From positions 188,203-252,202 of the forward strand of contig VMGF01000001.1 in assembly GCA_007376445.1 (NCBI GenBank): a stretch of DNA of 64,000 bases, read 5' to 3'. The notes below the pieces were generated by a model. The model saw only the letters and a program-made list of their open reading frames with translations. It was not told the origin of the DNA and ran no database searches. Made by a program: the position numbers and the translations under genes. Below are positions 1 through 64,000 of the stretch, in pieces. The first letter of the stretch is position 1. Each line of letters starts with the position of its first letter. Origin of the DNA: Parcubacteria group bacterium Gr01-1014_3. Its GTDB lineage: Bacteria > Patescibacteriota > Minisyncoccia > UBA6257 > WO2-44-18.

Positions 1-462
1 GATGAATCGCAAGAAATGGCTCGCCACCCACATAACCGATACCCAAGCAATTGCCGCGCCGACGTGTATCTTTAAGAACTTTTTAAAATCCATTTTTTGC
101 CAACCAGCCATCAGTGGCACGAAGCGGTTTACGTAATATAAAAACTTAGAGAAAAAAGCCATCTTCCAATAATTAGAAATGAGATTTTTATTTATCCAGG
201 GTTCATAGCCCTTAGTTTTTTTAGAGAGCCAGATACCCAGCCTTGTGTCTTTCGAAAAACGACCCATATAATACCAGGTAATATCGCCTAGGATCACACC
301 AATTAAGGAAATAATCACGATACGCGTGAGGCTCAGCTCGCCCTGAATCGCGAAAATACTGGCGGTCACGAAAAAAATCTCACCCTCGATGAACATCCCG
401 ACAAATAAAATTAAATAAGCGATCGCCGGATTAGACACAACGAATTGTTCTAGAAAACCCAT
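1..462 (-). CDS. DedA/SNARE-associated family membrane protein (partial, runs off window start)
   Basis: Reverse-strand ORF starting at ATG (complement 460-462); translation MGFLEQFVVSNPAIAYLILFVGMFIEGEIFFVTASIFAIQGELS... matches the DedA-family pattern; not in the ORF track because it is truncated by the window edge. Confidence 0.55.
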   Translation of the reverse strand, partial: MGFLEQFVVSNPAIAYLILFVGMFIEGEIFFVTASIFAIQGELSLTRIVIISLIGVILGDITWYYMGRFSKDTRLGIWLSKKTKGYEPWINKNLISNYWKMAFFSKFLYYVNRFVPLMAGWQKMDFKKFLKIHVGAAIAWVSVMWVASHFLRFI

Positions 463-545
463 AGATACTATTATAACTTTTTTAAAGCAAAAAAACTGCC
501 TAGATTGAAAAATTAGTTTTCTCGTGATATAATATCGAGGTTGAT

Positions 546-620
546 GGTGCCCATAGTGTAGCGGCAACACTAGAGTTTGTGGAACTCTCATCACGGGTTC
601 GAATCCCGTTGGGCACCCCA
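546..620 (+). tRNA. tRNA-His (anticodon GTG) with extra G-1 and encoded CCA
   Basis: Cloverleaf: G-1, acceptor GTGCCCA/TGGGCAC, D-stem GTGT/ACAC, anticodon stem AGAGT/ACTCT, loop TTGTGGA, T-arm ACGGG-TTCGAAT-CCCGT, discriminator C then CCA. Confidence 0.85.
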
Positions 621-694
621 TACCTTACAGAAATAAGTTTTTCCGTTGCGTGGTAGATTGACTTTTTTAAAAAATTAGCCTAAATTACCCTGTA

Positions 695-1273
695 ATGCCT
701 TTTATTAACATGGTTGTTTCTGCTTTAACAAAAATAATTTCCTTCTTTGATCAACATCAATGGCTGATCGCTCTTTTAGCGGGCCTCGTAGCGGTTTTTA
801 TCTATTACAAAGGGAGGAGTGATAACAAAAAAGACGCGGCGAAGCTCATTCTTCAAGAAATACGCTACGCCGATCAAAAAGTGAGGAATTATAGAACATA
901 TGACAGCTATAATTTTACCGAAAAGATATTGCCGACCAATAGCTGGCATAGAAATATCAATTTGTTTATCAGAGAATTGACGGAGTCGGAGCTTGATCTG
1001 ATCAGTAAGTTTTTCTCAAGCGCCACATATCTAGATGAGATAATTAAATCCATCGCTGAATCAAAAAATAGTCGATTTATCCAGGTTGAGGCTCCTGCTG
1101 TTGTGGGTGATACGCCGGTGGCGGTAGCTATGGGTACAGGTGGCCTGTCAGCGAATGACCCGTCCAAAAAATTAATTGAGGCCATTTCTAGAGATATTGA
1201 ATCCATATACAATACGCCCGCGGCTGATAAGTTAAGGAAAATTTCAGACAAAAAATTCCTCCTGTTTTTCTAG
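695..1273 (+). CDS. hypothetical N-terminally membrane-anchored protein, cargo of the tRNA-His-flanked islet
   Basis: 192-aa ORF with one N-terminal TM helix; no recognisable domain. Confidence 0.45.
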   Translation: MPFINMVVSALTKIISFFDQHQWLIALLAGLVAVFIYYKGRSDNKKDAAKLILQEIRYADQKVRNYRTYDSYNFTEKILPTNSWHRNINLFIRELTESELDLISKFFSSATYLDEIIKSIAESKNSRFIQVEAPAVVGDTPVAVAMGTGGLSANDPSKKLIEAISRDIESIYNTPAADKLRKISDKKFLLFF

Positions 1274-1312
1274 TGCTCTCGTGATACAATATTTATATAA
1301 AATTCATTTAAT

Positions 1313-1615
1313 ATGGCTGTCAGAATAACACATATCGCGCCTAAAATCGTACCTGTTCCCACATATAAGGTTCAGGCCCATTTGACTATCGAAAACTTCA
1401 AGTGGATAAATGAACAGAGCCTTGAAAGCGGCTTATCTTCACGGACCACGATGTTTGATTGGATTGTAAACAAGAAAGGCCAGGCCTATATTAAGGTCGG
1501 CGACACCATCATCTCTGTATTCGGCGCTGTTTCGCCAACTGGGCAGCAATATATTCGGTGCATAAAAGGCAATCAGTGGTCAGACGAACTTCTCGACCTA
1601 CCATTGGTAAACTAG
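1313..1615 (+). CDS. hypothetical protein (islet cargo)
   Basis: 100-aa ORF; its stop codon lies at the first bases of the tRNA-His 3'-half duplicate. Confidence 0.35.
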   Translation: MAVRITHIAPKIVPVPTYKVQAHLTIENFKWINEQSLESGLSSRTTMFDWIVNKKGQAYIKVGDTIISVFGAVSPTGQQYIRCIKGNQWSDELLDLPLVN

Positions 1616-1661
1616 AGTTTGTGGAACTCTCATCACGGTTTCGAATCCCGTTGGGCACCCC
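1611..1661 (+). repeat. direct duplicate of the 3' 50 nt of tRNA-His (att-like), 49/50 identical
   Basis: actagagtttgtggaactctcatcacggtttcgaatcccgttgggcacccc matches tRNA-His from the D-stem 3' side to the discriminator, with one G>T change in the T-stem. Confidence 0.8.
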
Positions 1662-1665
1662 GGAA

Positions 1666-1697
1666 TAAAAAAACCACCCATTAATGGGTGGTTTTGG
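1666..1697. terminator. rho-independent terminator hairpin (ccacccattaatgggtgg) with flanking A/T runs, bidirectional
   Basis: Perfect 7-bp stem with 4-nt loop followed by TTTTGGTTTT. Confidence 0.6.
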
Positions 1698-1699
1698 TT

Positions 1700-3064
1700 T
1701 TAGTATTCTTTCCGCTCGGGGAGTTTCAGCGGTAGTTCGAAGCTGCCGAAAGCCTTATCGGCAAAAGCTTCCAATTCTTTGGCTAATCGATAACGTGGCC
1801 AAATCACCACTCTCCTGTCGTCATTGCGATAATCGTAGTCGGCCCTCGAGGCATAGATCACTACAAATTGTTCTTCGCAGAACTTTTGAAGAACAGCGTA
1901 ACCAGTCAGCTTCTTAGCCAGATCTCTGTCTAAGACCGGTTCATCGCCCTGCTTCAATGAATAATAGCCTACTGGCTTCCGATCAAGGTCAACATAAAAA
2001 CTGGTATCTCCAGTGTTGTAAGTTTCATCAGTCCGGCTCCAGCGACGCTCCCTATGATGGTCAGAAGCGCGAGGAATAAACAAACCGAGATTGCCAGAAT
2101 AGCTCGGAACCCGAATTACCCAGCCACCGATCTCCATGAGATGAACTCTGCCAAGCTCTATCCGAATCTTATCAGGAGATGTGTTTTTTATGATTTTCTC
2201 GTCTGAACTCCAGGAACCCCCGCAGTGAAATTTGATCTGTGCGGCTGCCTCTTGATCACACAAGATCCGCATTCCTCTTTCGTTATAACCCGTCCCGACA
2301 ACAGCGTAATCGCTGGCTTGAGGAAAAAAGTAAATCATCTTGTAATAACGAAGGCTTGGAATCTGTCCGGTGCGCCAATCGTGAATGGTATATGCCCGGC
2401 AGAAAGCGTCTTGATATTTCTTCATGAACGCAGCGTTGCTTGGATTTTTTTCCAGGCGGGCCGGTGATTCGACCTTGGTATTGCTATCCTTGCCGATCGG
2501 ATAAATGAAGTAGCCACTCTCCGTAACGACTCCATAATCATCATGATTCTCTCGCCTCTCAAAGATCAGCCAGCAATTTTCCGGCGGATACTTCTTGATC
2601 AGCTCGCGTTGTTCGTCGGTAGAACAAATGCTTTCTGGCGATATGTTCTGAGTCGCGATATTCTCAGCCTCTTTAGAATCAGTTTTTGATTCAAAAACTG
2701 GCATGAGCGTTAAGATGATAAAGATTGTTAACGAGCTGACCAGGATGGAGAATATAAAGATGTACCATGCTATTAGTAACTTTGAGATCTCTTTTTCTTC
2801 TGCCGGCGGCTTAATACGCTTTGCTACGGCATTATTCTCTTCAACCTTCATACTCACCAGCTCATCAGCTATCTTATGTGCCTGCTTAATATCGTGCCGA
2901 TCAATTGCCTCCTGCAATCTCGATCGCATCGGTTCGTACCTTGGGTCGTCAAAATCCAACATGAAGTTACACAAAGAATTGGCAGCACGCTTAGCCCTAT
3001 GGAAATCTCCCTGATCAATCGCGTTATGAAAAGATTTCAATAGATCGCCATCGTGTTCGTCCAT
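1700..3064 (-). CDS. hypothetical membrane protein: ~80 aa cytoplasmic helical N-terminus, one TM helix, ~330-aa external domain
   Basis: 454-aa ORF with a hydrophobic segment LLIAWYIFIFSILVSSLTIFIILTLMPVF; no domain recognised. Confidence 0.55.
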   Translation of the reverse strand: MDEHDGDLLKSFHNAIDQGDFHRAKRAANSLCNFMLDFDDPRYEPMRSRLQEAIDRHDIKQAHKIADELVSMKVEENNAVAKRIKPPAEEKEISKLLIAWYIFIFSILVSSLTIFIILTLMPVFESKTDSKEAENIATQNISPESICSTDEQRELIKKYPPENCWLIFERRENHDDYGVVTESGYFIYPIGKDSNTKVESPARLEKNPSNAAFMKKYQDAFCRAYTIHDWRTGQIPSLRYYKMIYFFPQASDYAVVGTGYNERGMRILCDQEAAAQIKFHCGGSWSSDEKIIKNTSPDKIRIELGRVHLMEIGGWVIRVPSYSGNLGLFIPRASDHHRERRWSRTDETYNTGDTSFYVDLDRKPVGYYSLKQGDEPVLDRDLAKKLTGYAVLQKFCEEQFVVIYASRADYDYRNDDRRVVIWPRYRLAKELEAFADKAFGSFELPLKLPERKEY

Positions 3065-3119
3065 CGGAGCACCTCCAAATAGGTTTCAAGAAACTGGGTA
3101 TATATTATCAAAAAAATGG

Positions 3120-3250
3120 CAAAAGTCAAACAATAAAAATCCCCCGCAGATGGCTTGGGTTGTGATTGCCATACTGCGGGGGCTGCCCCGGGCCAGAATC
3201 CACTTATTGTGTGGCCATGGCCCGGGGCGGGGGTGGGGAGGGAGAGCTTG
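3120..3250. terminator. two consecutive GC-rich hairpins downstream of the 3251..3700 gene
   Basis: tcccccgcagatgg...ccatactgcggggg and gccccgggcc...ggcccggggc inverted repeats. Confidence 0.45.
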
Positions 3251-3700
3251 TTAGGCCGCCGAGGACTCGAACTTGCGCTCGAGGTCCAGCAGGGTCGCCG
3301 TCACCTCGTCCTGCTCGCTCGAAACCTCGAGCTTGCGGGAGATCGGCGTCGGCTTCGGCTCCTTCATCGGAGGAACATCCAGCGGCGTTCCGTTCAGGAG
3401 ATACACGAGGTATGCCTTCCGACGGATTCGCTTGCCGTTGAACAGACGGATGATCGCTCGACGGCCCTTCTTTCGCTCAAGTCTCCCGAGGGAGAACTCC
3501 TTGTGATTGCCCGGAATGTCGAACCAGAGCACCAGGCGCCCATCGAACTTTCTCTCCGTCGCCGTGTTCGTTGGGGTTTCCTGATCGTCCTGCTCTTCCT
3601 GCTTGTGCCTGCGCGCCGAGACCATCTTGATCAGGGACACGATCCCCAGGATCGCGAAAATGATCGCCAGGGAAACCAGAACCACCGCTTCGATCTTCAT
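3251..3700 (-). CDS. hypothetical membrane-anchored protein within a GC-rich islet
   Basis: Start MKIEAVVLVSLAIIFAILGIVSLI preceded by GGAGG 7 nt upstream; local GC far above the window average; the overlapping plus-strand ORFs are judged artefacts of GC-rich sequence. Confidence 0.5.
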   Translation of the reverse strand: MKIEAVVLVSLAIIFAILGIVSLIKMVSARRHKQEEQDDQETPTNTATERKFDGRLVLWFDIPGNHKEFSLGRLERKKGRRAIIRLFNGKRIRRKAYLVYLLNGTPLDVPPMKEPKPTPISRKLEVSSEQDEVTATLLDLERKFESSAA

Positions 3701-3776
3701 TGTTTTGCCTCCAAAAGGGGGTTTTGAATCTCTATCTCCACTCCTCATTACGAGGAACTGGTTGAATTATAGCACA

Positions 3777-4460
3777 CTATTCCAGGCTTGTCAAGACCCG
3801 CCATTTTACGCTATTTGTGTGGGTAATGACCTCTCTTAAATCCTCTGGTATGCCCAACACGACCCATTCCGAAAGTCGAGGGACAATGCGCCGAATACCC
3901 CTAAACCGCCTGACGTCTTCAGTAAATCTTGATAGAGGCGCAAGGCACAATCCCTCACTGGGAGTCATGTGAATAACGCTCAAGCCATTACTCTCCACCA
4001 CAATACCCACATGACCAATACCGGCCCCAGGGTCGTTTTCGAACCTATCTTTCTTTCCAGATTTGAAAATCAAATCTCCAAACTGTGCTTCGGAAACCGA
4101 CACTTCTTTGCTTATCTCAGATTGTTCGATAGATAGCCTAGGGATTTCCACACCAATTCCTCGATAGAAATACTGCACCATACTAGAGCAGTCCATACAT
4201 AATGGAGCCTCACTTGGTTTTGCGCCACGCCGATATTGATATTGACCAGAAAGAAGTAGGGCCGCTTGTAAATTCATGGCTAAAAGTATGTTGGCTTGTA
4301 CTGGATTAAACGGAACGGGTAGAATACTTCTCCCGGGTCTTATGGCCTTGAAGCCTAACTTTTCCAGAGAACCCATGACCTCTTCAACCGGCTTATCTAT
4401 AGATTTATAGTTGAAAAGCACCAAGTCTTTGGTCGCGTGAAAGTTGATCTTGAGATCCAA
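3777..4460 (-). CDS. NlpC/P60 (C40) family cell-wall peptidase
   Basis: Catalytic Cys context CMDCSSMVQYFY and His context GHVGIVVE...VIHMTP typical of the NlpC/P60 fold. Confidence 0.6.
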   Translation of the reverse strand: MDLKINFHATKDLVLFNYKSIDKPVEEVMGSLEKLGFKAIRPGRSILPVPFNPVQANILLAMNLQAALLLSGQYQYRRGAKPSEAPLCMDCSSMVQYFYRGIGVEIPRLSIEQSEISKEVSVSEAQFGDLIFKSGKKDRFENDPGAGIGHVGIVVESNGLSVIHMTPSEGLCLAPLSRFTEDVRRFRGIRRIVPRLSEWVVLGIPEDLREVITHTNSVKWRVLTSLE

Positions 4461-4549
4461 GATTCCCTCCTTATTGTTAATAAACTAGCTCGATTTTACC
4501 ATATTTTTTGCCTTAGGTCAAATGACCGGCTTCATATATAATAGGCATT

Positions 4550-5428
4550 ATGAACCAGCTTAAAACCACTTTACTACTCGGCGGACTGACCGGCCTCCTC
4601 CTCGGCGCCGGATATTATCTCGGCGGGCAAAATGGCCTGACGATGGCTTTGGTTTTGTCTGTTGTGATGAACCTCGGCTCATACTGGTTCTCCGATAAGA
4701 TCGTGCTCGCGATCTACGGAGCTAAAGAAATCCCGCCATCCGACAATCCCCGCTTGCATCAGATGATTGAAAAACTGGCCGCCGAAGCCCAGATGCCAAA
4801 ACCAAGAATTTATCTCGCCAATTTGCCAGTACCAAATGCCTTTGCCACCGGACGGAATAAAAATCACGCCGTGGTTGCCGTCACCCCGGCCATTCTCCAG
4901 CTTTTGGATGAAAAAGAACTGGAAGGCGTACTGGCTCATGAGATTTCGCATATTCAGAACCGGGATATTCTAATATCCAGCATCGCCGCCACGCTGGCTG
5001 GCGCGATTTCTTATCTCGCGCAGATGGCTTATTGGGCCGGTATGTTCGCTGGTGGCCGGAGCGATGATGACCGCCGCGGTAGCCCGATCGGAATGCTGGC
5101 GCTTCTCATTTTAACTCCATTAATCGCTACCCTGCTCCACCTGGCCGTCAGCCGATCCCGCGAATATCAGGCCGACGCGACTGGCGCGAAAATTTCTAAG
5201 AATCCGGAAGGCCTCGCGAGCGCGCTCATCAAACTTCACCAGTCTTCCAAGATGCGTCCGCTCCTCGGCCAACCCCGCCACGCAGCGAGTTTACCCGCCG
5301 AGGTGGGCGCGCATTTGTTTATCGTTAATCCGTTCAAAGCTTCTTTGGTGATGTCGTTATTGTCTACCCACCCACCCGTTGAAGAAAGAGTTAAGCGATT
5401 GCGTGAAATAAAATCACCCACGTACTAA
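4550..5428 (+). CDS. htpX: HtpX-type M48 zinc metalloprotease
   Basis: HEISHIQNRD (HExxH) motif, N-terminal TM helices, C-terminal EYQAD. Confidence 0.85.
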   Translation: MNQLKTTLLLGGLTGLLLGAGYYLGGQNGLTMALVLSVVMNLGSYWFSDKIVLAIYGAKEIPPSDNPRLHQMIEKLAAEAQMPKPRIYLANLPVPNAFATGRNKNHAVVAVTPAILQLLDEKELEGVLAHEISHIQNRDILISSIAATLAGAISYLAQMAYWAGMFAGGRSDDDRRGSPIGMLALLILTPLIATLLHLAVSRSREYQADATGAKISKNPEGLASALIKLHQSSKMRPLLGQPRHAASLPAEVGAHLFIVNPFKASLVMSLLSTHPPVEERVKRLREIKSPTY

Positions 5429-5663
5429 TTTTGCTTTTTCAATATTCAAATATTTTTTAATCTTAAGTCTCTTCTAAATTAAAACAGCGATACGCTAGAG
5501 ATCACGGCTATTCGCCGCCCGCGTATCGCTGTTTATATATCGGCAAAATTAGTACGGGGTTTAATTCCGGTGGCTTAATTTTCTGCGCTTATCAGCTTGA
5601 AAATTCAGACCGGAATTAAAAAAGCCCCGGGAAGAAAATATATCTCCAGGGGTTCAATGTCCA

Positions 5664-5912
5664 CTAACTTCTTGGCTCACACAGATTATAAGCATGGAAC
5701 AGCTTAATTGATCCCGTGAAAAGCCACAGTCCAATCCCCGCCGGAGTGAACCACCAGCTATTTCCGGTAACGGCCTGGGCGATGTAGGCAATCACCACGC
5801 CAAAACAGGCCATGCCGCAAAAAAGATTAAATGACCTAGATCTTCGAAGGGAAGGCTGAAGTCCAGCGGATATTAACACTGCGACGATCACCGATAACAA
5901 CGCCATGATCAT
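5664..5912 (-). CDS. small hypothetical membrane protein
   Basis: 82-aa ORF with two hydrophobic helices. Confidence 0.35.
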   Translation of the reverse strand: MIMALLSVIVAVLISAGLQPSLRRSRSFNLFCGMACFGVVIAYIAQAVTGNSWWFTPAGIGLWLFTGSIKLFHAYNLCEPRS

Positions 5913-6022
5913 TCCGACCTCCTTTCAAGATACGGCCATGTACTGGGATGGATGATACCATACCACTTTGATACAGTCAATTGTAAATTTTCTAGTAAAC
6001 TTGTATAATAATCAGGTTCAGC

Positions 6023-6093
6023 GCCCTCGTCGTTCAATGGAAGGACGCAAGATTGCGGATCTTGCAATTGAGGTTCAATTCCTCACGAGGGCA
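6023..6093 (+). tRNA. tRNA-Arg (anticodon GCG as read)
   Basis: Acceptor GCCCTCG/CGAGGGC, anticodon stem CAAGA/TCTTG, loop TTGCGGA, T-arm TGAGG-TTCAATT-CCTCA, discriminator A; extended -10 TTGTATAAT upstream. Confidence 0.7.
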
Positions 6094-6178
6094 CACTTCG
6101 ACAAGCTCAGTGCGAGCACTTCGGAAATCATTACAGAAAACTTGTAGTGAGCAAGGCCGAACTACTCAGTGCGAGCAA
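6094..6178 (+). repeat. tRNA 3'-trailer repeat: 24-nt linker (cacttcgacaagctcagtgcgagc) plus one 59-nt unit
   Basis: Reverse-complement match to the unit of the 3x59-bp tandem array at 10041-10239; same position relative to the tRNA as at the tRNA-Ser locus. Confidence 0.75.
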
Positions 6179-6179
6179 T

Positions 6180-6647
6180 CTAGAATTTCATCAACTTTCC
6201 TAAATGCTCCACTAAAGACTCTTCGTAATCCAGCTCCGGAAGGTGCTGATGGATAAAATCTTTGATCCTCTCAAAATCAGAGGTACTGCATAACATTTTA
6301 ATATGCGGAGAAAACTGTCCCTTTTTGGTCAAAACTAACTCGCTACTTATTTCGTCCAATCGGCGCATAGAGAATCCGCTCAAGTCAGCGTACTGATAGA
6401 ATTTGTGATCATGGATCGCCACGCCCTCTTTGGTCAATCTAAATTCCACGAACTCCGGCTCGCGGGTACCCCAGACGATGATCATGATCTCGGCTAGTAC
6501 CGCGAAGACGGCAAAAAGAAAATTCCCTTGCCAAAGCGCGATACCGATGATCACAATAGCCAAAATAATGCTCAACCAATGCCAATCCGCGCCCTTGCTG
6601 AAATGCTCATACTCCGGCGCTGTCCATTTGATCTCCTTTTCACTCAT
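6180..6647 (-). CDS. bacterial PH-domain (YdbS/bPH_2-like) membrane protein
   Basis: 155 aa, two TM helices then a PH-like beta domain. Confidence 0.5.
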   Translation of the reverse strand: MSEKEIKWTAPEYEHFSKGADWHWLSIILAIVIIGIALWQGNFLFAVFAVLAEIMIIVWGTREPEFVEFRLTKEGVAIHDHKFYQYADLSGFSMRRLDEISSELVLTKKGQFSPHIKMLCSTSDFERIKDFIHQHLPELDYEESLVEHLGKLMKF

Positions 6648-6764
6648 TGTTTCATTATACTAAATCTCTACAAAAATCTCTGTAAGATAATTTTAAATTA
6701 TAATTTTTAAATTTAAAATTAAATTAAAATTTCAAAATTTGAAATTGAAAATTATTGATTTAGA

Positions 6765-7715
6765 TCATGACTTACTCAACACAGAATCAACTATATTGCC
6801 CAACAATTCTGAAAAATTGATTCCCGCGGCCTTAGCTTGTTGTGGGAGCAAGCTCGTCGCCGTCATGCCGGGAATGGTGTTGATTTCCAGGACATAATAA
6901 TTTTTATCTTTATCCTGGATCACATCGGTGCGGGAAAAATGCCGGGCGCCGATAGCGCGGTGGGCTTTGATGGCGATCTCCTGGATCTTCTCGATCTCCA
7001 CGCTCGGGATCTCCGGCGGCGTGATCTCTCGGGTGACTCCGGGTGTGTATTTCGCTTCGTAATCAAAAAAATCTGAGTGATAAGTGATGATTTCGGTTGG
7101 AGGAAGCGCCTGAATCTCGCCGTTGATCTCCGCCACACCGCAGGTAAACTCCCGGCCCTTAACATATTCCTGCAACATTATTTTTTTAGAAAACTTGGCG
7201 GCTTTCTGAAGAGCTGGAAGTAAATCCTGAACTTTTTTAACGATACTTATGCCCACGCTCGATCCCCGGTCGGCTGGTTTGACCACCATCGGGAAAATAA
7301 ACCGGATCTGCTCTAGGCTGATCTTTTTCGGATCTTTAATGGTCATTAATGTGAATTTCGGCGTCCGCAAACCGGCCTTTTCAAAAAACTTAGCTGATTC
7401 GGCCTTATCAATACCGATCCCGCTGGCGCGCGAATCCGAACCGGTATAGGGAATCTGTGCTTTTTCCAAAATTTTCTGAATCTGACCATCTTCACCGTAT
7501 TCTCCATGCATCGCTACAAAAGCCACGTCAAAATTCGCCTTCACTTTCGCGAGCGTGACCGGCCACTTCCCTTTTTTGCTGATGACCACGGCCTTGGCGG
7601 AATATTTTTCTTTATCCAAAGACTCCAGTACTTTTTCACCGGTCGCTAAAGAAATGTCGTGCTCCGCCGACGGCCCGCCCATCAGAACTACTACGCGAAT
7701 TCGTTTATTTTCCAT
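6765..7715 (-). CDS. ddl: D-alanine--D-alanine ligase
   Basis: ATP-grasp pattern: MENKRIRVVVLMGGPSAEHDISL, HGEYGEDGQIQ, C-terminal INTIPGMT. Confidence 0.85.
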   Translation of the reverse strand: MENKRIRVVVLMGGPSAEHDISLATGEKVLESLDKEKYSAKAVVISKKGKWPVTLAKVKANFDVAFVAMHGEYGEDGQIQKILEKAQIPYTGSDSRASGIGIDKAESAKFFEKAGLRTPKFTLMTIKDPKKISLEQIRFIFPMVVKPADRGSSVGISIVKKVQDLLPALQKAAKFSKKIMLQEYVKGREFTCGVAEINGEIQALPPTEIITYHSDFFDYEAKYTPGVTREITPPEIPSVEIEKIQEIAIKAHRAIGARHFSRTDVIQDKDKNYYVLEINTIPGMTATSLLPQQAKAAGINFSELLGNIVDSVLSKS

Positions 7716-8859
7716 TCTTGTTTTCGGAAATGCGTTTTACTAATTTCGGCCAGCGAGCCAGCGGTTCAATAATTAAAAGTCCGATGACTTTATCTTTGGT
7801 GTAACCAGCCCGCTCTAACGCCATTACCGCCTCGATGCCGTCTTTAATCATTTCGTGATACTCCTCCACTAGAATTTTCTGGACGGATTCTCCTACGACT
7901 GGCGCGTAGCGTTTATAGATCTTAGGGTCTGGATTCGCGTATCCCTCGCGAAGCGATTTGAGGTAATCATAAAGCGGATTTTCTGTTAATGAATGATAGA
8001 TTTTTTCCTTGGCCGTTCCCCCTTTAAAATAAGCGAGAATTTCGTCTTTAGCGTGACGATCCGCCGCATCTTCACGTAAACTCCGAAGATTTTCGGAGAA
8101 CCTTTCTCTGAACTGCTTTTCATTCATCTTGCTTCCCTTTTTATTCAGCTCATGAACTTTTTCTTCGTCAAACAATCTTTTAATAACATGCTGTTCCTCA
8201 TGCTCGAATATGTCGCTTTTCGGATCTTCTCCGTATTTTACACCAACGCGCGATGAGTTTTCCGCCGAAATTAAACCCTTAACGCTCGGTAAATTGGATC
8301 CGTGAATAGCCATGCCATAGGCCATAGCGGCTACTTGTTTTTCGTCGTCTGACAGATCTTCTTTGCCGGTAAATTCTTCAGTGCTCAAATACGCGTAATC
8401 CTCCGGATCGAAGCACTGCACATAGATCATTGCGGGCGTAGTCCGGATTTTTATCTCGCCCTTGGGTTTTCGTCCAAATAATGCCACAAACATATCCTCG
8501 TCCTTTTTAAAGGTCGCGCTCACCCGCTCAATGGCTTTGTGTTTTTCTAAAAACCGGCCGATCACTTCGCGGCTGACGGTTTTTTGATAATCATCGAGAT
8601 CGTATTCTTTCGCGTACTGCTCAAGCGCCGTTTCTAAAATAATTCCAAGATCCTTAAGCGGCATCTTGCTCTCGCGGTGGATTATCTCCGTAAACTTCTC
8701 CTGCATATTAGCGAGGCCTAGCTTCTGCTCGACGATTTTTTCCTTGAATTCTTGGATACGCGAACGCCGCTCTTCTTTCGGAAGTTTTTTGATTACCTCA
8801 AGCTCCGCCTTAAGGTGCGAATTTGATTTGTTCCCCTCCGGTTGTTCGAATTTCGTCAT
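7705..8859 (-). CDS. hypothetical protein, 384 aa, charged and helical
   Basis: Long ORF with uniform coding bias; no domain recognised. Confidence 0.5.
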   Translation of the reverse strand: MTKFEQPEGNKSNSHLKAELEVIKKLPKEERRSRIQEFKEKIVEQKLGLANMQEKFTEIIHRESKMPLKDLGIILETALEQYAKEYDLDDYQKTVSREVIGRFLEKHKAIERVSATFKKDEDMFVALFGRKPKGEIKIRTTPAMIYVQCFDPEDYAYLSTEEFTGKEDLSDDEKQVAAMAYGMAIHGSNLPSVKGLISAENSSRVGVKYGEDPKSDIFEHEEQHVIKRLFDEEKVHELNKKGSKMNEKQFRERFSENLRSLREDAADRHAKDEILAYFKGGTAKEKIYHSLTENPLYDYLKSLREGYANPDPKIYKRYAPVVGESVQKILVEEYHEMIKDGIEAVMALERAGYTKDKVIGLLIIEPLARWPKLVKRISENKNGK

Positions 8860-8887
8860 AGCTTAAATTACCTATAATTTAACAAAT

Positions 8888-8916
8888 AAAAAGCCGTCAG
8901 CCCAGGGCTGACGGTT
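8888..8916. terminator. hairpin ccgtcagccc-aggg-ctgacgg downstream of the cupin gene
   Basis: 9-bp stem with a T-rich flank. Confidence 0.45.
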
Positions 8917-9343
8917 ATAACTTCGGTCCCCATTTTTTGGTCAGATTCTCTTTGGGCGGCCAGGACTTCCGGCGCCGCTTCTTTTTTAGCTTCGGCATTC
9001 CCGGCCATTTGAACATCGCCAGCGAATAATATTTCATCACTAGCTTCGGCGTGTAAACATGGAGCGTTTCGGCGATCTCGGTCTTCGAATCGTTGCCCAT
9101 GATATGGATCAGATCCGGGGTCTCGATCATCACGTCGCCCGCCACCATCACATCACGGCGCAAGAACTTCTTGGTCTTCTTATCAAAAACCAGCTGGAAA
9201 ACTTTACCGCTCAAAACCTTTACCTTGCCGTACGACTTACCATGATCATGCGGCCGGCTTTCAGCCCCCGGCGGCCATTTGATGTGAACCACCTCGATCT
9301 TTGGATTCTCGTGAAGAACATGCCGGTCGTATTTTTTCACCAT
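8915..9343 (-). CDS. cupin-fold protein (cysteine-dioxygenase-like)
   Basis: HDHGKSYGKVKVLSGKV metal-binding His cluster on a cupin beta-barrel; Lys-rich C-terminus. Confidence 0.45.
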   Translation of the reverse strand: MVKKYDRHVLHENPKIEVVHIKWPPGAESRPHDHGKSYGKVKVLSGKVFQLVFDKKTKKFLRRDVMVAGDVMIETPDLIHIMGNDSKTEIAETLHVYTPKLVMKYYSLAMFKWPGMPKLKKKRRRKSWPPKENLTKKWGPKL

Positions 9344-9404
9344 CTCGCCAACTCCTTTGAAGTGCTGAAAATAGCTTAATAGAAATTACGTTAACGGGCA
9401 AATG

Positions 9405-9602
9405 CTATTTTTCCATCCAATTAGCATTCACAAAGCTTTCACGAATTTTATCAGCCTCTGCATTGGTCAAAAATCCCGCAAAACAAGCGAGCATGACAAG
9501 GTTGCCAACGGCGGCGGCCTGTAATCCAAGCTGTTCTCTAAATTTTTCTCTAATTTCTTCCATGCTTGGCTTCTGTTCTGCTGGTTCCATTTTCTCTTTC
9601 AT
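9405..9602 (-). CDS. small hypothetical protein (65 aa)
   Basis: ORF only. Confidence 0.3.
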   Translation of the reverse strand: MKEKMEPAEQKPSMEEIREKFREQLGLQAAAVGNLVMLACFAGFLTNAEADKIRESFVNANWMEK

Positions 9603-9663
9603 TTTTTTAAATTAGTTAATTTATAATATACAGAGATAACGACTAGATGATTGTATCATATTA

Positions 9664-9681
9664 GCGGTGAGGGAGAGATTC
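9664..9681. repeat. 18-bp exact duplicate of the tRNA-Ser 3' end (gcggtgagggagagattc), att-like
   Basis: Identical to 10239-10256 at the tRNA-Ser gene; bounds a ~557-bp insertion. Confidence 0.65.
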
Positions 9682-9719
9682 CCTTCGGCTTTCGGCTCGC
9701 ATTGAGCTCGCCGAAATGC

Positions 9720-10019
9720 TCAGGACAAGTCATCACCCCTCACTAAGACTTCGATAAGCTCAGTACAAATATTATATCCCAATTTTCCATCTATCAACAT
9801 CTGCTTCTTTGCGCGAGACCATCCTTTGATTTGTCTTTCGCGCATCGCGGCTTCATGTTTCCCCGGCCACTGCTCGCAATAGACGAACTTTATATCAGAA
9901 AACTTTTTTGTAAAAAGCGACTTTCCGTTTCTATGCTCTAATAATCTTTCCGTGGGGTTATCTGAGATGCCTACATAAAAAGTTTTCTGATCGCAAAGAA
10001 GCAGGTATACGTGCCACAT
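9720..10019 (-). CDS. stand-alone GIY-YIG nuclease (YhbQ/UPF0213-like)
   Basis: MWHVYLLLCDQKTFYVGISDNPTERLLEHRNGKS shows the GIY...YIG, R and E/N catalytic pattern; the C-terminal 18 aa read through a copy of the dispersed motif. Confidence 0.65.
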   Translation of the reverse strand: MWHVYLLLCDQKTFYVGISDNPTERLLEHRNGKSLFTKKFSDIKFVYCEQWPGKHEAAMRERQIKGWSRAKKQMLIDGKLGYNICTELIEVLVRGDDLS

Positions 10020-10040
10020 TTTAGTTATTCCACAATTGGC

Positions 10041-10239
10041 TTGCACTGAGTAGTTCGGCCTTGCTCACTACAAGTTTTCTGTAATGATTTCCGAAGTGCT
10101 TGCACTGAGTAGTTCGGCCTTGTTCACTACAAGTTTTCTGTAATGATTTCCGAAGTGCTTGCACTGAGTAGTTCGGCCTTGCTCACTACAAGTTTTCTGT
10201 AATGATTTCCGAAGTGCTTGCACTGAGCTTGCCGAAGTG
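10041..10239. repeat. 3 x 59-bp perfect tandem repeats plus a 22-nt partial unit/linker abutting the tRNA-Ser 3' end
   Basis: Unit ttgcactgagtagttcggccttgctcactacaagttttctgtaatgatttccgaagtgc x3 with one C>T in unit 2, then ttgcactgag + cttgccgaagtgc. Confidence 0.9.
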
Positions 10240-10329
10240 CGGTGAGGGAGAGATTCGAACTCTCGATACGGGTTTAAATCCGTATAACAGGTTAGCAACC
10301 TGCCGCCTTCAGCCTCTCGGCCACCTCAC
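10240..10329 (-). tRNA. tRNA-Ser (anticodon GCT), long variable arm
   Basis: Acceptor GGTGAGG/CCTCACC, anticodon loop TTGCTAA, variable arm TTATACGGATTTAAACCCGTATC, T-arm GAGAG-TTCGAAT-CTCTC, discriminator G. Confidence 0.85.
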
Positions 10330-10377
10330 CAAAACTACCATTATACTAGTGCTTTTTCGCCAAAATTAAAAGACCTT

Positions 10378-10647
10378 GCCCATAATCCCGATATCAGCTC
10401 TCGCCGCGTTGTTGGCTACAAATGTTCAGATCGCGAAGAAGTGAATCTGAAGCTGTAGAGGTCTACTGCTAGGATTCATCTTTGAAGCGAGCTGACATTT
10501 TAGCAACAACCCGAAGGGATGCGCGGATTTTAATTCATAACTTTGTTGCTCGGATTCGGAGTAGATTTCCACACCTTCATCCTCGCAACTTCGTTCTGAA
10601 AATAAAATCTGCCGCATCGCGGCAGATATTGATATCGGGATTATGGG
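10378..10647. mobile_element. 270-bp element bounded by perfect 19-bp terminal inverted repeats (GCCCATAATCCCGATATCA); MITE-like
   Basis: Left IR 10378-10396, right IR 10629-10647; carries the rho-independent terminator of the upstream minus-strand gene (atctgccgc-atc-gcggcagat + U-run on the minus strand). Confidence 0.5.
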
Positions 10648-10893
10648 CTACTTGGGTCCTTCTTGATCAGTCTCGGCTTTACATCCTTCGCAAGCACAAT
10701 GCTCGCAATGATCCGCGCCCATCAAAACCCGGATGCCGATAAAAATGATCCCGAACACCATCAGCCCTAAACTGCTGATCATCGGTATGATCGGCGCCTT
10801 GTCGAGTGGCAGACAAAAACCGAAAAGAACGATCAAGCCGACACAGATCATCGTGAATGCGATCCGGAGCAATAGCTCGCCGAAGTTCTTCAT
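10648..10893 (-). CDS. small membrane protein with a C-terminal Cys/His cluster
   Basis: Start MKNFGELLL preceded by AAGAGGTGG; two TM helices; ADHCEHCACEGCKAE tail. Confidence 0.45.
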   Translation of the reverse strand: MKNFGELLLRIAFTMICVGLIVLFGFCLPLDKAPIIPMISSLGLMVFGIIFIGIRVLMGADHCEHCACEGCKAETDQEGPK

Positions 10894-10955
10894 CAACCAC
10901 CTCTTTTTAAGAATCCGGCTAAAGAATAAGACTATTTTCATGCTGCGTCAATCGA

Positions 10956-10986
10956 AAACAAAAAGACCCAATGGATGGGTCTTTTT
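10956..10986. terminator. hairpin aaaaagacccaatggatgggtcttttt
   Basis: 7-bp stem flanked by A and T runs (bidirectional). Confidence 0.55.
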
Positions 10987-10996
10987 CAAATTGATT

Positions 10997-11602
10997 TTAA
11001 ACTCTGCCGAAGTCATCGGCGATCCTTCGTTCGTCCATGTCGTCGGAGGGATAATCGGGATCCTTATCCCGTGAAATCTCGGCAAGAATCGCCCAGCCAT
11101 TGGTGCTGCCAAGCCGGTGCCGAAGGAGCGGAGGTATTCTGATCAAGTCGCCGGCGATCGCTTTGGTTGGACGCGGTTCTAGATCCGACCAGCTAACATA
11201 TACATTCACTTCGCCGCGAAGAACTCTCAGATAAGCATCTTTTCGCTCATGGACATGCCATGAAAGCCGCCTGAACTCTTCGATCGCTAAAATCTTTGGA
11301 CCAACCGGATGAAGTAATACTTCCTGAAGCCGACTGCTCTTTTCAAAGAAAGTTTCCAGAAATTTCGCCGCCTGGCTTTCGTGAATTTTGAATTCAATAC
11401 CCCATGGCTTGTTAACCTCGCTCATCGAGAATCCTTTCTCGGCTAAAGAAATGCTAACGTGTTCCGCTACCATTTCCTTCGGGGAATCATTGGCTAACGC
11501 CTTATCAATTTTGTAGGCCTGATACGCCTCGTGCATCCGAACCCCGAGAAGTATCAGCGCCAAAACAGCGACCATCATTCCGATGACAGCGAAGCCGCTC
11601 AT
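10997..11602 (-). CDS. membrane-anchored cupin-like protein
   Basis: Start MSGFAVIGMM after a GGGAG RBS; C-terminal beta-rich domain with HERKD...HRLGSTNGWAILAE. Confidence 0.45.
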   Translation of the reverse strand: MSGFAVIGMMVAVLALILLGVRMHEAYQAYKIDKALANDSPKEMVAEHVSISLAEKGFSMSEVNKPWGIEFKIHESQAAKFLETFFEKSSRLQEVLLHPVGPKILAIEEFRRLSWHVHERKDAYLRVLRGEVNVYVSWSDLEPRPTKAIAGDLIRIPPLLRHRLGSTNGWAILAEISRDKDPDYPSDDMDERRIADDFGRV

Positions 11603-11704
11603 TTTTTTCTCCCTTCGGGCGATCAATTCGCACAAACGAATTGATTTAGCCTTGTGAAAAAGCTGACTATACCCTAACAGCTTAGTCGAAAATAAAAAAG
11701 CCCC

Positions 11705-12334
11705 TTATTGGGGCTTCCCGGATTTTTGCATCGCGCAATCAAAAAGTTCTTTCACTCGCTTATCGCCAGACTCCGCAGATTGCTGATAATGGTATGAAAT
11801 AGTCTCACCGAAAGCGGTGTCGCATCGGAAATTCAGCGAATAAGTTCCCGCTACTTCTTTCATCCATACTTCTAGCAATAGCGTTCGCCTTGAGCCGCTC
11901 CCGATCTCTTCGGGGGTGTAATTCTTATACAGAATTTTGGTAAAGCCATCCCCGTGTACTTCTTCCATCATCCAGCGCAATCGGCCATCCTCTGTCGCTT
12001 TTATCAAATCAGAAAACTGATCTTGATAGCCGAATTCGGCAAGAACTTCTAGGAGTCTGCGCTCATCATATCCTGCCATCTCCTTGAGCCTGGATTCGAT
12101 TTCTGCCTGGCGCGCTGCCTTTTTCTTATCAGCGTTCTTCCGAATTTCGCGAATTAGAACTCTTGTAAAAAACACGGGCGCGGCCGGCAAGAGCAAGCCT
12201 CCTACTAAAAAGACAATGTCATACCGATGGTCAACATGTTCAGACTGAATAAAACTTAATGATAATACGACGGTGATTACAAAAATGGCCCAGCTTAAAG
12301 CCGCCAATAGCCAGAGTCGCCAACTTGCTTTCAT
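11705..12334 (-). CDS. hypothetical membrane protein
   Basis: Start MKASWRLWLL after AAGGAGGAAGG RBS; two TM helices then a cytoplasmic domain. Confidence 0.5.
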   Translation of the reverse strand: MKASWRLWLLAALSWAIFVITVVLSLSFIQSEHVDHRYDIVFLVGGLLLPAAPVFFTRVLIREIRKNADKKKAARQAEIESRLKEMAGYDERRLLEVLAEFGYQDQFSDLIKATEDGRLRWMMEEVHGDGFTKILYKNYTPEEIGSGSRRTLLLEVWMKEVAGTYSLNFRCDTAFGETISYHYQQSAESGDKRVKELFDCAMQKSGKPQ

Positions 12335-12382
12335 GCCTTCCTCCTTGTTAAAAATCTGGCTATATATTATCATTTTGTTCAA

Positions 12383-13822
12383 ATGAAGTCAACTTGGTTA
12401 GATATAAAAAAGACCATACAGGCCGCTCCGAAAGACCCGGGAGTGTACATATTCTATGCTGATAAAACTCCTATCTACGTAGGCAAGGCGGCCAATTTGC
12501 GCGGTCGGTTAAAATCCTACTTAAAGATCACAGACTACAAAACCGAGGCTCTTCAAAATGAATCAACTTCACTAGAACCGATCGTACTCCGTTCGGATAT
12601 CGAGGCGCTCATCGAAGAATCCAGGCTGATCAAGGAATTAAAGCCGAAATACAACGTCCTTCAGCGCGACGACAAGTCTTATAGTTATGTCTATTTCACC
12701 AAGGATGTTTTTCCTAAAATTCTGATTGGTCATCAAAAACCTAAACCCTATACCCTAACCGCTAAACGCTATTCCCGCATCGGCCCCTTCACCGACAGTG
12801 GCTCGCTCCGGACCGCTCTCAACACCATCCGCCGGTACTTTCCATACTGTACGTGCATGCATTCCCACTTGCGGGATTGTCTTAACGCGCAAATTGGAAA
12901 GTGCCTGGGGTTTTGTTGTCTCGCTACGCGAGATCCCGCAAAGCGGGACAAGAAAACCGATCCCGCCGTCATTGCGAGTGAAGCGAAGCAATCTTACAAA
13001 AATTTAGGTAAGATCGTCCCGATTCTTTCAGAATCGAGGACTCTCGATCGTGTAACGATCGGAGCCACGTCCGCGACTAAAGTCGGGACTCGCGATGACA
13101 AAAAAGCGGAATATGCCAAAAACATTCGCAAAATAAAGGCGATTTTGCGCGGCCAAAGCCAGAAGCTCTTGAAAACTCTAAAAAATGAGAATGAAAAAAT
13201 GGCGCTCGAAAAAATTTTTGAACACAAGCCCTATTTGGTAGCCAATGGCCAATCGGGTTTAGCCAAAAGAGTTATTAGAAAAAACGAGAATCAGAATTCC
13301 CTATTGGCTAATCGCTATACCCTAAACCCTACCCGTGTCGAATGCTTCGATAATTCGCATCTGACCGGCAAAGAAGCCGTCGGCGCGCTGACCGCGCTCG
13401 TAAAAGTTAATGGCACCTGGCAGTCCGACAAAAACTCTTATCGGAAATTTAAAATAAGATCGGCCGACACGCAAGACGACCCGCGAATGATGGCGGAAGT
13501 CGTAGGGCGCCGCTTGCGCCATCCCGAATGGCCCTACCCAGAACTGATGATCATCGATGGCGGCATTACCCAGTACCGCGCGGCGAAATCCGTGTTTGAA
13601 AAATTGAAAAATGAATTCCCGGAAATCCAAAAAATTAAACTGATCTCAATGGCCAAACCACAAAAACTGGTTTACGGTCTCGCGGAAAATGATCTACCGA
13701 CCTCAATCGAAAAACTCGACAAAGAACTCCGCCAAGTTATCGAACACGCTATCTACCAGACCCACCACTTTGTAATTCGTTATCACCGCAACGTCCGCAA
13801 TAAGGCTTTTCTAGGCAAATAG
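12383..13822 (+). CDS. uvrC: UvrC-like excinuclease, short form (GIY-YIG + Cys cluster + RNase H-like endonuclease; no C-terminal HhH)
   Basis: N-terminus PGVYIFYADKTPIYVGKAANLRGRL; Cys cluster YFPYCTCMHSHLRDC; endonuclease-domain ECFDNSHLTG...IIDGGITQ; only 479 aa. Confidence 0.7.
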   Translation: MKSTWLDIKKTIQAAPKDPGVYIFYADKTPIYVGKAANLRGRLKSYLKITDYKTEALQNESTSLEPIVLRSDIEALIEESRLIKELKPKYNVLQRDDKSYSYVYFTKDVFPKILIGHQKPKPYTLTAKRYSRIGPFTDSGSLRTALNTIRRYFPYCTCMHSHLRDCLNAQIGKCLGFCCLATRDPAKRDKKTDPAVIASEAKQSYKNLGKIVPILSESRTLDRVTIGATSATKVGTRDDKKAEYAKNIRKIKAILRGQSQKLLKTLKNENEKMALEKIFEHKPYLVANGQSGLAKRVIRKNENQNSLLANRYTLNPTRVECFDNSHLTGKEAVGALTALVKVNGTWQSDKNSYRKFKIRSADTQDDPRMMAEVVGRRLRHPEWPYPELMIIDGGITQYRAAKSVFEKLKNEFPEIQKIKLISMAKPQKLVYGLAENDLPTSIEKLDKELRQVIEHAIYQTHHFVIRYHRNVRNKAFLGK

Positions 13823-13870
13823 GTTGTCATATGATAACCATTGACGGCCTGGTTGTCATATGATAACCTT
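13823..13870 (+). promoter_or_regulatory. two direct copies of an 18-bp near-palindrome (GGTTGTCATATGATAACC) flanking a TTGACG -35; likely operator of the downstream TA operon
   Basis: Exact 18-bp repeat at 13824-13841 and 13852-13869, spaced 10 bp. Confidence 0.5.
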
Positions 13871-13876
13871 CCTAGT

Positions 13877-14140
13877 ATGAACACTGATAAAAAAGAGTTT
13901 TTTTCAACTTCAGAAGTAGCCCAAAACCTCGGTATATCCAGGACGGCTGTGCTTAAAAAAATTACTTCTGGAAAATTGAAGGCCCAAAAAATTGGCCGTA
14001 ATTATGTTATCCACGCCGACGATTTGCCTATAAAGCATGGCGGAAAACTTACCAAAGAAAAAAAGGAGATCATCGATCAGGCTATTAAAAAAACAGTGAA
14101 GGATTACGGCGAGGCCTTGAAGTTGCTTGGCAAAGAATAA
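13877..14140 (+). CDS. HTH (excisionase/MerR-like) DNA-binding protein, antitoxin candidate
   Basis: FFSTSEVAQNLGISRTAVLKKITSGKLKAQKIGRNYVI helix-turn-helix; ends 3 nt before the Doc gene. Confidence 0.55.
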   Translation: MNTDKKEFFSTSEVAQNLGISRTAVLKKITSGKLKAQKIGRNYVIHADDLPIKHGGKLTKEKKEIIDQAIKKTVKDYGEALKLLGKE

Positions 14141-14143
14141 AAT

Positions 14144-14563
14144 ATGAACACCGTCTCTGTTCAAGAAGCTGAATATGCCGCGCATCGATTAGCAAAAGAG
14201 TGGATGAGTTGGAATGAGCCAATTCCAGATTTCGGTACACGTTTTCCTAATATTCTTGAAAGCTGTTTAGCTGCGCCATTTCAAGAGTTTGCCGGCCAAT
14301 CCCCGTATAAGGGATTGCTGGGTAAGGCGGGTATTTTATTTTATCTAATGATAAAAAATCATCCATTCCAGAATGGCAATAAAAGAATTGCCGTTACAAC
14401 CATATTGATTTTTCTTTTCAAGAACAAAAAATGGCTTAGCGTTGATAACACCAGCCTATACAACTTTGCTAAATGGGTTGCGGCCAGCTCCCCAGACGTA
14501 AAAACATCAACTGTTCTTGCCGTAGAACAATTCCTGGGAAAATATATTGTAAACTTGGAATAA
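14144..14563 (+). CDS. doc: Doc (death-on-curing) / Fic-fold toxin
   Basis: HPFQNGNKR matches the Doc-type HxFx(D/N)GNKR motif. Confidence 0.7.
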   Translation: MNTVSVQEAEYAAHRLAKEWMSWNEPIPDFGTRFPNILESCLAAPFQEFAGQSPYKGLLGKAGILFYLMIKNHPFQNGNKRIAVTTILIFLFKNKKWLSVDNTSLYNFAKWVAASSPDVKTSTVLAVEQFLGKYIVNLE

Positions 14564-14622
14564 TTTTCTAAATAAAAGAGGCCGCCTGGGGCAGCCGCTA
14601 AGTTATGATATTTTTTCGATCC

Positions 14623-14829
14623 TTACTCATCGAACACCCAGTTGATGATAATTCCCTTGCCGCCCAACCCAACCAGCATCTCGATGGCCGCCTGCGAAGC
14701 CGATCCGCGCACCATCATCATTCCTTTAATAGGTCCGCCCACATCCAGCTTGATAAACCCGCACTCTTCCAGCCGAGCTACCACCTGATCTAGTGTGGTT
14801 GTCCAGCAGACTACCTTGATCTTAACCAT
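14623..14829 (-). CDS. small P-II-like/DUF2007-like protein
   Basis: 68-aa beta-alpha-beta ORF; weak family resemblance only. Confidence 0.3.
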   Translation of the reverse strand: MVKIKVVCWTTTLDQVVARLEECGFIKLDVGGPIKGMMMVRGSASQAAIEMLVGLGGKGIIINWVFDE

Positions 14830-14884
14830 TGGCGCCTCCTAAAAGACTGTCCGCAGAATATCACCAATCTGTTATAATTCAAAT

Positions 14885-15241
14885 ATGCTCAAGTTAATTA
14901 TCTCCTTAGTCTCTAATATAGTAGCTATCCTGGCCGCTGAATATTTCGTGACCGGCTTCCAAGTTACCCATGAACCGATCGGATTCGCGATCGTGGCCGT
15001 GCTTTTTATGCTCGCGAATGGCCTAATTCTCCCGATGTTGCGCTTCATTTTAAAGCCGATCATCCTGATTACCTTCGGCCTATTCTCTTTAGTCCTCAAT
15101 GGCGCTACTATCTATCTAGTTGATTTTTTCTCCGCAAACATTACAATAAGTGGACTAATGCCGTTGCTCTACGCGACAATCATTATCGGCATGGTCAACG
15201 CGACCTTCGCCTACGGAGCTAAAGTATTCAAACAAAGCTAA
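14885..15241 (+). CDS. DUF360/holin-family-4-like small membrane protein
   Basis: 118 aa with four hydrophobic helices. Confidence 0.4.
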   Translation: MLKLIISLVSNIVAILAAEYFVTGFQVTHEPIGFAIVAVLFMLANGLILPMLRFILKPIILITFGLFSLVLNGATIYLVDFFSANITISGLMPLLYATIIIGMVNATFAYGAKVFKQS

Positions 15242-15245
15242 ATTT

Positions 15246-15464
15246 ATGTCAGATCTTATCCCAATCGCGCAAATCGTAGTTTCCGTTATTCTTATCGGCC
15301 TCATTTTAATCCAGGAGCGCGGCTCCGGCATGGGCGGACTTTTTGGCGGTGGCAACGATCAGGCTTATCAAACCCGCCGTGGTATGGAGAAAACTATTTT
15401 CGTACTCACGATCCTATTAGTAATAGCATTCGCAGTGTTAGCCTTACTGAATCTTGTTCTATAA
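15246..15464 (+). CDS. secG: preprotein translocase subunit SecG
   Basis: Two TM helices with central LIQERGSGMGGLFGGG. Confidence 0.7.
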   Translation: MSDLIPIAQIVVSVILIGLILIQERGSGMGGLFGGGNDQAYQTRRGMEKTIFVLTILLVIAFAVLALLNLVL

Positions 15465-17097
15465 AATAGCTTACATATTAAAGTCTTTGTCTAAGACCGA
15501 GCGAATGATCTTTTTCATCGCTTCGGCAATTTTGGCCGTCTCCGGTTCCATCTGGATCGTTTATCTTTACTACACCAACACTGTTCCCACTCCGATCCGC
15601 GGTGGCACCTACACCGAAGGCATGGTTGGCCAGCCGGTTGCCATTAACCCGCTCATCTCCTCTGAAAATGAAGCTGACCGCGACTTGATGACCCTGACTT
15701 TCGCCTCTTTGGCCGATCTCGCCGAAACCATTAAAATGGACGACACCAAAAAGATCTGGACCATCACGCTCCGACCGGAGTTAAAATGGAGCGATGAGGA
15801 ACCGCTGACCAGCGATGATGTGGTCTTCACCCTCGGCGTGCTTCAGGATTCGGAAAATCGCTCCTGGCAAGGTGTCTCCGTGGAGCGCCTTAGCGAGCGG
15901 GAATTCCGTTTTAACCTGAAAAATCCATACGCTTTCTTCGCGGACAATCTGAAAAATCTGCTGGTAGCCCCTCAGCATATTTTCGACAACATCCCTCCGC
16001 AAAACTACCGCCTTTCTAATTTCAATCTCGAACCAGTCGGTAGCGGCCCATACAAATATGCCGGTTATGAAAAACGAGCCGACGGTTTTATCGATAAATA
16101 CTATTTGGTCATTAATCCGTTCTACGCGCTGGAAAAACCGCTGATCAAAAATTTCAACTTCCGCTTCTTCCCGTCCCGCAAAGACGCGCTCGAAGCTTTT
16201 GATCGCCGCGGTATCGATGGCCTGGGCGGCTTGGATTACGCGGAAGCGGAAAGCCTCAAGATCTCTCACCAAGTCTTGGAGGCTGACTTGCCGCGCTACT
16301 ATGCGATCTTCTTCAACCAAAGCCTGCACGCGGCTCTGAAAGAAAAAGAAATCCGCGCCGCGCTGGACGCCTCCATTGATCGTGCCCGTATCTTGAAGGA
16401 AATTTTCAAAGATAACGCCGTCCGGGTTGATGGCCCGATCCCGCCGATCGTCGCTGGGTATGATCCAGAAATTTACGATGACGCGAAGCCAACTATCGAT
16501 CAGATCAAAGCCAGCCTCGATAAGGCCGGCTGGAAAGCCGATGATACAGGCCTCCGCTCTAAGGTTATCTCGAAAAATAAAGTAATCTTGGAATTTGAAA
16601 TGGTGATCCCCGACGCTAAATTCCTGACCGATACCGCCAATCTGATCAAAGAAGACTGGCTGAAGATCGGCGTAGTTTTGAAACCGGTAATCCTAAAATC
16701 CAGCGAGGTCCGCGACGTTATCAAGACCAGAAATTATAAAATGGTCATCTTCGGCAACATTCTTCACAATGGCAATCCGGATCTTTTTGACTTCTGGCAC
16801 TCCTCCAAACGCTTCGATCCAGGCCTGAACCTGGCTTTATATAGCGACAAAGTGATGGATACTCTGCTGGAATCGGTTCGCCAGAATTTTGATGAAACTG
16901 CCCGTCAGACCGATCTGTTTAAGATCCAAACTCTCATTTATCAGCAAAAGCCGGCTAGCTTCCTATTCTCTCCGAAATACTTCTACGCGGCCCCGCAAAA
17001 CCTGGGCGGTTTCAGCGCTAAACTGATCACCACCTCCGCGAATCGGTTTGAAAACATCAATCACTGGTATTTGAAGACCGCGAGAGTATTTAAATAA
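15454..17097 (+). CDS. ABC-transporter substrate-binding protein, family 5 (peptide/nickel type), N-terminal TM anchor; orphan (no permease/ATPase adjacent)
   Basis: 547 aa with SBP_bac_5-like layout after a single TM helix. Confidence 0.65.
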   Translation: MFYKIAYILKSLSKTERMIFFIASAILAVSGSIWIVYLYYTNTVPTPIRGGTYTEGMVGQPVAINPLISSENEADRDLMTLTFASLADLAETIKMDDTKKIWTITLRPELKWSDEEPLTSDDVVFTLGVLQDSENRSWQGVSVERLSEREFRFNLKNPYAFFADNLKNLLVAPQHIFDNIPPQNYRLSNFNLEPVGSGPYKYAGYEKRADGFIDKYYLVINPFYALEKPLIKNFNFRFFPSRKDALEAFDRRGIDGLGGLDYAEAESLKISHQVLEADLPRYYAIFFNQSLHAALKEKEIRAALDASIDRARILKEIFKDNAVRVDGPIPPIVAGYDPEIYDDAKPTIDQIKASLDKAGWKADDTGLRSKVISKNKVILEFEMVIPDAKFLTDTANLIKEDWLKIGVVLKPVILKSSEVRDVIKTRNYKMVIFGNILHNGNPDLFDFWHSSKRFDPGLNLALYSDKVMDTLLESVRQNFDETARQTDLFKIQTLIYQQKPASFLFSPKYFYAAPQNLGGFSAKLITTSANRFENINHWYLKTARVFK

Positions 17098-17165
17098 GCC
17101 TACTTGATAAATTTGGAGTAGCGTGCTATTATCAAGTTAACGTTTACTTCTCCTCAGAAATATAT

Positions 17166-17249
17166 GCCGAGGTGGCGGAACTGGCAGACGCACTGGCTTC
17201 AGGTGCCAGCAGTCGCAAGACTATAGGAGTTCAAATCTCCTCCTCGGCA
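17166..17249 (+). tRNA. tRNA-Leu (anticodon CAG), long variable arm
   Basis: Acceptor GCCGAGG/CCTCGGC, anticodon stem CTGGC/GCCAG with loop TTCAGGT, T-arm GGAGTTCAAATCTCC, discriminator A. Confidence 0.85.
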
Positions 17250-17296
17250 CACAACTGTTTATTTAAACGTTGAATATAAACTAATTAAAAAAATTA

Positions 17297-19102
17297 ATGA
17301 TTAAACTTAATAAACCCGCCTCGCCGGCTAATCACGCTGACTTACCCGCTGAAGCAAGCCCCACTAGGCGAACTCGCATGGGTGAGCATGCAAAAGCTGA
17401 TCCGTCCGCCGAAGGCGCGAAGCCGAAAGCAGGAAGCGGTAACAAAGACGCCCTTCGCTTTATTCCGCTCGGCGGATTTGAGGAAGTTGGCCGCAATTGC
17501 GCCGTCTTCGAATATAAAGATGAGATCGTCATTCTGGACGTTGGCTTGCAGTTCCCCGAAGAAGAAACTCCGGGTATCGATTTTATTATCCCAAACGTTT
17601 CTTATCTCAAAGATAAAGTTAAAAATATCAAAGCCATCGTTCTGACTCATGGCCACTACGACCATATTGGCGCCATTCCTTATCTGATGGAGAAATTGGG
17701 CAATCCGCCTATCTACTGCACCGAACTCACGAAAGCCATCGTCCTGAAACGCCAGGAAGAGTTTATTAATGCTCCTAAACTTCAGATCCATGTCGTTAAA
17801 AATTGGGATGAGATTAAATTCGGTGAACATTTCTCCGCGCAATTCTTCGGAGTAGAACACAATATCCCGGACACCACCGGCGTAATTCTCAAAACCCCGG
17901 TCGGTAACCTGGTTCATTTTGCCGACTTCAAGATCGGCTATGACGAAGCGGGCAATCCGGAAAAATTGGATGAATTCGAGAAAGTCGGCAAACAAGGCAT
18001 TTTGGCGTTATTGCTCGACAGCACCAACGCGGAAGAAGAAGGCCGGTCCCTTTCCGAGCGCGTGGTAGAAAAAAATCTGGAAATTCTATTTAAAGCCGCG
18101 CCAGGCAGAATTGTCGTGGCTATTTTCGCTTCACTCTTAACCCGCATCGCTGAAATTATAAAAATCGCCGAACGAATGGGTAAGAAAATCATTCTGGGCG
18201 GACGCACTATGATTAGCAACGTGCAGATTTCCCAAAACCTCGGCTACATCAAGCCAAAAACTGGCACGATCGTGCCAGTCGAAGAAATGCACAAATATAA
18301 AGACGATAAGATTCTGATGCTGACCACCGGCGCGCAGGGCGAACCGAACGCCAGCTTGATGCGCATCGCCAACGGCGAACATCGCCAGGTCCGGGTCAAA
18401 AATACCGATACCTTCATCTTCTCTTCATCCGCTATTCCTGGCAATGAACGCAGTATTCAGGTTTTGAAAGACAATCTCTGCCGTCAGGGCGGTAAAGTTT
18501 ATCATTCCCGCATTGTGGATATCCACTCCAGCGGCCACGCTCCACAGGAAGAATTGAAAACCGTTATTAAACTGATCAAGCCGAAATTCTTAATTCCGGT
18601 ACACGGCTATTTCTTTATGCGCGCGACTAATTCAGAGGTCGGCCAAAGCGTCGGCATTAAAAAAGAAAATTGCATTCTCATCGACAATGGCCAGGTAGTT
18701 GAAATGACGAAAGATAGCTATAAGGTCACGAATGAGATCGTGGACACCTTCTATATCATGGTTGATGGCCTTGGTGTTGGTGATGTCGGCGAAGTCGTTA
18801 TGCGCGATCGATTAGCTCTGGCCGAGGAAGGCATGTTGGTTATTATTACTACGCTCAGCCGGCAAACCGGACAATTGCTTAAAAATCCAGACATCATCTC
18901 CCGCGGATTTATCTATTTGAAAGACAATCAGCACGTCTTAGATGATATCCGCCGCAAGATCCGGAGTATTCTTGGCAACATTAAACAGAAAGAGGTAGAT
19001 GGCGATTACTTAAAGACTATCCTTCGAGACCAAATTGGCCAGTTATTGTATACTAAGACCAAGCGACGCCCGATGATTCTCCCGGTCGTCATTGAAGTAT
19101 AA
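17297..19102 (+). CDS. rnj: ribonuclease J (MBL / beta-CASP) with a low-complexity N-terminal extension
   Basis: HGHYDHIGAIPYL metal motif, beta-CASP and C-terminal domains; the start may be the internal MGEH at 17378. Confidence 0.85.
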   Translation: MIKLNKPASPANHADLPAEASPTRRTRMGEHAKADPSAEGAKPKAGSGNKDALRFIPLGGFEEVGRNCAVFEYKDEIVILDVGLQFPEEETPGIDFIIPNVSYLKDKVKNIKAIVLTHGHYDHIGAIPYLMEKLGNPPIYCTELTKAIVLKRQEEFINAPKLQIHVVKNWDEIKFGEHFSAQFFGVEHNIPDTTGVILKTPVGNLVHFADFKIGYDEAGNPEKLDEFEKVGKQGILALLLDSTNAEEEGRSLSERVVEKNLEILFKAAPGRIVVAIFASLLTRIAEIIKIAERMGKKIILGGRTMISNVQISQNLGYIKPKTGTIVPVEEMHKYKDDKILMLTTGAQGEPNASLMRIANGEHRQVRVKNTDTFIFSSSAIPGNERSIQVLKDNLCRQGGKVYHSRIVDIHSSGHAPQEELKTVIKLIKPKFLIPVHGYFFMRATNSEVGQSVGIKKENCILIDNGQVVEMTKDSYKVTNEIVDTFYIMVDGLGVGDVGEVVMRDRLALAEEGMLVIITTLSRQTGQLLKNPDIISRGFIYLKDNQHVLDDIRRKIRSILGNIKQKEVDGDYLKTILRDQIGQLLYTKTKRRPMILPVVIEV

Positions 19103-19171
19103 TCAAATTTTAAGTTCTAAATTTTTAATTTTAAATTAAATTAAAATTTATAATTAAAAATTTAAAATTCA

Positions 19172-20218
19172 ATGTCAGTTAAACCCGTTTTAATATCAGG
19201 AATCCAACCAACCGGCCGGCTCCATCTCGGTAATTATCTTGGCGCTCTCAAAAACTTCGTAGAGCTCCAGAATTCCGGTAAATATCAGTGCTATTTTTTC
19301 ATTGCTGATTTGCACGCCTTGACCGAAAATCCTGCCGCCGAAGATTTGAGAAAAAACATTTATAGTTTGGCCGCGGATTTCTTGGCGGTCGGACTGGATC
19401 CTAAAAAATCAATTATTTTTCAGCAATCCCAAATTAAATTTCTTCAAGACCTCAAGTGGATTTTAAGCACGCTCACTCCGGTAAGTGAGTTGTTGCGCAT
19501 GACCGCATTTAAAGAAAAGGTTTTGCAGGCGCTCAAACCATCAGAACGGGAAAAGATTACCAAAGAAAAGTTTGATGAAATAGTGGAGCAAACAAATTTT
19601 GGACTGATAGAATATCCAGTTCTCATGGCCGCGGACATTCTAATGTACGATGGACAACTTGTCCCAGTTGGCAATGATCAATTACAACATCTTGAGTTTG
19701 CTCGTACGTTAGTCCGTAAATTCAACAGAAAATTCGGTCAGACCTTTATTGAACCGAAGGCTTTAATGACTTCCACGCCAAGATTAATGAGCCTGGATGA
19801 TCCGAGTAAAAAAATGTCCAAGTCTCGACCTACAGGATGCCTTTTCATTGACGATGAATCAAAAACTATTGAGGAAAAAATAAAATCGGCGGTAACCGAT
19901 TCGGGTAGCGAAGTTAGATACGATGAAAAAGAAAAACCCGGCATATCCAATTTGTTGGTTATAATGTCCGGCCTATCCGGGCAACCCATTACAGCCATAG
20001 AAAAGGAGTTTGCCGGCGCGAATTATGGAAAATTCAAACAATCACTCGCTAATTTAGTTAGCGATCATTTTGCCATATTCCGTAAGAAGAAGGCGGCGCT
20101 TCTTCAAAAACCAGCCGGAATCAAAAAGATTATAGATGCCGGATCAAAAAAAGCAGCGAAGGTAGCCGCGAAAAAAATAATAGAAATAAAGGAAAAGCTT
20201 GGTTTACAGAAAATATAA
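19172..20218 (+). CDS. trpS: tryptophanyl-tRNA synthetase
   Basis: PTGRLHLGN (HIGH-class) and KMSKS motifs. Confidence 0.9.
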   Translation: MSVKPVLISGIQPTGRLHLGNYLGALKNFVELQNSGKYQCYFFIADLHALTENPAAEDLRKNIYSLAADFLAVGLDPKKSIIFQQSQIKFLQDLKWILSTLTPVSELLRMTAFKEKVLQALKPSEREKITKEKFDEIVEQTNFGLIEYPVLMAADILMYDGQLVPVGNDQLQHLEFARTLVRKFNRKFGQTFIEPKALMTSTPRLMSLDDPSKKMSKSRPTGCLFIDDESKTIEEKIKSAVTDSGSEVRYDEKEKPGISNLLVIMSGLSGQPITAIEKEFAGANYGKFKQSLANLVSDHFAIFRKKKAALLQKPAGIKKIIDAGSKKAAKVAAKKIIEIKEKLGLQKI

Positions 20219-20247
20219 AATCCGCTTAACGATTAAGCGGATTTTTG
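20219..20247. terminator. bidirectional hairpin aaatccgcttaacgattaagcggattttt
   Basis: 9-bp stem between convergent genes. Confidence 0.55.
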
Positions 20248-20603
20248 TCATTTAATTTATTCCCGATTCGATAGAGACGGGCGAACACCATAAATGCTCC
20301 GGCCATGCACATAAACGTAGTCACTATCAGCGCTCCGATAGTCTTTTGATCAAAGAGCGCGCCAAAGGCCAGTAAAGGCCAGACTACCCAGAGCGCCAAG
20401 AGAGTTGCCGGAAAATAAAGCATCGCGGAGGTAAGGCCCACGATCACCCCCGCGATTATCCCAACGGCCATCAGAATAAATTGATCTGAAAAAAGCATAT
20501 GGCCCACAATCGAAACCGTGAAACAGATGGTAGCTATCCGCGCGATCTCTAGTATCGAGTAGCCAATATATTCTCTCGGCGTGAGCTTGGGCTTTTCTGC
20601 CAT
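20226..20603 (-). CDS. hypothetical four-TM membrane protein
   Basis: 125-aa hydrophobic ORF. Confidence 0.4.
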   Translation of the reverse strand: MAEKPKLTPREYIGYSILEIARIATICFTVSIVGHMLFSDQFILMAVGIIAGVIVGLTSAMLYFPATLLALWVVWPLLAFGALFDQKTIGALIVTTFMCMAGAFMVFARLYRIGNKLNDKNPLNR

Positions 20604-20716
20604 TTGAGAACCTTTCTATATTCTAGAACTGCCCAAACTTTAACACTCCGCGGTAAAATTGACAAACCGCCATCTCCAGAATATCGTAATTAAGCTCTTT
20701 GAAGCTGGAGGAACAA

Positions 20717-21319
20717 ATGAAGCTGAAGGATTGCGCCAAGAATATGCTGAAGGTTACGGCTTGGTTTATGGGTATTTATACCGCTGTCTGGCTACTTATT
20801 TGGCTGAGTATACCGGTATTATCCGCTAGTTATGAATTCAAAACCTTCGGATATTCTTGGAATGTTAGTCGTTGGCTTGATCTGATTCTTGTGGCCTTGC
20901 ATCTCAACCTGATACTGGCCGGATTCTTTTGGATCATTCCCCGCGTCAAAGAATTGGACACATCCACCGACTCAGAAAGCGCGGCCGCGGTCGGTAGCAG
21001 TTTATTCATTTCATTTGTAGCTGGTCTGGTTCTGATAGGAAATCCAAGCCTGGAGAATTGCATTACTGGAGCGGCCTTGGCGGGTGTACTGGCATTTTTG
21101 ATCGGTATCACCACTACAAAATACGCCCAGTCGATGTTAATCGCTACCGGCTCCGCGGTCATGACCCCCTTCCTGCCTGGCGCGTTAGGCGGCGGCGCTC
21201 TCAATGGATTGTATGCCGGACTAATCATGGCGCTGGCGGTCTTCCTGGCCGGAATGATCCCTTATGCCATCGTAAAACCAATCCTGCTGAAATACGAGAA
21301 ATCAAAACCCCCCGAATAA
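20717..21319 (+). CDS. hypothetical multi-TM membrane protein
   Basis: ATG preceded by GGAGG; the track start at 20699 is a TTG within the RBS. Confidence 0.45.
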   Translation: MKLKDCAKNMLKVTAWFMGIYTAVWLLIWLSIPVLSASYEFKTFGYSWNVSRWLDLILVALHLNLILAGFFWIIPRVKELDTSTDSESAAAVGSSLFISFVAGLVLIGNPSLENCITGAALAGVLAFLIGITTTKYAQSMLIATGSAVMTPFLPGALGGGALNGLYAGLIMALAVFLAGMIPYAIVKPILLKYEKSKPPE

Positions 21320-21335
21320 ATCGGGGGTCTTTTTT
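21306..21335 (+). terminator. hairpin ccccccgaataaatcggggg + T-run
   Basis: Canonical intrinsic terminator overlapping the stop codon. Confidence 0.65.
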
Positions 21336-21349
21336 AACAAAGCGGAGGA

Positions 21350-21494
21350 CAACTGATTTTTCGGAACATCCCGGAGGCATGCCGGCTGGACTATCCTATA
21401 ATCGGTCTCCGACCTTTATGTCGGAGCGGCGTGCCGAGGGCGAAGAAAAAACGGCCGCTGGAGCCGTTTTATTCTGTTTCCGAAAAATCAGTTG
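21350..21494. other. 145-bp region closed by perfect 17-bp inverted repeats (CAACTGATTTTTCGGAA) with at least three internal hairpins; structured ncRNA or MITE candidate
   Basis: IRs at 21350-21366 and 21478-21494; internal ggcatgcc, ctccgac/gtcggag and aacggc/gccgtt stems. Confidence 0.35.
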
Positions 21495-21503
21495 CCGGAG
21501 CCC

Positions 21504-24500
21504 TTACTTTCTAACCCCGATCCAGATATCCACGCCGTTTAACTTCGTGGTAATTTCGGCGTCAAACTTATCCGAACGCTTAAAATCAATGGTTTTCGCG
21601 CTGATGTCCTTTTTAAATTCCGCCTCACTTTCTTCGATCGCTTCCCGTACTTCTGGCGGCACTTCCAGCATCAAAAAGATCGGCTCACCGAGCTTATAAC
21701 CGGCTTCCTGCCGCAAACCCTGCACCGCGCGCACCATTTCACGCACCAATCCCTCTCGCTTTAATTCCGCGGTAATTTCAGTGTCTAATTCAACTTCTTC
21801 CTTGATTTTGGAATCTACCACCACTTCTTTCACGTTTACCTCATCAGCCAGAATATATAATAATTCATCATTAATTTTAAATTTAAAATTTTTAATTTTT
21901 AATTTTTGTAGTGGTTGTCGAATTTTTATTCCCGCCTTTTCTCGAGCAGCCAAACCCAGGCTGGCCAGATTGCGGACTTCAGCCATCGCCGCCAAAATAT
22001 CTTTATTGAATAAAGTTTTGTTCAACTCCGGCCAATCCTGTAAATGCACAGAATTACGAATCATGAATGAGGAATTATGCTTTTTGTTTAATTCTTGATT
22101 CTTAATTCTTGATTCTGGATTCAAGGATTGCCACATCGCTTCTCCAAAAAATGGCGCGAATGGCGCGATTAAGCGGCTCATTTCGGTCAGAACCTTCGCT
22201 AGGGTCGCCGAGGCGCCCTTAAAGTCCGATCCCGGATTCTGGAAGCGTTTGCGTGAACGGCGGATGTGCCAACGGGAAAGATCATCTATAAATGATTCCA
22301 ATTCTCTCGCCGCCGGACCGATCTGGAAATTCTCCAGGTCGGTGGTTACTTTATGGGTTACCTCTTCTAATCGCGCCAAGACCCACTGATCTAAGACGTT
22401 CAACTTGCTAATTTCTAGAGTGGTCGCTGATTTATCCGCATAGCTATCCCAGAATACAAAAGAATTATAAAGGATCAGGAAAAACTTCCTCAAAACTTTA
22501 CCAAGATCATTCTCATCGAAACGCTTCGGCTCGCCAGGATCGTTTACGGTGTAGAAATACCAGCGCAAAACATCCGCGCCGTACTTTTGGATCAGCTGAT
22601 GCGGATCAACCACATTTCCCTTCGATTTAGACATCTTCTGCCCATGTTTATCCAGTAAAAGTCCGAGAGAGATCACATTTTTATAAGGCGTGTCTTTTTT
22701 AAGTAAAGTCGCAACCGCTAAAAGTGTATAGAACCAACCTCGCGTCTGATCAATAGCTTCGCAGATATAATCCGCCGGAAACTGCTCTCCTTTATCCAAG
22801 AGATTTTTATTTTCAAACGGATAATGCCACTGCGCGTATGGCATCGCTCCGGAATCGAACCAGACATCCGCCACTTCCTTTACGCGATCCATTTTTTCCT
22901 CGCAGTCTGGGCATTTCAAGGCGACCTCATCGATAAACGGCCGGTGCACGTCCAGTTCGCCGTTCCGGTCAAAAGGCCAGTTGTGAACAGTGATCTTCCG
23001 ATAGTCTCCAGTTTTCGGATATGGCATCTTCTCGGTCTCTTCAGCAGAAACCCCAGCCAACGCTCCCTCCATCACCCAAAGCGGATCGCCGTGGCTGACT
23101 ATTAAAATATTTTTGCCGCTGTGCTGTCCATTTATTTCCCGAACTGCCTCCATCATCCTGGCCCGGATCTGAGAATAATTTTCGCCGTTGGGCGGAGTCT
23201 TTATGAATCGCTCAGCGAAGTTGGCGTAAAACCCAGTATGATCTTTAACCGGCCGGCCGTTAAAGATTCCGGCATTCACCTCGCTTAATCGCTTATCCTT
23301 GATCACCTTGGCTCCAGTGGCTTTGGCGATGATCTTGGCGGTTTGCATCGTTCGAAAATACGGCGAAGCAAAAATCAGATCGATATTCTCCTTTTTTAAT
23401 TCTTTGCCCAATTTTTCCGCGTCTTTTTCGCCTTTCTCGGTTAGCTTAGAAATGTTGTCTCCTTTTTCAGGTCCAGAGGCCACAAAATCTTTTACGTTAT
23501 GATTGGATTCGCAGTGCCGGGCGATGAAAAACTGATTGGCGCTAAGAGCATGCTTATCCAGGTCGGCAAGACCACCAATCACGATCCTCTTCTCACATTT
23601 TTCGGCGGCTTTGCCGGAATGCTCCCAGATTGGTAGAGGCGTACCCCAATAACGCTGACGAGCGATCGCCCAATCTTTAATATCTTTCAACCATTCTCCA
23701 AAACGGCCTTCTTTCAAATGCTCCGGAGTCCAATTTATTTTTTTATTGGCCGCCAAAAGTTCACTCTTCAATTTGCTCATCTCGATAAACCAAGAGTTGC
23801 GAGCAAAATAGATTAGCGGTGTAGAGCAACGCCAACAATGCGGATATTCATGCTCGATAGATGAGGCGGAATAAAGTAGTTTTCGCCCGGTAAGATCGGC
23901 AATGATGTCTTTATCAGCTTCTTTGACGAATTTTCCAGCTCCCGGTAGGCCTTTTTGTACCATACCGCGATCATCGATAGTCACGACAATACTTTCCTGC
24001 CAGTTCTCCCCCTTGGCGTGCTCGCGGAATAAATTAAGATCGTCTTCGCCAAAAGCCGGGGCGATATGAACTAAACCGGTGCCATCTTCGGTAGAAATAA
24101 AGTCGGCCGGTAATACTTCATAGACGCCCTCGGCGCCTTTGAGATCTTTGTGCGGAAAAAGTGGCTCATATTTTTTGCCAACCAGTTTTTTTCCGGAGAT
24201 CTTCTCTACCACCTCCACCTCTATTTTTTTTCCATCCACCTCAACCGACGGCGGATTGCTATATGACCAAAAAAACTCGTTGCCAGCCTTATATTTCGTG
24301 TAAGTCAGCTTCGGATCCACGGCAACGGCCATATTTGCCGGCAAAGTCCACGGCGTGGTTGTCCAAACCAATAAATAAGTATTCTTTTCACCTTTGAGCG
24401 CGAATTTTACGTAGACCGATGGATCTTTAACTTTTTTATATGCACCTGGCTGGCCTAGCTCGTGGCTGGAAAGCGGCGTCTGACAACGCGGACACCACGG

Positions 24501-25040
24501 AACGATCTTATAAAGTTTTTTCAAAAGTCCGCGCTTATTGATCTCGCCAAAAACCCACCACAAAGTTTCGACATAAGAATTCGCGTAGGTAACGTAAGCG
24601 GTATCAAAATCCAGCCAGAGACCGACCCGCTCGGTTAATTTTTCCCACTCGCTTTTATATTTCCAAACTGAATTTTTGGCCTTGGCGTTGAATTCGGCGA
24701 TGCCGAATTTTTCTATCTCGGATTTATTTTTGATGCCGAGTTCTTTTTCCACTTCCAACTCTACCGGCAAACCGTGAGTATCCCAGCCGGCGCGGCGTAG
24801 CACATAGTGCCCGCGCATAGTTTTATAGCGCAAAATGATATCTTTGAAAGCGCGGGTCAGCACGTGGTGCGTCCCCGGGCGGCCGTTAGCCGTCGGCGGC
24901 CCTTCAAAAAACCTGAAAGGTTTTTTGCCCTGAGTCCGCCGAAGGGCTAAAGACTTCTTAAAAATGTCGTTCTCCTTCCAAAATTTGAGGATCTTCTCCT
25001 CGATCTCCGAAAGAATAAGCTGCTTTAATCCACGCAACAT
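21504..25040 (-). CDS. ileS: isoleucyl-tRNA synthetase (type 2) carrying an inserted histidine-phosphatase (PGAM-like) domain
   Basis: GPPTANGRPGTHH (HIGH-class), KMSKSKGN, editing domain, WHYPFENK; 1178 aa with RHCESNHN ... LIVSHG insert between TPLPIW and DVHRPFIDE. Confidence 0.9.
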   Translation of the reverse strand: MLRGLKQLILSEIEEKILKFWKENDIFKKSLALRRTQGKKPFRFFEGPPTANGRPGTHHVLTRAFKDIILRYKTMRGHYVLRRAGWDTHGLPVELEVEKELGIKNKSEIEKFGIAEFNAKAKNSVWKYKSEWEKLTERVGLWLDFDTAYVTYANSYVETLWWVFGEINKRGLLKKLYKIVPWCPRCQTPLSSHELGQPGAYKKVKDPSVYVKFALKGEKNTYLLVWTTTPWTLPANMAVAVDPKLTYTKYKAGNEFFWSYSNPPSVEVDGKKIEVEVVEKISGKKLVGKKYEPLFPHKDLKGAEGVYEVLPADFISTEDGTGLVHIAPAFGEDDLNLFREHAKGENWQESIVVTIDDRGMVQKGLPGAGKFVKEADKDIIADLTGRKLLYSASSIEHEYPHCWRCSTPLIYFARNSWFIEMSKLKSELLAANKKINWTPEHLKEGRFGEWLKDIKDWAIARQRYWGTPLPIWEHSGKAAEKCEKRIVIGGLADLDKHALSANQFFIARHCESNHNVKDFVASGPEKGDNISKLTEKGEKDAEKLGKELKKENIDLIFASPYFRTMQTAKIIAKATGAKVIKDKRLSEVNAGIFNGRPVKDHTGFYANFAERFIKTPPNGENYSQIRARMMEAVREINGQHSGKNILIVSHGDPLWVMEGALAGVSAEETEKMPYPKTGDYRKITVHNWPFDRNGELDVHRPFIDEVALKCPDCEEKMDRVKEVADVWFDSGAMPYAQWHYPFENKNLLDKGEQFPADYICEAIDQTRGWFYTLLAVATLLKKDTPYKNVISLGLLLDKHGQKMSKSKGNVVDPHQLIQKYGADVLRWYFYTVNDPGEPKRFDENDLGKVLRKFFLILYNSFVFWDSYADKSATTLEISKLNVLDQWVLARLEEVTHKVTTDLENFQIGPAARELESFIDDLSRWHIRRSRKRFQNPGSDFKGASATLAKVLTEMSRLIAPFAPFFGEAMWQSLNPESRIKNQELNKKHNSSFMIRNSVHLQDWPELNKTLFNKDILAAMAEVRNLASLGLAAREKAGIKIRQPLQKLKIKNFKFKINDELLYILADEVNVKEVVVDSKIKEEVELDTEITAELKREGLVREMVRAVQGLRQEAGYKLGEPIFLMLEVPPEVREAIEESEAEFKKDISAKTIDFKRSDKFDAEITTKLNGVDIWIGVRK

Positions 25041-25147
25041 AATATCCTTGATGATATATAAAATTTAAGCGTATTTCAACCGCCCTTATGGACTTTACGA
25101 GCCTTAGACTTTAAAATAGCCTTTGTACTTTAAAAGGAGCAAAAACG

Positions 25148-25903
25148 GTGAAACAGATAATCGCGGCCTTCCTGATCTTCGCGATTCCGAAAATAGCCTA
25201 CGCCCAAGAAGATTTTTCGATGTCCGGCGAAGCCAGGGTTAAGCAGTTCGTAGTCATGGATGAACCTGATCTGATGAAGATGGACTATTCAAGCTACGAC
25301 TCTACGCCGGATCAAGAAGTAGGTCTGTCGGGTCATTTCCACTTCTGGAGAAAGCTTCACCTCGATGCTTATCCATATTTCTGGTATTCACAAGAAAACA
25401 AGATCGCCCGCGTCGGACTTTTCGGAGAATTTCATTATGATCTCTGGGGCGACTGGCTAGATGTTGGCTTTGGCCACCACAGCTGGCACAACGCCGACGA
25501 ACATTCTCCGAGCGAAAGCGGTCGGAGCCAGAACTGGTTTTCCATGGAATTGAATTTCTGGAATATCAGTCTCGGCGGCGAGAACCATCTCGATCTTTTC
25601 CTGAAGCCGCTTTACTATGTTCAGAACGCCGAACCCGCAGAGCTTAAAACTATTTACGACGGCGATGAATCGGCCGCTTACGCCAAAATCAGCCTGGGCG
25701 CGAAGCTAAACTATGGCAGTCTGGATCTTCAACTCTGGCCCTATGCGGAATTTTCTGATGGTCCCGACCGCTACGGCCTCAAAGCGGAAATATCCTATCC
25801 GCTCTACCGAGGATTCTCCGCTTTCGGTGATCTCCACTATTTCACCATCGACAACGAAGACCGCTGGATGATCGGAATTGGCATAATTATTAGATTTAAA
25901 TAA
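25148..25903 (+). CDS. secreted hypothetical protein (signal peptide, W/Y/D-rich beta-type)
   Basis: GTG start after AAGGAG; MKQIIAAFLIFAIPKIAYAQE signal. Confidence 0.5.
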   Translation: MKQIIAAFLIFAIPKIAYAQEDFSMSGEARVKQFVVMDEPDLMKMDYSSYDSTPDQEVGLSGHFHFWRKLHLDAYPYFWYSQENKIARVGLFGEFHYDLWGDWLDVGFGHHSWHNADEHSPSESGRSQNWFSMELNFWNISLGGENHLDLFLKPLYYVQNAEPAELKTIYDGDESAAYAKISLGAKLNYGSLDLQLWPYAEFSDGPDRYGLKAEISYPLYRGFSAFGDLHYFTIDNEDRWMIGIGIIIRFK

Positions 25904-25907
25904 AACC

Positions 25908-25937
25908 AAAACCGCCCAAATGGGCGGTTTTTTTATC
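25908..25937 (+). terminator. hairpin aaaccgcccaaatgggcggttttttt
   Basis: 7-bp GC stem + T7 run. Confidence 0.7.
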
Positions 25938-26013
25938 TACGCACGAATCGACTTAAGTCGATTCTTTGCGGGATTCCGTCGCCGCTATTTTAAAATAAAT
26001 AATTGAGGCGACT

Positions 26014-27591
26014 TCACATTTTCTCCGGGGCGGAAATGCCAAGCAAACCAAAAACTTGTTTGAGTACTTTTTCCGTGGCTGCCATAAGAGCCAGGCGGGA
26101 TTGAATTACTTTTCCTTTTTCATCGATCACGCGCTCTTTTTCATAAAAATTGTGCACAGCTCGCGCGATTTCGAGAGCATAGCGAGCCACGCGGCTCACC
26201 TGATAATCGCTGGCGGTCTGCTGGATCATATAGTCATATTTTCCGAGGATCTGAAGCAGTTGCACCTCGGAATCAGCGGAAACATCCGCCAGAGCCGCCA
26301 TTTTCGGCTTCACTCCCGCTTTTTCTAAGATACTCACCGCCCGCACATAGGCGTACTGCGTGTAAAACACCGGATTCTTCGATGACTGCTCTTTCGCCAA
26401 ACCAAGATCGAAATCCATATGCGTATCCGGTGAATGCATCAGGAAAAAGAACCGGGCCACATCTTTGCCGACTTCTTTAATAAGTTCGTCCATCGTCACA
26501 AACTCGCCTTTCCGCTTGGACATCTTCACTTCTTCGCCATTTTCTATCAGGCGAACCAGCTGGGTGATGATTATTTTCAATCTTTCCGGATCCACACCCA
26601 GCGCCTCCACGCCAGACTTCAACCGAGCCACATAGCCATGGTGATCCGCGCCCCAGATGTTGGCGGAGATATCGAATCCGCGTTTTATAAACTTGTCGTA
26701 GTGATAAGCGAGATCGGCTAAGAAATAAGTTGGCTTGCCGTCCGATTTAACTAAGACGCGGTCTTTGTCGTCAGCGATGCCTTCCGTTTTGAGCCAGACG
26801 GCGCCATCGTGTTCGGCCACCAGCTTTTTTGATTTCAAAAATTCCAGAGTTTTTGGGAGTTCTTTTCTCTGATGAAGATTCTTTTGTTCGGAAAACCAAA
26901 CATCAAAGCTGATCCCGGCGTTTTTCACCGATTGTTTAATTTCTTTCAATAATTCCCCCGCCGCCAGCTGGCCGATCTTCAGCGCGTCATCGGTTTTGAT
27001 TTTTGGCTGGATTTTTCGCGCGAGCGTCAGCACATAGGCGCCTTTGTAGTGCTCTTCCTTCGGTTCAGCCTTGCCGATCGCCGCTAAAATACTTTCGCCA
27101 AGCACCCGTACCTGATTGCCAGCGTCATTTATATAGTATTCCCGAGTTACCTTATTACCGACTGCTTCCAAGATATTCGCCAGCGCGTCTCCCAAGAAAC
27201 CGCCACGGCCGTTGGCCATCGTGAGCGGGCCGGTCGGATTGGCGGAGATAAATTCTAAGCAAATTTTTTGCTTACCCTTCGTAGCTTTACGCGAAGAAGG
27301 GAATTTTAAGATGCTTTGCAGTTCCGCGGCGAGCACTTTGGCCGATATCCAGAAATTCACATAACCCGGCGCCACCGCTTCTATTTTTTGAAATATTTTT
27401 TCTTCGTCAGCGGCCCTGATTTTGTCAGCCAGTTTTTTAGCGGCCTCGATCGGCGGAGTTTTCCATTCTTTCGCCAGCAAAAAAGCCGCGCTAGTCGAAT
27501 AATGGCCGTATTCCACGCGGTCGGTCATCATCACCTGGCCCACTTCCCGGCCAAGCGCCTTCGTAACTATGTTCTGGATCTTATTAATCAT
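26014..27591 (-). CDS. argS: arginyl-tRNA synthetase (degenerate HIGH: TMAN)
   Basis: N-terminal Arg-tRNA-synthetase domain, SANPTGPLTMANGRGG, KMSKRKG, DALR anticodon-binding tail FYTQYAYVR. Confidence 0.85.
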   Translation of the reverse strand: MINKIQNIVTKALGREVGQVMMTDRVEYGHYSTSAAFLLAKEWKTPPIEAAKKLADKIRAADEEKIFQKIEAVAPGYVNFWISAKVLAAELQSILKFPSSRKATKGKQKICLEFISANPTGPLTMANGRGGFLGDALANILEAVGNKVTREYYINDAGNQVRVLGESILAAIGKAEPKEEHYKGAYVLTLARKIQPKIKTDDALKIGQLAAGELLKEIKQSVKNAGISFDVWFSEQKNLHQRKELPKTLEFLKSKKLVAEHDGAVWLKTEGIADDKDRVLVKSDGKPTYFLADLAYHYDKFIKRGFDISANIWGADHHGYVARLKSGVEALGVDPERLKIIITQLVRLIENGEEVKMSKRKGEFVTMDELIKEVGKDVARFFFLMHSPDTHMDFDLGLAKEQSSKNPVFYTQYAYVRAVSILEKAGVKPKMAALADVSADSEVQLLQILGKYDYMIQQTASDYQVSRVARYALEIARAVHNFYEKERVIDEKGKVIQSRLALMAATEKVLKQVFGLLGISAPEKM

Positions 27592-27643
27592 GATTTTTAG
27601 CTTTCTTTGGTCTTCGTTGCTCTTAGTGTACTATAATTAACCA

Positions 27644-28087
27644 ATGAGCTTAATAGTAGAAAATAGTAAGGCTTACTTCAACTATGAGATTCTCGAAAAA
27701 TACGAAGCGGGAGTTGAATTGAAGGGGTATGAAGTGAAAGCAGTTAAAGCCGGCCGGGCTCATTTGGCCGGAGCTTTCGCGACCGTCAAAGATAATCAGA
27801 TCTGGCTCACCAACGCCGACATCCAGCCATATCAGCCGAAAAACACCCCCGCCGGCTATGACCATACCCGCCCCCGCCGCCTCCTCTTAAATAGGAAGGA
27901 AATTAACTATCTGATCAGCAAGATGAAGTCCGATAAGTTGACAATAGTGCCTTTAAAGTTGTATAATAAAGGCGGTCGGATCAAGATTGAGCTCGGTTTA
28001 GCTCGCGGCAAGAAGCAATACGAAAAGCGCGAGAAGATCAAAAAACGAGAAGTTCAACGCGAGATCCGGCGCACGTTAAAATCGTAA
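27644..28087 (+). CDS. smpB: SsrA-binding protein SmpB
   Basis: YFNYEILEKYEAGVELKGYEVKA...; Lys/Arg-rich C-tail. Confidence 0.9.
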   Translation: MSLIVENSKAYFNYEILEKYEAGVELKGYEVKAVKAGRAHLAGAFATVKDNQIWLTNADIQPYQPKNTPAGYDHTRPRRLLLNRKEINYLISKMKSDKLTIVPLKLYNKGGRIKIELGLARGKKQYEKREKIKKREVQREIRRTLKS

Positions 28088-28157
28088 CTACGCCAATATA
28101 CTAATCAAGCACTGATATACGAATTCGTATATTCGCGCTATATTCGTATATTAGTGA
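28088..28157. repeat. MITE-like repeat, copy A of a 3-member family (TIR CACTAATATAC / GTATATTRGYG)
   Basis: Reverse-complement similarity to 49234-49325 and 60626-60700; internal ATATACGAATTCGTATAT palindrome. Confidence 0.55.
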
Positions 28158-28165
28158 AGTTTTAG

Positions 28166-28480
28166 GGGGATGAAAGGCCTCGACGAAGACTTTTCTTTAA
28201 TAATCGCAAGCCGAGCTGAACTCGCTCGTAAAACCGGTTCAAAATCTTAATTGCTAACCAAAAATTAGCTTTAGCCTACGCGTAATAGCGTTTGCTCATC
28301 GGCGGCTTGATGTCCTATCGGGTCATCACCGGTGTTATATCTAGGACTTAAGAAATGCTCTCGTGATTCCGGGATCATTTACGAAAACCAATGAATCATT
28401 CGTTCTGATTTATCAGATCTAAGCTTGTAGAAGTTATTACTGAAAATTTTCGGATGTCGGTTCAACTCCGACCATCTCCA
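28166..28480 (+). ncRNA. ssrA: tmRNA (ssrA), tag reading frame (A)NQKLALAYA
   Basis: 5' GGGGAUGAAAGGCCUCGACG and 3' GGAUGUCGGUUCAACUCCGACCAUCUCCA resemble the E. coli tmRNA ends; acceptor GGGGAUG/CAUCUCC; in-frame gct aac caa aaa tta gct tta gcc tac gcg taa; lies immediately after smpB. Confidence 0.75.
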
Positions 28481-28490
28481 CTACTTCGCA

Positions 28491-28530
28491 AAACAAAATT
28501 CCCCCGCTTTGGGGGAATTTTGTTTTGACA
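28491..28530 (+). terminator. hairpin aaaattcccccgctttgggggaatttt + T-run
   Basis: 11-bp stem. Confidence 0.7.
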
Positions 28531-28581
28531 TATTTGTATTTATATGTATAATGATGGCGTACTTTGAAAGGAGGCTACTTT

Positions 28582-28992
28582 ATGGCATGCAATGACAGCG
28601 GGCAGGGCGGACCTGGGAAATGCGAAAAGCGGCATATTAATGAAGCCACGATTGAACAATTGCGCGCCGTGATAAAGAATCGCCTGAAAAGAAAGGTCAA
28701 AAACGAAGAACTTCGCCTCGCAAACGAAGCGAAGGCAATGTTCAAAAAGGGAATTATCGCTGGTTATGTTCAAACCGCCCTCTCTGCCGCAGAAAAGGTT
28801 TCACCTAGACTCGTTATCAACTTCGTGGCTGCCGAAAAGAATCGGACAGAGAGTCTTCAATGGAAGCGTAGTGAGCTTGAAAGCAAGCTGACTAAGTGGT
28901 TGAGCGACTGCGATCCTTTCCCTTTGAAGATGAAATTCAAACTACAGAGAACTCTGGGCCGCTACTTCCTGATCAGCTGGCATCAGCATTAA
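28582..28992 (+). CDS. hypothetical protein
   Basis: ATG after GAAAGGAGG; TTGACA-N16-TATAAT promoter at 28525-28552; 136 aa. Confidence 0.45.
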   Translation: MACNDSGQGGPGKCEKRHINEATIEQLRAVIKNRLKRKVKNEELRLANEAKAMFKKGIIAGYVQTALSAAEKVSPRLVINFVAAEKNRTESLQWKRSELESKLTKWLSDCDPFPLKMKFKLQRTLGRYFLISWHQH

Positions 28993-29060
28993 AAAAATTA
29001 AATCCCCGCTTAACGGCGGGGATTTTGACTTTTCCGGCCTATTCTGTTAAATTTGAAGCT

Positions 29061-29564
29061 ATCGCAAATATCCGAATCAACAATCAAATAACGGCTCCAG
29101 AGGTGCGAGTTACCGACGAAATGGCTCAGTTCATTGGCGTAATGCCGATAGCAGGGGCCTTGAAGCTGGCGAAAGAGAAAGGGATGGATCTCATCGAGAT
29201 CGCTCCCACCGCCAAGCCGCCGGTAGTCCGCGTCATGAGCTTCGATAAATTCCGCTATCAGCAGGAGAAGAAGAGAAAGAAGGAGCGCTCCCAGCAGAAA
29301 GTACAGGAATTGAAGCAGATCCAGATCAGCCCGCGCGAAGCTCTCCACGACCTTCAGGTAAAGATGAAAAAGATCGAGGAATTCCTCGCCGAAGGGCATC
29401 AGATCACGATCATCATGGTTTTGAGGGGCCGGGAAAAGGGAAATAAAGATTACGCGATGGGTAAATTAAAAGATTTCGCGAAGATGATCCCAGTTGAATT
29501 CAAAGTGATCATGGAGCCGAAGATCGGCGGACGCGGCATCGCGATGCTAATAACTAAAAAATAG
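29061..29564 (+). CDS. infC: translation initiation factor IF-3 (non-ATG start; exact start uncertain, 29046-29088)
   Basis: IRINNQITAPEVRV... with IF3 N- and C-domain pattern; a terminator hairpin at 29000-29030 excludes the longer track ORF; no in-frame ATG, consistent with infC's usual AUU/AUC-type start. Confidence 0.75.
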   Translation: MANIRINNQITAPEVRVTDEMAQFIGVMPIAGALKLAKEKGMDLIEIAPTAKPPVVRVMSFDKFRYQQEKKRKKERSQQKVQELKQIQISPREALHDLQVKMKKIEEFLAEGHQITIIMVLRGREKGNKDYAMGKLKDFAKMIPVEFKVIMEPKIGGRGIAMLITKK

Positions 29565-29597
29565 TTCGATAAACTCACTATAAATAAAAAAAATAAA

Positions 29598-29774
29598 ATG
29601 GCAAAAAAATCAGTTACAACTCGAATCAGAATCACCCGAACCGGCAAAATGATCCGGCGTAGAATGGGCGCTAATCACTTCCTCGCCAAAAAGACGGGGA
29701 AGCAGATCAGCAATAAAAAGAACCAAGCCGTCATCGCGGCGGTAGATCTCCGCGCCTTGCAAAGATACCGGTAA
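29598..29774 (+). CDS. rpmI: ribosomal protein L35
   Basis: MAKKSVTTRIRITRTGKMIRRRMGANHFLAKKTGKQ...; 58 aa; missing from the ORF track because under 60 aa. Confidence 0.85.
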   Translation: MAKKSVTTRIRITRTGKMIRRRMGANHFLAKKTGKQISNKKNQAVIAAVDLRALQRYR

Positions 29775-29799
29775 ACGAGTACAATATCTCAATTAACCA

Positions 29800-30144
29800 A
29801 TGACCAGAGTCAAACGAGGCGTAGTTGCCCACAAAAAAAGAGAGCGCCGGTTGAAAGCCACTAAAGGCTATCGCTGGGGCCGCAGCACCAAAGAGAAGGC
29901 CGCTAAAGAAGCGCTTACTCATGCTTATACCCACATGTTCCGTGGCCGCAAGGAAAGGAAGCGTGATTTCCGCGCCCTTTGGAATGTGAAGATCAACGCG
30001 GCTATCCGCCCGCTCGGCATGAACTACAATCAGTTCATCTCCGCTCTCAAAAAGAAGAGCATTAAGTTAGATCGTAAGATATTGGCCCATATGGCCGAGT
30101 TCGAACCAAAAGTCTTCGGCAAAGTAGTGGAAGCAGTGAAATAG
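29800..30144 (+). CDS. rplT: ribosomal protein L20
   Basis: MTRVKRGVVAHKKRERRLKATKGYRWGRS... Confidence 0.9.
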   Translation: MTRVKRGVVAHKKRERRLKATKGYRWGRSTKEKAAKEALTHAYTHMFRGRKERKRDFRALWNVKINAAIRPLGMNYNQFISALKKKSIKLDRKILAHMAEFEPKVFGKVVEAVK

Positions 30145-30162
30145 TTCGGCAAAGCTCACTAC

Positions 30163-30200
30163 AAGTAAAAAACCCCGACTTATGTCGGGGTTTTGGTTTT
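30163..30200. terminator. bidirectional hairpin aaaaccccgacttatgtcggggtttt
   Basis: 8-bp stem. Confidence 0.65.
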
Positions 30201-30602
30201 CGGCCAAGGCCAGAGCACTTCTCCGGTCTCGAGGTCCTTCACTTCGGCCAGCAGTCCCATTTGACCTTCCGGGTCAACGGAGAATATCAGACGCTCCCAC
30301 CAGTTATCATCGCTCTTGTTATGCTCCGGTGGCGGACTGAACATAACGATCGTCTCGGCATGCTCATCCTTAATCTCCTCCTTCTTATAAAGCGTCCAGC
30401 CATCCTTAAGAACAATCACCCGCTTGTCAGCGTCATAAAAATCCAGCTTTTTTAACTGGATGGAATCCTTTCGGCCATCTCGCCGTTCGTACTTAAACTC
30501 AATGCCGGTATTGGGCGGACGAGTGACGTCTTCCTGGATCGAATAAAATTCAAAGGGCACATTGAACCGAAGCTGGTACTTGGCCATTCGGCGCCTCCTC
30601 AA
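30180..30602 (-). CDS. hypothetical protein (140 aa)
   Basis: ORF with coding-like composition. Confidence 0.4.
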   Translation of the reverse strand: MRRRRMAKYQLRFNVPFEFYSIQEDVTRPPNTGIEFKYERRDGRKDSIQLKKLDFYDADKRVIVLKDGWTLYKKEEIKDEHAETIVMFSPPPEHNKSDDNWWERLIFSVDPEGQMGLLAEVKDLETGEVLWPWPKTKTPT

Positions 30603-30658
30603 AGAACGACAACATTATACAACACAATAAATAAAAGTACAAATTCGAAACCGGAATC

Positions 30659-31135
30659 TTAAACCGTTGGGGCTTTTGGCGCTGGCTTTGGGGCGCGGTT
30701 CGGAGCCGCTGGGCCACGATGTAAAAAGTCGTAAACATTCTGGAGAATTTTTATATTTTCTTTATATTTGATCATCAGTTTTTTCGCGTCGTTGAATGAG
30801 AACCAGCCATAGCCCTCATGTTCGTGAGATACGGTGATCTGCGGCTGGCGGGTTTCCGCTAAATATAAAATGACAATTTTTAAAACTTTTTCTTTACCGC
30901 GCGTGAGGAAAAACCGCTCATAAGTTTTAAAGTTCTCGATGAATTTGAGCTCGCTGGATTTTAAGCCAGTCTCTTCCCGGACTTCCCGTAAAGCCGTCTG
31001 CCAGCTCCGCTCGGACATTTCCATTTTGCCTTTGGCGAAATTCCAATATCCATGGCCGTGATAAAGCAACAAAAACTTCGGCCCCTCTGGGGTCTTACGA
31101 AAGATGATTATTCCTGCTGAAATGATTTTTGGCAT
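30659..31135 (-). CDS. NUDIX hydrolase
   Basis: Nudix box GKMEMSERSWQTALREVREETGL. Confidence 0.7.
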   Translation of the reverse strand: MPKIISAGIIIFRKTPEGPKFLLLYHGHGYWNFAKGKMEMSERSWQTALREVREETGLKSSELKFIENFKTYERFFLTRGKEKVLKIVILYLAETRQPQITVSHEHEGYGWFSFNDAKKLMIKYKENIKILQNVYDFLHRGPAAPNRAPKPAPKAPTV

Positions 31136-31163
31136 ATTATTTTAGAATTTTACCACGGAATGA

Positions 31164-31192
31164 ATCACCCCGCTATTTACGGGGTGATGTTA
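31164..31192. terminator. hairpin atcaccccgctatttacggggtgat
   Basis: 9-bp stem. Confidence 0.5.
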
Positions 31193-31354
31193 TTCCTCTA
31201 CGTTTTTCTTATTTCGGCGCATCCACAAAGCCAACACGACATACACAACCACTCCGAATATCGCCAAGCCGCCGATCTTATAACAACCAATTGAGAACAT
31301 AAACGACGCAAATATCATTACTACCGAAAGGATGATCGCCTCTATCATGCCCAT
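31193..31354 (-). CDS. possible small two-TM membrane peptide (~53 aa)
   Basis: MGMIEAIILSVVMIFASFMFSIGCYKIGGLAIFGVVVYVVLALWMRRNKKNVEE; not in the ORF track. Confidence 0.25.
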
Positions 31355-31425
31355 TTGCTCGTCCTCAAAGTACGCTCATATCATACCAGGTTTTTTCAGA
31401 AAATAAAAGACCCCGTTTATAGGGG

Positions 31426-31833
31426 TCATAGGTCGTCGGATATCATTAAATCGGCGCCACAGCCGCACTTCACCATCTGGATCTGCCCAATGCTGGTGTT
31501 GGTAAAAGTGAATGTAAACGCGCCGCCGATCGCTCCCTGATACTTTCCACGATTCTTACAGGGATGCTCGTCCTGCCACTTACGGACTTTTTGCATATCA
31601 AGATTGTCTATAAGGAACATTGTCCCTATAAATGAAGAGTTGTCTTTGGTGTCTATAATTTCATACGCTCGCAAAGTTACACCTAGAGCATGCGCCCAAT
31701 GCTGAAATCCTTTAAATTGCTTTTCGTATTTCGTAATCAGTGGCTCCCCGACTTTCCAGCCTTTTTCCTGAATAGTTAATCCATATTCTAAAAGCGCCTT
31801 CATCATGGCTTCATCCATAGACTCTCCTTTCAA
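31426..31833 (-). CDS. hypothetical protein (135 aa)
   Basis: ORF only. Confidence 0.4.
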   Translation of the reverse strand: MKGESMDEAMMKALLEYGLTIQEKGWKVGEPLITKYEKQFKGFQHWAHALGVTLRAYEIIDTKDNSSFIGTMFLIDNLDMQKVRKWQDEHPCKNRGKYQGAIGGAFTFTFTNTSIGQIQMVKCGCGADLMISDDL

Positions 31834-31852
31834 TGAGCGTTCCTAGAATATA

Positions 31853-33610
31853 CTACTTTTTCAAGAAACTCAACATCTTCTCTACTGGCCAGGCATTGAT
31901 GATGTCTTTTTTCTCCGCCCAGCCGCGGCGAGCCTGGGCGATGCCATATTCGATAGAAGAGAAATGATTAGCGGTATGCGAATCGGAATCGATCGCCATC
32001 TTCACTCCGGCTTCCACGCATTTCTTGATATATTCGTCTTTAAGATCAGCCCGCTCCGAGGCGTTGATCTCTAGTATAGTACCCGTTTCTTTAGCGACTT
32101 TAATGATCTCATCCATATCTACCGCGTAAGGTTCGCGGCGCTGGAGGATGCGGCCAGTCGGATGGAAAAGAATATCCACGTTCGGATTCCGCATCGCCCG
32201 GACAATACGCGCGGTCTGTTCTTTTTGCGGGAGATTAAAGAGCGAATGTACTGACGCGCCAACCACATCCAACTTCGACAAAATCGAATCCGGCAGATCC
32301 ATTGAGCCGTCCTTCAAAATATCGCATTCACTACCCTTCAAAATTCTTAGTTTTAAGTTTTTAGTTTTTAGTTTTAAGTTTAATGCGTCGATCTCTGCCA
32401 TTTGCTTCAGGATCCGTTTTTCATCCAAGCCATTGGTCATCGCTAGTCGCTTAGTGTGATCCGTAATGGCGATATATTCCAAGCCATCCTTAATTGCCGC
32501 TTCCGCCATCTCTTCGATCGAATTTTCGCCATCGGTCCAGTTGGTCTGAATTTGAAGGTCGCCTTTTATCTCGCCGTATTTGATAAGTTTCGGCAGTCCG
32601 TTGGGTTTACCCTGAGCTTGTCGAAGGGAGGCCTCAATCTCACCCGTCATCTCCCGCATCTCCGGTTCGATATAGTCCATTCCCAACGCCTCATAGATCT
32701 CCTCTTCGGTCTTTCCGGCTATCAGCTTCCCTCGCTTCTCGGCGGTGCCTTTAAAAAGGCCGTATTCGCTCAGAGTTAAGCCTTTTTTGATGGCGATCTG
32801 CCGGAGCGCGACATTGTGGGTTTTAGAACCGGTAAAATAATTTAAAGCTGCTCCATAGGACTCCTCAGGCAAAACCCGCAGATCGGCATTCATGCCATTT
32901 CTTAATTTAACTGACGATTTGGTATCTCCATGCGCTAAAACCTTCAAAACTTCCGGCATCGCCACAAAATAATCCATGATTTCCTTGGGCTTGTCAGAAA
33001 TCACTAAAAAATCAGCGTCGCCAATAGTTTCTTTGCGCCGGCGCGTCGATCCCGCCACCTCAACTCGTTTCACATTATTTAAACCTCTTAGTCGATTCTG
33101 TATTTGTCGGATTCCCGGCATTACGGAACCGATCAAAAATCTCCCGCCGAAGCTTTTAGCAAATCCAATACCCTTTAATATATTTTCCTCGCTCTTCGGA
33201 CCGAAACCGGCTAACTTGCCGATCTTTCCAGCTTTCGCCGCCTTTTCCAGGTCAGCCATATCTTTGATGCCAAGTTTTTGATAAAGCTTTTTAATCCCCT
33301 TTGGTCCAAGTCCTTCTATTTTGGAAAGTTCCGATAAATTAACCGGAGTTTTCTTTTTAAGCTGGTCATAATATTTCAGCTTGCCAGTTTTTAAAAGCTC
33401 TTCGATCTTTTCCGCGATCGACAAACCGACACCCTGAATCTCTTCCACGGCTTTCAGTCCGCCTTTTTTGTAAATTTCCAAAACCGGCTCTTCCAAAGAC
33501 TCGATCACTTGAGCGACTTTCTCATAAGCGCGCGGCTTAAAAGGCACCTCTTGCATCTCTAAGTACTCGCCAACTTCGTATAGAATTTTGGCAATCGAAT
33601 TATTATCCAT
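31853..33610 (-). CDS. polX: family X DNA polymerase with C-terminal PHP domain
   Basis: Pol-beta-like N-terminus with HhH, nucleotidyltransferase motif, C-terminal ITDHT...PHP pattern; contains an in-frame AAGTTTT-repeat insert. Confidence 0.8.
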   Translation of the reverse strand: MDNNSIAKILYEVGEYLEMQEVPFKPRAYEKVAQVIESLEEPVLEIYKKGGLKAVEEIQGVGLSIAEKIEELLKTGKLKYYDQLKKKTPVNLSELSKIEGLGPKGIKKLYQKLGIKDMADLEKAAKAGKIGKLAGFGPKSEENILKGIGFAKSFGGRFLIGSVMPGIRQIQNRLRGLNNVKRVEVAGSTRRRKETIGDADFLVISDKPKEIMDYFVAMPEVLKVLAHGDTKSSVKLRNGMNADLRVLPEESYGAALNYFTGSKTHNVALRQIAIKKGLTLSEYGLFKGTAEKRGKLIAGKTEEEIYEALGMDYIEPEMREMTGEIEASLRQAQGKPNGLPKLIKYGEIKGDLQIQTNWTDGENSIEEMAEAAIKDGLEYIAITDHTKRLAMTNGLDEKRILKQMAEIDALNLKLKTKNLKLRILKGSECDILKDGSMDLPDSILSKLDVVGASVHSLFNLPQKEQTARIVRAMRNPNVDILFHPTGRILQRREPYAVDMDEIIKVAKETGTILEINASERADLKDEYIKKCVEAGVKMAIDSDSHTANHFSSIEYGIAQARRGWAEKKDIINAWPVEKMLSFLKK

Positions 33611-33623
33611 GGCTTCAAATATT

Positions 33624-34277
33624 CTAGTTTCTAGATTCTATTTTCCCCTTATCCGGAAAAACTTTTTCCAGATGATTTTTGGCAAGCAGTTTTTTACGAA
33701 TACCAAGCAATAAGAAGGCCGACAAGAACGCGAAGGCCGAAGCGCCTATAAACAAGAGGTCGAAGCCGTAGCTATCGGCGATATAACCGCCCAAAGCGGT
33801 CGCGGCGGCGGCGGAAAGGCCGACGGCAAAGACGCTATCCAAACTCCACTCATAGCTCACCCGCCACTTATCCACGTGCCGGGTAAAGATCCCGTACCAG
33901 GCCGGAACGGCCCAGGCCATACAAAAACCAAACCAAGCATTGATCGCGTAAAGATGCCACGGCTCAGTAGCGAAAAGATAACCGAGTGGCGCGAAGCCGG
34001 CGAAGAAATATCCGGCCACCATCGCCCAAAAATCATCTTTTTCACCATCAGTCTTATCCAAAAACTTGGCGATCGGGAGCTGAATCACCGACTTGGTCAA
34101 CCAATAAAAGGCTGTAGCGAAGCCAACCACCTTAGCGGACCCACCAGTGATAGAATTGGTTATAAAAATAGCCAAAACCGGCGCGAATGAGGCAAAGGCG
34201 AAGTTAAAAAAGAAATCCGCGATCACCAGCAGGCGCACTACCTTATTAATGTGAAAATCAATTTTGAAAAAATCCAT
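33624..34277 (-). CDS. hypothetical six-TM membrane protein
   Basis: 217-aa hydrophobic ORF. Confidence 0.4.
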   Translation of the reverse strand: MDFFKIDFHINKVVRLLVIADFFFNFAFASFAPVLAIFITNSITGGSAKVVGFATAFYWLTKSVIQLPIAKFLDKTDGEKDDFWAMVAGYFFAGFAPLGYLFATEPWHLYAINAWFGFCMAWAVPAWYGIFTRHVDKWRVSYEWSLDSVFAVGLSAAAATALGGYIADSYGFDLLFIGASAFAFLSAFLLLGIRKKLLAKNHLEKVFPDKGKIESRN

Positions 34278-34290
34278 ATGTTCATTATAC

Positions 34291-34878
34291 CTAAAAAGTG
34301 GGTTTCCCGTCTTTCTTTAACAATTCATCAGCTTTTTCGACTATTTTCGGTAAACGCTTCAGGCTCTGCTTAAAAAGATTCAAAGTTTCCGTGGATCGAA
34401 GCGCGGCGGCAGGATGAAAGGCGGGCACAAGCAATCTTTTCTTGCCTATGAACACTTTACCCTGATCCCGAGTGATCTTGGCCTCCGGGAGGAAGTAATT
34501 AAGCGAAAACCTGCCGAGTGTAACAATAATTTTTGGATCTATGATGTCTATTTGCCTGGTCAGATATGGTTTGTAGGCCGCGATCTCATCGGGCAAAGGA
34601 TCCCGGTTATCTGGTGGTCGGCGCTTCACGATATTGGTTATATAAACGTCTTCGCGCTTGATACCAACCTCGCCCAGGGTCTTTGTAAGAAGTTGGCCGG
34701 AGCGGCCCACGAATGGACGCTTAAGTTCATCCTCGGTTTTTCCCGGCGCTTCACCGATGAATAAAATATCGCAATCAATATTGCCTTCACCGAAAACTAG
34801 ATTGGATTCCTGAAGCGGCAAGGCTTTGTCGGCTAAAATTTCTGCCTCCAGTTCTTTTAGTTTCTCCGCCTTGAGCAT
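34291..34878 (-). CDS. uracil-DNA glycosylase, family 4
   Basis: GEAPG motif in DILFIGEAPGKTEDELKRPFVGRSGQLL. Confidence 0.8.
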   Translation of the reverse strand: MLKAEKLKELEAEILADKALPLQESNLVFGEGNIDCDILFIGEAPGKTEDELKRPFVGRSGQLLTKTLGEVGIKREDVYITNIVKRRPPDNRDPLPDEIAAYKPYLTRQIDIIDPKIIVTLGRFSLNYFLPEAKITRDQGKVFIGKKRLLVPAFHPAAALRSTETLNLFKQSLKRLPKIVEKADELLKKDGKPTF

Positions 34879-35026
34879 GCACTGATTATATCTTTTAAAT
34901 TTTCAATTCTCAATTTTGCAATTTTCAGTCAATTTTCAATGAATGAAAGGTCAATTCACTTAAATTAAGCTTATTAAACCTTGAATGAAAATTGGTATTT
35001 GGAAATTGATAATTAAAAACCCGCCA

Positions 35027-35662
35027 TTAGGCGGGGTTAATTTCCTTCTTGGTAAAAATCTTATACAGAAGCCGAAGCGACCAGACGGTCATAGCGGCCG
35101 CGATTACTAGAGAAATGATCGAATCGATGATGGGCTGGTTGAAGATCAGGATCAAGAAAGCTCCCAGGATCACCGCGCAGCTCTGCCAAAGATCGGAGAG
35201 GATATGGAGATGGAGAGCGTCATGTCCTTCATGCTCTGATTCGCTCGACTCCAGAATTTGAGCCTGCCAATAATTCCCGACAGCTCCAATGATCGCCACG
35301 ATGATCAGCGGTAATGGAATAACTTGGCGGGGCGATTCAATGCGCTCAATCGCTTCCAGCACCAGAAAAACCACGATACCGAGGATCAAGATAGCATTCA
35401 CGAAAGCGCCCAGTTTTCTCGCGAAGTTTCTCCGTCCCGGCTTCTTATTGCCAATATGTTCAGCAATGATAGCCACGCTGATCGCGCCAGCATCGGTCAA
35501 TACGTGAACGGCATCAGAAAGTAACGCTAAGCTATTGGAAACAATGGCTCCTAAAATCTCTATCAGAATTATAACGCTGGCTATGGCCAAGATCAGCCAA
35601 TAACGCTTGATATCGCATCTGCAGGGATCCCGAAGACAGCTCCGGAAGTGAGTATCCAACAA
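35027..35662 (-). CDS. cation diffusion facilitator (short, TM domain only)
   Basis: HVLTDAGAI and HxxxD-type TM motifs; 211 aa with no cytoplasmic C-domain. Confidence 0.55.
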   Translation of the reverse strand: MLDTHFRSCLRDPCRCDIKRYWLILAIASVIILIEILGAIVSNSLALLSDAVHVLTDAGAISVAIIAEHIGNKKPGRRNFARKLGAFVNAILILGIVVFLVLEAIERIESPRQVIPLPLIIVAIIGAVGNYWQAQILESSESEHEGHDALHLHILSDLWQSCAVILGAFLILIFNQPIIDSIISLVIAAAMTVWSLRLLYKIFTKKEINPA

Positions 35663-35720
35663 TCACCTCTATTTAAAGAATCTGGCCTCACTCTAACAAA
35701 TTGAAGGAAAAAATAAAGTG

Positions 35721-35791
35721 TGCGCCCGCGAGGAATTGAACCTCGGCCTCATCCTTCGGAGGGATGCGTTATTCCGCTTAACTACGGGCGC
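35721..35791 (-). tRNA. tRNA-Arg (anticodon CCG)
   Basis: Reverse complement folds: acceptor GCGCCCG/CGGGCGC, anticodon stem CATCC/GGATG with loop CTCCGAA, T-arm GAGGTTCAATTCCTC, discriminator A. Confidence 0.85.
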
Positions 35792-35845
35792 TTGCCAGTA
35801 CTATAAGGCTTTGGTATCATTTTTTCTAGTTCTTAGGAGGTGTCT

Positions 35846-36286
35846 ATGAGACAGGCGCGAATCGCGCTGATTGCGATCTTAGCCGTTACGGCAAGTATTT
35901 TTTCGACTGGATGCTTCTTACTTGGAAAGCAAAAACCCACGAAACAGGAGAGTGCCTGGCCTCCCGAGCGCCTACCAACGCTTTGCGGTGAGCATAAGAA
36001 TGGCGTCTGGACGATGGATGTGGGCAAGTGTGGTTATTGCAGTGGCGAGACTTCAAGTGGCGCGTTCAAGTTCTGCACTAAGTGTGCCGAGCATCTCGGA
36101 GTATGCCAATACTGCGAAAAGCGCCTCAGAATCTGCGATGAATGCACAAAACGAGGCTTCTGCGCATCTGAAACAGGAAAGTGTGAGTATTGCGGAGCAG
36201 AAACGCGCATCGATGCATATCGTATATGCGAATCCTGCGCCTACAAGAAAAATCAGTGCAAGGTGTGCGGTAAGGCTATGAAGTAA
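35846..36286 (+). CDS. Cys-rich lipoprotein with two internal zinc-ribbon-like repeats (seven C-x2-C pairs)
   Basis: AGGAGG 5 nt upstream; lipobox ASIFSTGC; repeated module KCxYC(S/G)xET...(F/Y)(K/R)xCxxCA. Confidence 0.55.
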   Translation: MRQARIALIAILAVTASIFSTGCFLLGKQKPTKQESAWPPERLPTLCGEHKNGVWTMDVGKCGYCSGETSSGAFKFCTKCAEHLGVCQYCEKRLRICDECTKRGFCASETGKCEYCGAETRIDAYRICESCAYKKNQCKVCGKAMK

Positions 36287-36291
36287 GCCTA

Positions 36292-37617
36292 TTACCCGGT
36301 CAGACGACCGGGTTTTTTATTTGCTAAAACCAACGCAATCACCAACCACAACATAATTCTTCCGGGCTGAAGAGTCCAAAGAAAGTGATCGAAAAGACCG
36401 AGCAGTAATAATGCCGAGAGCATTGTTGTGGTAATTAGTAATTGGTCATTGGTCATTGGAGCTTTTTTGAAAATTGAAAATTTAAAATTGAAAATTAATA
36501 AACGTCCCAAAAATATCAAAATTGCCAATAACCCTAAAACGCCTACCTCCGACGCTATCAATAAATAGATATTATGTATCGGCTGCCACTGCCAAACTTC
36601 GTTCATGCCAAAGCGCTGATAAACTTCATTTTTGACCGCGTATAAAACCTGATTACCAACACCTACTCCAAGCGGCCGGCTTTTAATAAGTTCAAATGCC
36701 AGCTGGTTATAAGAAATCCTCTGAGTGACAGACGGTTCGCTGACTGAAACCGCCGCGCGCGGAAAAATATACTGCCCGAAGCTAAAGATCAGCAAAATAG
36801 ATATGGCTACTAAAAATATTGCCAAGCGAATACCTTGCCGGAAATTTTCCCTTGAGAAGATCGCCTTGAGTAAGAAAACTGCGAGGATGAATCCGCCGAC
36901 CAGCCAGGCGGCGCGGGAAAACGCCATCACCAATCCCAGCGAAACTGCGAAAATCGGCAAGCCAAATTTAAGATCGCTCAGAATACCATCTTTGCCTGCG
37001 ACGATCGGTCGTTTTAGCCAAAAATAACAGAGAGAGATCAAACCGAGCAATAAAAACGCGGCAAGAATGTTCGGGTGCGGAAATGTGCCGTAAGCCCGGA
37101 GAATCCGGAAACCTTCCACGACGATCTTCGAAGCGCCTCCGATCGTTGGGCCAACTACCGGCTCGCCCAACCAAATAAGTCCCAGGCTTTTTTGGAAAAT
37201 GAACTGACCGAGTGCGATGACCGATTGAATCACGGCCGCGATCGCTATGCCGCCAAATATCCACTCTGTTTTCAAAAATTCTTTTTGAATAAGAATCGCC
37301 GTGGAGACCGCGGCCAGAATCACTAAGAGCAGTCTCGCGAAACTATAAAGGGCGAGCGGCGCGGAAAAAGCGGAGAAAACTGAAATAAAAGCAATCACTA
37401 AAAATCCGGCAATTGAAATATTGGAAAATTTAAAAATTGATTTAAAATTTAAAATTAAAAATTTAAAATTACCAAATACTAAAAGTAATAAAACTAAGTC
37501 GCTCAGATATAGAAAAAAAGACTCGTACTCATCAAACCCCGGCGTGATATGGCCAAGCAGTTTTCTTGTGCCAAAAGTCAGAATAACTATCGAAATATAA
37601 ACTAACCATCGGATCAT
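36292..37617 (-). CDS. O-antigen ligase / Wzy-like polytopic membrane protein
   Basis: About 10 TM helices with a large periplasmic loop; carries two in-frame AT-rich repeat inserts. Confidence 0.55.
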   Translation of the reverse strand: MIRWLVYISIVILTFGTRKLLGHITPGFDEYESFFLYLSDLVLLLLVFGNFKFLILNFKSIFKFSNISIAGFLVIAFISVFSAFSAPLALYSFARLLLVILAAVSTAILIQKEFLKTEWIFGGIAIAAVIQSVIALGQFIFQKSLGLIWLGEPVVGPTIGGASKIVVEGFRILRAYGTFPHPNILAAFLLLGLISLCYFWLKRPIVAGKDGILSDLKFGLPIFAVSLGLVMAFSRAAWLVGGFILAVFLLKAIFSRENFRQGIRLAIFLVAISILLIFSFGQYIFPRAAVSVSEPSVTQRISYNQLAFELIKSRPLGVGVGNQVLYAVKNEVYQRFGMNEVWQWQPIHNIYLLIASEVGVLGLLAILIFLGRLLIFNFKFSIFKKAPMTNDQLLITTTMLSALLLLGLFDHFLWTLQPGRIMLWLVIALVLANKKPGRLTG

Positions 37618-37624
37618 CTTCTAA

Positions 37625-38761
37625 TTATAACCGGGAAACGATTTGGTGTATCAGCACTACCGAAAAAACTGAAACGAGAGCCCAAGCTAAAGGCGAGAAG
37701 CGGCCTTTTAACTTCTGCCACATCAGGGCGATCATAATCCCCTCAATGGACAATAAGATTCCTCCAACCAAACTGATCAAGCCAAGAAAACTGGATAAAT
37801 TCGCGAAATATAAACCCAGCGGCACTCCGAGCACCGCCAAGACCATCAGCCAAGACGGGAATTTCAAATCCGTCTTAAGAACATGCTTAATATCAAAACC
37901 AGCTGCGACATAAGAACTTAATAATGAGATGATCCCTAAAACCCCGATGGTCAGTGCTAGCCAGTTCGGTACCCGCCCATCGGCGGGCAAGCTTGCCGAC
38001 AAGCCAGTAATTGAATCTTCGCTCGCGATTGGCGTCAAACCGATCATACCAATCACAAACAATCCATAAACAACGGCCGGGATGATCGTGCCTAGCGAAA
38101 TAGCCAGACTCGCTTTTTTGAGAGGTTCCTTTTCTCCACGAAAAAGATCGGCGACGGCGTGTAGGCCAACGCGCCCGGAAAGCGCGAACAGGATCGGCGC
38201 GATCGGCGCCAAAAGACCAAGCGAACCACTGCTTAAAAAAGAAAATTCGTTCAGCCTAGCAAAACCAAGATAATGCACCAGAATAATGATCGCTAAGATC
38301 AGAATAGCGATAATGAATTCGATGGAAGCCAGCCGACGCAAACCGATAAAAATTATTGCAGAGCCGAAAAGCCAAAAGATGACCACCTTCAACCAGTCAG
38401 CGATACCCGGGAATAATAAGTTCGCAAAGCTGACTGACAGAATAAGATAAATCGTCAAAACTAAAAATATCTCCACCACCGCTATTAAGATCGCCAGCCA
38501 AAATCCGCCCTTACCGAAATATTTTTCTGAAAAACCCACAAAACGGTGCTCGGCTTTTGAGCTGAAGATAATTTCCGCGTACATCCGGTGAATGATGGTG
38601 TATACCAGGGCGGCCAGCGCCAAATAAAAAAATCCGAGCTTAAAACTCGAATTCTGGAAAACATACGGAAGGGCAAAAACTCCCGCGCCGATGATCGTGC
38701 TGACCAATAAACCGGTCGCCAGAAAGAAATTTTTAATGGTCTTCGTCATCCCGCGCGGCAA
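37625..38761 (-). CDS. amino-acid permease-like transporter (APC/aromatic amino acid family)
   Basis: TIIGAGVFALP motif and about 10 TM helices. Confidence 0.5.
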   Translation of the reverse strand: MPRGMTKTIKNFFLATGLLVSTIIGAGVFALPYVFQNSSFKLGFFYLALAALVYTIIHRMYAEIIFSSKAEHRFVGFSEKYFGKGGFWLAILIAVVEIFLVLTIYLILSVSFANLLFPGIADWLKVVIFWLFGSAIIFIGLRRLASIEFIIAILILAIIILVHYLGFARLNEFSFLSSGSLGLLAPIAPILFALSGRVGLHAVADLFRGEKEPLKKASLAISLGTIIPAVVYGLFVIGMIGLTPIASEDSITGLSASLPADGRVPNWLALTIGVLGIISLLSSYVAAGFDIKHVLKTDLKFPSWLMVLAVLGVPLGLYFANLSSFLGLISLVGGILLSIEGIMIALMWQKLKGRFSPLAWALVSVFSVVLIHQIVSRL

Positions 38762-39245
38762 CGCCCTGGAGCTTCTTCACAAATTTATGCTCGATGTACC
38801 ACATCACCACCAGCACGAAGATCGTTAAAGCCGTTGAAAAAAGAGCGATCGAATACAGCTTATAACCTACTGCCATGCCGATCGCCGCCGCTACCCAGAG
38901 TCCGGCCGCGGTCGTTAAGCCCTTCACCTTGGACTGACTAAAAATGATCGAACCGCCGCCGATAAAACCGATACCGACAACGACCTGGGAAGCGATACGA
39001 GATGGATCAAATCCTGACAATCCGATCAAGGATTTAAACCCGTAATTGGAAATAACTGAAAACATCGCCGCTCCAAGCGCTACCAGCGCGAATGTGCGCA
39101 TACCAGCGGTTTTTTTGGCTAATTCTCTTTCAAAACCGATCAGTCCACCCAATAAAACAGCCAAGGAAAGCTGCATGAAGATCTCTAAGATATCGCGCTC
39201 GGTTCCCGTAAATATTCCAGAAAGAAAATTTAATATAAAATCCAT
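38733..39245 (-). CDS. MgtC/SapB family membrane protein
   Basis: LAVLLGGLIGFERELAKKTAGMRTFALVALG. Confidence 0.7.
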   Translation of the reverse strand: MDFILNFLSGIFTGTERDILEIFMQLSLAVLLGGLIGFERELAKKTAGMRTFALVALGAAMFSVISNYGFKSLIGLSGFDPSRIASQVVVGIGFIGGGSIIFSQSKVKGLTTAAGLWVAAAIGMAVGYKLYSIALFSTALTIFVLVVMWYIEHKFVKKLQGVAARDDEDH

Positions 39246-39246
39246 T

Positions 39247-39576
39247 TTATTTTACTTCGTAGACCTCATCACCCTGGCGGACCTTGTCATCCACTTTAAT
39301 ACCCACATCCTGGCCTTTTTTGGCCACGGGGACGGATTTATGATTGTACTGCATCTCTTTTATGACCTGTTCAAAATCAGTGGTCGCGCCACGGAAATTC
39401 ACTTTGACGCCAACTTTCACCAGTTTTTTAAATTTCACGATCGCGACTTCAATGTTGCCGTAGAAATGAGTGACTGCGCCGATCGGCTTTTCACGCTTGA
39501 TCGCCTTAACTTTCGGTTTAGCTTTTTTCACAACTTTCTTTTTTATAACTTTCTTCTTCATGGTATTTATTCGCAA
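39247..39576 (-). CDS. Lys-rich hypothetical protein with a beta-barrel C-terminal domain
   Basis: 109 aa; KKKVIKKKVVKKAKPKVK N-terminus. Confidence 0.35.
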   Translation of the reverse strand: MRINTMKKKVIKKKVVKKAKPKVKAIKREKPIGAVTHFYGNIEVAIVKFKKLVKVGVKVNFRGATTDFEQVIKEMQYNHKSVPVAKKGQDVGIKVDDKVRQGDEVYEVK

Positions 39577-39604
39577 TATTAATTTTTTATTTGTACATTC
39601 GCGA

Positions 39605-40198
39605 TTACTTGGTTTTATGATATCCGTTTTTTTCTTTATCTTTATCTATAAGAGCGATGACTTTTTCCAGTAACTGCTTCGGGTTTGAATCAAAGACTAC
39701 TTTACCCGGACCGCGATGCGATTTCTCCACGATGTCTTTCAGAGAATCCGCCATCCCGCCTGTGCCCGTGAGCACTCCGATCGGTTTATTATCTTCAAAA
39801 GCAATCGTGAATTCGTTAAGCGTTCCCATGCGGCCGCAGATCGTGATTACCGCGTCCGCCGCCCTGGTTAAAAGTAGGTTACGGCCAGAATAATCGAAAC
39901 CGGTATATATAATGAGGTCCATATAATCCATCGGAAGCTTGTACGACTTGATATGGGCTAATTCCGAGGACGCCGGTGAAAGACCGATAGAAATACCACC
40001 AGCCTCTTTCGCGCCCTTGGCTGACCAATAGGGAATGCCGGTAGTCGCGCCGGTAACCGTCACCATTCCGGCTCTGGCGATCTCTCTGCCCAGCTCTTCG
40101 GCTTTCTCTACCGCGTCGATAGCGCAATGGCCAGTTTCGGCCGCGCCGGAAACGGCTATTTTATATTTCAGATGGTTTCGCTGACTCAACTTAGACAT
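39605..40198 (-). CDS. LOG/TIGR00725-family Rossmann-fold protein
   Basis: AVSGAAETGHCAI...GMVTVTGATTGIPYW...ICGRMGTLNEF pattern. Confidence 0.5.
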   Translation of the reverse strand: MSKLSQRNHLKYKIAVSGAAETGHCAIDAVEKAEELGREIARAGMVTVTGATTGIPYWSAKGAKEAGGISIGLSPASSELAHIKSYKLPMDYMDLIIYTGFDYSGRNLLLTRAADAVITICGRMGTLNEFTIAFEDNKPIGVLTGTGGMADSLKDIVEKSHRGPGKVVFDSNPKQLLEKVIALIDKDKEKNGYHKTK

Positions 40199-40200
40199 AT

Positions 40201-41595
40201 CTAAATTATATCATACGAATCCCCCTGGGCTGGAATCTCCACGCTCACCGCGAGATCATCAACCAGCTTCTGCTTTAAGCCAGTTTGATTGTCCGATTCG
40301 CCGTGCGTCAGAAAAACTTTCTTAACTTTCTGCCGAATCGGACCTAGCCACTCTAAAAGCTGGGGCTGGTCGGCATGAGCGGAATAACCGCCGATGGTTT
40401 TGATCTGGCATCGCACCGCGATTTTCTCGCCAAATATAGAAACTTCCTTTTCACCGTTCAAGAGCCGCCGCCCTAGCGTGCCTTCGGCCTGATAGCCGAT
40501 AATCAGCAGGGAATTATTTGGATCGGAAAGATATAGCTTTTCATGATGCAAGATCCGGCCGGCATTAGACATGCCCGCGCCGGCGATGATCACTTTCGGC
40601 GGTGGAACTTTATTAATATGTTTCGATTCCTCGGTAGTCAGGGTCATTCTCAAGCCAGGGAATTTAAAAAGCTCGTCGCCGGACTTCATCTGTTTCATCG
40701 AAGCCGCGTCCCAATATTTATGATGGCGGTTATAAACTTCGGTCAGCTTGATGGCGAGCGGACTATCCAGATAAATCGGTATCTTGGGAATCCGGTCATT
40801 TTCTACCAGCTCGTTCAATTCATATAGAAGCTCTTGGGTGCGCTCCATCGCGAAAGCCGGAATCATCAATATTCCCTTCCGCCGCACGGTATCTTCGATC
40901 ATGTCTTCCAGCACACTTTTCCTTTCCACCATCGGTTCATGAACTCGATTGCCGTAAGTTGATTCAATGACGCAATAATCCACGTCTTCCGGCGGATCCT
41001 GGCGTTTACCGATGATCGGCGCTGGAGAGTTGCCAAGATCTCCGGAGAAAAGAATTTTTATTGCTTGCCCTGAGCCCGTCGAAGGGGCCTCTATAATTAC
41101 AAAAGCGGAGCCCAAAATATGACCGGCGTTATAAAAGGTGACGGTAAATTTCCCAACCTTGGTCGGCTGGAGATATTCGGCGGTCTGCCAGCGAGTCATC
41201 AGCTCCTCTACCTCGCGGATTCCATAGAGATACGGCATTTGAAACCGCTCGGCCGCTTCGATTAGGATATGCTCAGAATCCAAAAGTAAAAGATTTCCGA
41301 AATCTTTGGCTGGCGGAGTGGAAAGAACAGTTCCACGAAAACCATCCCTATAAAGCTTGGGAAGCAAACCGATATGATCCACGTGCGGATGCGTCACGAT
41401 CACCGCGGAAATTTCTTTCGGGTTATACGGAAATGGATCGAAGTTGTGCTTCTCCACGAAACTGCTGCCTTGATGAAGACCGCAATCAATCAAAATCTTT
41501 TCTGGCCCTGAGCCCGTCGAAGGGTCGCCGTCCAGCTCAAGTAAATAATTGGATCCTGTAACTTGCTGTGCCGCCCCGTGAAATGTAAGTTTCAT
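40201..41595 (-). CDS. MBL-fold beta-CASP RNA-metabolising hydrolase, with two 21-nt (7-aa PSTGSG) insertions
   Basis: VTHPHVDHIGLLP metal motif; DPSTGSGP and APSTGSGQ are encoded by copies of the dispersed motif. Confidence 0.7.
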   Translation of the reverse strand: MKLTFHGAAQQVTGSNYLLELDGDPSTGSGPEKILIDCGLHQGSSFVEKHNFDPFPYNPKEISAVIVTHPHVDHIGLLPKLYRDGFRGTVLSTPPAKDFGNLLLLDSEHILIEAAERFQMPYLYGIREVEELMTRWQTAEYLQPTKVGKFTVTFYNAGHILGSAFVIIEAPSTGSGQAIKILFSGDLGNSPAPIIGKRQDPPEDVDYCVIESTYGNRVHEPMVERKSVLEDMIEDTVRRKGILMIPAFAMERTQELLYELNELVENDRIPKIPIYLDSPLAIKLTEVYNRHHKYWDAASMKQMKSGDELFKFPGLRMTLTTEESKHINKVPPPKVIIAGAGMSNAGRILHHEKLYLSDPNNSLLIIGYQAEGTLGRRLLNGEKEVSIFGEKIAVRCQIKTIGGYSAHADQPQLLEWLGPIRQKVKKVFLTHGESDNQTGLKQKLVDDLAVSVEIPAQGDSYDII

Positions 41596-41722
41596 CCCGT
41601 TAGAGGCAGACTGCCATTAGGCAGTCGTACTTTGGCCGTTTATTTTTAGTCGACATATTAATTGTATATACCATAGCATTATACATTGAATTCTTATTGC
41701 CTCTAACGGGATTTCATTCCAT

Positions 41723-42952
41723 CTACTTTAGTTCCTCTTCCACAATCCCACGCTCGTCCCACGGAATAGCTTTGCCGCCAGCGATGTGGAGCCAGGACTC
41801 ACTACCTTTGCCGGTGATTATCACGGTATCGCCTTTTTTCGCCGACCGGATGGCTTTATGAATGGCTTCGCGGCGATCCAGTACTACATGCAGATTAGAA
41901 ATCGGAAATTTAGAGTTAAGAACTCCAGATTTTATATCGGCTAAAATCTGTTCCGGATCTTCATCGTAAGGATCTTCGTTGGTCAGAAAAATCTCGCGGC
42001 AATATCTGGCCGCCGACTCCCCCATCACCGGCCGTTTCCATTTATCGCGCCCACCGCCCGCGGCCCCGAGAACGCAAATTAACTTCTTCGTTTTATTTTT
42101 ATCCTCTGAAAGTCCCCGATAAAGTTTTTCCAGCGAATCTGGCGTATGCGCGTAATCCACGATTACCCGGAAAGGTTCGGTCTGGATAATTTCCATTCTC
42201 CCCGGCACGCCTTTAAAATTCTCCAGAGTTTTATGGATCTTATCCCAGCCGATACCCTGTGATTCCGCGAAAGCCGTGGCGGCGGCGGCATTTTCCAGAT
42301 TAAAACTATTCCCGATCCAGTCACTGACCGAATCCCGGCCATTATCCAGCTTTTTCTCAATGAAGTCCTCTCGGCTGAAATAAATCGTGCGGCCGGCGCC
42401 AGCTACCAAGTTGGCAAAATATTCCCGCGCCGGATCTTCTTCGTTGATGATGAAAAGTTTTTTAGCTTTGCGGGAATCTTTGGCGGCGTAGCGGAAAAAT
42501 TCCAATTTGGCGTTGCGGTATTTATCAAAAGAACCGTGAGCTTCGATGTGCTCTTTGTGAAGATTCAAAAACATCGCCGCGTCCCAATCGATAAAGCGAT
42601 GCCGGTGCTGAAGCGTGCCCTGCGAGGTGACTTCAATGATCGCGTACTCACAGCCTTTATTCACCGCCCGTCGGAGCAAGCTCTGAATAAAAAACCGGCC
42701 GGGCATAGTCATGGAAGTAGCGTTTTTCACGCTCTCATCGCCAACCTTAAACCGCACCGAAGAGATCAGCGCTGTTTTTTTACCGGCGGCTTCCAAAATC
42801 GCGTTAATCAGCTCCGCAGTAGTGGATTTACCCTTAGTGCCAGTCACGCCGATCACAAAGAGCTTCCTGGATGGGCGCCCATAAAAAATACTGCCGAGAA
42901 GTGCCAGTGTGTAGTGATATATATTTTTGAAAAAAGAAAACATCGCTTTCAA
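41723..42952 (-). CDS. Mur ligase family protein (MurE-like, short N-terminus)
   Basis: GVTGTKGKSTT P-loop, DYAHTPDSLEKLY, C-terminal LGAAGGGRDKWKRPVMG. Confidence 0.6.
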   Translation of the reverse strand: MKAMFSFFKNIYHYTLALLGSIFYGRPSRKLFVIGVTGTKGKSTTAELINAILEAAGKKTALISSVRFKVGDESVKNATSMTMPGRFFIQSLLRRAVNKGCEYAIIEVTSQGTLQHRHRFIDWDAAMFLNLHKEHIEAHGSFDKYRNAKLEFFRYAAKDSRKAKKLFIINEEDPAREYFANLVAGAGRTIYFSREDFIEKKLDNGRDSVSDWIGNSFNLENAAAATAFAESQGIGWDKIHKTLENFKGVPGRMEIIQTEPFRVIVDYAHTPDSLEKLYRGLSEDKNKTKKLICVLGAAGGGRDKWKRPVMGESAARYCREIFLTNEDPYDEDPEQILADIKSGVLNSKFPISNLHVVLDRREAIHKAIRSAKKGDTVIITGKGSESWLHIAGGKAIPWDERGIVEEELK

Positions 42953-42958
42953 GGTAAA

Positions 42959-43540
42959 TTAACCCTTCGTTTTCTTCAAGGCTTCTTTCAGGCGATCTTT
43001 GAAACCGGAAATAGCCGGATCGATCTTAGAGATGGCGATCTTGGCTTGCTGGCGGGAATAGCCAAGGCTAGCGAGAGTTTCTTCGAGCTCTACATCCGAC
43101 TCCATCAGACTCAAGGCTTGGCGGGATTCCGGACCTTCTATGCTTAGTTTTCCTTTAAGATCCAAAACTACCCGCTCGGCGGTCTTTTTACCTACGCCCG
43201 AAGCGCGGGTGAGCAGTTCCACTTTGCCGCCATTGATCGCCGCCACCAGCTGATCGATCTTGGTGACGCTCAAAATGCCGAGAGCCGACTTTGGACCGAC
43301 GCCGTTAACCGAGATCAGCCTCTCAAAAAGCCGTAATTCCGCTTCGCTAGCGAAGCCATAAAGATCCAGGCCGTCTTGCTTGAGGTTTAGATAAGAAAAA
43401 ACTTTGACCTGACTGCCTATCGGTGGTAAACTTTGGGCGACATTTTCGGCGACAAACAGCTTGTAGCCAACTCCTCCCGCTTCAACCACGATGAGGTTTT
43501 CCCGCTTCAAGCTGAGGGTCCCGGAAACCGAATAAATCAT
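42959..43540 (-). CDS. ruvA: Holliday-junction helicase subunit RuvA
   Basis: MIYSVSGTL...VGYKLFV OB domain, HhH pairs, C-terminal domain III. Confidence 0.85.
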   Translation of the reverse strand: MIYSVSGTLSLKRENLIVVEAGGVGYKLFVAENVAQSLPPIGSQVKVFSYLNLKQDGLDLYGFASEAELRLFERLISVNGVGPKSALGILSVTKIDQLVAAINGGKVELLTRASGVGKKTAERVVLDLKGKLSIEGPESRQALSLMESDVELEETLASLGYSRQQAKIAISKIDPAISGFKDRLKEALKKTKG

Positions 43541-43561
43541 ACTTTCAGTATACTATGACAA

Positions 43562-45385
43562 ATGACAAACGACATGTTCAAACTAGTCTCAAGTTTTAAA
43601 CCAAAAGGCGACCAGCCGCAGGCGATAGAAAAGCTGGTCAACGGCATCGACACCGGTCATATAAACCAGGTGCTTTTGGGCGTGACCGGCTCCGGCAAGA
43701 CTTTCACGATGGCCTCGGTCATCGAAAAAGTCGGCCAGCCGACCCTGATCATCTCACCAAATAAGATCCTGGCCGCCCAGCTTTACCAGGAATTTAAGCA
43801 GTTCTTCCCGCACAACGCCGTGCATTATTTCGTATCTTACTACGACTATTACCAGCCGGAAGCCTTCATTCCGCAAACCAATACATATATACAGAAGGAC
43901 GCGCGCATCAACGCCGAGATCGATAAGCTCCGACATGCCGCCATTCAGAGCGTGCTTTCTAGAAAAGACACCATCGTCATCGCTTCGGTGTCTTGTATTT
44001 ACGGCATCGGCGACCCGGATGAATATAGCCGCGCTCGGCTGGAGCTTAATGTTGGTCAAACCCTTGCCACCTCCGATCTCTTCCGCCATTTAAACTTCCT
44101 TCAATATATGAGAAACGACGCGGACTCTAAGCTCGGCGAATTTTCCGTGAGCGGCAATAAAATTAAAATTCATCTGGTCACTGATGAGATTATCGAGATA
44201 GTTGTCGAAAAAAAGAAGGTTGCTTCAATCAAAAAAATCGTCGACGTGAATTCTTCAAGCCCTATACCCTATACGTTAAACGCTATTCAGATCTTTCCAG
44301 CCAAATTCTGGGTCACTCCGCAAAATAAAATGAGGCTGGCTCTTCAAAATATCCGGACCGAGATGGATGAGCGCGTGGAAGAATTGCAATCCGCCGGAAA
44401 ATTCGAAGAAGCCGAGCGTATTGAAAAGCGGACTATGTTCGACTTGGAAATGCTGGAAAAGAAAGGCCATATCAACGGCATCGAAAATTATTCTCGTCAT
44501 ATGGGATTCCGAAAACCAGGTGAGCCGCCGATGACCCTGATCGATTATTTCCCGAAACCGTTTTTGTTATTTATCGACGAATCTCACATCACGATGCCCC
44601 AGCTAAACGCGATGTCGGCTGGCGATCGTCAGCGCAAAGGCACCCTGGTTGATTATGGTTTCCGCCTGCCATCAGCCATCGACAACCGGCCATTAAGATT
44701 TGATGAATTCAGATCGAAAGTCGGCCAGGTCATTCATGTCTCCGCCACACCAGGTCCATATGAAATGGAGATCAGCCAGCAAACTGCCGAACAGATGGTC
44801 AGGCCAACGGGTATTTTAGACCCGGAGATCCGCATCAGCCCGGCCAAAGAGCAGGTGAAGCATTTGCTGACGGAAATTCAAAAACGCATTAAAAGTAATG
44901 AGCGCGTGCTGGCTTTGACTTTGACCAAGCGCTCCGCTGAAGATCTGACCGAATACCTTTTACAAAATGGCATTAAAACAAAATATCTGCACTCGGATAT
45001 TAAAACGCTGAAGCGGCCGGAAATTTTGTCGGCTTTGCGCCGAGGCGAGATCGATGTGCTCGTCGGCGTGAACTTGCTCCGCGAAGGCTTGGACTTGCCG
45101 GAGGTTAGCTTGGTCGCGATCTTAGACGCGGACCGGGAAGGATTTTTGCGAAACTATCGTGGACTGATCCAGATGGCCGGCCGCGCGGCCCGATCCATCA
45201 ACGGCCAGGTAATCTTGTACGCCGACCTAATGACCGACTCTATTAAAAAGACTATCTCGGAAACTGTGCGCCGACGGCAGATCCAGATCAAGTTCAATAA
45301 AAAAATCGGCATGGTGCCGACTGCTTTGAATAAGCCGATTATGGAAGATCGGCTGACTCAGCTTTCGAATTTAGACGCGGAATAG
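43562..45385 (+). CDS. uvrB: excinuclease ABC subunit B (C-terminally short)
   Basis: GVTGSGKTFTMA, YVSYYDYYQPEA, helicase motifs; 607 aa. Confidence 0.9.
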   Translation: MTNDMFKLVSSFKPKGDQPQAIEKLVNGIDTGHINQVLLGVTGSGKTFTMASVIEKVGQPTLIISPNKILAAQLYQEFKQFFPHNAVHYFVSYYDYYQPEAFIPQTNTYIQKDARINAEIDKLRHAAIQSVLSRKDTIVIASVSCIYGIGDPDEYSRARLELNVGQTLATSDLFRHLNFLQYMRNDADSKLGEFSVSGNKIKIHLVTDEIIEIVVEKKKVASIKKIVDVNSSSPIPYTLNAIQIFPAKFWVTPQNKMRLALQNIRTEMDERVEELQSAGKFEEAERIEKRTMFDLEMLEKKGHINGIENYSRHMGFRKPGEPPMTLIDYFPKPFLLFIDESHITMPQLNAMSAGDRQRKGTLVDYGFRLPSAIDNRPLRFDEFRSKVGQVIHVSATPGPYEMEISQQTAEQMVRPTGILDPEIRISPAKEQVKHLLTEIQKRIKSNERVLALTLTKRSAEDLTEYLLQNGIKTKYLHSDIKTLKRPEILSALRRGEIDVLVGVNLLREGLDLPEVSLVAILDADREGFLRNYRGLIQMAGRAARSINGQVILYADLMTDSIKKTISETVRRRQIQIKFNKKIGMVPTALNKPIMEDRLTQLSNLDAE

Positions 45386-45418
45386 AAAAGGCCCGCTTTT
45401 TAAGCGGGCCTTTTTGCT
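45386..45418. terminator. hairpin aaaaggcccgctttttaagcgggcctttttgc
   Basis: 9-bp stem + T-run, bidirectional. Confidence 0.7.
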
Positions 45419-45725
45419 ACTTGGGCTGGAGCTGATCAAGGATCTTGTTCTGCGCGCACTCGAACATTAGCTCCAGAGATTCCGCATTGACGACCTGGAC
45501 ACCGCAGTTCCCATAGGATCGGGAAGGAAGGACGTCGGTCTTGTACTTCTTCAGATCCATTCCGTGACTCTTCGCAAACGTCTCGACCGTCCCTTGTAGG
45601 GCGGCCTCGATGGTTTCGAAGGAGAGAACCTTCCCGGACTCTGCGTCCCTCAGAACATCCTCCCATCCTCCGCGAGGTCCTTCGTCGTAGTCCGGATACG
45701 TGAAAGCGAAAACGATGAGTCGCAT
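45417..45725 (-). CDS. hypothetical protein in a GC-rich islet
   Basis: 102-aa ORF with GC-rich codon usage unlike its neighbours. Confidence 0.4.
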   Translation of the reverse strand: MRLIVFAFTYPDYDEGPRGGWEDVLRDAESGKVLSFETIEAALQGTVETFAKSHGMDLKKYKTDVLPSRSYGNCGVQVVNAESLELMFECAQNKILDQLQPK

Positions 45726-45859
45726 CTGAACCCTCCATGAAAATGTAGTGAGTCTTGTGTTGAAACATTCAACGTTCTGCTTGGATTATAGCATAGTCTT
45801 ATTGTTCTGTCAAGGCACTTGCCCTTAGCCTGTTTTGCGTGTATTCTGTACTTACTTAC

Positions 45860-46102
45860 ATGCCAGTCACACGCTCAGCTAAAAAAGCCTTACGACAAAC
45901 CAAGCGCCGCCACGAGCGGAATGTTGTGGTAGCCAGGGCTTTGAAAGATGCCATCAAAAAGTATAAAAAAGCTCCAGCCGCTGATCTTCTTTCCTTAGTT
46001 TTTCAGAAATTAGATAAAGCCGCGAAAGTTAATGTCATTAAAAAGAACACCGCTTCCCGTTTAAAGTCCCGCCTTTCCAAACACTTAAACCCTAAACGCT
46101 AA
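45860..46102 (+). CDS. rpsT: ribosomal protein S20
   Basis: MPVTRSAKKALRQTKRRHERN... Confidence 0.8.
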   Translation: MPVTRSAKKALRQTKRRHERNVVVARALKDAIKKYKKAPAADLLSLVFQKLDKAAKVNVIKKNTASRLKSRLSKHLNPKR

Positions 46103-46872
46103 CCGCTAATCGCTAGTTCCAAAAGGGCTTCCTCATAATCAAGTTTTCCAGACTTAATGGCCGCATCATAATCGGCCATTTGTCTTTTTTGGATCACATC
46201 CGCCTGCGAAGCGATCATATTAAAAACTTTCGCCGCGTCTTCAAAATTCAGCAAAGCCTCCAGCGCCGGCAAACGATATCGGGCCTCGCCGACTCTTTTT
46301 ACTTTCATAAGAAGATCAAAAAAGTTCCCCCGCTCAAAATGTTCCTCCAATTTGCCGCCGAGAGCTAACTTATCTAAATCAGTCACGATCCCCCAGAGAT
46401 TTGAACCATGCATTCCTAGTAAATTCTCCGCGACGCCTTTATCCAGCGCAAGTTTCCGATTAGTTGCCTCTTTTTTAATGAAAGACAGAATTTCCGCCAT
46501 CGTCGGCTCCTCGAATACCTCCACCGCGAAAGATTGCTTGAGTAGAAAATCAAATTCTTTAGTTAACTTTTTGTCCTCGGAGATTATTAAAGTAATTTCT
46601 TTAGTTTCTAAAATAGATTTCAAAATTGGGATCAGCTCCTTGCCATCATATTCCGAAACATTATCCAAAACTCCTAGCTTAGCCTTTACGAATAAAGACT
46701 GACTGGTCGAAAAGTCCTTGAGCTTGCTCAAGTCCTCCGAAGCCTTGGCGGAGGAGGATAAATCAAAGCTACTAATAGTCAGCCCGGAGTGCTTTTCCCG
46801 GAATTTATTCAGATACCAGTTTAATTTTTGCCTACGCCGATAGGAGTCTGGGCCGTATAAATATAGAATCAT
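46099..46872 (-). CDS. holA: DNA polymerase III delta subunit-like
   Basis: MILYLYGPDSY N-terminus and helical C-domain; weak. Confidence 0.45.
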   Translation of the reverse strand: MILYLYGPDSYRRRQKLNWYLNKFREKHSGLTISSFDLSSSAKASEDLSKLKDFSTSQSLFVKAKLGVLDNVSEYDGKELIPILKSILETKEITLIISEDKKLTKEFDFLLKQSFAVEVFEEPTMAEILSFIKKEATNRKLALDKGVAENLLGMHGSNLWGIVTDLDKLALGGKLEEHFERGNFFDLLMKVKRVGEARYRLPALEALLNFEDAAKVFNMIASQADVIQKRQMADYDAAIKSGKLDYEEALLELAISG

Positions 46873-46946
46873 GAATCAAGAATTATGAATTAAGGATAAC
46901 GCTTTTGAGTTTTTCGTTCCATGATTCTTAATTCTTTATTCCTAAT

Positions 46947-47879
46947 TCACGCTTTTTGGCACTTTGGGCAGAAATGCGCGGAACGGCCGCCCATACTAAC
47001 CCGCTTAATTTTCGTCTTACAGCGGAAACAGGGCTCGCCTCCTCGCTGATAAACCAGAAGCTCATTGCCATATTTGCCCTTCATCCCGTCCGTATCACGG
47101 AAATCGCTAGTGGAAGTCCCTCGGAGTTTCAGGGCGCGGGGCAAAATTTTTCGCGTCGCCCTGTATAAGTTTTTAAGTTGGGAAGTTGTAAGTTTATAAG
47201 TTGGTGTCAGGGGGTAAACTTTAGCGAGCCACAATATCTCATTAGCGTAGATGTTGCCAATACCAGCAATAACCTGCTGATCCATTAAAACCTGATAGAT
47301 TTTCTTGCCCTGAGCTTGCCGAAGGGTGGCTCCAAATTTCTCAACTGTAAGATTCGGATCCAGCGCGTCGGGCCCGAGATTCGTCAGCTCTGGCAGATTC
47401 TCGATTTCTTGGACAGAACCGGCAATGACCTTCGCGAATTTCCGCAGATCAGAAAGGGCGAGCATCTTCCCATTATCAAGATATAAAATAAGATGCACGT
47501 ATTTATTATAAGGGTCGGTTATCATAGCCTTCGGTTCCAGTGGAATAACTTCCTGATTCTTGATTCCTGATTCTTTATTCTTGATTCGCCATTTCCCCAC
47601 CAGCATATGCCCGGTCATTTTTTGGTGGACCAAAAGCAGTTTGTCGTGAGTTAAGTAAATTAAAATGTTTTTCGCGCGACGCTTCGCTTCAACGATCTTC
47701 TCGCCCGTCAAAAATTTTTCAAAAACAGCGACGTGCTTATGGGCCACTTTATTTTTGCTCTGATCCAGCGGGTCCTTTATCATCTTCGGCCAATCAAACC
47801 ACGCGCCGGTGATCTTCCGGCCAACTACTTTTTTGTTTAAGTCGTTAACAACCGTTTGTACCTCTGGAAGTTCCGGCAT
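46947..47879 (-). CDS. mutM: formamidopyrimidine-DNA glycosylase
   Basis: MPELPEV N-terminus, H2TH, C-terminal zinc finger CFRC...CPKC; contains two in-frame simple-repeat segments plus one dispersed-motif copy. Confidence 0.85.
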   Translation of the reverse strand: MPELPEVQTVVNDLNKKVVGRKITGAWFDWPKMIKDPLDQSKNKVAHKHVAVFEKFLTGEKIVEAKRRAKNILIYLTHDKLLLVHQKMTGHMLVGKWRIKNKESGIKNQEVIPLEPKAMITDPYNKYVHLILYLDNGKMLALSDLRKFAKVIAGSVQEIENLPELTNLGPDALDPNLTVEKFGATLRQAQGKKIYQVLMDQQVIAGIGNIYANEILWLAKVYPLTPTYKLTTSQLKNLYRATRKILPRALKLRGTSTSDFRDTDGMKGKYGNELLVYQRGGEPCFRCKTKIKRVSMGGRSAHFCPKCQKA

Positions 47880-49225
47880 TAAATTTCCGACCAGTTCTTG
47901 CCAATTGCGCTATCGACTTTCAGCGGCACAATTAATTCGTAAGCCTTTTCCATTTCCGGGCGGATCAGCTCCTCGGCTTCTTTTGCCAGATCGTCAGTCA
48001 CCTCAAAAATAAGTTCGTCGTGAATGGTTAAAAGCATTTTCACCTTGTCCTCAAGTTTTTTCTTTTTCAGCATCTCCGCCACGCGGATCATCGCCAGTTT
48101 AATAATGTCCGCCGCCAAACCCTGGATCGGCATATTGGTCGCCATCCGCTCGGATTCCGCCGCGAACCGGCGATTGCCGGCCATGATATTTGGTAGCCAA
48201 CGCTTCCGGCCATTAAGAGTTTCCACATATCCGGTCTGACGAGCCTTGTTGATAGTTTTTTCCTGCCAGCGTTTGATATCGGCGAAGTCGGCAAAATATT
48301 CCGCGATGAATTTGGCTGATTCTTCCCGGCTCATACCGCTAGCCCGCGCCAATCCATCCGCCCCCATGCCATAGATCACGCCGAAGTTTAAAGTTTTCGC
48401 CATCTGCCTCTGCTCTTTAGTAACTTCTTTCAGCGGGATATTAAAAACCTGCGAAGCGGTGAGGCGGTGAATGTCTTCGCCTTGCCTGAAAGCCTCGATC
48501 ATCTTTTCATCGTTCGCCACCGAAGCCAGCACCCGTAATTCGATCTGAGAATAATCCAAAGAAAGCAGACTATGGCCTTTTTCGGCCACGAAAGCTTCAC
48601 GAACCCGCTTACCCCAATCGGAAAGAACTGGAATATTTTGCAGATTCGGATCTTTCGAGCTCAACCGGCCGGTTGAAGTAATTGTTTGAAGAAAAGTAGT
48701 GTGTATCCGGCTCTCTTTATCTGCTTTGGCCAGCTCCAATAACGGCTCGGCGTAAGTAGACTTCATCTTATATAGCTCCCGGTATTTTAAGATTGAGGCT
48801 ACAACGGGGTTGCGGTCTTTTATTTTATCCAAAGTTTCCGCGTCAGTGGAAAAAGCGCCGGTTTTCCGCTTTGGCACTCCTTTGGTGTCGATCTTTAACT
48901 TTTCAAATAGCACTTCCGAGAGTTGCTTCGGAGAATTTAGATTGAACGGCAACCCAGCGGCCTTATGTATCTGCTCTTCAAGCGTGGCGATCTCTTTGTT
49001 CAGCTCTTTAGCGACTTTCTCCAGAATCTTCGCGTCAACTTTAATGCCCAGCTCGTGCATTGAATCTAATATCGGCACAAGCGGAAGCTCAATCTCCCGA
49101 TAAACCTTATCCAAACCCTCCTCGGTAATCTTTTTTTCTAAAGACTCCAAATCATCCGGAAGATTTTGCTGATTCTCGGCGTCAAGCAACCATTTGGCGA
49201 TTTCAATTTTCTTTAAATCGGTCAT
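47879..49225 (-). CDS. polA: DNA polymerase I, polymerase (family A) domain only
   Basis: RELYKMKSTY, LLSLDYSQIELRVLA (motif A), IHDELIFEV (motif C); begins within the vestigial 3'-5' exo region. Confidence 0.8.
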   Translation of the reverse strand: MTDLKKIEIAKWLLDAENQQNLPDDLESLEKKITEEGLDKVYREIELPLVPILDSMHELGIKVDAKILEKVAKELNKEIATLEEQIHKAAGLPFNLNSPKQLSEVLFEKLKIDTKGVPKRKTGAFSTDAETLDKIKDRNPVVASILKYRELYKMKSTYAEPLLELAKADKESRIHTTFLQTITSTGRLSSKDPNLQNIPVLSDWGKRVREAFVAEKGHSLLSLDYSQIELRVLASVANDEKMIEAFRQGEDIHRLTASQVFNIPLKEVTKEQRQMAKTLNFGVIYGMGADGLARASGMSREESAKFIAEYFADFADIKRWQEKTINKARQTGYVETLNGRKRWLPNIMAGNRRFAAESERMATNMPIQGLAADIIKLAMIRVAEMLKKKKLEDKVKMLLTIHDELIFEVTDDLAKEAEELIRPEMEKAYELIVPLKVDSAIGKNWSEI

Positions 49226-49233
49226 ATATACTC

Positions 49234-49325
49234 CACTAATATACTAATAAAGCGCGAATATACCAATTCTGCTCACTGGTTTGTTTTATAAGTATATTAG
49301 TGCTCGATTCGTATATTGGCGTAGT
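49234..49325. repeat. MITE-like repeat copy B, filling the gap between the two polA-derived genes
   Basis: cactaatatactaat...gtgctcgattcgtatattggcgtag; related to copies A and C. Confidence 0.55.
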
Positions 49326-50198
49326 CTAAAGTCTGTTGATGAGGCTGCTAAAGTTATATTTCTTGAAAAATGCCATAAGACCTTCGCGATCCAGGGGCTG
49401 AACCTTGAGACTTTCCAGCGCGCCGATCTCGATCGGCACATCCCGCTTGATCGTCGCCAATTTTTTAGACATTAAGGCGATCTCTTTCTGCCCCTCCAGT
49501 TTTTTAGAGATTTTTGGATTGATGATGGCTAAGCTATCGAAAATTTCTTCGATCGTGCCAAAATCTTTTAATAAAGTAACGGCGGTTTTCGGCCCAACGC
49601 CCTTCACGCCAGGAATGTTGTCGGAAGTATCGCCGATCAAGCCTTTGTAATCCGGCAGGCGCTTTGGCCCCAATCCGTCGTACTTTGCCTCCACGCCCGG
49701 TTCATCATACAAAACCGTCTCGCTCATGCCGGTTTTGATGATCTGTCCGAGAACTTTCTGGCCTTCGACGAGCTGGAGCACATCGTTGTCGCCAGAAAAA
49801 ATAATGATCCGCCCGCCGGCCATTCCTGGATCATTCTTAAACTTTTCAACCAATGTACCGATAATATCGTCGGCCTCATAGCCCGGAATCTCAAAAGTTT
49901 TAACTTTAAAAGCGTCAAAGACTTCCCGGGTTTTTTGAAGTTGCGGGATCAGGTCGTCGGGAGCCGCCGGCCGCTGGGCCTTATATTCTTTGAAAGCCTC
50001 TTTGCGGAAAGTCGCCTCCGGCCGATCAAAGGCCGCGGCGATGTAGTCCGGTTTATTTTCTTTCAGAATCTTTAGAGTAGTCGCCGCCACGCCATAAAGC
50101 GCGTTGGTCGGAGTGCCGTCGCTAGCCGTCAGCGGCGGCAGGGCATGATAAAACCGGTGGATCAGCGCGTGAGAATCGATAAGGAAGAGGGTCTTCAT
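49326..50198 (-). CDS. 5'-3' exonuclease (FEN / Pol I N-terminal domain) as a separate gene
   Basis: MKTLFLIDSHALIHRFYHAL, H3TH region. Confidence 0.85.
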   Translation of the reverse strand: MKTLFLIDSHALIHRFYHALPPLTASDGTPTNALYGVAATTLKILKENKPDYIAAAFDRPEATFRKEAFKEYKAQRPAAPDDLIPQLQKTREVFDAFKVKTFEIPGYEADDIIGTLVEKFKNDPGMAGGRIIIFSGDNDVLQLVEGQKVLGQIIKTGMSETVLYDEPGVEAKYDGLGPKRLPDYKGLIGDTSDNIPGVKGVGPKTAVTLLKDFGTIEEIFDSLAIINPKISKKLEGQKEIALMSKKLATIKRDVPIEIGALESLKVQPLDREGLMAFFKKYNFSSLINRL

Positions 50199-50243
50199 TT
50201 GTATTTACTATGACAAATGACTATGAGGATGACAAATTAAAAA

Positions 50244-50268
50244 GCCCTCCGACTTTAAGTCGGAGGGC
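50244..50268. terminator. hairpin gccctccgactttaagtcggagggc
   Basis: 9-bp stem downstream of the 50296..50985 gene. Confidence 0.6.
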
Positions 50269-50295
50269 TAGGCGTACAAAGAACAGAGAACGGGA

Positions 50296-50985
50296 TTACA
50301 AAACTGCTACACGACCGCGCATGTCCTCGTGCCGGCCGTCGGCATAGCGCCAGCCGACGCGGACCTCGCCGCCGCACGGACTCCAGCCCATGCCCGGAAC
50401 GCTGCCATCCCGATCACGCGAGCCGGCACAGAGCGTCCAGTTCTTCTCGTCGAGGTGCTTGCCAGTTTCGGTGAAGAACTTCAACTCGTAGAGTAGACGC
50501 TCGATGAGAGTGATGCAGTTGATGCCCTCGCTCTTGAGATCGTCTGCCGATTTGTTCTTGATCTCTTCGTCGGCCTCGACTCTGTCTCTCACCCAGATGA
50601 CGTAGGTCTTCTTGGTGTCACGCACCGACGTAATCGTGTCGAGGTTGTCGGTGTACTTCCAGACCTGCATCTTCTTCTTGAGAAGGGCGAACGCCTTGTT
50701 GGGGGTCAGGCCTTCCGGGACGAGGATCAGCCTGGTGAAGCCGGGCTCGGGGGCCGGGATCTTGAGATTGGTGATCTCTACCTTGAGACCCAGCTCGAGG
50801 TAGAGATTCTGCCACGCAGCGAGTTGGGAGTCGACATCGAAGGCCGTCTCCTTTTTCTTGCCGTCCTTGATGGCCTGGAGAATGTCGCAGACCTCCTCGA
50901 GGCTCCGCCTCCCTTCTCTCACCAACTCCATCACGCATGCCCAGAGGTCGAAGAACCTCTTCCAGGGGTCGGTTTTCGCGACCAT
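50296..50985 (-). CDS. hypothetical protein in a GC-rich islet
   Basis: Start MVAKTDPWKRF after AAAGGATGG; the overlapping antisense ORFs are judged GC artefacts. Confidence 0.5.
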   Translation of the reverse strand: MVAKTDPWKRFFDLWACVMELVREGRRSLEEVCDILQAIKDGKKKETAFDVDSQLAAWQNLYLELGLKVEITNLKIPAPEPGFTRLILVPEGLTPNKAFALLKKKMQVWKYTDNLDTITSVRDTKKTYVIWVRDRVEADEEIKNKSADDLKSEGINCITLIERLLYELKFFTETGKHLDEKNWTLCAGSRDRDGSVPGMGWSPCGGEVRVGWRYADGRHEDMRGRVAVL

Positions 50986-51126
50986 AGAACACCATCCTTT
51001 CAAATGTCCCGGTTCTAGCGGGACAACCTGATTCCTGCCTGAAGGCGAAATACCTCCAGAAACACAAGAATCATACATCAATGAACGCTCGAATTGTACC
51101 GCATAACCTCCAAAAAGTCAAATTTT

Positions 51127-51369
51127 TTAAAAGTCGCGATAAGTCTTCTCGGAACGGCGGTCTATCTTTAATAGAAAAACTTTATCGTTTTTGGTCTGAT
51201 AAATCACCCGAATGTCGCCTTTACGAACTCTGTAAATATTGTCGCTTCCTTTCAGTTTTTTAATGTTTAGATTTTTAAAAAGCCCAGCTTCTAACCGGGC
51301 TAGAATCTCCTCGATTTGTTTCTGTTCTTTGACGCTTAACTTTTTGAACGCTTTTTCGAATTGGTCCAT
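51127..51369 (-). CDS. relE: RelE/ParE-family toxin
   Basis: 80 aa; ...NIYRVRKGDIRVIYQTKNDKVFLLKIDRRSE. Confidence 0.7.
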   Translation of the reverse strand: MDQFEKAFKKLSVKEQKQIEEILARLEAGLFKNLNIKKLKGSDNIYRVRKGDIRVIYQTKNDKVFLLKIDRRSEKTYRDF

Positions 51370-51593
51370 GATCGCAACTTGGCGAGAACTTCTTCCACCG
51401 GAACGCCTCCTTTTTTAATTTTAGTAAAGTCAATGACTTCTTCCCAAATTTCATCTTCCTCGGAAAGCGGGACTATCTTGAATATCGGTTTAGACCGACG
51501 AACAATGACAAAAGAATCGCCCTTCTTTTGGATAGCGTCAATGTATTGCTCTGTGTGTTCTCTTAATTCTCTTAAACCGGCTATTTTGTTCAT
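51336..51593 (-). CDS. Phd/YefM-type antitoxin
   Basis: 85 aa; overlaps the toxin start by 34 nt; IAGLRELREHTEQYIDAIQKKGDSFVIVRRSKP. Confidence 0.6.
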   Translation of the reverse strand: MNKIAGLRELREHTEQYIDAIQKKGDSFVIVRRSKPIFKIVPLSEEDEIWEEVIDFTKIKKGGVPVEEVLAKLRSWTNSKKRSKS

Positions 51594-51623
51594 ACTTAAA
51601 GATTATCCTAAGATTATCTTTTG

Positions 51624-51935
51624 TCAACCCCGCACCTTTCAAGCACCGAGAAGGCTATCGCGTATCCGTCCTTTTAATTGACCGTATGCTTTTCCAAAAT
51701 ACTTTAGATTATGTTCTCTTCGTATAGCGTCTTCTTTAGAGCGATAGCCTTCTGTGTAGACTAACCTCCACGGTTTATAACGCTTAGTCGCTTTAGATAG
51801 ACCATCGTTATGCTCTGTTAGTCTATTTTTTAAATCATTCGTATAGCCTATGTATAAAGTGTCGTTCACGGCACTTTTTATTATATATATCCAGTACATG
51901 GAAGAAGTATTGTGCTTGAAAGGTGCGGGGTCAAG
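51624..51935. mobile_element. GIY-YIG gene enclosed by 20-23 bp perfect inverted repeats (TCAACCCCGCACCTTTCAAGCAC)
   Basis: Left IR 51624-51646, right IR 51912-51935; the ORF stop lies inside the left IR and the start 13 nt from the right IR; an empty copy of the palindrome is at 57779-57847. Confidence 0.6.
51639..51899 (-). CDS. stand-alone GIY-YIG nuclease (YhbQ-like)
   Basis: MYWIYIIKSAVNDTLYIGYTNDLKNRLTEHN... Confidence 0.7.
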   Translation of the reverse strand: MYWIYIIKSAVNDTLYIGYTNDLKNRLTEHNDGLSKATKRYKPWRLVYTEGYRSKEDAIRREHNLKYFGKAYGQLKGRIRDSLLGA

Positions 51936-51944
51936 ACGAGCCAA

Positions 51945-52412
51945 TTAAAAATGAATTTTCCGCTCTTTTTCTTGAGAGCCGTGCTCAAAGCGAATCCAGA
52001 TAGTGTCTTTAGGTAAAATCTTTTTTATCTGATCAGCCCATTCGATGACCACAATATTCTTCGGATTTTTCAGGACCTTATCGAAATGAAGAGTTTTTAA
52101 TTCGGCGGTTTTTTTAATCCGATAGGCGTCAACGTGATAAAAAGTTGTAAGTTTTAAGTTAGAAGTTGTAAGTTTTGGAATTGGATATGTGCGAAAGATC
52201 AAAAAAGTTGGACTCACCATGCGCCTTTTAATTCCTAGTGCTTTTGCGAATCCTTGAGTAAAAGTGGTTTTACCGGCGCCAAGATCCCCAACCAGACCGA
52301 TGATCCGGGCGTGCTTTTGGTGGGGTCCTCCGCCAGCTGGCGGACTTAGGATCTCTTTAGCTAGCTTAGCTGCTAGTTTTTTAGTTTGTTCCGCTTTCTT
52401 GGTCGTATACAT
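51945..52412 (-). CDS. tsaE: tRNA t6A biosynthesis ATPase TsaE
   Basis: IGLVGDLGAGKTTFTQGFAKALGI P-loop; contains the in-frame repeat PKLTTSNLKLTTF. Confidence 0.8.
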   Translation of the reverse strand: MYTTKKAEQTKKLAAKLAKEILSPPAGGGPHQKHARIIGLVGDLGAGKTTFTQGFAKALGIKRRMVSPTFLIFRTYPIPKLTTSNLKLTTFYHVDAYRIKKTAELKTLHFDKVLKNPKNIVVIEWADQIKKILPKDTIWIRFEHGSQEKERKIHF

Positions 52413-52875
52413 TCTTTAAAATATAAACCGCTAGTGATGCCAAAATCATAGCACTCAAAATCCAGAAAATGAAAACGCTGGCCGTAGCTTCATTTTTCGC
52501 CAATGGTCCGGCTGAAATCGGCGACAACTTCTCGAATATTCCGGAATAAGTCCCGGAATTTAAATCTACATCATGCTGGGCCGGAAAACCTTCCGATAAA
52601 TTACCGGAGGTTAAGCGATCAATCTCTTTACCGGCTGGATCAATTAAATAAATAGTCTCTTCAGAATTATTAAGAGAAATCTTGGTGGTGGCGTAATTCA
52701 GCTTTAATGGCTGATTAGCCGTCAGCTTCCCGCTCAACTTAAAAATCTTGCCGCTCGCGTCTTTGAGTGACCAGCCGTCCAACGACACCGCGCCAGCGGA
52801 ATCGTTAAATAATAAAATGTATTCGCCATCGGTATCTTTCCCGACAGGATTAGGAAGAAATTCTTGAATTATCAC
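52381..52875 (-). CDS. lamin-tail-domain protein with C-terminal TM anchor
   Basis: EFLPNPVGKDTDGEYILLFNDS...VSLDGWSLKD. Confidence 0.5.
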   Translation of the reverse strand: MIIQEFLPNPVGKDTDGEYILLFNDSAGAVSLDGWSLKDASGKIFKLSGKLTANQPLKLNYATTKISLNNSEETIYLIDPAGKEIDRLTSGNLSEGFPAQHDVDLNSGTYSGIFEKLSPISAGPLAKNEATASVFIFWILSAMILASLAVYILKNVYDQESGTN

Positions 52876-52879
52876 CGCC

Positions 52880-53890
52880 CTATATTAGCAATCCTTCTGG
52901 AGGATTCAAGCCCAAATGCCGGTAGGCGGCTTCGGTAACTACGCGGCCAGAAGGAGTGCGGTGAAGTAATCCGATACTCATTAAATATGGCTCGTACATT
53001 TCCTCGATATTCCCACGCTCATCATTTAAGGCGGCGGCGAGAGTGCTAGCGCCAACTGGCCCACCTTTGAATTTCTGAATAATCGCCAATAAAAGCTGGC
53101 GATCCTGTGGTTCAAGGCCAAGTGAGTCTATTTCTAATAGATCTAGAGTTTGTTTGGCTGATTCACCGTCCACGAATTCTTTTGAATTAACCTGAGCGTA
53201 ATCCCGGACACGTTTTAATAAGCGATTGGCTACTCGAGGAGTAAACCGGGAAGCCTTTGCGATGATCTTAACAGCCGCAGAATCCACCTTAATTTTTAAC
53301 AGATCCGCGGAACGCTTCACGATGGCTTCGATATCCGGGTTTTCATAGTAGTCGAGCTTATAAGAAGCGCCGAAGCGAGAGCGGAGCGGGCCGGACAACA
53401 AATCCGCTCTGGTAGTAGCGGCAATGAGAGTGAAGGCTGGGAGATCAAGCGTGATCATTCTAGCCGCCGGACCCTTGCCGACCATCAGATGTAGCTTCCG
53501 CATCTCCATGGCCGGGTAAAGCACCTCTTCAATAGTCTTATTGATACGATGCGCCTCGTCGATAAACAAAATATCGTTCTTTTCGATATTGGTCAGCACG
53601 GCCGCGAGATCCCCCATCTTCTCCAGTGCCGGACCGGAGGTAACTTTGATATTCGCGCCAAGCTCACGAGCGACCAGGTAAGCTAAGGTGGTTTTACCGA
53701 GACCGGCTTGGCCATAAAACAGCAAATGATCACAGGCTTCACCCCGTTTTTTGGCGGCTTCCAGGATGATCTTCAGATTCCGCTTAACTTTGTCCTGACC
53801 GACATACTCCGACCAGCTGGTTGGACGTAAAAGTGAGTCTACGGTCTGATCTTCGCCTGAATTTTTGATAACTTCGATTTCGTTTGACAT
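52880..53890 (-). CDS. ruvB: Holliday-junction helicase RuvB
   Basis: LLFYGQAGLGKTTLA Walker A, AAA+ and winged-helix domains. Confidence 0.9.
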   Translation of the reverse strand: MSNEIEVIKNSGEDQTVDSLLRPTSWSEYVGQDKVKRNLKIILEAAKKRGEACDHLLFYGQAGLGKTTLAYLVARELGANIKVTSGPALEKMGDLAAVLTNIEKNDILFIDEAHRINKTIEEVLYPAMEMRKLHLMVGKGPAARMITLDLPAFTLIAATTRADLLSGPLRSRFGASYKLDYYENPDIEAIVKRSADLLKIKVDSAAVKIIAKASRFTPRVANRLLKRVRDYAQVNSKEFVDGESAKQTLDLLEIDSLGLEPQDRQLLLAIIQKFKGGPVGASTLAAALNDERGNIEEMYEPYLMSIGLLHRTPSGRVVTEAAYRHLGLNPPEGLLI

Positions 53891-53973
53891 TTTTTCCTAA
53901 ATTCTCTATAAGTATATATCCTGGGCGCTTAGCCCTTTTTTAATTATACACCCAGTTGAGGAGAATGAGGGGG

Positions 53974-54002
53974 TTGACAAATTAAAAAAACTGTGCTAGA
54001 AT
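53974..54002 (+). promoter_or_regulatory. strong sigma-70-type promoter TTGACA-N17-TGcTAGAAT with no downstream plus-strand ORF
   Basis: Exact -35, 17-nt spacer, extended -10. Confidence 0.45.
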
Positions 54003-54029
54003 ATCGGCAGTTCCTTAAGGTTGAAGATA

Positions 54030-54180
54030 TTGATCTGTGGGCGGGAATTCTTCTTAGACACTTTGGATGGCCTGGCTCCGGCTGGACCACTCCTCGGAAT
54101 AATTCTAACCTCTTTTAAAATTTATTTTAGAAGAGTCTCTACTTTTTGCCTCTAACCGGGCATTTTGCCCACAGATCAAT
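54030..54180 (+). other. 151-nt region closed by a perfect 14-bp inverted repeat (ATTGATCTGTGGGC), downstream of the orphan promoter; sRNA candidate
   Basis: IR arms at 54029-54042 and 54167-54180. Confidence 0.3.
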
Positions 54181-54305
54181 GTTCTCAACTCGAAAATCCT
54201 TGAATTTTAAATTTCCAATTTTAAATTTTTAATGAATGATTTAATTTTGAAATTTATAAATTAATTTAAAATTAAAAATTTAGAATTTAAAATTATTCAA
54301 AGAAA

Positions 54306-55979
54306 TTAATATTGTAAAGGTCCAGTGACGCCTTCCACTTCCTCGAAGGTAGTAAGACCAGTAATCACTTTCAAAATTCCATCTTGTTGCAGGGTAACCA
54401 TGCCCTGTTTGACGGATTGTTGCTGAACTTTCAACTCGGAAACATCCGGCTTGATCAAATCCTCCATTTCATCGCCCACTTCCATCAGTTCCATTAAAGC
54501 TACCCGGCCACGATAACCCATCCCGCTGCATTTCGGGCAGCCTTTTGGTTTAAACATCTCAACTTTTTTATAATCACCCTTATTAACCCGGGCGGGAAGA
54601 CCGTTTAAGAACTTTTTGATCTTGGTCGCATCCGCGTCGGAAACTTTTTCCGGAAGTTTACACTCGCAAAGCCGGCGAACTAAACGCTGAGCAATAATTA
54701 AATTCACCGCCGTACCAATACTGGCGGCTTTTACACCTAAGTCTAAAAATCTCGGAATCGCGCCGGCGGCGGAGTTGGCGTGAACCGTGGAAAATACCAA
54801 ATGACCGGTTAAGGCGGCCTGAATGGCGATCTCGGCCGTTTCTTTGTCGCGTACCTCACCTACCAGGATCACATCCGGGTCTTGGCGCATCAGCGAACGA
54901 AGACCACTCGCGAAGGTATATCCCGCTTCCGGCTTTACCTGGGTCTGCTCGATGTCCTCGAGGCGATATTCGATTGGATCTTCAATAGTAATGATCTTAG
55001 TTTCCGGATCCCGTTTGTGCAGTAAAAAAGCATAAAGCGTGGTCGTCTTGCCGGAGCCGGTCGGACCGGTGTTCAAGATCATGCCGTTCGGTTGTTTGAG
55101 CTCGGTTTCGATAATAGCGAGATCGTCGTTACGCAAACCAAGCTGCTGGAGCGAAAGCTGGATGCCCGATGGGTCTAGCACGCGCATTACGACGGCTTCG
55201 CCGAACTCGGAAGGGTTAATGGAGACACGGATCTCAATTTCTTTTTTCGGAAGCGCGATCGTGAAGCGGCCATCTTGCGGCGCGTCGGCCACGTTAAGTT
55301 TTAAATTAGAAAGTAGCTTGATGCGGGAAAGTAAAAATCTATAAATATCCTTAGAAAGGTCCGGAACGATATCATGGAGCAGTCCATCAATGCGGTAACG
55401 TAGACGAACGCCGTGTTCCTCAGCTTCAAAGTGAATATCTGAAGCCCGGTTGGAAATCGCGCCAGCCAGCGCGACCTCGAGGATCTGCCCAGTCTGGAAA
55501 GTTTTAAAATCAAAGTCCGTGATCGCTTTTTTAACTTTTTGAATATCGGTAAGCTCGGCGGTGAGTTCGTTGAATTTTTTTTCTTCAATATTTACTTTGC
55601 CGGTAATATTTTCCGAGACCTCGCCGACGTATTTATAATAAGTCCAAGCATAAGAGAGAGCACTCGCGGAGACCACGAATAATTTTACTTGATAACCATC
55701 GGCCTGAAGTTTTTTTACCAGATCTGAAACCGCGGAAGCGGCCGGATCCACCACGGCCAGCGCCAACTCTTTCGCTTTTAATTGAAAAGGCGCGACCTGA
55801 AGACGGCGCGCCTCTTTCTCGGAAACTATTTTCAAAGCATCCACCTGAACCGGAGAAGTGGATAGGTTTAAATACGACAGCTTGGCCTGCTGCGCTGTCT
55901 TTTCAGCCGCTTTTTCTTCAGCCTCACGGCGAATCTTAGCCAACTGATCATTCAGTCCTAGTTTTGGATCCGGAACCAT
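54306..55979 (-). CDS. pilB: type IV pilus / T2SS assembly ATPase (PilB/GspE family)
   Basis: N-terminal GSPII_E domain, Walker A GPTGSGKTTTLYA, C-terminal Zn finger CPKCSGMGYRGR. Confidence 0.85.
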   Translation of the reverse strand: MVPDPKLGLNDQLAKIRREAEEKAAEKTAQQAKLSYLNLSTSPVQVDALKIVSEKEARRLQVAPFQLKAKELALAVVDPAASAVSDLVKKLQADGYQVKLFVVSASALSYAWTYYKYVGEVSENITGKVNIEEKKFNELTAELTDIQKVKKAITDFDFKTFQTGQILEVALAGAISNRASDIHFEAEEHGVRLRYRIDGLLHDIVPDLSKDIYRFLLSRIKLLSNLKLNVADAPQDGRFTIALPKKEIEIRVSINPSEFGEAVVMRVLDPSGIQLSLQQLGLRNDDLAIIETELKQPNGMILNTGPTGSGKTTTLYAFLLHKRDPETKIITIEDPIEYRLEDIEQTQVKPEAGYTFASGLRSLMRQDPDVILVGEVRDKETAEIAIQAALTGHLVFSTVHANSAAGAIPRFLDLGVKAASIGTAVNLIIAQRLVRRLCECKLPEKVSDADATKIKKFLNGLPARVNKGDYKKVEMFKPKGCPKCSGMGYRGRVALMELMEVGDEMEDLIKPDVSELKVQQQSVKQGMVTLQQDGILKVITGLTTFEEVEGVTGPLQY

Positions 55980-56048
55980 AAAATTAGAAGAGTCTCTAAA
56001 TAAAGAGTATCGTGCTTTTTAATAGCTGACAAGCCAAATCACAAGTAG

Positions 56049-56077
56049 TTTGACTTTTTTTCAAGAGTATGCTATAA
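56049..56077 (+). promoter_or_regulatory. promoter TTGACT-N17-TATAAT for the lipoprotein gene
   Basis: Consensus spacing. Confidence 0.45.
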
Positions 56078-56116
56078 TCTCCTGGTAACTTAACAACTAC
56101 TTTTGGGAGGTGCCAG

Positions 56117-56461
56117 ATGAAAATCGTGATGCTGGCGCTGATGGGCCTGTCGCTCATTGGCTGTGGCCTGATCTCGATCGACACCGACATCCCGTTGATG
56201 TTCGGTTGCCAGATCAACGTGTTCAACGACTCCGGCTTCGTGCTGGAAATCCGGCGCAACGGCCGGCTCGTCGACTGGGTCAACCCAGGAGAGTCATATC
56301 AGGTGCGAGTGCCTTACGGACGTTCGTGTCTGATGGTGCTCGCCAAAGATGAGTGCCATGAAGTTGTCGGTACGGCTTCGTATCGGTACTGGTACGATGG
56401 TCAGCGTCCCGTCTGCGAACAGTGGGTCGTGAGCAGTAATGACCTTCGGGCGAGGCCGTAG
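56117..56461 (+). CDS. small lipoprotein (GC-rich islet)
   Basis: Signal + lipobox LIGC; GGGAGG RBS. Confidence 0.5.
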   Translation: MKIVMLALMGLSLIGCGLISIDTDIPLMFGCQINVFNDSGFVLEIRRNGRLVDWVNPGESYQVRVPYGRSCLMVLAKDECHEVVGTASYRYWYDGQRPVCEQWVVSSNDLRARP

Positions 56462-56474
56462 GCAGGTGGAATTG

Positions 56475-56551
56475 GGGGGAGTGACGGAACAGGCATACGT
56501 ACCGGGTTTAAAACTCGGGTTTTGTGGGTTCAATTCCCACCTCCCCTACCA
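56475..56551 (+). tRNA. tRNA-like element, 74 nt + encoded CCA; anticodon reads UAA on a class-I scaffold; possible foreign or pseudo tRNA
   Basis: Acceptor GGGGGAG/CTCCCCT (G1-U72), weak D-stem ACGG/ACGT, anticodon stem CCGGG/CTCGG with loop TTTAAAA, T-arm GTGGG-TTCAATT-CCCAC, discriminator A, CCA. Confidence 0.35.
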
Positions 56552-56708
56552 CCGAGGGTTCATCTGGTCATCCGACCGGATGTGGAGTCGGATGACTCCA
56601 CAATTCCCCTCCTGGCCATTCCCCGAAACAAGAAAGGCTAAACCTAATTCGCTATGTGGCGAATTAGGTCGCCCGATCAAATCAGTGATTTGATTTAGGG
56701 AGAAGCGC

Positions 56709-56876
56709 ATGCTCAAGGTGAAGATCTTTGCTGGACATTACGAAAAACTCGAAGAAGAGATGAATAAGTGGCTCTCACAACAAGAACGCATCAAGATTGA
56801 CAAGGTCATGACGAAGACAACGGTAGATACCAGATGGCTGGTCATCGTCATCCTCTACCGCGATGGTGGAAGCTAG
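56709..56876 (+). CDS. small hypothetical protein (55 aa, GC-rich islet)
   Basis: AGGGAG RBS; MLKVKIFAGHYEKLEEEMNKW...; under the ORF-track size cut-off. Confidence 0.35.
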   Translation: MLKVKIFAGHYEKLEEEMNKWLSQQERIKIDKVMTKTTVDTRWLVIVILYRDGGS

Positions 56877-56889
56877 AAAGGAGAAACGA

Positions 56890-57123
56890 ATGATCCATTA
56901 TTGGATGGACGGCAAGATTCCGGTGCAAGTACCGGAAGAGGACGTGGAGATCGCAAAACTCTACGTCCAGGAAGGCAAGCCGCGAATGGAAATCATCAAG
57001 ATGTTCGTCGCGGCCTACAAGGCAGAGGATCCGGAACACAAGAACTGGAGCTTCGGAAGAAAAACCGAGCGCGCGGTGTGCGTCGCCCATGTGGCAGAAC
57101 AACAGCTCGGCATCGTAAGGTAG
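56890..57123 (+). CDS. small hypothetical protein (77 aa, GC-rich islet)
   Basis: GAAAGGAG RBS; followed by a terminator. Confidence 0.4.
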   Translation: MIHYWMDGKIPVQVPEEDVEIAKLYVQEGKPRMEIIKMFVAAYKAEDPEHKNWSFGRKTERAVCVAHVAEQQLGIVR

Positions 57124-57125
57124 TA

Positions 57126-57158
57126 ATAGCCCGCTCAGAAATGAGCGGGTTTTTTATT
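57126..57158 (+). terminator. hairpin agcccgctcagaaatgagcgggtttttt
   Basis: 9-bp stem + T-run. Confidence 0.7.
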
Positions 57159-57219
57159 GACGGTCATTAAACAAATCCACTTTATAGACTTTATAAACTT
57201 TCGACTTTAGACTAGGGGT

Positions 57220-57705
57220 ATGAAGATCCTAGGTATTGATCCCGGAAGCACCCGAATCGGTTATGGAATTATAGAAGATGCCGTAGGCTTGAAGCTCCTT
57301 GATTATGGAGTTTTAGAAATCAAAGAAAATAATTTGCCCAGCCGGCTCAATCGGTTGTCAGTTTTATTTGATGAACTTATTAAAAAACATCGACCAGAAC
57401 TGGCGGGCGTAGAAAAAATATTCTTTGCTAAAAACACCAAGACCGCCATCGATGTATCGCATTCCCGCGGAGTCATACTCGCGGCCATACAGAAGAATCA
57501 GATTCCGATCATGGAGTTCACTCCGAATGAAGTTAAGCTGGCTGTTTCCGGGTATGGATTGTCGGATAAAAAAGCGGTGGCTAAAATGGTGATGCGAATA
57601 TTAAATTTAAAAGAGCTTAAAGGATATGACGATGCCAGCGACGCGATCGCGATAGCGCTGACAACGGCTTTTAATAAAAAGCTGGCTGGACTTGCCAGGA
57701 AGTAG
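57220..57705 (+). CDS. ruvC: crossover-junction endodeoxyribonuclease RuvC
   Basis: MKILGIDPGSTRIGYGIIE, RNase H-like fold. Confidence 0.9.
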   Translation: MKILGIDPGSTRIGYGIIEDAVGLKLLDYGVLEIKENNLPSRLNRLSVLFDELIKKHRPELAGVEKIFFAKNTKTAIDVSHSRGVILAAIQKNQIPIMEFTPNEVKLAVSGYGLSDKKAVAKMVMRILNLKELKGYDDASDAIAIALTTAFNKKLAGLARK

Positions 57706-57961
57706 AAGTTCGACCGTTTTGGAATGCGCTCGCGAAGCGAGAAGTCGAACTTTCACTTCCTGGCTTGCTTAAATGGGGGTTGACCCCGCACCTTTCCAAG
57801 GGCATTATCCAAATTGGGTGCTACCCTTGGAAAGGTGCGGGGTTGACAGTAAAATGAGTTTATATATAATTCACCTAATAAATTACATTTAAAACCAGGT
57901 AGTAGAAGTTCGATCGCTTTGAATGCCTCGCGAAGCGAGAAATCGAACTTTCACTACCTGG
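57694..57961. repeat. composite palindromic repeat cluster: two ~70-bp hairpin repeats (57694-57764 and 57895-57961) flanking a 23-bp-arm hairpin (57779-57847) that matches the GIY-YIG-element IR
   Basis: ccaggaagtagaagttcgac...gtcgaactttcacttcctgg twice; ggttgaccccgcacctttccaagg / ccttggaaaggtgcggggttgac. Confidence 0.65.
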
Positions 57962-58004
57962 AAAAGGTCGCGAACAAATTTCTATATCTATAAAACAAGT
58001 TTCC

Positions 58005-58172
58005 ATGCTTTTAGAAATTGAAAACGCCCGCAAAGCCAAGAAGCCTGATGGCGATGAGGGTATCGATGATGGCGTTAGCACAGGCGGTGGCAGTACAGAC
58101 GAGGAAGAACTTGGTGATGAGCTCGTAGAAGATGCGGAAGAGCTCTCCGAAGACGAAGAAGGGATACAATAG
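58005..58172 (+). CDS. possible small acidic protein (50 aa)
   Basis: ORF followed by terminator hairpin caaaacctccatttaggaggttttg at 58178-58204. Confidence 0.3.
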   Translation: MLLEIENARKAKKPDGDEGIDDGVSTGGGSTDEEELGDELVEDAEELSEDEEGIQ

Positions 58173-58233
58173 CGCTCAAAACCTCCATTTAGGAGGTTTT
58201 GACTTTTTTAGACTATAATGTGTATATATACCA

Positions 58234-60621
58234 ATGCGTAAGATCGTTATATATGGTGGTGGGGCTATTTTTGGCTTTTTTTTAATCGGCGTAATCAGTT
58301 TTTTTGTGATCACCAGCGACCTTCCAGGCCCGGAAATTTTGAGCAGCCGGCAGGTTTCGGAATCCACTAAGATCTACGACCGGACCGGGGAAGTTTTGCT
58401 GTACGAAATTCACGGAGAAGAAAAACGAACCTTGGTGCCGCTGGAAAAAATCCCAGAAGTCGTAAAGCAAGCCACGATCGCTATTGAAGATGTGAACTTT
58501 TATAATCACGGCGCTTTTGACCTGAAGGCTCTGCTCCGGGCAGTTTATTCCAACCTGACCGATGGCTACGGTAGTCAGGGCGGCTCCACGATCACCCAAC
58601 AACTGGCGAAAAAAGCTTTCTTGTCCGATGAGAAAAAACTCACCAGAAAGATCCGAGAATTGGTTCTCGCTATAAGGTTAGAAAAAGAATTCACCAAAGA
58701 TGAAATTTTAACTCTTTATCTGAATCAGATCCCGTATGGCTCAAACGCTTACGGCATCCAGGCCGCGGCGCAAACTTATTTTTCTAAAAATGTAGAAGCT
58801 TTAACTCTGCCCGAAGCAGCTATTCTAGCCAGCTTGCCGCAAGCGCCGTCTTATTATTCGCCGTGGGGCGCGAATTATCAGGAGCTGCTTGATCGTAAAG
58901 ACACGGTTCTGGAGAAAATGTTCCAGCTCGGTTATATCGATGAAAAAACCAAAGATCAGGCTATAAAACAAAAGTTAAATTTCTCTTCCCGCTCGGTGGG
59001 CATTAAAGCTCCGCATTTCGTCGTCGCGGTCCAGGATTATCTTAATGAAAAATACGGCGAAGGCTTCGTGCAAACCGCCGGACTGAAGGTTATCACCACT
59101 TTAGACTGGACCCTTCAGCAGATCGCGGAACGGGTCGTTTATGACGGCGCTAAACGCAACGAAGAGTTGTATGCCGGCAAGAACGCGGCTCTGGTGGCTC
59201 AAGACGCGACTACTGGCCAGATTTTGGCGATGGTCGGCTCTAGAGATTATTTCGAAGAGGGAGTCGGAAATTTTAACGTCGCCACTCAGGGATTGCGCCA
59301 GCCGGGTTCCACGATCAAGCCATTCGCTTATCTAGCCGCTTTTAAAAAAGGCTTTACGCCGGACACGATGGTCTTCGATCTGGAAACTGAATTTGACGCG
59401 ACCGGCGATCCGGAAAAAAGTTATAAGCCGCAAAACTTCGATGAAATATTCCGGGGTCCGGTTACTTTACGCCAAGCGCTCGGCCAATCAATCAATATTC
59501 CCTCAATCAAAACACTTTATTTAGCCGGTATCGATAATTTACTAAAACTTTTAAAGACTTTCGGCGTAACCACGCTCACCGAGCGAAGCCGTTATGGTTT
59601 ATCTTTAGTTCTCGGCGGCGGCGAGATGAAATTAAATGAGATCGTCGGGGCTTATTCGGTCTTCGCCCAGGAAGGCATTTACCATAAACAAGCGATGGTT
59701 CTTTCGGTCGCTCAAAACGGAAAGATGCTGGAGCAATATTCTGATGAATCGGAGCAAGTCATCGAATCGCAATATACTCGCTTGATCACCGATATTTTAA
59801 CTGACATCGATATTCGTTCCGGTTTATTTGGCGGAAGTTTAGGGTTAACGATGTTTCCAAATCATGAAGTAGCGATGAAAACCGGTACGACCAATGATTA
59901 TCGCGATGCTTGGACAATCGGCTACACGCCGTCGTTCGTAGTCGGCGTCTGGGCCGGTAACAACGATAACGCTCCGATGCAAAAACGCGGTAGCAGTCTT
60001 TTAGCCGCCGTTCCGATCTGGAGCGCTTTCCTCCGGGAAGCTTTACCAACCCAGCCGACCACGACTTTTAGCCGTCCCGATCCGATCTTCACCGATAAAC
60101 CGATGCTAAACGGCCAGTATATCGTTAATTACTCCGTGGCCGGCCAGAATTATCCACAGATCCATGATCTTCTTTACTATGTGGATAAAAGCGATCCGTT
60201 AGGTCCGGCGCCGGCGAATCCGGAAGAAGATTCTCAATTTACCAACTGGGAAGATCCGGTAATTGAATGGGCCAAGACTCATCTGCCTAATTTTGATACT
60301 TATAATCGCCCGGTTCCTAGTAATGCCACCGCGCAAGTTTCGGAAGAAATCATCAGTAATAATATTATTTCTCCAAAAAACGGATCTTTTCTTAAAAATC
60401 CTCTTTCGGTTTACGCGGAAATAAAAACAAACTTAAATATTAAAACAGTAGAGGTTTATTTTAATAACCAATTAATAGATCGGGTTTTGAATGTCGGGAA
60501 ATATTATATTTACACTAAAAACCTCTCGCTTCAGAATATTGAACTTCAGAATACTTTAAAAATCCTAGTATTAGACGAACTGAATAATAAATCGGAGAAA
60601 GAAATTATTCTCTATAAATAA
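58234..60621 (+). CDS. class A penicillin-binding protein (transglycosylase + transpeptidase)
   Basis: N-terminal TM anchor, GT51 motifs (IAIEDVNFYNHGAFD), SxxK/SxN-type transpeptidase domain. Confidence 0.85.
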   Translation: MRKIVIYGGGAIFGFFLIGVISFFVITSDLPGPEILSSRQVSESTKIYDRTGEVLLYEIHGEEKRTLVPLEKIPEVVKQATIAIEDVNFYNHGAFDLKALLRAVYSNLTDGYGSQGGSTITQQLAKKAFLSDEKKLTRKIRELVLAIRLEKEFTKDEILTLYLNQIPYGSNAYGIQAAAQTYFSKNVEALTLPEAAILASLPQAPSYYSPWGANYQELLDRKDTVLEKMFQLGYIDEKTKDQAIKQKLNFSSRSVGIKAPHFVVAVQDYLNEKYGEGFVQTAGLKVITTLDWTLQQIAERVVYDGAKRNEELYAGKNAALVAQDATTGQILAMVGSRDYFEEGVGNFNVATQGLRQPGSTIKPFAYLAAFKKGFTPDTMVFDLETEFDATGDPEKSYKPQNFDEIFRGPVTLRQALGQSINIPSIKTLYLAGIDNLLKLLKTFGVTTLTERSRYGLSLVLGGGEMKLNEIVGAYSVFAQEGIYHKQAMVLSVAQNGKMLEQYSDESEQVIESQYTRLITDILTDIDIRSGLFGGSLGLTMFPNHEVAMKTGTTNDYRDAWTIGYTPSFVVGVWAGNNDNAPMQKRGSSLLAAVPIWSAFLREALPTQPTTTFSRPDPIFTDKPMLNGQYIVNYSVAGQNYPQIHDLLYYVDKSDPLGPAPANPEEDSQFTNWEDPVIEWAKTHLPNFDTYNRPVPSNATAQVSEEIISNNIISPKNGSFLKNPLSVYAEIKTNLNIKTVEVYFNNQLIDRVLNVGKYYIYTKNLSLQNIELQNTLKILVLDELNNKSEKEIILYK

Positions 60622-60625
60622 ACTC

Positions 60626-60700
60626 CACTAATATACGAATATAGCGCTAATATACTAATACATAAATTCGAATATTCGTGCTTGATTAGTATATTCGTTG
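60626..60700. repeat. MITE-like repeat copy C, filling the convergent PBP / dnaN gap exactly
   Basis: cactaatatacgaatatagcgctaatatactaat...gtgcttgattagtatattcg. Confidence 0.55.
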
Positions 60701-60702
60701 AG

Positions 60703-61818
60703 TTACACCGATTTGATCGGCATCAAAATATAACTATAAGACTCGTCCTCCGGAGATTTAATATTCGCCGGTTTAACACTGCCGTTGATTCCAAATAAAA
60801 GATTTTCCGAATCCACCGCTTTCAAACCATCCATCAGATAACGCCAGTTGAAAGATATTTCGCTGACTTTCTCTCCTTTTATTTTCGCCGGGATCAGATA
60901 TTTGTTTTCTCCCAAAGACTGGCTCACGGAATAAATCTCCACCACCTTCGATCCTTCGTCTATTTTTAATTTAATATCGTTGGTCCGGCCGGCGAAGTTA
61001 CTAACTAGTTTTAAAGCATTCACTAGATAATCTTTATTTAAAATAATCTCCGTTTCGATTCCTTTTGGAATGATCTGTTCGTAGTCAGGATAATCCCCGT
61101 CTATAATCCTTGAAATTAGCTCTAATTCCTCGTTTTTAAAAAGAATCTGCGTATTATCCATATAGATCTTAATCGGCTGATTATCGCCAAAAATACGCAC
61201 AACTTCCGAGATAGTTTTTAATGGCACAATCACTTTAAAACCATGATTAAAATTGTGTTTGAATTGATTGGTATTGATCGTTTTATAGGCCAAACGGAAA
61301 GCATCAGTTGCCACTAGTTTCATCAGGGTCATCTGAAAATCGATCAAAACCCCGCTGATCTCTGGCCTAATTTCGGAAATTTGAGCCGCGCTAACCACTT
61401 TAAACACCCCGTCTTTAAAGATCGGCGCCTCTATTTCCATATTGTAATCCTCGTTCTCAATCTTCGGAATGATTGGGAACTCTTCCTCTGTAACTCCTTG
61501 GATCTTGGCTTCGTAATTATCGGTTTTGAAAATAAGGGTATTATTTTTCGTCTCAAGATTGATCCTTTCGCTGTCGGTATTATTAACAATGCTATATAAA
61601 GTCGAGAATGGCACAGTAATGCCGCCTTCTTCGATGATCTTTCCGGAAGTGAATTTCGTAATGCCTAATTCTAGATTGGTCGCCGCGATCTTAATTTTAT
61701 TATTATAAGTTTTAATTAAAACGTTCCTTAAAATCGGTAAATTATTATTATCCGATACAGCCCTCTCAACGGCTGACAATCCTTCTTTTAAATTACTTCT
61801 TAGGATGATGAGTTTCAT
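60703..61818 (-). CDS. dnaN: DNA polymerase III beta sliding clamp
   Basis: MKLIILRSNLKEGLSAVERAV...; three-domain clamp; located beside dnaA. Confidence 0.9.
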   Translation of the reverse strand: MKLIILRSNLKEGLSAVERAVSDNNNLPILRNVLIKTYNNKIKIAATNLELGITKFTSGKIIEEGGITVPFSTLYSIVNNTDSERINLETKNNTLIFKTDNYEAKIQGVTEEEFPIIPKIENEDYNMEIEAPIFKDGVFKVVSAAQISEIRPEISGVLIDFQMTLMKLVATDAFRLAYKTINTNQFKHNFNHGFKVIVPLKTISEVVRIFGDNQPIKIYMDNTQILFKNEELELISRIIDGDYPDYEQIIPKGIETEIILNKDYLVNALKLVSNFAGRTNDIKLKIDEGSKVVEIYSVSQSLGENKYLIPAKIKGEKVSEISFNWRYLMDGLKAVDSENLLFGINGSVKPANIKSPEDESYSYILMPIKSV

Positions 61819-62019
61819 TCTCTTAGTATTATTATTTATTTAATATAAAGAATTAGTAGTAGTAGTACTAGTAACTGTGGATTTGTGTATAAGTCTTTTT
61901 CTTCATAGCTAGTCTGGTTTAATTTGATTTAGAATTTCCGGTTAGTCTGTTAATAATTTTCGGATACTGTTTATAACTTCCGGGTTTCATGAAATTCATT
62001 GAAGTTATCCCCAAAATTA
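61819..62019. promoter_or_regulatory. candidate oriC segment (dnaA-dnaN spacer) with an AT-rich unwinding element and imperfect DnaA boxes
   Basis: tattattatttatttaatataaag; TGTGGATTT and TTATCCCCA box-like 9-mers. Confidence 0.4.
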
Positions 62020-63381
62020 TTAACTTTTTACTAACTTTTCTTTAATCATCAGAATTTTATGGTTCAACCCGGTATTTTTGTTGATTTCCTGGTTAATTTT
62101 CTCGAAAGCGTACATCGCGGTGGTGTGATCTCTCTTCCCCAGCTTATCCCCAATAAAAGGAAACGAAAGATCTAACATGTCACGCAATAAAAACATCGCC
62201 ACTTGCCTTGGTTCCACTATTTCCTTCTTGCGGCACCGGCCGATAAGGTCTTTGTCGGAAATATCGTAGAATTCCGCCACTGCCTTTATAACCATCGCCG
62301 GATTAGTTTGGCTACCGACGTCCTGAACGTTCTCGCTGATGATCTGATCGACGATCTTTGAGGTTACCGGCATGTTTTTAGCCTGCTGATAGAATACTAT
62401 CCGGTTCAAAATGCCCTCCAATTCACGGAAATTCTTCTTAACCTTAGTCGCCACCTGATCAATGATCTCTGGAGCGATCACCATCTCCTTTTCGGTCATT
62501 TTTGACTTCAAAACTGCCAATCTAAGCTCATAATCCGGCTGACCGATGTCGCAGATCATTCCACCCTCAAAACGTGAGCGCAGGCGCTCCTGGAGCGTTG
62601 GGATGTAGTTTGGCGAGCGGTCCGAGGAGATGATGATCTGTTTATTGTTTTCGTATAAAGCGTTGAAGGTATGAAAGAACTCTTCCTCGGTCCGGGTCTT
62701 GCCGCCGATGAACTGAATATCATCGATGATCAGCACGTCTACCATCCGGTATTTTTCCTTGATAGTTTCCATCCGCTTATTTCGCATCGCCCAAATTACT
62801 TCATTAGTGAACTTCTCGGACGGAACATATTTAACCTTTATTTTGTTTTGAGATAAATTCTTTATTTCATTTCCGATTCCCTGGATCAAATGAGTCTTTC
62901 CCACGCCAACACCGCCATAAATAAACAATGGATTGTACTTTTTACCGGTGTCTTTGATGATCGCGAGCGCGGCCGCGTAGCACATTTCATTTGCCGATCC
63001 GACTACGAAGGAACTTAACGAGTAGCGAGGATTAAGATTGGTTTCCGGATCAACTTTCATCTCGTTGAAGATCATTTGGTTGGAGGCATCCACCGGCTTT
63101 GAAGCTTGTTGGACGATCTGTTTAGGCGGATTGTTCTTGTTGTGTACGATAAACTCCACCTTCTTGGTGGTGTCGTCGATATTCCTTAAAATTCCTAGAA
63201 TTGTTTTGGAATATTTTTGCTCCACCCACTCTTTCGCGAAAGTGCTGGGAAAACTTATCAAAACTCCCCCGTCTTGTTTTTCCAATAACTGGCTGTTGCG
63301 AAACCAAGTAATAAAATTAGCTTTTGAAACTTGTAATTCAATTTCAGCTAAAGCTTTTTTCCAAAATTCATCGAGCTCCAT
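62020..63381 (-). CDS. dnaA: chromosomal replication initiator DnaA
   Basis: GGVGVGKTHLIQ Walker A, AAA+ sensor motifs, C-terminal DNA-binding domain; start taken at MELDEFWKK because the 49-codon upstream extension is AT-rich noncoding with a DnaA box. Confidence 0.9.
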   Translation of the reverse strand: MELDEFWKKALAEIELQVSKANFITWFRNSQLLEKQDGGVLISFPSTFAKEWVEQKYSKTILGILRNIDDTTKKVEFIVHNKNNPPKQIVQQASKPVDASNQMIFNEMKVDPETNLNPRYSLSSFVVGSANEMCYAAALAIIKDTGKKYNPLFIYGGVGVGKTHLIQGIGNEIKNLSQNKIKVKYVPSEKFTNEVIWAMRNKRMETIKEKYRMVDVLIIDDIQFIGGKTRTEEEFFHTFNALYENNKQIIISSDRSPNYIPTLQERLRSRFEGGMICDIGQPDYELRLAVLKSKMTEKEMVIAPEIIDQVATKVKKNFRELEGILNRIVFYQQAKNMPVTSKIVDQIISENVQDVGSQTNPAMVIKAVAEFYDISDKDLIGRCRKKEIVEPRQVAMFLLRDMLDLSFPFIGDKLGKRDHTTAMYAFEKINQEINKNTGLNHKILMIKEKLVKS

Positions 63382-63436
63382 GTTTTTTATTCTATTCTTG
63401 TTTAGATAAGTAATGAAACTAAGAAACTTAATAATC

Positions 63437-63445
63437 TGTGCACTA
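63437..63445. promoter_or_regulatory. perfect DnaA box (TTATCCACA on the minus strand) in the dnaA / rpmH divergent region
   Basis: tgtggataa. Confidence 0.5.
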
Positions 63446-63529
63446 CCTGTGGATAAGATTTCTAAATAAAGAACTGATATTGATAAAATTATAGCAAAGG
63501 AGTAATATATCTGTATACAATAAATCACT

Positions 63530-63664
63530 ATGTCACGGACTTATCAGCCTAAAAAAAGAAAAAGAGCACGAACCCATGGTTTCTTGAAGCGGAGCCGGAA
63601 ATTTGGCGGACGCCGGGTATTGAAGGCGCGACGGCAGAAGGGACGCCATAAGCTGTCTGTTTAA
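63530..63664 (+). CDS. rpmH: ribosomal protein L34
   Basis: [44 protein letters not shown]; under the ORF-track cut-off. Confidence 0.9.
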
Positions 63665-63975
63665 TGTTAGCTAAGAAATATCGCTTACCAGTTCAGATAG
63701 CGCTTAAAAAGCGCTATCGTTCGCTAAAAAGCTCTTATTTTTCGGTTAAAATACTGCCCGGCGACCTTGAATATAGCCGCTTTGGCGTGGTGATTAGTAA
63801 GAAAACGGCCAAGAAGGCCGTAGACCGGAACCGGCTGAAGCGAATAGTTTATGACCTAGTGGGAACTAAAAAAGATGACATTTCGGTTGGCGACTATATA
63901 ATAAGTATATTGCCTCCGGCGGCGAGCTTATCAAAAGAAGCTCTCAAAACCGAACTCTTAAAACTTTTAACTTAA
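63664..63975 (+). CDS. rnpA: RNase P protein component
   Basis: KKYRLPVQ...RNRLKRIVYDLV; start overlaps the rpmH stop (TAATG). Confidence 0.85.
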   Translation: MLAKKYRLPVQIALKKRYRSLKSSYFSVKILPGDLEYSRFGVVISKKTAKKAVDRNRLKRIVYDLVGTKKDDISVGDYIISILPPAASLSKEALKTELLKLLT

Positions 63976-64000
63976 AACTTATACCTTACAACTAACCATG

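Follow-up and report, generated by a model that had tools for sequence, protein, structure and literature searches.

The 64-kb stretch of DNA analysed here (the window) contains a tRNA-Ser(GCT) gene whose 3′ end is found twice, once in the gene itself and once on the far side of a small nuclease gene. The question is how the nuclease gene came to lie between the two copies, and whether it moved there as an element of its own. The probable answer is a minimal IS-like mobile element of the Patescibacteria (candidate phyla radiation, CPR), consisting of a single-domain GIY-YIG gene bounded by inverted cognate hairpins. The features of the locus and related copies are given in Table 1.

Table 1. 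Features of the tRNA-Ser element and of related hairpin copies in the window.
Feature	Position	Strand	Basis or remark
tRNA-Ser(GCT), intact target gene	10239/10240–10330	(−)	ARAGORN; Rfam tRNA, 57.1 bits
Left-end hairpin, 23 nt, ACTTCGGCAAGCTCAGTGCAAGC on the tRNA strand	10216–10238	(−)	recurs at other loci
Three tandem 59-nt units	10039–10215	(−)	TRF and repeat search
GIY-YIG nuclease gene, 99 aa, single domain	9720–10019	(−)	Pfam PF01541, E = 2e-13
Third hairpin copy, inside the nuclease coding sequence	9748–9768	(−)	hairpin scan
Right-end hairpin CTTGTCCTGAG[...]CCGAAAGCCGAAGG, inverted relative to the left end	9682–9729	(−)	sequence
Exact 18-nt copy of tRNA-Ser nucleotides 57–74, target-site-duplication-like repeat	9664–9681	(−)	window-wide match search
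Nuclease-less partial copy: left hairpin and one 59-nt unit	6095–6177	(+)	96% identical to 10156–10239
Solo hairpin copy, one of seven dispersed	47305–47329	(+)	hairpin scan; in frame inside a protein-coding gene
Other six solo hairpins	24927–24947, 29561–29581, 30141–30162, 32610–32628, 41068–41086, 41503–41527		

The tRNA-Ser gene terminates in the window with ...CCTCACC-G73-C74 and the element begins right at the next base. The repeated segment, GCGGTGAGGGAGAGATTC, starts midway through the T loop, stops one base beyond the discriminator (tRNA nucleotides 57–74) and shows two exact occurrences in the window (9664–9681 and 10239–10256). When up to three mismatches are allowed there are still two matches vs 0.04 expected, and a duplicate by chance is ruled out. 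A longer repeat that includes the 18-mer is also ruled out because the flanks of the two copies differ. As nucleotides 57–74 are repeated at the far end, the tRNA gene remains whole. The insert between the tRNA end and the 18-nt copy is 557 bp and holds the GIY-YIG gene and the 3 × 59-nt array. No integrase or transposase open reading frame is present between the two 18-nt copies, and the GIY-YIG gene is the sole open reading frame with a domain match inside the element, as it is at other loci examined. Thus a first-pass annotation of this DNA was correct in reporting an exact 18-bp duplicate of the tRNA-Ser 3′ end, an intact tRNA-Ser(GCT), a GIY-YIG gene at 9720–10019 and no integrase or transposase, and the longer unrelated repeat that would have counted against it was not found. 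Elsewhere in the same window, a 51-nt tRNA-His duplication bounds approximately 990 bp.

Two syntenic relatives, L082 and L087, show the tRNA-Ser site empty. In L082 the tRNA-Ser sequence is 100% identical and continues with CCA, and the neighboring 212-aa protein is 87% identical to that of the window. In L087 the gene order is that of the window (UvrC ... tRNA-Ser, CDO_I, 389-aa protein, Ddl ... tRNA-Arg). Both carry tRNA-Ser-CCA followed approximately 45 nt on by the CDO_I gene, and the nuclease gene, the hairpins and the 18-nt copy are all absent at tRNA-Ser in both. The insertion point is directly after tRNA position 74, between C74 and C75 of the encoded CCA. The window also has approximately 300 nt beside the copy (9357–9663), missing in L082 and L087, with a 65-aa open reading frame that is an orphan and finds no homologue except itself; because of this extra segment the distal junction cannot be reconstructed to the base. 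The absence of the element from these two relatives supports an insertion. An insertion at the tRNA 3′ end had been proposed from the sequence, with an empty site in related genomes as a check, and the proposal is borne out both by L082 and L087 and by recurrence of the design behind at least eight tRNA types.

This recurrence is found in a survey of 80 loci with a homologous gene from other Patescibacteria. In at least 34 of the 80, a same-strand tRNA ends 24–120 nt ahead of the nuclease ATG, and the tRNA types found upstream are of at least eight kinds (Asn, Gln, Ser, Glu, Tyr, His, Met, and Arg). Four further loci have an intron-containing tRNA that ARAGORN overlooked. At about 30 loci the 3′ end of the locus's own tRNA recurs exactly (matches of 14 nt or more were counted), typically over 16–20 nt and 12–80 nt past the stop codon; at L034 the copy exactly matches a tRNA 1.9 kb upstream. 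The 3′ ends of tRNA-Asn vary among lineages, and every copy fits its own tRNA. Proteins that are 70–77% identical are found at different tRNAs, and this, like the tRNA-Asn copies, speaks for insertions that took place independently. Nearest-neighbor proteins share the tRNA type in 19 cases and differ in 15, a partial clustering by tRNA. The left-end motif directly follows the tRNA in 24/41 cases with a downstream GIY-YIG gene vs 1/35 of other tRNAs, which rules out the motif as a general tRNA trailer of these bacteria. Element size ranges from 0.33 to 0.56 kb across loci. Approximately 18 loci display just a 6–10-nt tRNA-like end ahead of the left hairpin, and several have other DNA stacked between tRNA and element; stacked insertions at the same tRNA account for some, not all, of the short-end loci. 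The same design behind many different tRNAs looks like a mobile element with tRNA genes as its targets, which are left intact, and mobility of the element is well supported.

An exact direct repeat of a tRNA 3′ end that bounds an insert is also a feature of integrase islands, and the locus could be read as what is left, after decay, of a genomic island that an integrase had inserted, with the 18-nt copy as an old attR. The tRNA-end duplication is the classic integrase signature, and the tRNA-His duplication mentioned above and the DNA stacked between tRNA and element at several loci are in keeping with islands. However, more than 30 independent loci share the 0.33–0.56 kb content, the hairpin ends and the 16–20-nt repeat length, at the loci inspected the interval from tRNA to copy is too short for an integrase, and no integrase was found in the recurrent loci examined. 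Convergence on one design is not expected of random decay, and an island remnant is very improbable.

The ends of the element are repeats in themselves. One and the same hairpin underlies the supposed linker, the dispersed motif and each 59-nt unit; it is inverted at the two element ends and has a covarying stem of 4–5 bp and a conserved loop, GAGCYTGYCGA. What the first-pass annotation took for a 22-nt linker is actually the 23-nt hairpin of the left end, whose stem GCACT/AGTGC takes in tRNA bases G73 and C74. Its three 59-bp units do form a tandem array (TRF period 59 nt, 3.2 copies, 10039–10227, 98% matches) but are not perfect, as unit 2 has one mismatch. The 59-nt unit consists of the left-end motif ACTTCGG...TCAGTGCAAGC with the central CAAGC swapped for 41 nt, and a hairpin scan shows this 41-nt insert to be an oppositely oriented hairpin, GTAGT-GAGCAAGGCCGA-ACTAC. 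The array may have originated by nesting of a hairpin in the loop of another, followed by tandem amplification at the left end. Left-end tandem expansion is found elsewhere, in L002 (3 × 24 nt) and L005, and is visible in the N-terminal extension of P0077. The right-end hairpin overlaps the nuclease stop codon and its loop holds a nested hairpin (9699–9719). Composite right ends are also present in L004, L012 and L043, and most loci have a simple right end, TTTACCCTGAGYTTRCCGAAGG. Of the two motif copies annotated as inverted, the one at 9748–9768 is indeed inverted relative to 10218–10238, has the orientation of the right end and lies inside the coding sequence, where it encodes the conserved C-terminal CTELIEV; the other, at 9699–9719, is direct and is the nested hairpin.

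Pairing of the stem is concluded from covariation, not from folding energy. In 110 distinct hairpins stem pairing is 88.7%, vs 65.3 ± 1.4% for shuffled partners and 41–46% for slid partners, and CG, GC, AT, and TA interchange at stem positions 2–5. A single hairpin is thermodynamically weak (folding energy −3.5 kcal/mol, z = −0.1); a strongly stable hairpin is unsupported, as folding energies are no better than those of shuffles.

Hairpins next to a tRNA might act at the RNA level. The hairpins and 59-nt units would then be tRNA 3′-trailer processing signals, terminators or small RNAs, and the nuclease gene would just use the tRNA promoter. Gene and tRNA are always co-oriented and 25–120 nt apart, the left stem takes in the last tRNA bases, and a promoter scan shows no convincing promoter between tRNA and nuclease gene, with promoter and terminator counts near chance and uninformative. 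This leaves the 18-nt copy and the empty sites unexplained, however, and as the ends are inverted only one hairpin appears in the transcript in its conserved orientation, GAGC...CGA. Left-end stems contain more G.T than A.C (9 vs 2) when read antisense to the transcript, which is weak evidence against an RNA role. In an Rfam search of the trailer only the tRNA scores, with plastid and miRNA matches below threshold, and SsnA, the nuclease of a similar hairpin system, shows no RNA binding (PMC11893778). An RNA-level role is improbable.

The 64-kb window contains 14 hairpins vs 0.74 expected. Five of the seven dispersed hairpins are situated in frame inside protein-coding genes; the host genes are Fpg, a beta-CASP RNase, PolX, and IleRS, and the resulting peptides include ATLRQAQGK, PSTGSGQ, SLRQAQGK, and ALRRTQGK. 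The partial copy of the element is inserted right after C74 of tRNA-Arg(GCG) (6023–6094), and no duplicate of the tRNA-Arg end was found near 6177. In L087 an identical tRNA-Arg is followed by a plain terminator, an empty tRNA-Arg site. The hairpin has spread without the nuclease gene, to tRNA-Arg and into coding sequences.

The nuclease gene is downstream of tRNA-Ser and on the strand of the tRNA. The Pfam GIY-YIG domain covers residues 1–72 and is followed by one C-terminal helix (Pfam; AlphaFold2), and the AlphaFold2 model of the 99-aa protein (pLDDT 87) displays an alpha/beta GIY-YIG fold. Best Foldseek matches to the model are the UPF0213 proteins 1zg2 and 1ywl and the Slx1 nuclease domain; in a profile search 1zg2 is matched at E = 1e-9. 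The 99-aa query yields 411 homologues, of which the best 120 are 60–87% identical. Catalytic residues are conserved throughout an alignment of 25 sequences, in which Y5, Y15, G17, R25, H29 and E61 are invariant. The best matches outside the CPR are entries annotated as GIY-YIG nuclease family protein (36–40% identity, E = 2e-10 to 5e-10), and the only Neisseria match examined, from a plasmid collection, is a UPF0213-like protein and not SsnA. NCBIfam and PHROGs give no match for the nuclease and no homing-endonuclease match. A phage element is ruled out since viral contigs give just one partial match. The element has no HUH-Y1 transposase open reading frame, its protein being GIY-YIG, and the 99-aa protein does not carry the extra DNA-binding domain of the homing GIY-YIG type.

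The last point bears on the proposal of a free-standing homing endonuclease gene that cuts empty tRNA alleles and is copied by double-strand-break repair. Here the 18-nt copy would be left over from a single illegitimate event that founded each tRNA type, and would later be co-converted with the gene. Proteins do group partly by tRNA type (Asn, Met, Gln, Ser(CGA)), the tRNA-Ser site is polymorphic for filled and empty states, and T4 SegB, a GIY-YIG homing endonuclease, targets a tRNA gene region (PMC2330249). But homing makes no target duplications, and each copy fits the tRNA of its own lineage despite the differing tRNA-Asn ends. Homing GIY-YIG enzymes typically have the DNA-binding domain that the 99-residue protein lacks, and the inverted hairpin ends and the gene-less copies elsewhere also argue against homing, which appears rather unlikely.

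Gene-less hairpins at tRNA-Arg and inside coding sequences are consistent with a cassette that is moved in trans by another enzyme, such as a recombinase or hairpin-acting host repair. The GIY-YIG protein would be cargo, or a domesticated Ssn-like single-stranded DNA (ssDNA) nuclease that serves the host, for instance in the control of recombination or of incoming DNA; for Neisseria SsnA, domestication and a modulating effect on transformation have been proposed (PMC11893778). Integration is also not accounted for by GIY-YIG chemistry alone. Against this, all full elements, in many lineages, carry this single gene and nothing more, there is no candidate recombinase nearby, and the hairpin copy embedded in the conserved C-terminal coding sequence indicates co-evolution of hairpin and nuclease. 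Mobilisation in trans is distinctly unlikely.

For the IS-like element, which remains the preferred reading, we infer that the nuclease itself drives insertion. By analogy with SsnA, it would bind its own hairpins as ssDNA and nick close by. The nuclease, or a recruited host factor, would nick each strand of the tRNA gene once, one strand in the T loop and the opposite one after C74; these two predicted nick sites bound the 3′ strand of the acceptor/T-arm helix. The 18-nt stagger would be filled by repair synthesis to give the duplication, and the nuclease gene would be expressed by read-through from the tRNA promoter. GIY-YIG enzymes cleave DNA by hydrolysis and none is known to catalyse strand transfer, which leaves the joining step unaccounted for. 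The weak single hairpins, the unclean distal junction, the tRNA-Arg copy without duplication and the approximately 18 short-end loci count against the preferred reading. The partial clustering of proteins by tRNA type is also compatible with homing. A more specific proposal, put forward tentatively, is that this is the first IS-like family with a nuclease of about 95 residues, of the GIY-YIG type, as its only protein. The nuclease would recognise ssDNA in folded form, both at the hairpin ends of the element and at the acceptor/T-arm of tRNA genes. Insertion would take place after tRNA position 74, with an 18-nt duplication that preserves the tRNA, and 20–27-nt hairpins would also be seeded in frame into essential genes.

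A mobile element of this design appears undescribed; a literature search, with thin coverage of subscription journals, turned up neither tRNA-linked GIY-YIG elements nor the 18-nt duplication. If insertion is driven by the nuclease itself, the elements (0.33–0.56 kb) would rank with the smallest autonomous mobile elements known to us and would use a fold not known as a transposase. Ssn-type nucleases would gain a mobility function, and prokaryotic transposition a new enzyme class. In tiny gene-dense genomes, duplication of the tRNA 3′ end would be a safe landing in which the gene survives and its promoter is borrowed. The element has a bearing on the many stand-alone GIY-YIG genes of Patescibacteria, given the number of homologues from one query, and accounts for open reading frame calls that cross tRNA genes (P0077) and for the recurring peptides LRQAQGK and PSTGSGQ within otherwise conserved proteins. 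It also offers a testable natural role for Ssn-type nucleases, which are of interest as programmable ssDNA cutters, and the tRNA acceptor/T-arm is a defined target that may be exploitable for site-specific insertion.

Several known systems share part of this design. In homing GIY-YIG genes (T4 SegB, I-TevI) the nuclease gene also acts as selfish DNA, and SegB lies within a tRNA gene cluster that it also cuts (PMC2330249), but these enzymes have a C-terminal DNA-binding domain, and their spread by break repair involves neither inverted ends nor a target duplication. REP/RAYT and IS200/IS605 systems likewise place a small gene between hairpins that also multiply alone, with recognition of ssDNA hairpins, as predicted for the element here; their fold, however, is HUH-Y1 and they show neither target duplication nor tRNA targeting. 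Rickettsia palindromic elements (approximately 100–150 bp, with no associated nuclease gene described) are short palindromic repeats found in frame within protein-coding genes, as are the dispersed hairpins. Integrase islands and casposons at tRNA 3′ ends keep the gene intact by a direct repeat of the tRNA end, and casposon duplications are about 14–15 bp, some at tRNA-Pro. The element here is 10 to 100 times smaller and has no integrase or Cas1. By description, the non-intron insertions that encode GIY-YIG proteins in CPR rRNA genes, mostly at stem-loops (Tsurumaki et al., J Bacteriol 2024, PMC11270868), are similar in bacterial group, GIY-YIG open reading frames, non-intron nature and a structured-RNA gene as target, but the target is rRNA and hairpin ends or duplications are not reported.

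The closest known system, judged from its published description, is Ssn with its NTS/SRM hairpin repeats (cd10448), a family of single-domain GIY-YIG ssDNA nucleases with cognate hairpins on both gene flanks (Chenal et al., Nat Commun 2025, PMC11893778). Membership is set at E < 1e-10 to N. meningitidis SsnA, and what counts in NTS hairpins is the sequence of the stem, not the loop (PMC11893778). The hairpin here differs in its conserved loop and covarying stem, and the element differs in that it is inserted at tRNA 3′ ends with an 18-nt duplication; the Ssn paper does not use the word tRNA and describes neither tRNA targeting nor an 18-nt duplication (PMC11893778). The SRM consensus HGTCWYN(0-2)YYVSBRHN(0-5)WNVSBRGN(0-2)RNCYNB has 0 matches in the window, both strands included, and none beside the homologues in Sphingomonas and Planktothrix plasmids, where the adjoining hairpins are of the stem-(T)GAG...CGA-stem type, as here. 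The likeness extends to a single-domain protein of approximately 94–99 aa with no added DNA-binding domain, to the catalytic Tyr/Tyr/Glu (Y6, Y17, E64 in SsnA; Y5, Y15, E61 here), and to inverted hairpin repeats that are found at both sides of the gene and dispersed in the genome. Proteins of the SsnA type cleave ssDNA and bind the hairpins on either side of their genes, and the NTS-ssnA-NTS arrangement has been likened to an insertion sequence by its authors (PMC11893778).

The 557-bp element (9682-10238) at the 3′ end of tRNA-Ser(GCT) is bounded by two copies of the 18-mer GCGGTGAGGGAGAGATTC. In the window (G+C 45.9%) this sequence occurs exactly twice, at 10239-10256 and at 9664-9681, and no third match is found even at 3 mismatches (0.04 expected). 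Read on the tRNA strand it is GAATCTCTCCCTCACCGC, tRNA positions 57-74. It starts midway through the T loop, runs along the 3′ side of the T and acceptor stems and takes in the discriminator plus one extra C. Searches for tRNA and Rfam genes, repeats, open reading frames and domains show that the first-pass annotation had the coordinates and content of the element right, with small corrections only.

Two relatives, L082 and L087, keep the neighbouring genes and do not carry the element. L082 matches the window at 87% identity in a neighbouring 212-aa protein and at 100% in the tRNA-Ser; its empty site reads ...CCCTCACCGC-CAATGTTTCC..., with the start codon of the CDO-like neighbour gene CDO_I ~45 nt further on. 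L087 displays the gene order UvrC, 162-aa, tRNA-Ser(GCT), CDO_I, 389-aa, Ddl, 155-aa, tRNA-Arg(GCG), and its empty site, ...CGCCTCCG-CCAATGTCCC..., is also ~45 nt ahead of CDO_I. The window junctions are CACCGC/ACTTCGG... at the tRNA and CACCGC/TAATATG... past the copy; thus the element entered an ancestrally encoded CCA between its C74 and C75. On the tRNA side the junction is exact; on the far side, an extra ~300 nt in the window prevents reconstruction to the base. The tRNA-Ser element is therefore an insertion after position 74 with an 18-nt repeat of positions 57-74, and the earlier proposal of an insertion is supported by both the two syntenic empty sites and recurrence at many tRNAs.

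There are other differences in this region. The ~300 nt between the 18-nt copy and CDO_I (9357-9663) are missing from L082 and L087; a 65-aa open reading frame within them (9405-9602) matched only itself in a database search. Upstream of tRNA-Ser is a 34-nt inverted repeat with arms at 10378-10411 and 10615-10648. L082 has no counterpart of 10411-10575, a stretch between the arms, which may therefore be another small insertion.

The GIY-YIG protein has 411 homologues, with 60-87% identity among the 120 matches listed; the few listed homologues with a named source are all from Patescibacteria. In at least 34 of 80 loci examined, from species-representative genomes, a tRNA on the same strand ends 24-120 nt ahead of the nuclease start codon. 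These tRNAs are Asn(GTT), Gln(TTG, CTG), Ser(GGA, TGA, CGA, ACT), Glu(CTC, TTC), Tyr, His, Met and Arg(TCT), and the element thus has many tRNA targets. In four more loci the gene is closely preceded by a group I intron, after which come a T arm and an acceptor end; these are intron-containing tRNAs, missed by ARAGORN because the introns interrupt them. At ~30 loci an exact repeat of the final 16-20 nt of the locus's own tRNA lies 12-80 nt past the stop codon; an exact 16-nt match within 400 nt is estimated to arise by chance about once per million trials. The tRNA-Asn 3′ ends vary among L001, L007, L008, L011, L012, L017, L018 and L021, and every copy fits its own tRNA, as would be expected from independent insertions that each duplicate the local target. 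Proteins 70-77% identical occupy different tRNAs: the protein of the window is at Ser(GCT) and its nearest relatives at Ser(GGA), Gln and Ser(TGA), and an Arg(TCT) protein pairs with a Glu(CTC) protein. Some protein clades are tied to a single tRNA type. Together these data are strong evidence for mobility of the element. A decayed integrase island is a rival explanation; the junction regions examined offer no space where an integrase could lie between tRNA and copy.

Other loci are less simple. In ~18, all that stands before the left (tRNA-proximal) hairpin is a 6-10-nt piece of a tRNA-like acceptor end, and the T arm is lacking. The right-hand copy in L014 fits a tRNA 1.2 kb upstream with one extra G, and that in L034 fits a tRNA 1.9 kb upstream exactly; thus other DNA is stacked between tRNA and element. 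L014, L027 and L034 all display stacked insertions at one tRNA, the right-hand copy matching a tRNA 1-3 kb upstream. The repeat of L027 (1492-1620, about 4740-4800) runs at least 45 nt past the tRNA end, which is not accounted for by the model proposed below.

The window also carries, after tRNA-His, a ~990-bp insertion with two open reading frames, 711-1272 (187 aa) and 1314-1616 (100 aa), neither with a Pfam match. It is bounded by a copy of the 3′ part of tRNA-His at 1611-1661 (51 nt, 98% identical). No integrase is found in 547-1661, and this is a second integrase-less insertion at a tRNA. Thus tRNA 3′ ends are general landing sites in the Gr01-1014_3 genome.

At the loci examined, the tRNA end is directly followed by ACTTCGGCAAGCTCAGTGCAAGC or a close variant, and (T)TTACCCTGAGYTTRCCGAAGG, an inverted repeat of this left motif, directly precedes the copy. 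The left motif is found after 24 of 41 tRNAs with a nuclease gene no more than 500 nt downstream, but after only 1 of 35 other tRNAs at the same loci. It is therefore element-specific, and a general tRNA trailer is ruled out. This motif is a hairpin whose 4-5 bp stem encloses the loop GAGC(T/C)TG(C/T)CGA. Pairing at stem positions 1-4 reaches 89-97% among 110 distinct copies; CG, GC, AT and TA interchange at positions 2-5, and pairing at positions 6-8 drops to a background of 30-39%. Overall stem pairing is 88.7%, against 65.3 +/- 1.4% with partners shuffled among sequences (maximum 70.0%, 500 shuffles) and 41-46% with slid partners. The ends of the element are thus inverted hairpins with covarying stems, the outer pairs recruiting the last tRNA bases at the left end and the first copy bases at the right. 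Folding detected no thermodynamic stability for the hairpins alone. An alternative is that the hairpins act chiefly as RNA; left-end stems, read antisense to the transcript, show G.T 9 times versus A.C twice, a weak hint at folding in DNA rather than in RNA.

Features of the tRNA-linked elements and hairpins (window positions unless a locus is named)
Feature	Position	Strand	Remarks
tRNA-Ser(GCT)	10239-10330	minus	ARAGORN and Rfam; 3′ end towards lower coordinates
Left hairpin	10216-10238
GIY-YIG gene, 99 aa	9720-10019		PF01541, E = 2e-13; sole domain-matching open reading frame within the 557 bp
Third hairpin copy	9748-9768		Codes for conserved C-terminal CTELIEV
Right end	9682-9729		CTTGTCCTGAG[CATTTCGGCGAGCTCAATGCGAG]CCGAAAGCCGAAGG; hairpin nested within another hairpin
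Nuclease-less left hairpin plus one 59-nt unit	6095-6177		Right after C74 of tRNA-Arg(GCG) (6023-6094)
In-frame hairpin, IleRS	24927-24947		Encodes ALRRTQGK
In-frame hairpin, PolX	32610-32628		Encodes SLRQAQGK
In-frame hairpins (two), beta-CASP RNase	41068-41086, 41503-41527		Encode APSTGSGQ, GDPSTGSGP
In-frame hairpin, Fpg	47305-47329		Encodes ATLRQAQGK
tRNA-His	547-620	+
Group I introns within tRNA genes bearing a 3′-end element	L008, L019, L026, L054: about 4500-4910

In the tRNA-Ser element, what had been described as a 22-nt linker is present but is the left hairpin. The adjoining 59-nt tandem array (3.2 copies, 98%) lies inside the element. Its unit consists of ACTTCGG, 41 nt and TCAGTGCAAGC, i.e. 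the left motif with its centre swapped for a segment bearing an oppositely oriented hairpin, GTAGT-GAGCAAGGCCGA-ACTAC. Tandem expansion of the left end is also seen in L002 (3 x 24 nt) and L005 (a degenerate triple), and the composite nested right end in L004, L012 and L043. It shows as well in the homologous protein P0077, whose N-terminal extension contains translated motif repeats, its open reading frame call crossing the tRNA.

Hairpins also occur without the nuclease gene. The stretch after tRNA-Arg is 96% identical to the tRNA-Ser copy; L087 has an identical tRNA-Arg followed by an ordinary terminator, in whose place this stretch stands. Neither a nuclease gene nor a duplicate of the tRNA-Arg end is found there in the window. 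Derivatives of the element without the nuclease gene thus exist. The window contains 14 hairpins versus 0.74 expected. Seven are further dispersed copies, five of them in frame within protein-coding genes, resembling the palindromic elements inside Rickettsia genes. The apparent IleRS, a class I tRNA synthetase (21504-25040, minus strand), also contains a His_Phos_1 histidine-phosphatase domain at residues 505-677, inside the synthetase. Other repeats in the window are an AT-rich palindromic family (28084-28161, 49226-49328, 60618-60706; one copy just upstream of the tmRNA gene) and dispersed AAATTTT-like tracts between genes, with a period of 7 nt (6688-6754, 19105-19169, 37425-37470, 54203-54294).

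Residues Y5, Y15, G17, R25, H29 and E61 are invariant in the homologue alignment. The AlphaFold2 model (pLDDT 87) shows a GIY-YIG core and a single C-terminal helix, with no second domain in the 99 aa; among solved structures the model comes closest to two uncharacterised UPF0213 proteins, BH0048 and EF2693, and to the nuclease domain of Slx1. A second, divergent GIY-YIG open reading frame (51639-51944, minus strand; 31% identity) has a weak likeness to homing-endonuclease N-termini and no tRNA nearby.

In the mechanism we infer, the nuclease would recognise two structures in single-stranded DNA, its own hairpins and the folded acceptor/T-arm of the tRNA gene. One strand would be nicked in the T loop and the other after C74, at the points where the 3′ strand of the acceptor/T-arm helix begins and ends, and filling in of the stagger would produce the 18-nt repeat. 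The scheme does not cover the joining of element and target, since GIY-YIG enzymes hydrolyse DNA and are not known to carry out strand transfer. Rival explanations are homing via break repair, and a mobilisation in trans in which the nuclease is cargo or has been domesticated. The constant co-orientation 25-120 nt downstream of the tRNA suggests that the nuclease gene may be expressed by read-through; a promoter scan speaks neither for nor against this.

Judged by description, the closest described system is Ssn, whose single-domain GIY-YIG proteins (about 94 aa, cd10448) bind NTS/SRM hairpin repeats only as single-stranded DNA and cut a few nucleotides off (PMC11893778). These hairpins flank the nuclease gene and are scattered through the genome, and the authors liken NTS-ssnA-NTS to an insertion sequence and suggest domestication (PMC11893778). 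What counts in NTS is the sequence of the stem, not the loop; the reverse holds for the tRNA-linked hairpins. The published SRM consensus has no match in the window, and the word tRNA is absent from that paper. Homologues on a Sphingomonas plasmid (L085) and a Planktothrix plasmid (L086), 36-40% identical (E about 1e-10), have stem-(T)GAG...CGA-stem hairpins on their flanks as in the window (L085 1350-1500, 1780-1810; L086 1380-1900). These hairpins, CTTCGACTTCGCTCAG and TGTCATTCTGAG...CGAAGAATC, include a tandem array and do not match the SRM consensus. Thus the pairing of protein and hairpin reaches beyond Patescibacteria. In CPR rRNA genes, GIY-YIG open reading frames are found in non-intron insertions and most insertions are at stem-loops (PMC11270868, where tRNA is unmentioned), which is compatible with a preference for structured-RNA genes. 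The literature searched, which covers few subscription journals, yielded no description of tRNA-linked GIY-YIG elements, and an earlier one may exist. The element represents a new form of the GIY-YIG-plus-hairpin module, one that targets tRNAs and is Ssn-like by description.

What the first reader, a model, noticed from the sequence alone, without database searches (positions are those of the whole stretch)
22950..23540. IleRS carries an inserted histidine-phosphatase (PGAM-like) domain of ~190-230 aa
Between the conserved type-2 IleRS segments ...RQRYWGTPLPIW... and ...DVHRPFIDEV...DVWFDSG the ORF encodes a complete histidine-phosphatase-superfamily fold in frame. The motifs read, in order: FIARHCESNHN (the RHGExxN catalytic His motif with G>C), ISKLTEKGEKDAEKLGKEL, IDLIFASPYFRTMQTAKII, LSEVNAGIFNGRP, GENYSQIRARMMEAVREINGQHSGKNILIVSHGDPLWVM (the second catalytic His). 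Other type-2 IleRS have about 40 aa at this position, so this is a domain insertion, and the protein is about 140 aa longer than usual. As far as I know, a phosphatase/mutase-type active site fused into a class I aaRS has not been described for IleRS. It could process a phosphorylated small molecule, for example a nucleotide alarmone, 2',3'-cyclic or 3'-phospho tRNA ends, or a phospho-substrate linked to proofreading.
Basis: partly seen in the sequence, partly recalled or inferred. Interest (0 to 1): 0.7.

Follow-up and report, generated by a model that had tools for sequence, protein, structure and literature searches.

The report
IleRS with a built-in histidine phosphatase
The isoleucyl-tRNA synthetase of this Parcubacteria (candidate phyla radiation) genome has a complete, apparently active phosphatase enzyme nested inside its catalytic domain; hundreds of related species have the same arrangement or encode the phosphatase as a separate gene directly upstream of ileS, and the papers I could search do not describe it.

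Summary
Confirmed. The 1178-aa ORF at 21504-25040 (-) is a type-2 IleRS (TIGR00392, 878 bits). A 196-aa histidine-phosphatase domain (Pfam His_Phos_1, E=1.7e-35) occupies aa 499-694 (window 22959-23546). It replaces 6 residues of P. megaterium IleRS2, between the two Cys pairs of the zinc-knuckle connective peptide.

It is not an artefact. All 120 closest homologues carry it. In 71 of the best 80 loci the domain sits in-frame at the same site.

The catalytic Arg-His...Arg...Glu...His set is invariant or nearly so. AlphaFold models it confidently, and PhoE and PspA are the nearest solved folds.

New here: in the other 9 loci, and in 7 metagenome loci, the same ~190-aa phosphatase is a separate gene directly upstream of an insert-less ileS. 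Other lineages carry it at other IleRS sites, in tandem, or fused to ArgRS, TsaC/Sua5 or ATP sulfurylase.

Best reading: a second active site coupled to adenylate-forming enzymes. Pyrophosphate is my leading substrate guess, and it is untested. I rate it a new variant of a known kind.

The parts
21504..25040 (-). ileS: type-2 isoleucyl-tRNA synthetase, 1178 aa, with a nested phosphatase domain
   Evidence: ORF. TIGR00392 878 bits. Identical to the public protein 'isoleucyl-tRNA synthetase [Parcubacteria group bacterium Gr01-1014_3]'. The AF2 model matches 8c8w and 1ile at TMt 0.81-0.92.
23547..25040 (-). IleRS N-terminal part (aa 1-498): first half of the Rossmann fold, CP1/editing domain, and the start of the zinc-knuckle connective peptide
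   Evidence: Aligns to 8c8w residues 12-478. The editing motifs TTTPWTLP and GTGLVHIAPAFGEDD are invariant in 120 homologues.
24864..24875 (-). GTHH (aa 56-59): the non-canonical GXHH form of the class I HIGH motif
   Evidence: Translation. The consensus of the homologues is GIHH. The motif is described in PMC10485003.
22959..23546 (-). Inserted histidine-phosphatase domain (aa 499-694, 196 aa), PhoE/PspA-like
   Evidence: PF00300 E=1.7e-35. Borders. PDB sequence hits 4ij5 at 2.8e-17 and 1ebb at 1.3e-16. Foldseek TM 0.78-0.80. Insert length is 193-210 aa in all 120 homologues.
23511..23519 (-). R508-H509-C510: the RHG motif with the nucleophilic histidine
   Evidence: R and H are present in 120/120 homologues and in 156/156 non-gap positions across all family architectures.
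23352..23354 (-). R563, the second phosphate-binding arginine (SPYxRT motif)
   Evidence: 120/120; 159/160.
23280..23282 (-). E587, the putative general acid
   Evidence: E in 119/120 and D in 1; E or D in 158/160.
23076..23093 (-). H650-G-D-P-L-W: the second catalytic histidine and a motif specific to this family
   Evidence: H 120/120, P653 120/120, W655 115/120. The stand-alone family has the same SHGDPLW motif.
22971..22982 (-). N687-W-P-F: conserved junction motif that joins the phosphatase back to IleRS; the stand-alone proteins lack it
   Evidence: N 118/120 and P 118/120. Stand-alone proteins end just before this point. pLDDT across the junction is 94-95.
22902..22913 (-). C710-P-D-C713: second Cys pair of the zinc knuckle that the insert splits
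   Evidence: Both Cys are invariant in 120 homologues. The first pair is C479 (109/120) and C482 (93/120); this protein has A479 and C482.
21504..22958 (-). IleRS C-terminal part (aa 695-1178): HRPFID, WFDSG, DQTRGWF, KMSKS (22623-22637), anticodon-binding and C-terminal domains
   Evidence: Aligns to 8c8w residues 485-894. Pfam Anticodon_1 and DUF5915. Motifs checked by translation.
26014..27591 (-). argS (ArgRS, 525 aa), the conserved upstream neighbour. In sister genomes the stand-alone phosphatase gene lies between argS and ileS.
   Evidence: ORF. Synteny smpB / argS / (phosphatase) / ileS.

Best explanation
SHOWN. The gene encodes a bifunctional protein. It is a complete type-2 IleRS with intact editing motifs and KMSKS. 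The HIGH signature is present in its non-canonical GXHH form (GTHH). A whole ~190-aa PhoE/PspA-like histidine phosphatase is nested in the zinc-knuckle connective peptide (CP2 in the naming of Brkic et al. 2023). That peptide lies between WGxPxP and HRPxxD...WFDSG, just before the second half of the Rossmann fold.

The insert corresponds to an entire gene. In sister Parcubacteria the same phosphatase is a separate ORF that overlaps or abuts the start codon of an insert-less ileS. The full catalytic set (Arg-His nucleophile, second Arg, Glu/Asp acid, second His) is conserved in essentially every copy, so the domain is very probably an active phosphohydrolase.

INFERRED (about 0.65). The phosphatase works together with IleRS rather than riding along. 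The pairing has been kept or re-created many times:
- nested at the main site;
- as a translationally coupled upstream gene;
- at three other sites in the IleRS catalytic domain in other lineages;
- in tandem copies.

INFERRED, weaker (about 0.3-0.35 for this substrate). The same family is also fused to ArgRS, TsaC/Sua5 and ATP sulfurylase. All of these make an adenylate and release pyrophosphate. The simplest common substrate is therefore PPi. Hydrolysing it beside the synthetic site, through a phospho-histidine intermediate, would make amino-acid activation irreversible.

The confidence value of 0.55 refers to the shown part together with the coupling inference. It does not refer to the PPi substrate.
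For: - Domain identity, borders and fold.
- Catalytic residues: invariant in 120 homologues that are 55-65% identical overall and about 50% identical within the insert, and conserved across 160 domain copies of every architecture.
- Not an artefact and widespread: all 120 best homologues carry PF00133 plus PF00300. At least 510 confirmed GTDB species stretches. 71 of the best 80 loci are in-frame at the same site.
- Stand-alone form: 9 of 80 GTDB loci and 7 of 7 metagenome look-ups place the ~190-aa gene directly upstream of an insert-less ileS of 946-976 aa. The junction is a 4-nt overlap or a 2-20 nt gap. The one exception is L056, with a gap of about 1 kb.
- Adjacency outlasts synteny: it persists where argS (L091) or recO (L090) has been replaced.
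- The two forms exclude each other: no inserted locus has an extra upstream copy.
- Independent insertion sites, shown by motif order. P0190 has the domain between WFESG and DQTRGWF and again after KMSKS, with an uninterrupted zinc module. Its gene neighbourhood is not typical of candidate phyla radiation bacteria. P0165 has it after the second CxxC and again before DQTRGWF. P0209 and P0173 have tandem copies at the main site.
- Other partners: ArgRS with a C-terminal copy (P0189, in a locus where ileS is absent), Sua5/YrdC (P0184), ATP sulfurylase (P0156 and P0398).
- Rigid integration: insert length is 193-210 aa, the NWP(Y/F) junction is conserved, and pLDDT is 93-95 across both junctions with pTM 0.85.
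- Precedents: a histidine-phosphatase-superfamily enzyme with PPase activity (PMC7926622) and a histidine-phosphatase active site solved with bound PPi (3qpu, listed).
Against: - No substrate was or could be tested here.
- I could not read coordinates from the model, so the distance and orientation of the phosphatase pocket relative to the ATP/PPi site are unknown.
- PPi does not explain why IleRS, rather than all synthetases, is the usual partner.
- The ArgRS fusion may simply reflect gene adjacency.
- The Sua5 fusion rests on one 3.7-kb contig.
- The ATP-sulfurylase fusion has Gln at the general-acid position. It sits next to a sulfotransferase, which suggests 3'-phosphoadenosine 5'-phosphate (pAp) as an alternative substrate.
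- Characterised branch-1 relatives (PhoE, PspA, CobC) are phosphomonoesterases, not pyrophosphatases.
- I could not establish whether these genomes lack a conventional PPase. The 64-kb window has none, which says little.
- The trees are neighbour-joining and poorly resolved, so the number of insertion events at the main site is uncertain.
Confidence: 0.55

Rival explanations
1. Passenger enzyme. A housekeeping phosphatase with its own unrelated metabolic substrate happened to lie upstream of ileS in the ancestor. It was captured into a permissive surface loop and is now locked in, because removing it would damage an essential enzyme. There is no functional link to aminoacylation.
For: - The region smpB-argS-(phosphatase)-ileS-recO is strongly syntenic, so adjacency could be inherited.
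- The insertion is in a connective-peptide loop that varies among class I synthetases.
- The nearest characterised relatives act on small metabolites.
Against: - Adjacency to ileS survives where the flanking synteny is broken.
- The domain has entered IleRS at three or more other sites in other lineages, one outside the typical Parcubacteria gene context.
- All non-IleRS partners found are adenylate-forming enzymes.
- The junctions are conserved and modelled as rigid.
Confidence: 0.2
2. RNA or nucleotide 3'-end phosphatase. The domain removes a 3'-phosphate or 3'-pyrophosphate from the terminal adenosine of tRNA (for example after toxin damage) so that the tRNA can be charged. More generally it acts on adenosine 3'-phosphates such as pAp.
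For: - IleRS and ArgRS both bind the tRNA A76 end.
- The insertion sites cluster around the synthetic-site motifs where A76 enters.
- The ATP-sulfurylase fusion lacks the APS-kinase domain of its homologues and is followed by a sulfotransferase gene, whose by-product is pAp.
- Toxins that pyrophosphorylate the tRNA CCA end are known (my own knowledge: Kurata et al. 2021).
Against: - TsaC/Sua5 and ATP sulfurylase do not bind tRNA ends.
- To my knowledge no member of the histidine-phosphatase superfamily is known to act on RNA 3' ends.
- It does not explain why only tRNA-Ile would need repair.
Confidence: 0.12
3. Protein phosphatase. The domain dephosphorylates IleRS itself or a partner, for example to reverse inhibitory phosphorylation by HipA-type kinase toxins, which are known to target other synthetases.
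For: - The superfamily includes protein phosphatases such as SixA, Sts-1 and PGAM5 (established knowledge). SixA appears among the weak NCBIfam hits at 33 bits against a cut-off of 74.5.
- Tethering in cis would suit a substrate on the same protein.
Against: - The nearest relatives are small-molecule phosphatases.
- No kinase gene is linked in any locus examined.
- It does not explain the fusions to TsaC and ATP sulfurylase.
Confidence: 0.06
4. Catalytically silent structural or RNA-binding module that merely keeps a phosphatase-like fold.
For: - The RHG glycine is replaced by Cys in this protein.
- Accessory domains of synthetases are often non-catalytic (established knowledge).
Against: - All five catalytic residues are invariant or nearly so across 120 homologues and 160 domain copies, while the domain is only about 50% identical overall.
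- Position 510 is variable in the family (G/T/C/A/P), so Cys there is not a sign of decay.
Confidence: 0.03
5. Artefact: two genes merged by an assembly join or a frameshift, or an intein-like element that is removed from the protein.
For: None found.
Against: - A continuous frame with no N bases.
- The same in-frame arrangement occurs in 71 independent species genomes and in 120 protein clusters from NCBI, JGI, ENA and Logan.
- GC content is continuous across the borders, and no flanking repeats were found.
- Neither half alone would be a working IleRS.
- No HINT/intein domain in Pfam. The residue after the insert's HN is Trp, which is not an intein nucleophile.
Confidence: 0.01

Closest known systems
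Geobacillus stearothermophilus PhoE (1h2e, 1ebb) and Hydrogenobacter thermophilus metal-independent phosphoserine phosphatase PspA/iPSP1 (4ij5, 4ij6)
   Same: Same compact branch-1 histidine-phosphatase fold of about 200 aa (Foldseek TM 0.78-0.80). These are the best PDB sequence hits at E about 1e-17, with aligned RH, R, E and H catalytic residues.
   Different: They are free-standing enzymes and only 27-28% identical to the insert. The insert scores 87 bits against the 350-bit PspA cut-off. This family has its own motifs (N-x-[YF]-F-x-x-R-H, S-H-G-D-P-L-W) and is tied to ileS.
Type-2 IleRS (P. megaterium IleRS2 8c8w/8c8u; T. thermophilus 1ile)
   Same: Full-length homology, with the editing domain, the KMSKS motif, the type-2 C-terminal domains and the GXHH variant of the HIGH motif.
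   Different: Those enzymes have 6 residues where this one has a 196-aa enzyme domain.
Bifunctional RNase H / acid phosphatase (Rv2228c type, NCBIfam NF005567)
   Same: A branch-1 histidine phosphatase joined to an enzyme of nucleic-acid metabolism. It appears among the NCBIfam hits at 65-79 bits.
   Different: That is an end-to-end fusion, not a nested insertion. It is far below the 326-bit cut-off and has a different partner.
IleRS with an embedded N-acetyltransferase domain (NCBIfam NF040702, ileS_w_GNAT)
   Same: A precedent that IleRS can carry an additional enzyme domain (listed).
   Different: A different added domain (GNAT). The window protein scores 277 bits against a 1999-bit cut-off and is not a member.
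6-phosphofructo-2-kinase / fructose-2,6-bisphosphatase (PFKFB)
   Same: The classic bifunctional protein in which a histidine-phosphatase domain is fused to an ATP-using enzyme. A structure with PPi in the phosphatase site exists (3qpu).
   Different: Weak similarity (E about 1e-4), eukaryotic, an end-to-end fusion, and the opposing activities act on one metabolite.
Coupling of inorganic pyrophosphatase to adenylate-forming enzymes, including reported ATP sulfurylase-pyrophosphatase fusions (my own knowledge, not checked here)
   Same: The proposed logic is the same: remove PPi to pull an adenylation reaction forward.
   Different: Known PPases belong to family I, family II (DHH) or the membrane H+-PPases, none of which has this fold. 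The resemblance is functional only, and it is a hypothesis.

Membership tests
Histidine phosphatase superfamily, branch 1 (Pfam PF00300) | Profile match above the curated cut-off | tested here: met
   122.9 bits against 21.7, E=1.7e-35, profile positions 2-174 of 194.
Histidine phosphatase superfamily, branch 1 (Pfam PF00300) | Catalytic core: RHG nucleophilic His with its Arg, a second Arg, an acidic proton donor and a second His | tested here: met
   R508, H509, R563, E587 and H650 align with the PspA and PhoE catalytic residues. They are invariant or nearly so in 120 homologues and in 160 domain copies. The Gly of RHG is Cys here, at a position that varies in the family.
Histidine phosphatase superfamily, branch 1 (Pfam PF00300) | The alpha/beta fold of solved members | tested here: met
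   Insert-only AF2 model at pLDDT 90.5. Foldseek against 4ij6, 1h2e and 1ebb gives E 4e-15 to 4e-13 and TM 0.78-0.80.
Histidine phosphatase superfamily, branch 1 (Pfam PF00300) | Phosphoryl transfer through a phospho-histidine intermediate | not testable with these tools
   Needs enzyme assays and an H509A control.
Cofactor-dependent phosphoglycerate mutase (TIGR01258 pgm_1; NF038349 dPGM_arch) | Score above the curated family cut-off | tested here: not met
   pgm_1 scores 32 bits against 81.7, and dPGM_arch 85-89 bits against 225. PDB dPGM hits are weak and partial, E 1e-4 to 1e-5. After the acid the sequence reads E-V-N-A-G, whereas dPGM has E-R-H-Y-G (the dPGM motif is from my own knowledge).
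Metal-independent phosphoserine phosphatase PspA (NF045917) | Score above the curated family cut-off | tested here: not met
   82-87 bits against 350.
Alpha-ribazole phosphatase CobC (TIGR03162) | Score above the curated family cut-off | tested here: not met
   74-78 bits against 162.9.
Isoleucyl-tRNA synthetase, type 2 | Equivalog profile above its cut-off; editing-domain motifs, KMSKS and type-2 C-terminal domains present; HIGH motif canonical | tested here: met
   TIGR00392 scores 878 bits against 621. MupA and MupB are the best 'exception' models, at 770-775 bits. KMSKS is at aa 802-806. The T-T-T-P-W-T-L and H325/D334 editing motifs are invariant. DUF5915 and Anticodon_1 are present. The HIGH motif is the one departure: it is present only as the non-canonical GXHH form (GTHH, aa 56-59), a variant found naturally in some IleRS2 enzymes (PMC10485003).
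Intein | HINT domain, an N-terminal Cys/Ser nucleophile, and a C-terminal His-Asn followed by Cys/Ser/Thr | tested here: not met
   No HINT family among the Pfam hits. The insert folds as a histidine phosphatase. The residue after H686-N687 is Trp.
Inorganic pyrophosphatase (families I and II, H+-PPase) | Homology to Pfam Pyrophosphatase, DHH/DHHA2 or H_PPase | tested here: not met
   None of these families appears among the Pfam hits on the protein. The PPase idea is 'works like', not 'is a member of'.
Inorganic pyrophosphatase (families I and II, H+-PPase) | Hydrolysis of PPi | not testable with these tools
   Needs an assay. The support here is indirect only, from the fusion partners.

The most novel reading that the evidence does not exclude
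Parcubacteria, and at least one other lineage, equip IleRS with its own pyrophosphatase built on the histidine-phosphatase fold; occasionally ArgRS, TsaC or ATP sulfurylase gets one too. This would be a previously unrecognised kind of PPase that removes PPi at the site of adenylate formation. It might substitute for a missing conventional PPase in these reduced genomes.
Probability: 0.3. Interest if true: 0.85.

Novelty: new variant of a known kind. Interest (0 to 1): 0.7.

Why it matters
Aminoacyl-tRNA synthetases are among the best-studied enzymes. Their known extra catalytic modules are mostly editing domains.

This case is different. A complete second enzyme with different chemistry is nested in the catalytic domain. 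It is conserved over hundreds of species, it alternates with an operon-encoded stand-alone form, and it has been re-created at other sites in IleRS.

That pattern implies an unrecognised need linked to isoleucine activation or tRNA-Ile charging in candidate phyla radiation bacteria. The candidates are product removal, tRNA-end repair and regulation.

The question is directly testable with recombinant protein, and nature supplies a split control (stand-alone phosphatase plus insert-less IleRS). The case also illustrates how a neighbouring gene can end up inside an essential gene. It further exposes an annotation error: free phosphatases have been labelled 'isoleucyl-tRNA synthetase'.

Tried and rejected
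- Assembly or frameshift artefact: rejected.
- Intein or mobile insertion: no HINT domain, no nucleophile after HN, and no flanking direct or inverted repeats beyond chance-level 14-15-mers.
- Phosphoglycerate mutase, phosphoserine phosphatase or CobC identity: all fall below the curated cut-offs.
- Second phosphatase copy or second ileS in the window: none.
This covers only 64 kb and is uninformative for the genome.
- Literature on PPase content of Parcubacteria: the two papers I opened contained nothing usable.
- Identity of the P-loop domain inserted in IleRS P0249: only marginal hits to APS, shikimate and polynucleotide kinases, E about 0.02-0.06, so it is left unassigned.
- Domain trees to count insertion events: the neighbour-joining trees are star-like. 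Stand-alone and inserted forms are interleaved, so no firm count is possible.
- Geometry of the two active sites: the structure tool returns no coordinates, so this could not be measured.
Full report
**1.

The window holds one uninterrupted ORF at 21504-25040 on the minus strand. It is 1178 aa with no ambiguous bases. NCBIfam identifies it as IleRS: TIGR00392 scores 878 bits against a cut-off of 621, and the next-best models are the type-2 MupA and MupB.

Pfam splits the class I catalytic-domain match in two around a His_Phos_1 (PF00300) hit at aa 505-677, with E=1.7e-35 and 122.9 bits against a cut-off of 21.7. I checked RHC at 23511-23519, R563, E587 and HGDPLW at 23076-23093 by translation. 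GC content is continuous across the borders, and no meaningful repeats flank the segment.

**2. Borders and position in IleRS**

Against the solved P. megaterium IleRS2 (8c8w), residues 12-498 align to 12-478 and residues 695-1117 align to 485-894. So aa 499-694 (196 aa, window 22959-23546) replace six residues. Alignment with insert-less Parcubacteria IleRS gives the same borders.

The site lies after WGTPLPIW and the first Cys pair of a zinc knuckle. That pair is C479/C482 in most homologues; this protein has A479. The site comes before HRPFID, the invariant second pair C710/C713, and WFDSG.

In the nomenclature of Brkic et al. 2023, the Rossmann-like (HUP) catalytic core of PmIleRS2 spans residues 40-168 and 513-632. 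The site (479-484) therefore falls in connective peptide CP2, just before the second half of the core (PMC10485003). Another paper divides the connective peptides into CP core, ED (CP1), CP2 and CP3 (PMC11685878).

The IleRS itself looks fully functional. KMSKS, the editing-domain motifs and the anticodon-binding and C-terminal domains are present and conserved. The one departure is the HIGH signature, which is present as the non-canonical GTHH (section 10).

**3. The insert is a complete, probably active phosphatase**

- Sequence. The nearest solved proteins are H. thermophilus phosphoserine phosphatase PspA (E=2.8e-17) and G. stearothermophilus PhoE (1.3e-16), with the catalytic residues aligned.
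- Structure. The full-length AlphaFold model has mean pLDDT 91.4 and pTM 0.85. The insert scores 94-98, and both junctions score 93-95. The body matches IleRS2 structures at TMt 0.81-0.92. The excised domain (pLDDT 90.5) matches PspA and PhoE at TM 0.78-0.80.
- Conservation. In 120 homologues that are 55-65% identical overall, and only about 50% identical within the insert, R508, H509, R563 and H650 are invariant and E587 is present in 119/120. N502, T534, G537, S559, G591, E620, R628 and P653 are also invariant.
- No curated functional subfamily reaches its cut-off. This holds for dPGM, PspA, CobC, GpmB and SixA. It is a phosphatase-type member of branch 1 with unknown specificity, not a mutase.

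**4. It is not an artefact, and it is widespread**

The exact protein is public as 'isoleucyl-tRNA synthetase [Parcubacteria group bacterium Gr01-1014_3]'. All 120 best homologues come from NCBI, JGI, ENA and Logan assemblies of Harrison-, Colwell-, Zambryski- and Liptonbacteria, Minisyncoccota and Paceibacterota. They are 1119-1219 aa long and carry both PF00133 and PF00300.

The best 80 loci carry Parcubacteria-group names. A few third-party (TPA) metagenome bins labelled Saccharibacteria or Gammaproteobacteria are probably loosely named, which is my inference. In 71 of those 80 loci the domain is in-frame inside IleRS at the same site. The IleRS parts of some carriers are only 35-40% identical to the window protein.

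**5. The same phosphatase exists as a separate gene glued to ileS**

An exhaustive search with the insert also returned free proteins of about 190 aa that are 35-46% identical to it. They align end to end with the insert and share its special motifs, N-x-Y-F-x-L-R-H-G and S-H-G-D-P-L-W. A profile of them finds 1172 proteins, and the best 120 are all free-standing. Sources name them 'PhoE' or 'histidine phosphatase family protein [Candidatus Parcubacteria bacterium]'. Two are wrongly named 'isoleucyl-tRNA synthetase'.

In all seven metagenome loci I looked up, this gene lies directly upstream of an insert-less ileS of 946-976 aa on the same strand. The junction is a 4-nt overlap or a 2-20 nt gap, and the gene is usually directly downstream of argS. 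The nine 'separate' loci of the GTDB set show the same arrangement; one has a gap of about 1 kb.

The window shows the same synteny: polX, nudix, rplT, infC, smpB, tmRNA, argS, then ileS. Here, though, the phosphatase is inside ileS. A lineage-specific ORF on the opposite strand fills the slot between argS and ileS.

Three further points bear on whether this is more than inherited gene order:
- No locus with the insert has an extra upstream copy.
- Adjacency to ileS persists where argS has been replaced by toxin-antitoxin genes (L091) and where recO has been replaced (L090).
- In an approximate IleRS tree the two states are interleaved. This implies more than one transition, or exchange of alleles.

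**6. Other architectures**

Motif order shows the domain at other positions in IleRS:
- P0190 has an uninterrupted zinc module, one copy between WFESG and DQTRGWF, and a second copy after KMSKS. Its 90%-identity cluster has six members, on contigs of up to 1 Mb. Its neighbours are purA, DAHP synthase, SufBD and an SLH-domain protein, which is atypical for Parcubacteria.
- P0165 has one copy after the second CxxC and another before DQTRGWF.
- P0209 and P0173 have two tandem copies at the main site.
- P0248 has several copies.
- P0249 has the phosphatase at the main site and an unassigned P-loop kinase-like domain at the second site.

All of these copies keep the catalytic residues.

Outside IleRS the family is fused to three other enzymes:
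- The C-terminus of ArgRS (P0189), in a locus where ileS is missing from its usual place.
- Sua5/YrdC, the threonylcarbamoyl-AMP synthase (P0184; one short contig).
- The N-terminus of ATP sulfurylase (P0156 and P0398; three members from three sources). These two lack the C-terminal APS-kinase domain that the other ~118 listed homologues have, and a sulfotransferase gene follows.

**7. What it most likely does**

Shown: this is a bifunctional IleRS carrying an intact histidine-phosphatase active site.

Inferred, at about 0.65: the phosphatase is functionally coupled to IleRS. The grounds are the repeated, differently built pairings (nested at several sites, tandem, translationally coupled neighbour), the mutual exclusion of the two forms, and the conserved rigid junctions.

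On the substrate, IleRS, ArgRS, TsaC and ATP sulfurylase share one chemical step: ATP plus substrate gives an adenylate plus PPi (established enzymology). PPi is therefore the most economical common substrate. Its hydrolysis next to the synthetic site would pull activation forward. A histidine-phosphatase-superfamily enzyme with PPase activity has been reported (PMC7926622), and a histidine-phosphatase site has been solved with bound PPi (3qpu). I put this at about 0.3-0.35.

Weaknesses of the PPi idea:
- It does not explain the preference for IleRS.
- The ArgRS fusion may follow from gene adjacency.
- The sulfurylase fusion has Gln at the acid position and a context that suggests pAp.
- Characterised close relatives are monoesterases.
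- I could not establish whether these genomes lack a normal PPase.

**8. Rivals**

- Passenger enzyme locked into a permissive loop: 0.2.
- Phosphatase for adenosine 3'-phosphate ends, meaning tRNA A76 3'-phosphate or 3'-pyrophosphate, or pAp: 0.12.
- Protein phosphatase acting on IleRS: 0.06.
- Silent structural module: 0.03.
- Artefact or intein: 0.01.

The evidence for and against each is given in the Rival explanations section.

**9. Novelty**

Eight full-text searches returned nothing relevant. They combined IleRS or aminoacyl-tRNA synthetase with histidine phosphatase, phosphoglycerate mutase, His_Phos_1, Parcubacteria or candidate phyla radiation. Term searches in six papers found no mention either. 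These included a paper on synthetases of candidate phyla radiation bacteria and two IleRS structure and evolution papers, from 2023 and 2026.

The architecture is visible in precomputed Pfam annotations, but the proteins are named only 'class I tRNA ligase family protein' or 'isoleucyl-tRNA synthetase'. Both parts belong to known families. What is new is the nested architecture, its operon-encoded alternative and its recurrence. I rate it a new variant of a known kind, with interest 0.7.

**10. Also seen**

The HIGH motif of this IleRS reads GTHH, and the homologue consensus is GIHH. This is the GXHH variant that Brkic et al. link to mupirocin hyper-resistance in IleRS2.

Noticed in passing
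window 24864-24875 (-), aa 56-59 of IleRS: The class I HIGH signature reads G-T-H-H, and the homologue consensus is G-I-H-H. This is the swapped GXHH motif that Brkic et al. 2023 (PMC10485003) showed gives IleRS2 hyper-resistance to mupirocin. The whole clade may be intrinsically mupirocin-insensitive.
   Followed up: partly
window 23595-23621 (-), aa 474-482: This protein has lost one Cys of the first zinc-knuckle pair (A479, where 109/120 homologues have Cys). It also has a private 5-aa insertion (HSGKA) that more than 110 of the 120 homologues lack. Zinc binding in the split knuckle may be lost or altered here.
   Followed up: partly
window 25148-25903 (+): A 251-aa ORF with a signal-peptide-like N-terminus and no Pfam hit lies on the opposite strand between argS and ileS. 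This is the slot where sister genomes carry the stand-alone phosphatase gene. Among 83 related loci, a homologue (42% identity) was found only in the closest one, L007.
   Followed up: partly
P0190 (locus L092 6001-10260), P0165 (L095), P0209, P0173, P0248: IleRS proteins from other lineages carry two or more histidine-phosphatase domains at other positions: between WFESG and DQTRGWF, after KMSKS, after the second CxxC, or in tandem at the main site. All copies keep the catalytic residues. The neighbours of L092 (purA, DAHP synthase, SufBD, an SLH-domain protein) suggest an organism outside the typical Parcubacteria.
   Followed up: partly
P0249 (1395 aa), residues about 735-905: An IleRS with the phosphatase at the main site has a second insertion between WFESG and DQTRGWF. 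It is a P-loop kinase-like domain (Pfam AAA_18/AAA_33) with only marginal hits to APS, shikimate and polynucleotide kinases. It comes from a single contig.
   Followed up: partly
locus L087 8001-9707 (P0156) and P0398: An ATP sulfurylase has this phosphatase family at its N-terminus and lacks the C-terminal APS-kinase domain present in about 118 close homologues. The next gene is a sulfotransferase, within a glycan-synthesis cluster. The general-acid position is Gln in this copy.
   Followed up: partly
locus L093 5001-7070 (P0189): An ArgRS has the phosphatase fused to its C-terminus. In this locus recO follows directly, and ileS is missing from its usual position.
   Followed up: no
proteins P0366 and P0377: Free-standing phosphatases of about 190 aa are annotated 'isoleucyl-tRNA synthetase' by JGI. 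This is presumably annotation transfer from the fused IleRS proteins.
   Followed up: no
window 27644-28087 (+) and 28166-28481 (+): smpB is followed directly by the tmRNA gene (tag peptide ANQKLALAYA). infC, rplT, a Nudix gene and a PolX-PHP polymerase follow. The same block occurs, mirrored, in the related loci.
   Followed up: partly
window about 22062-22100 (-), aa 981-993 of IleRS: A short Asn/Lys-rich stretch (…RIKNQELNKKHNSSF…) in the anticodon-binding region is the only part of the model with pLDDT below 50. It is absent from the aligned PmIleRS2 sequence.
   Followed up: no
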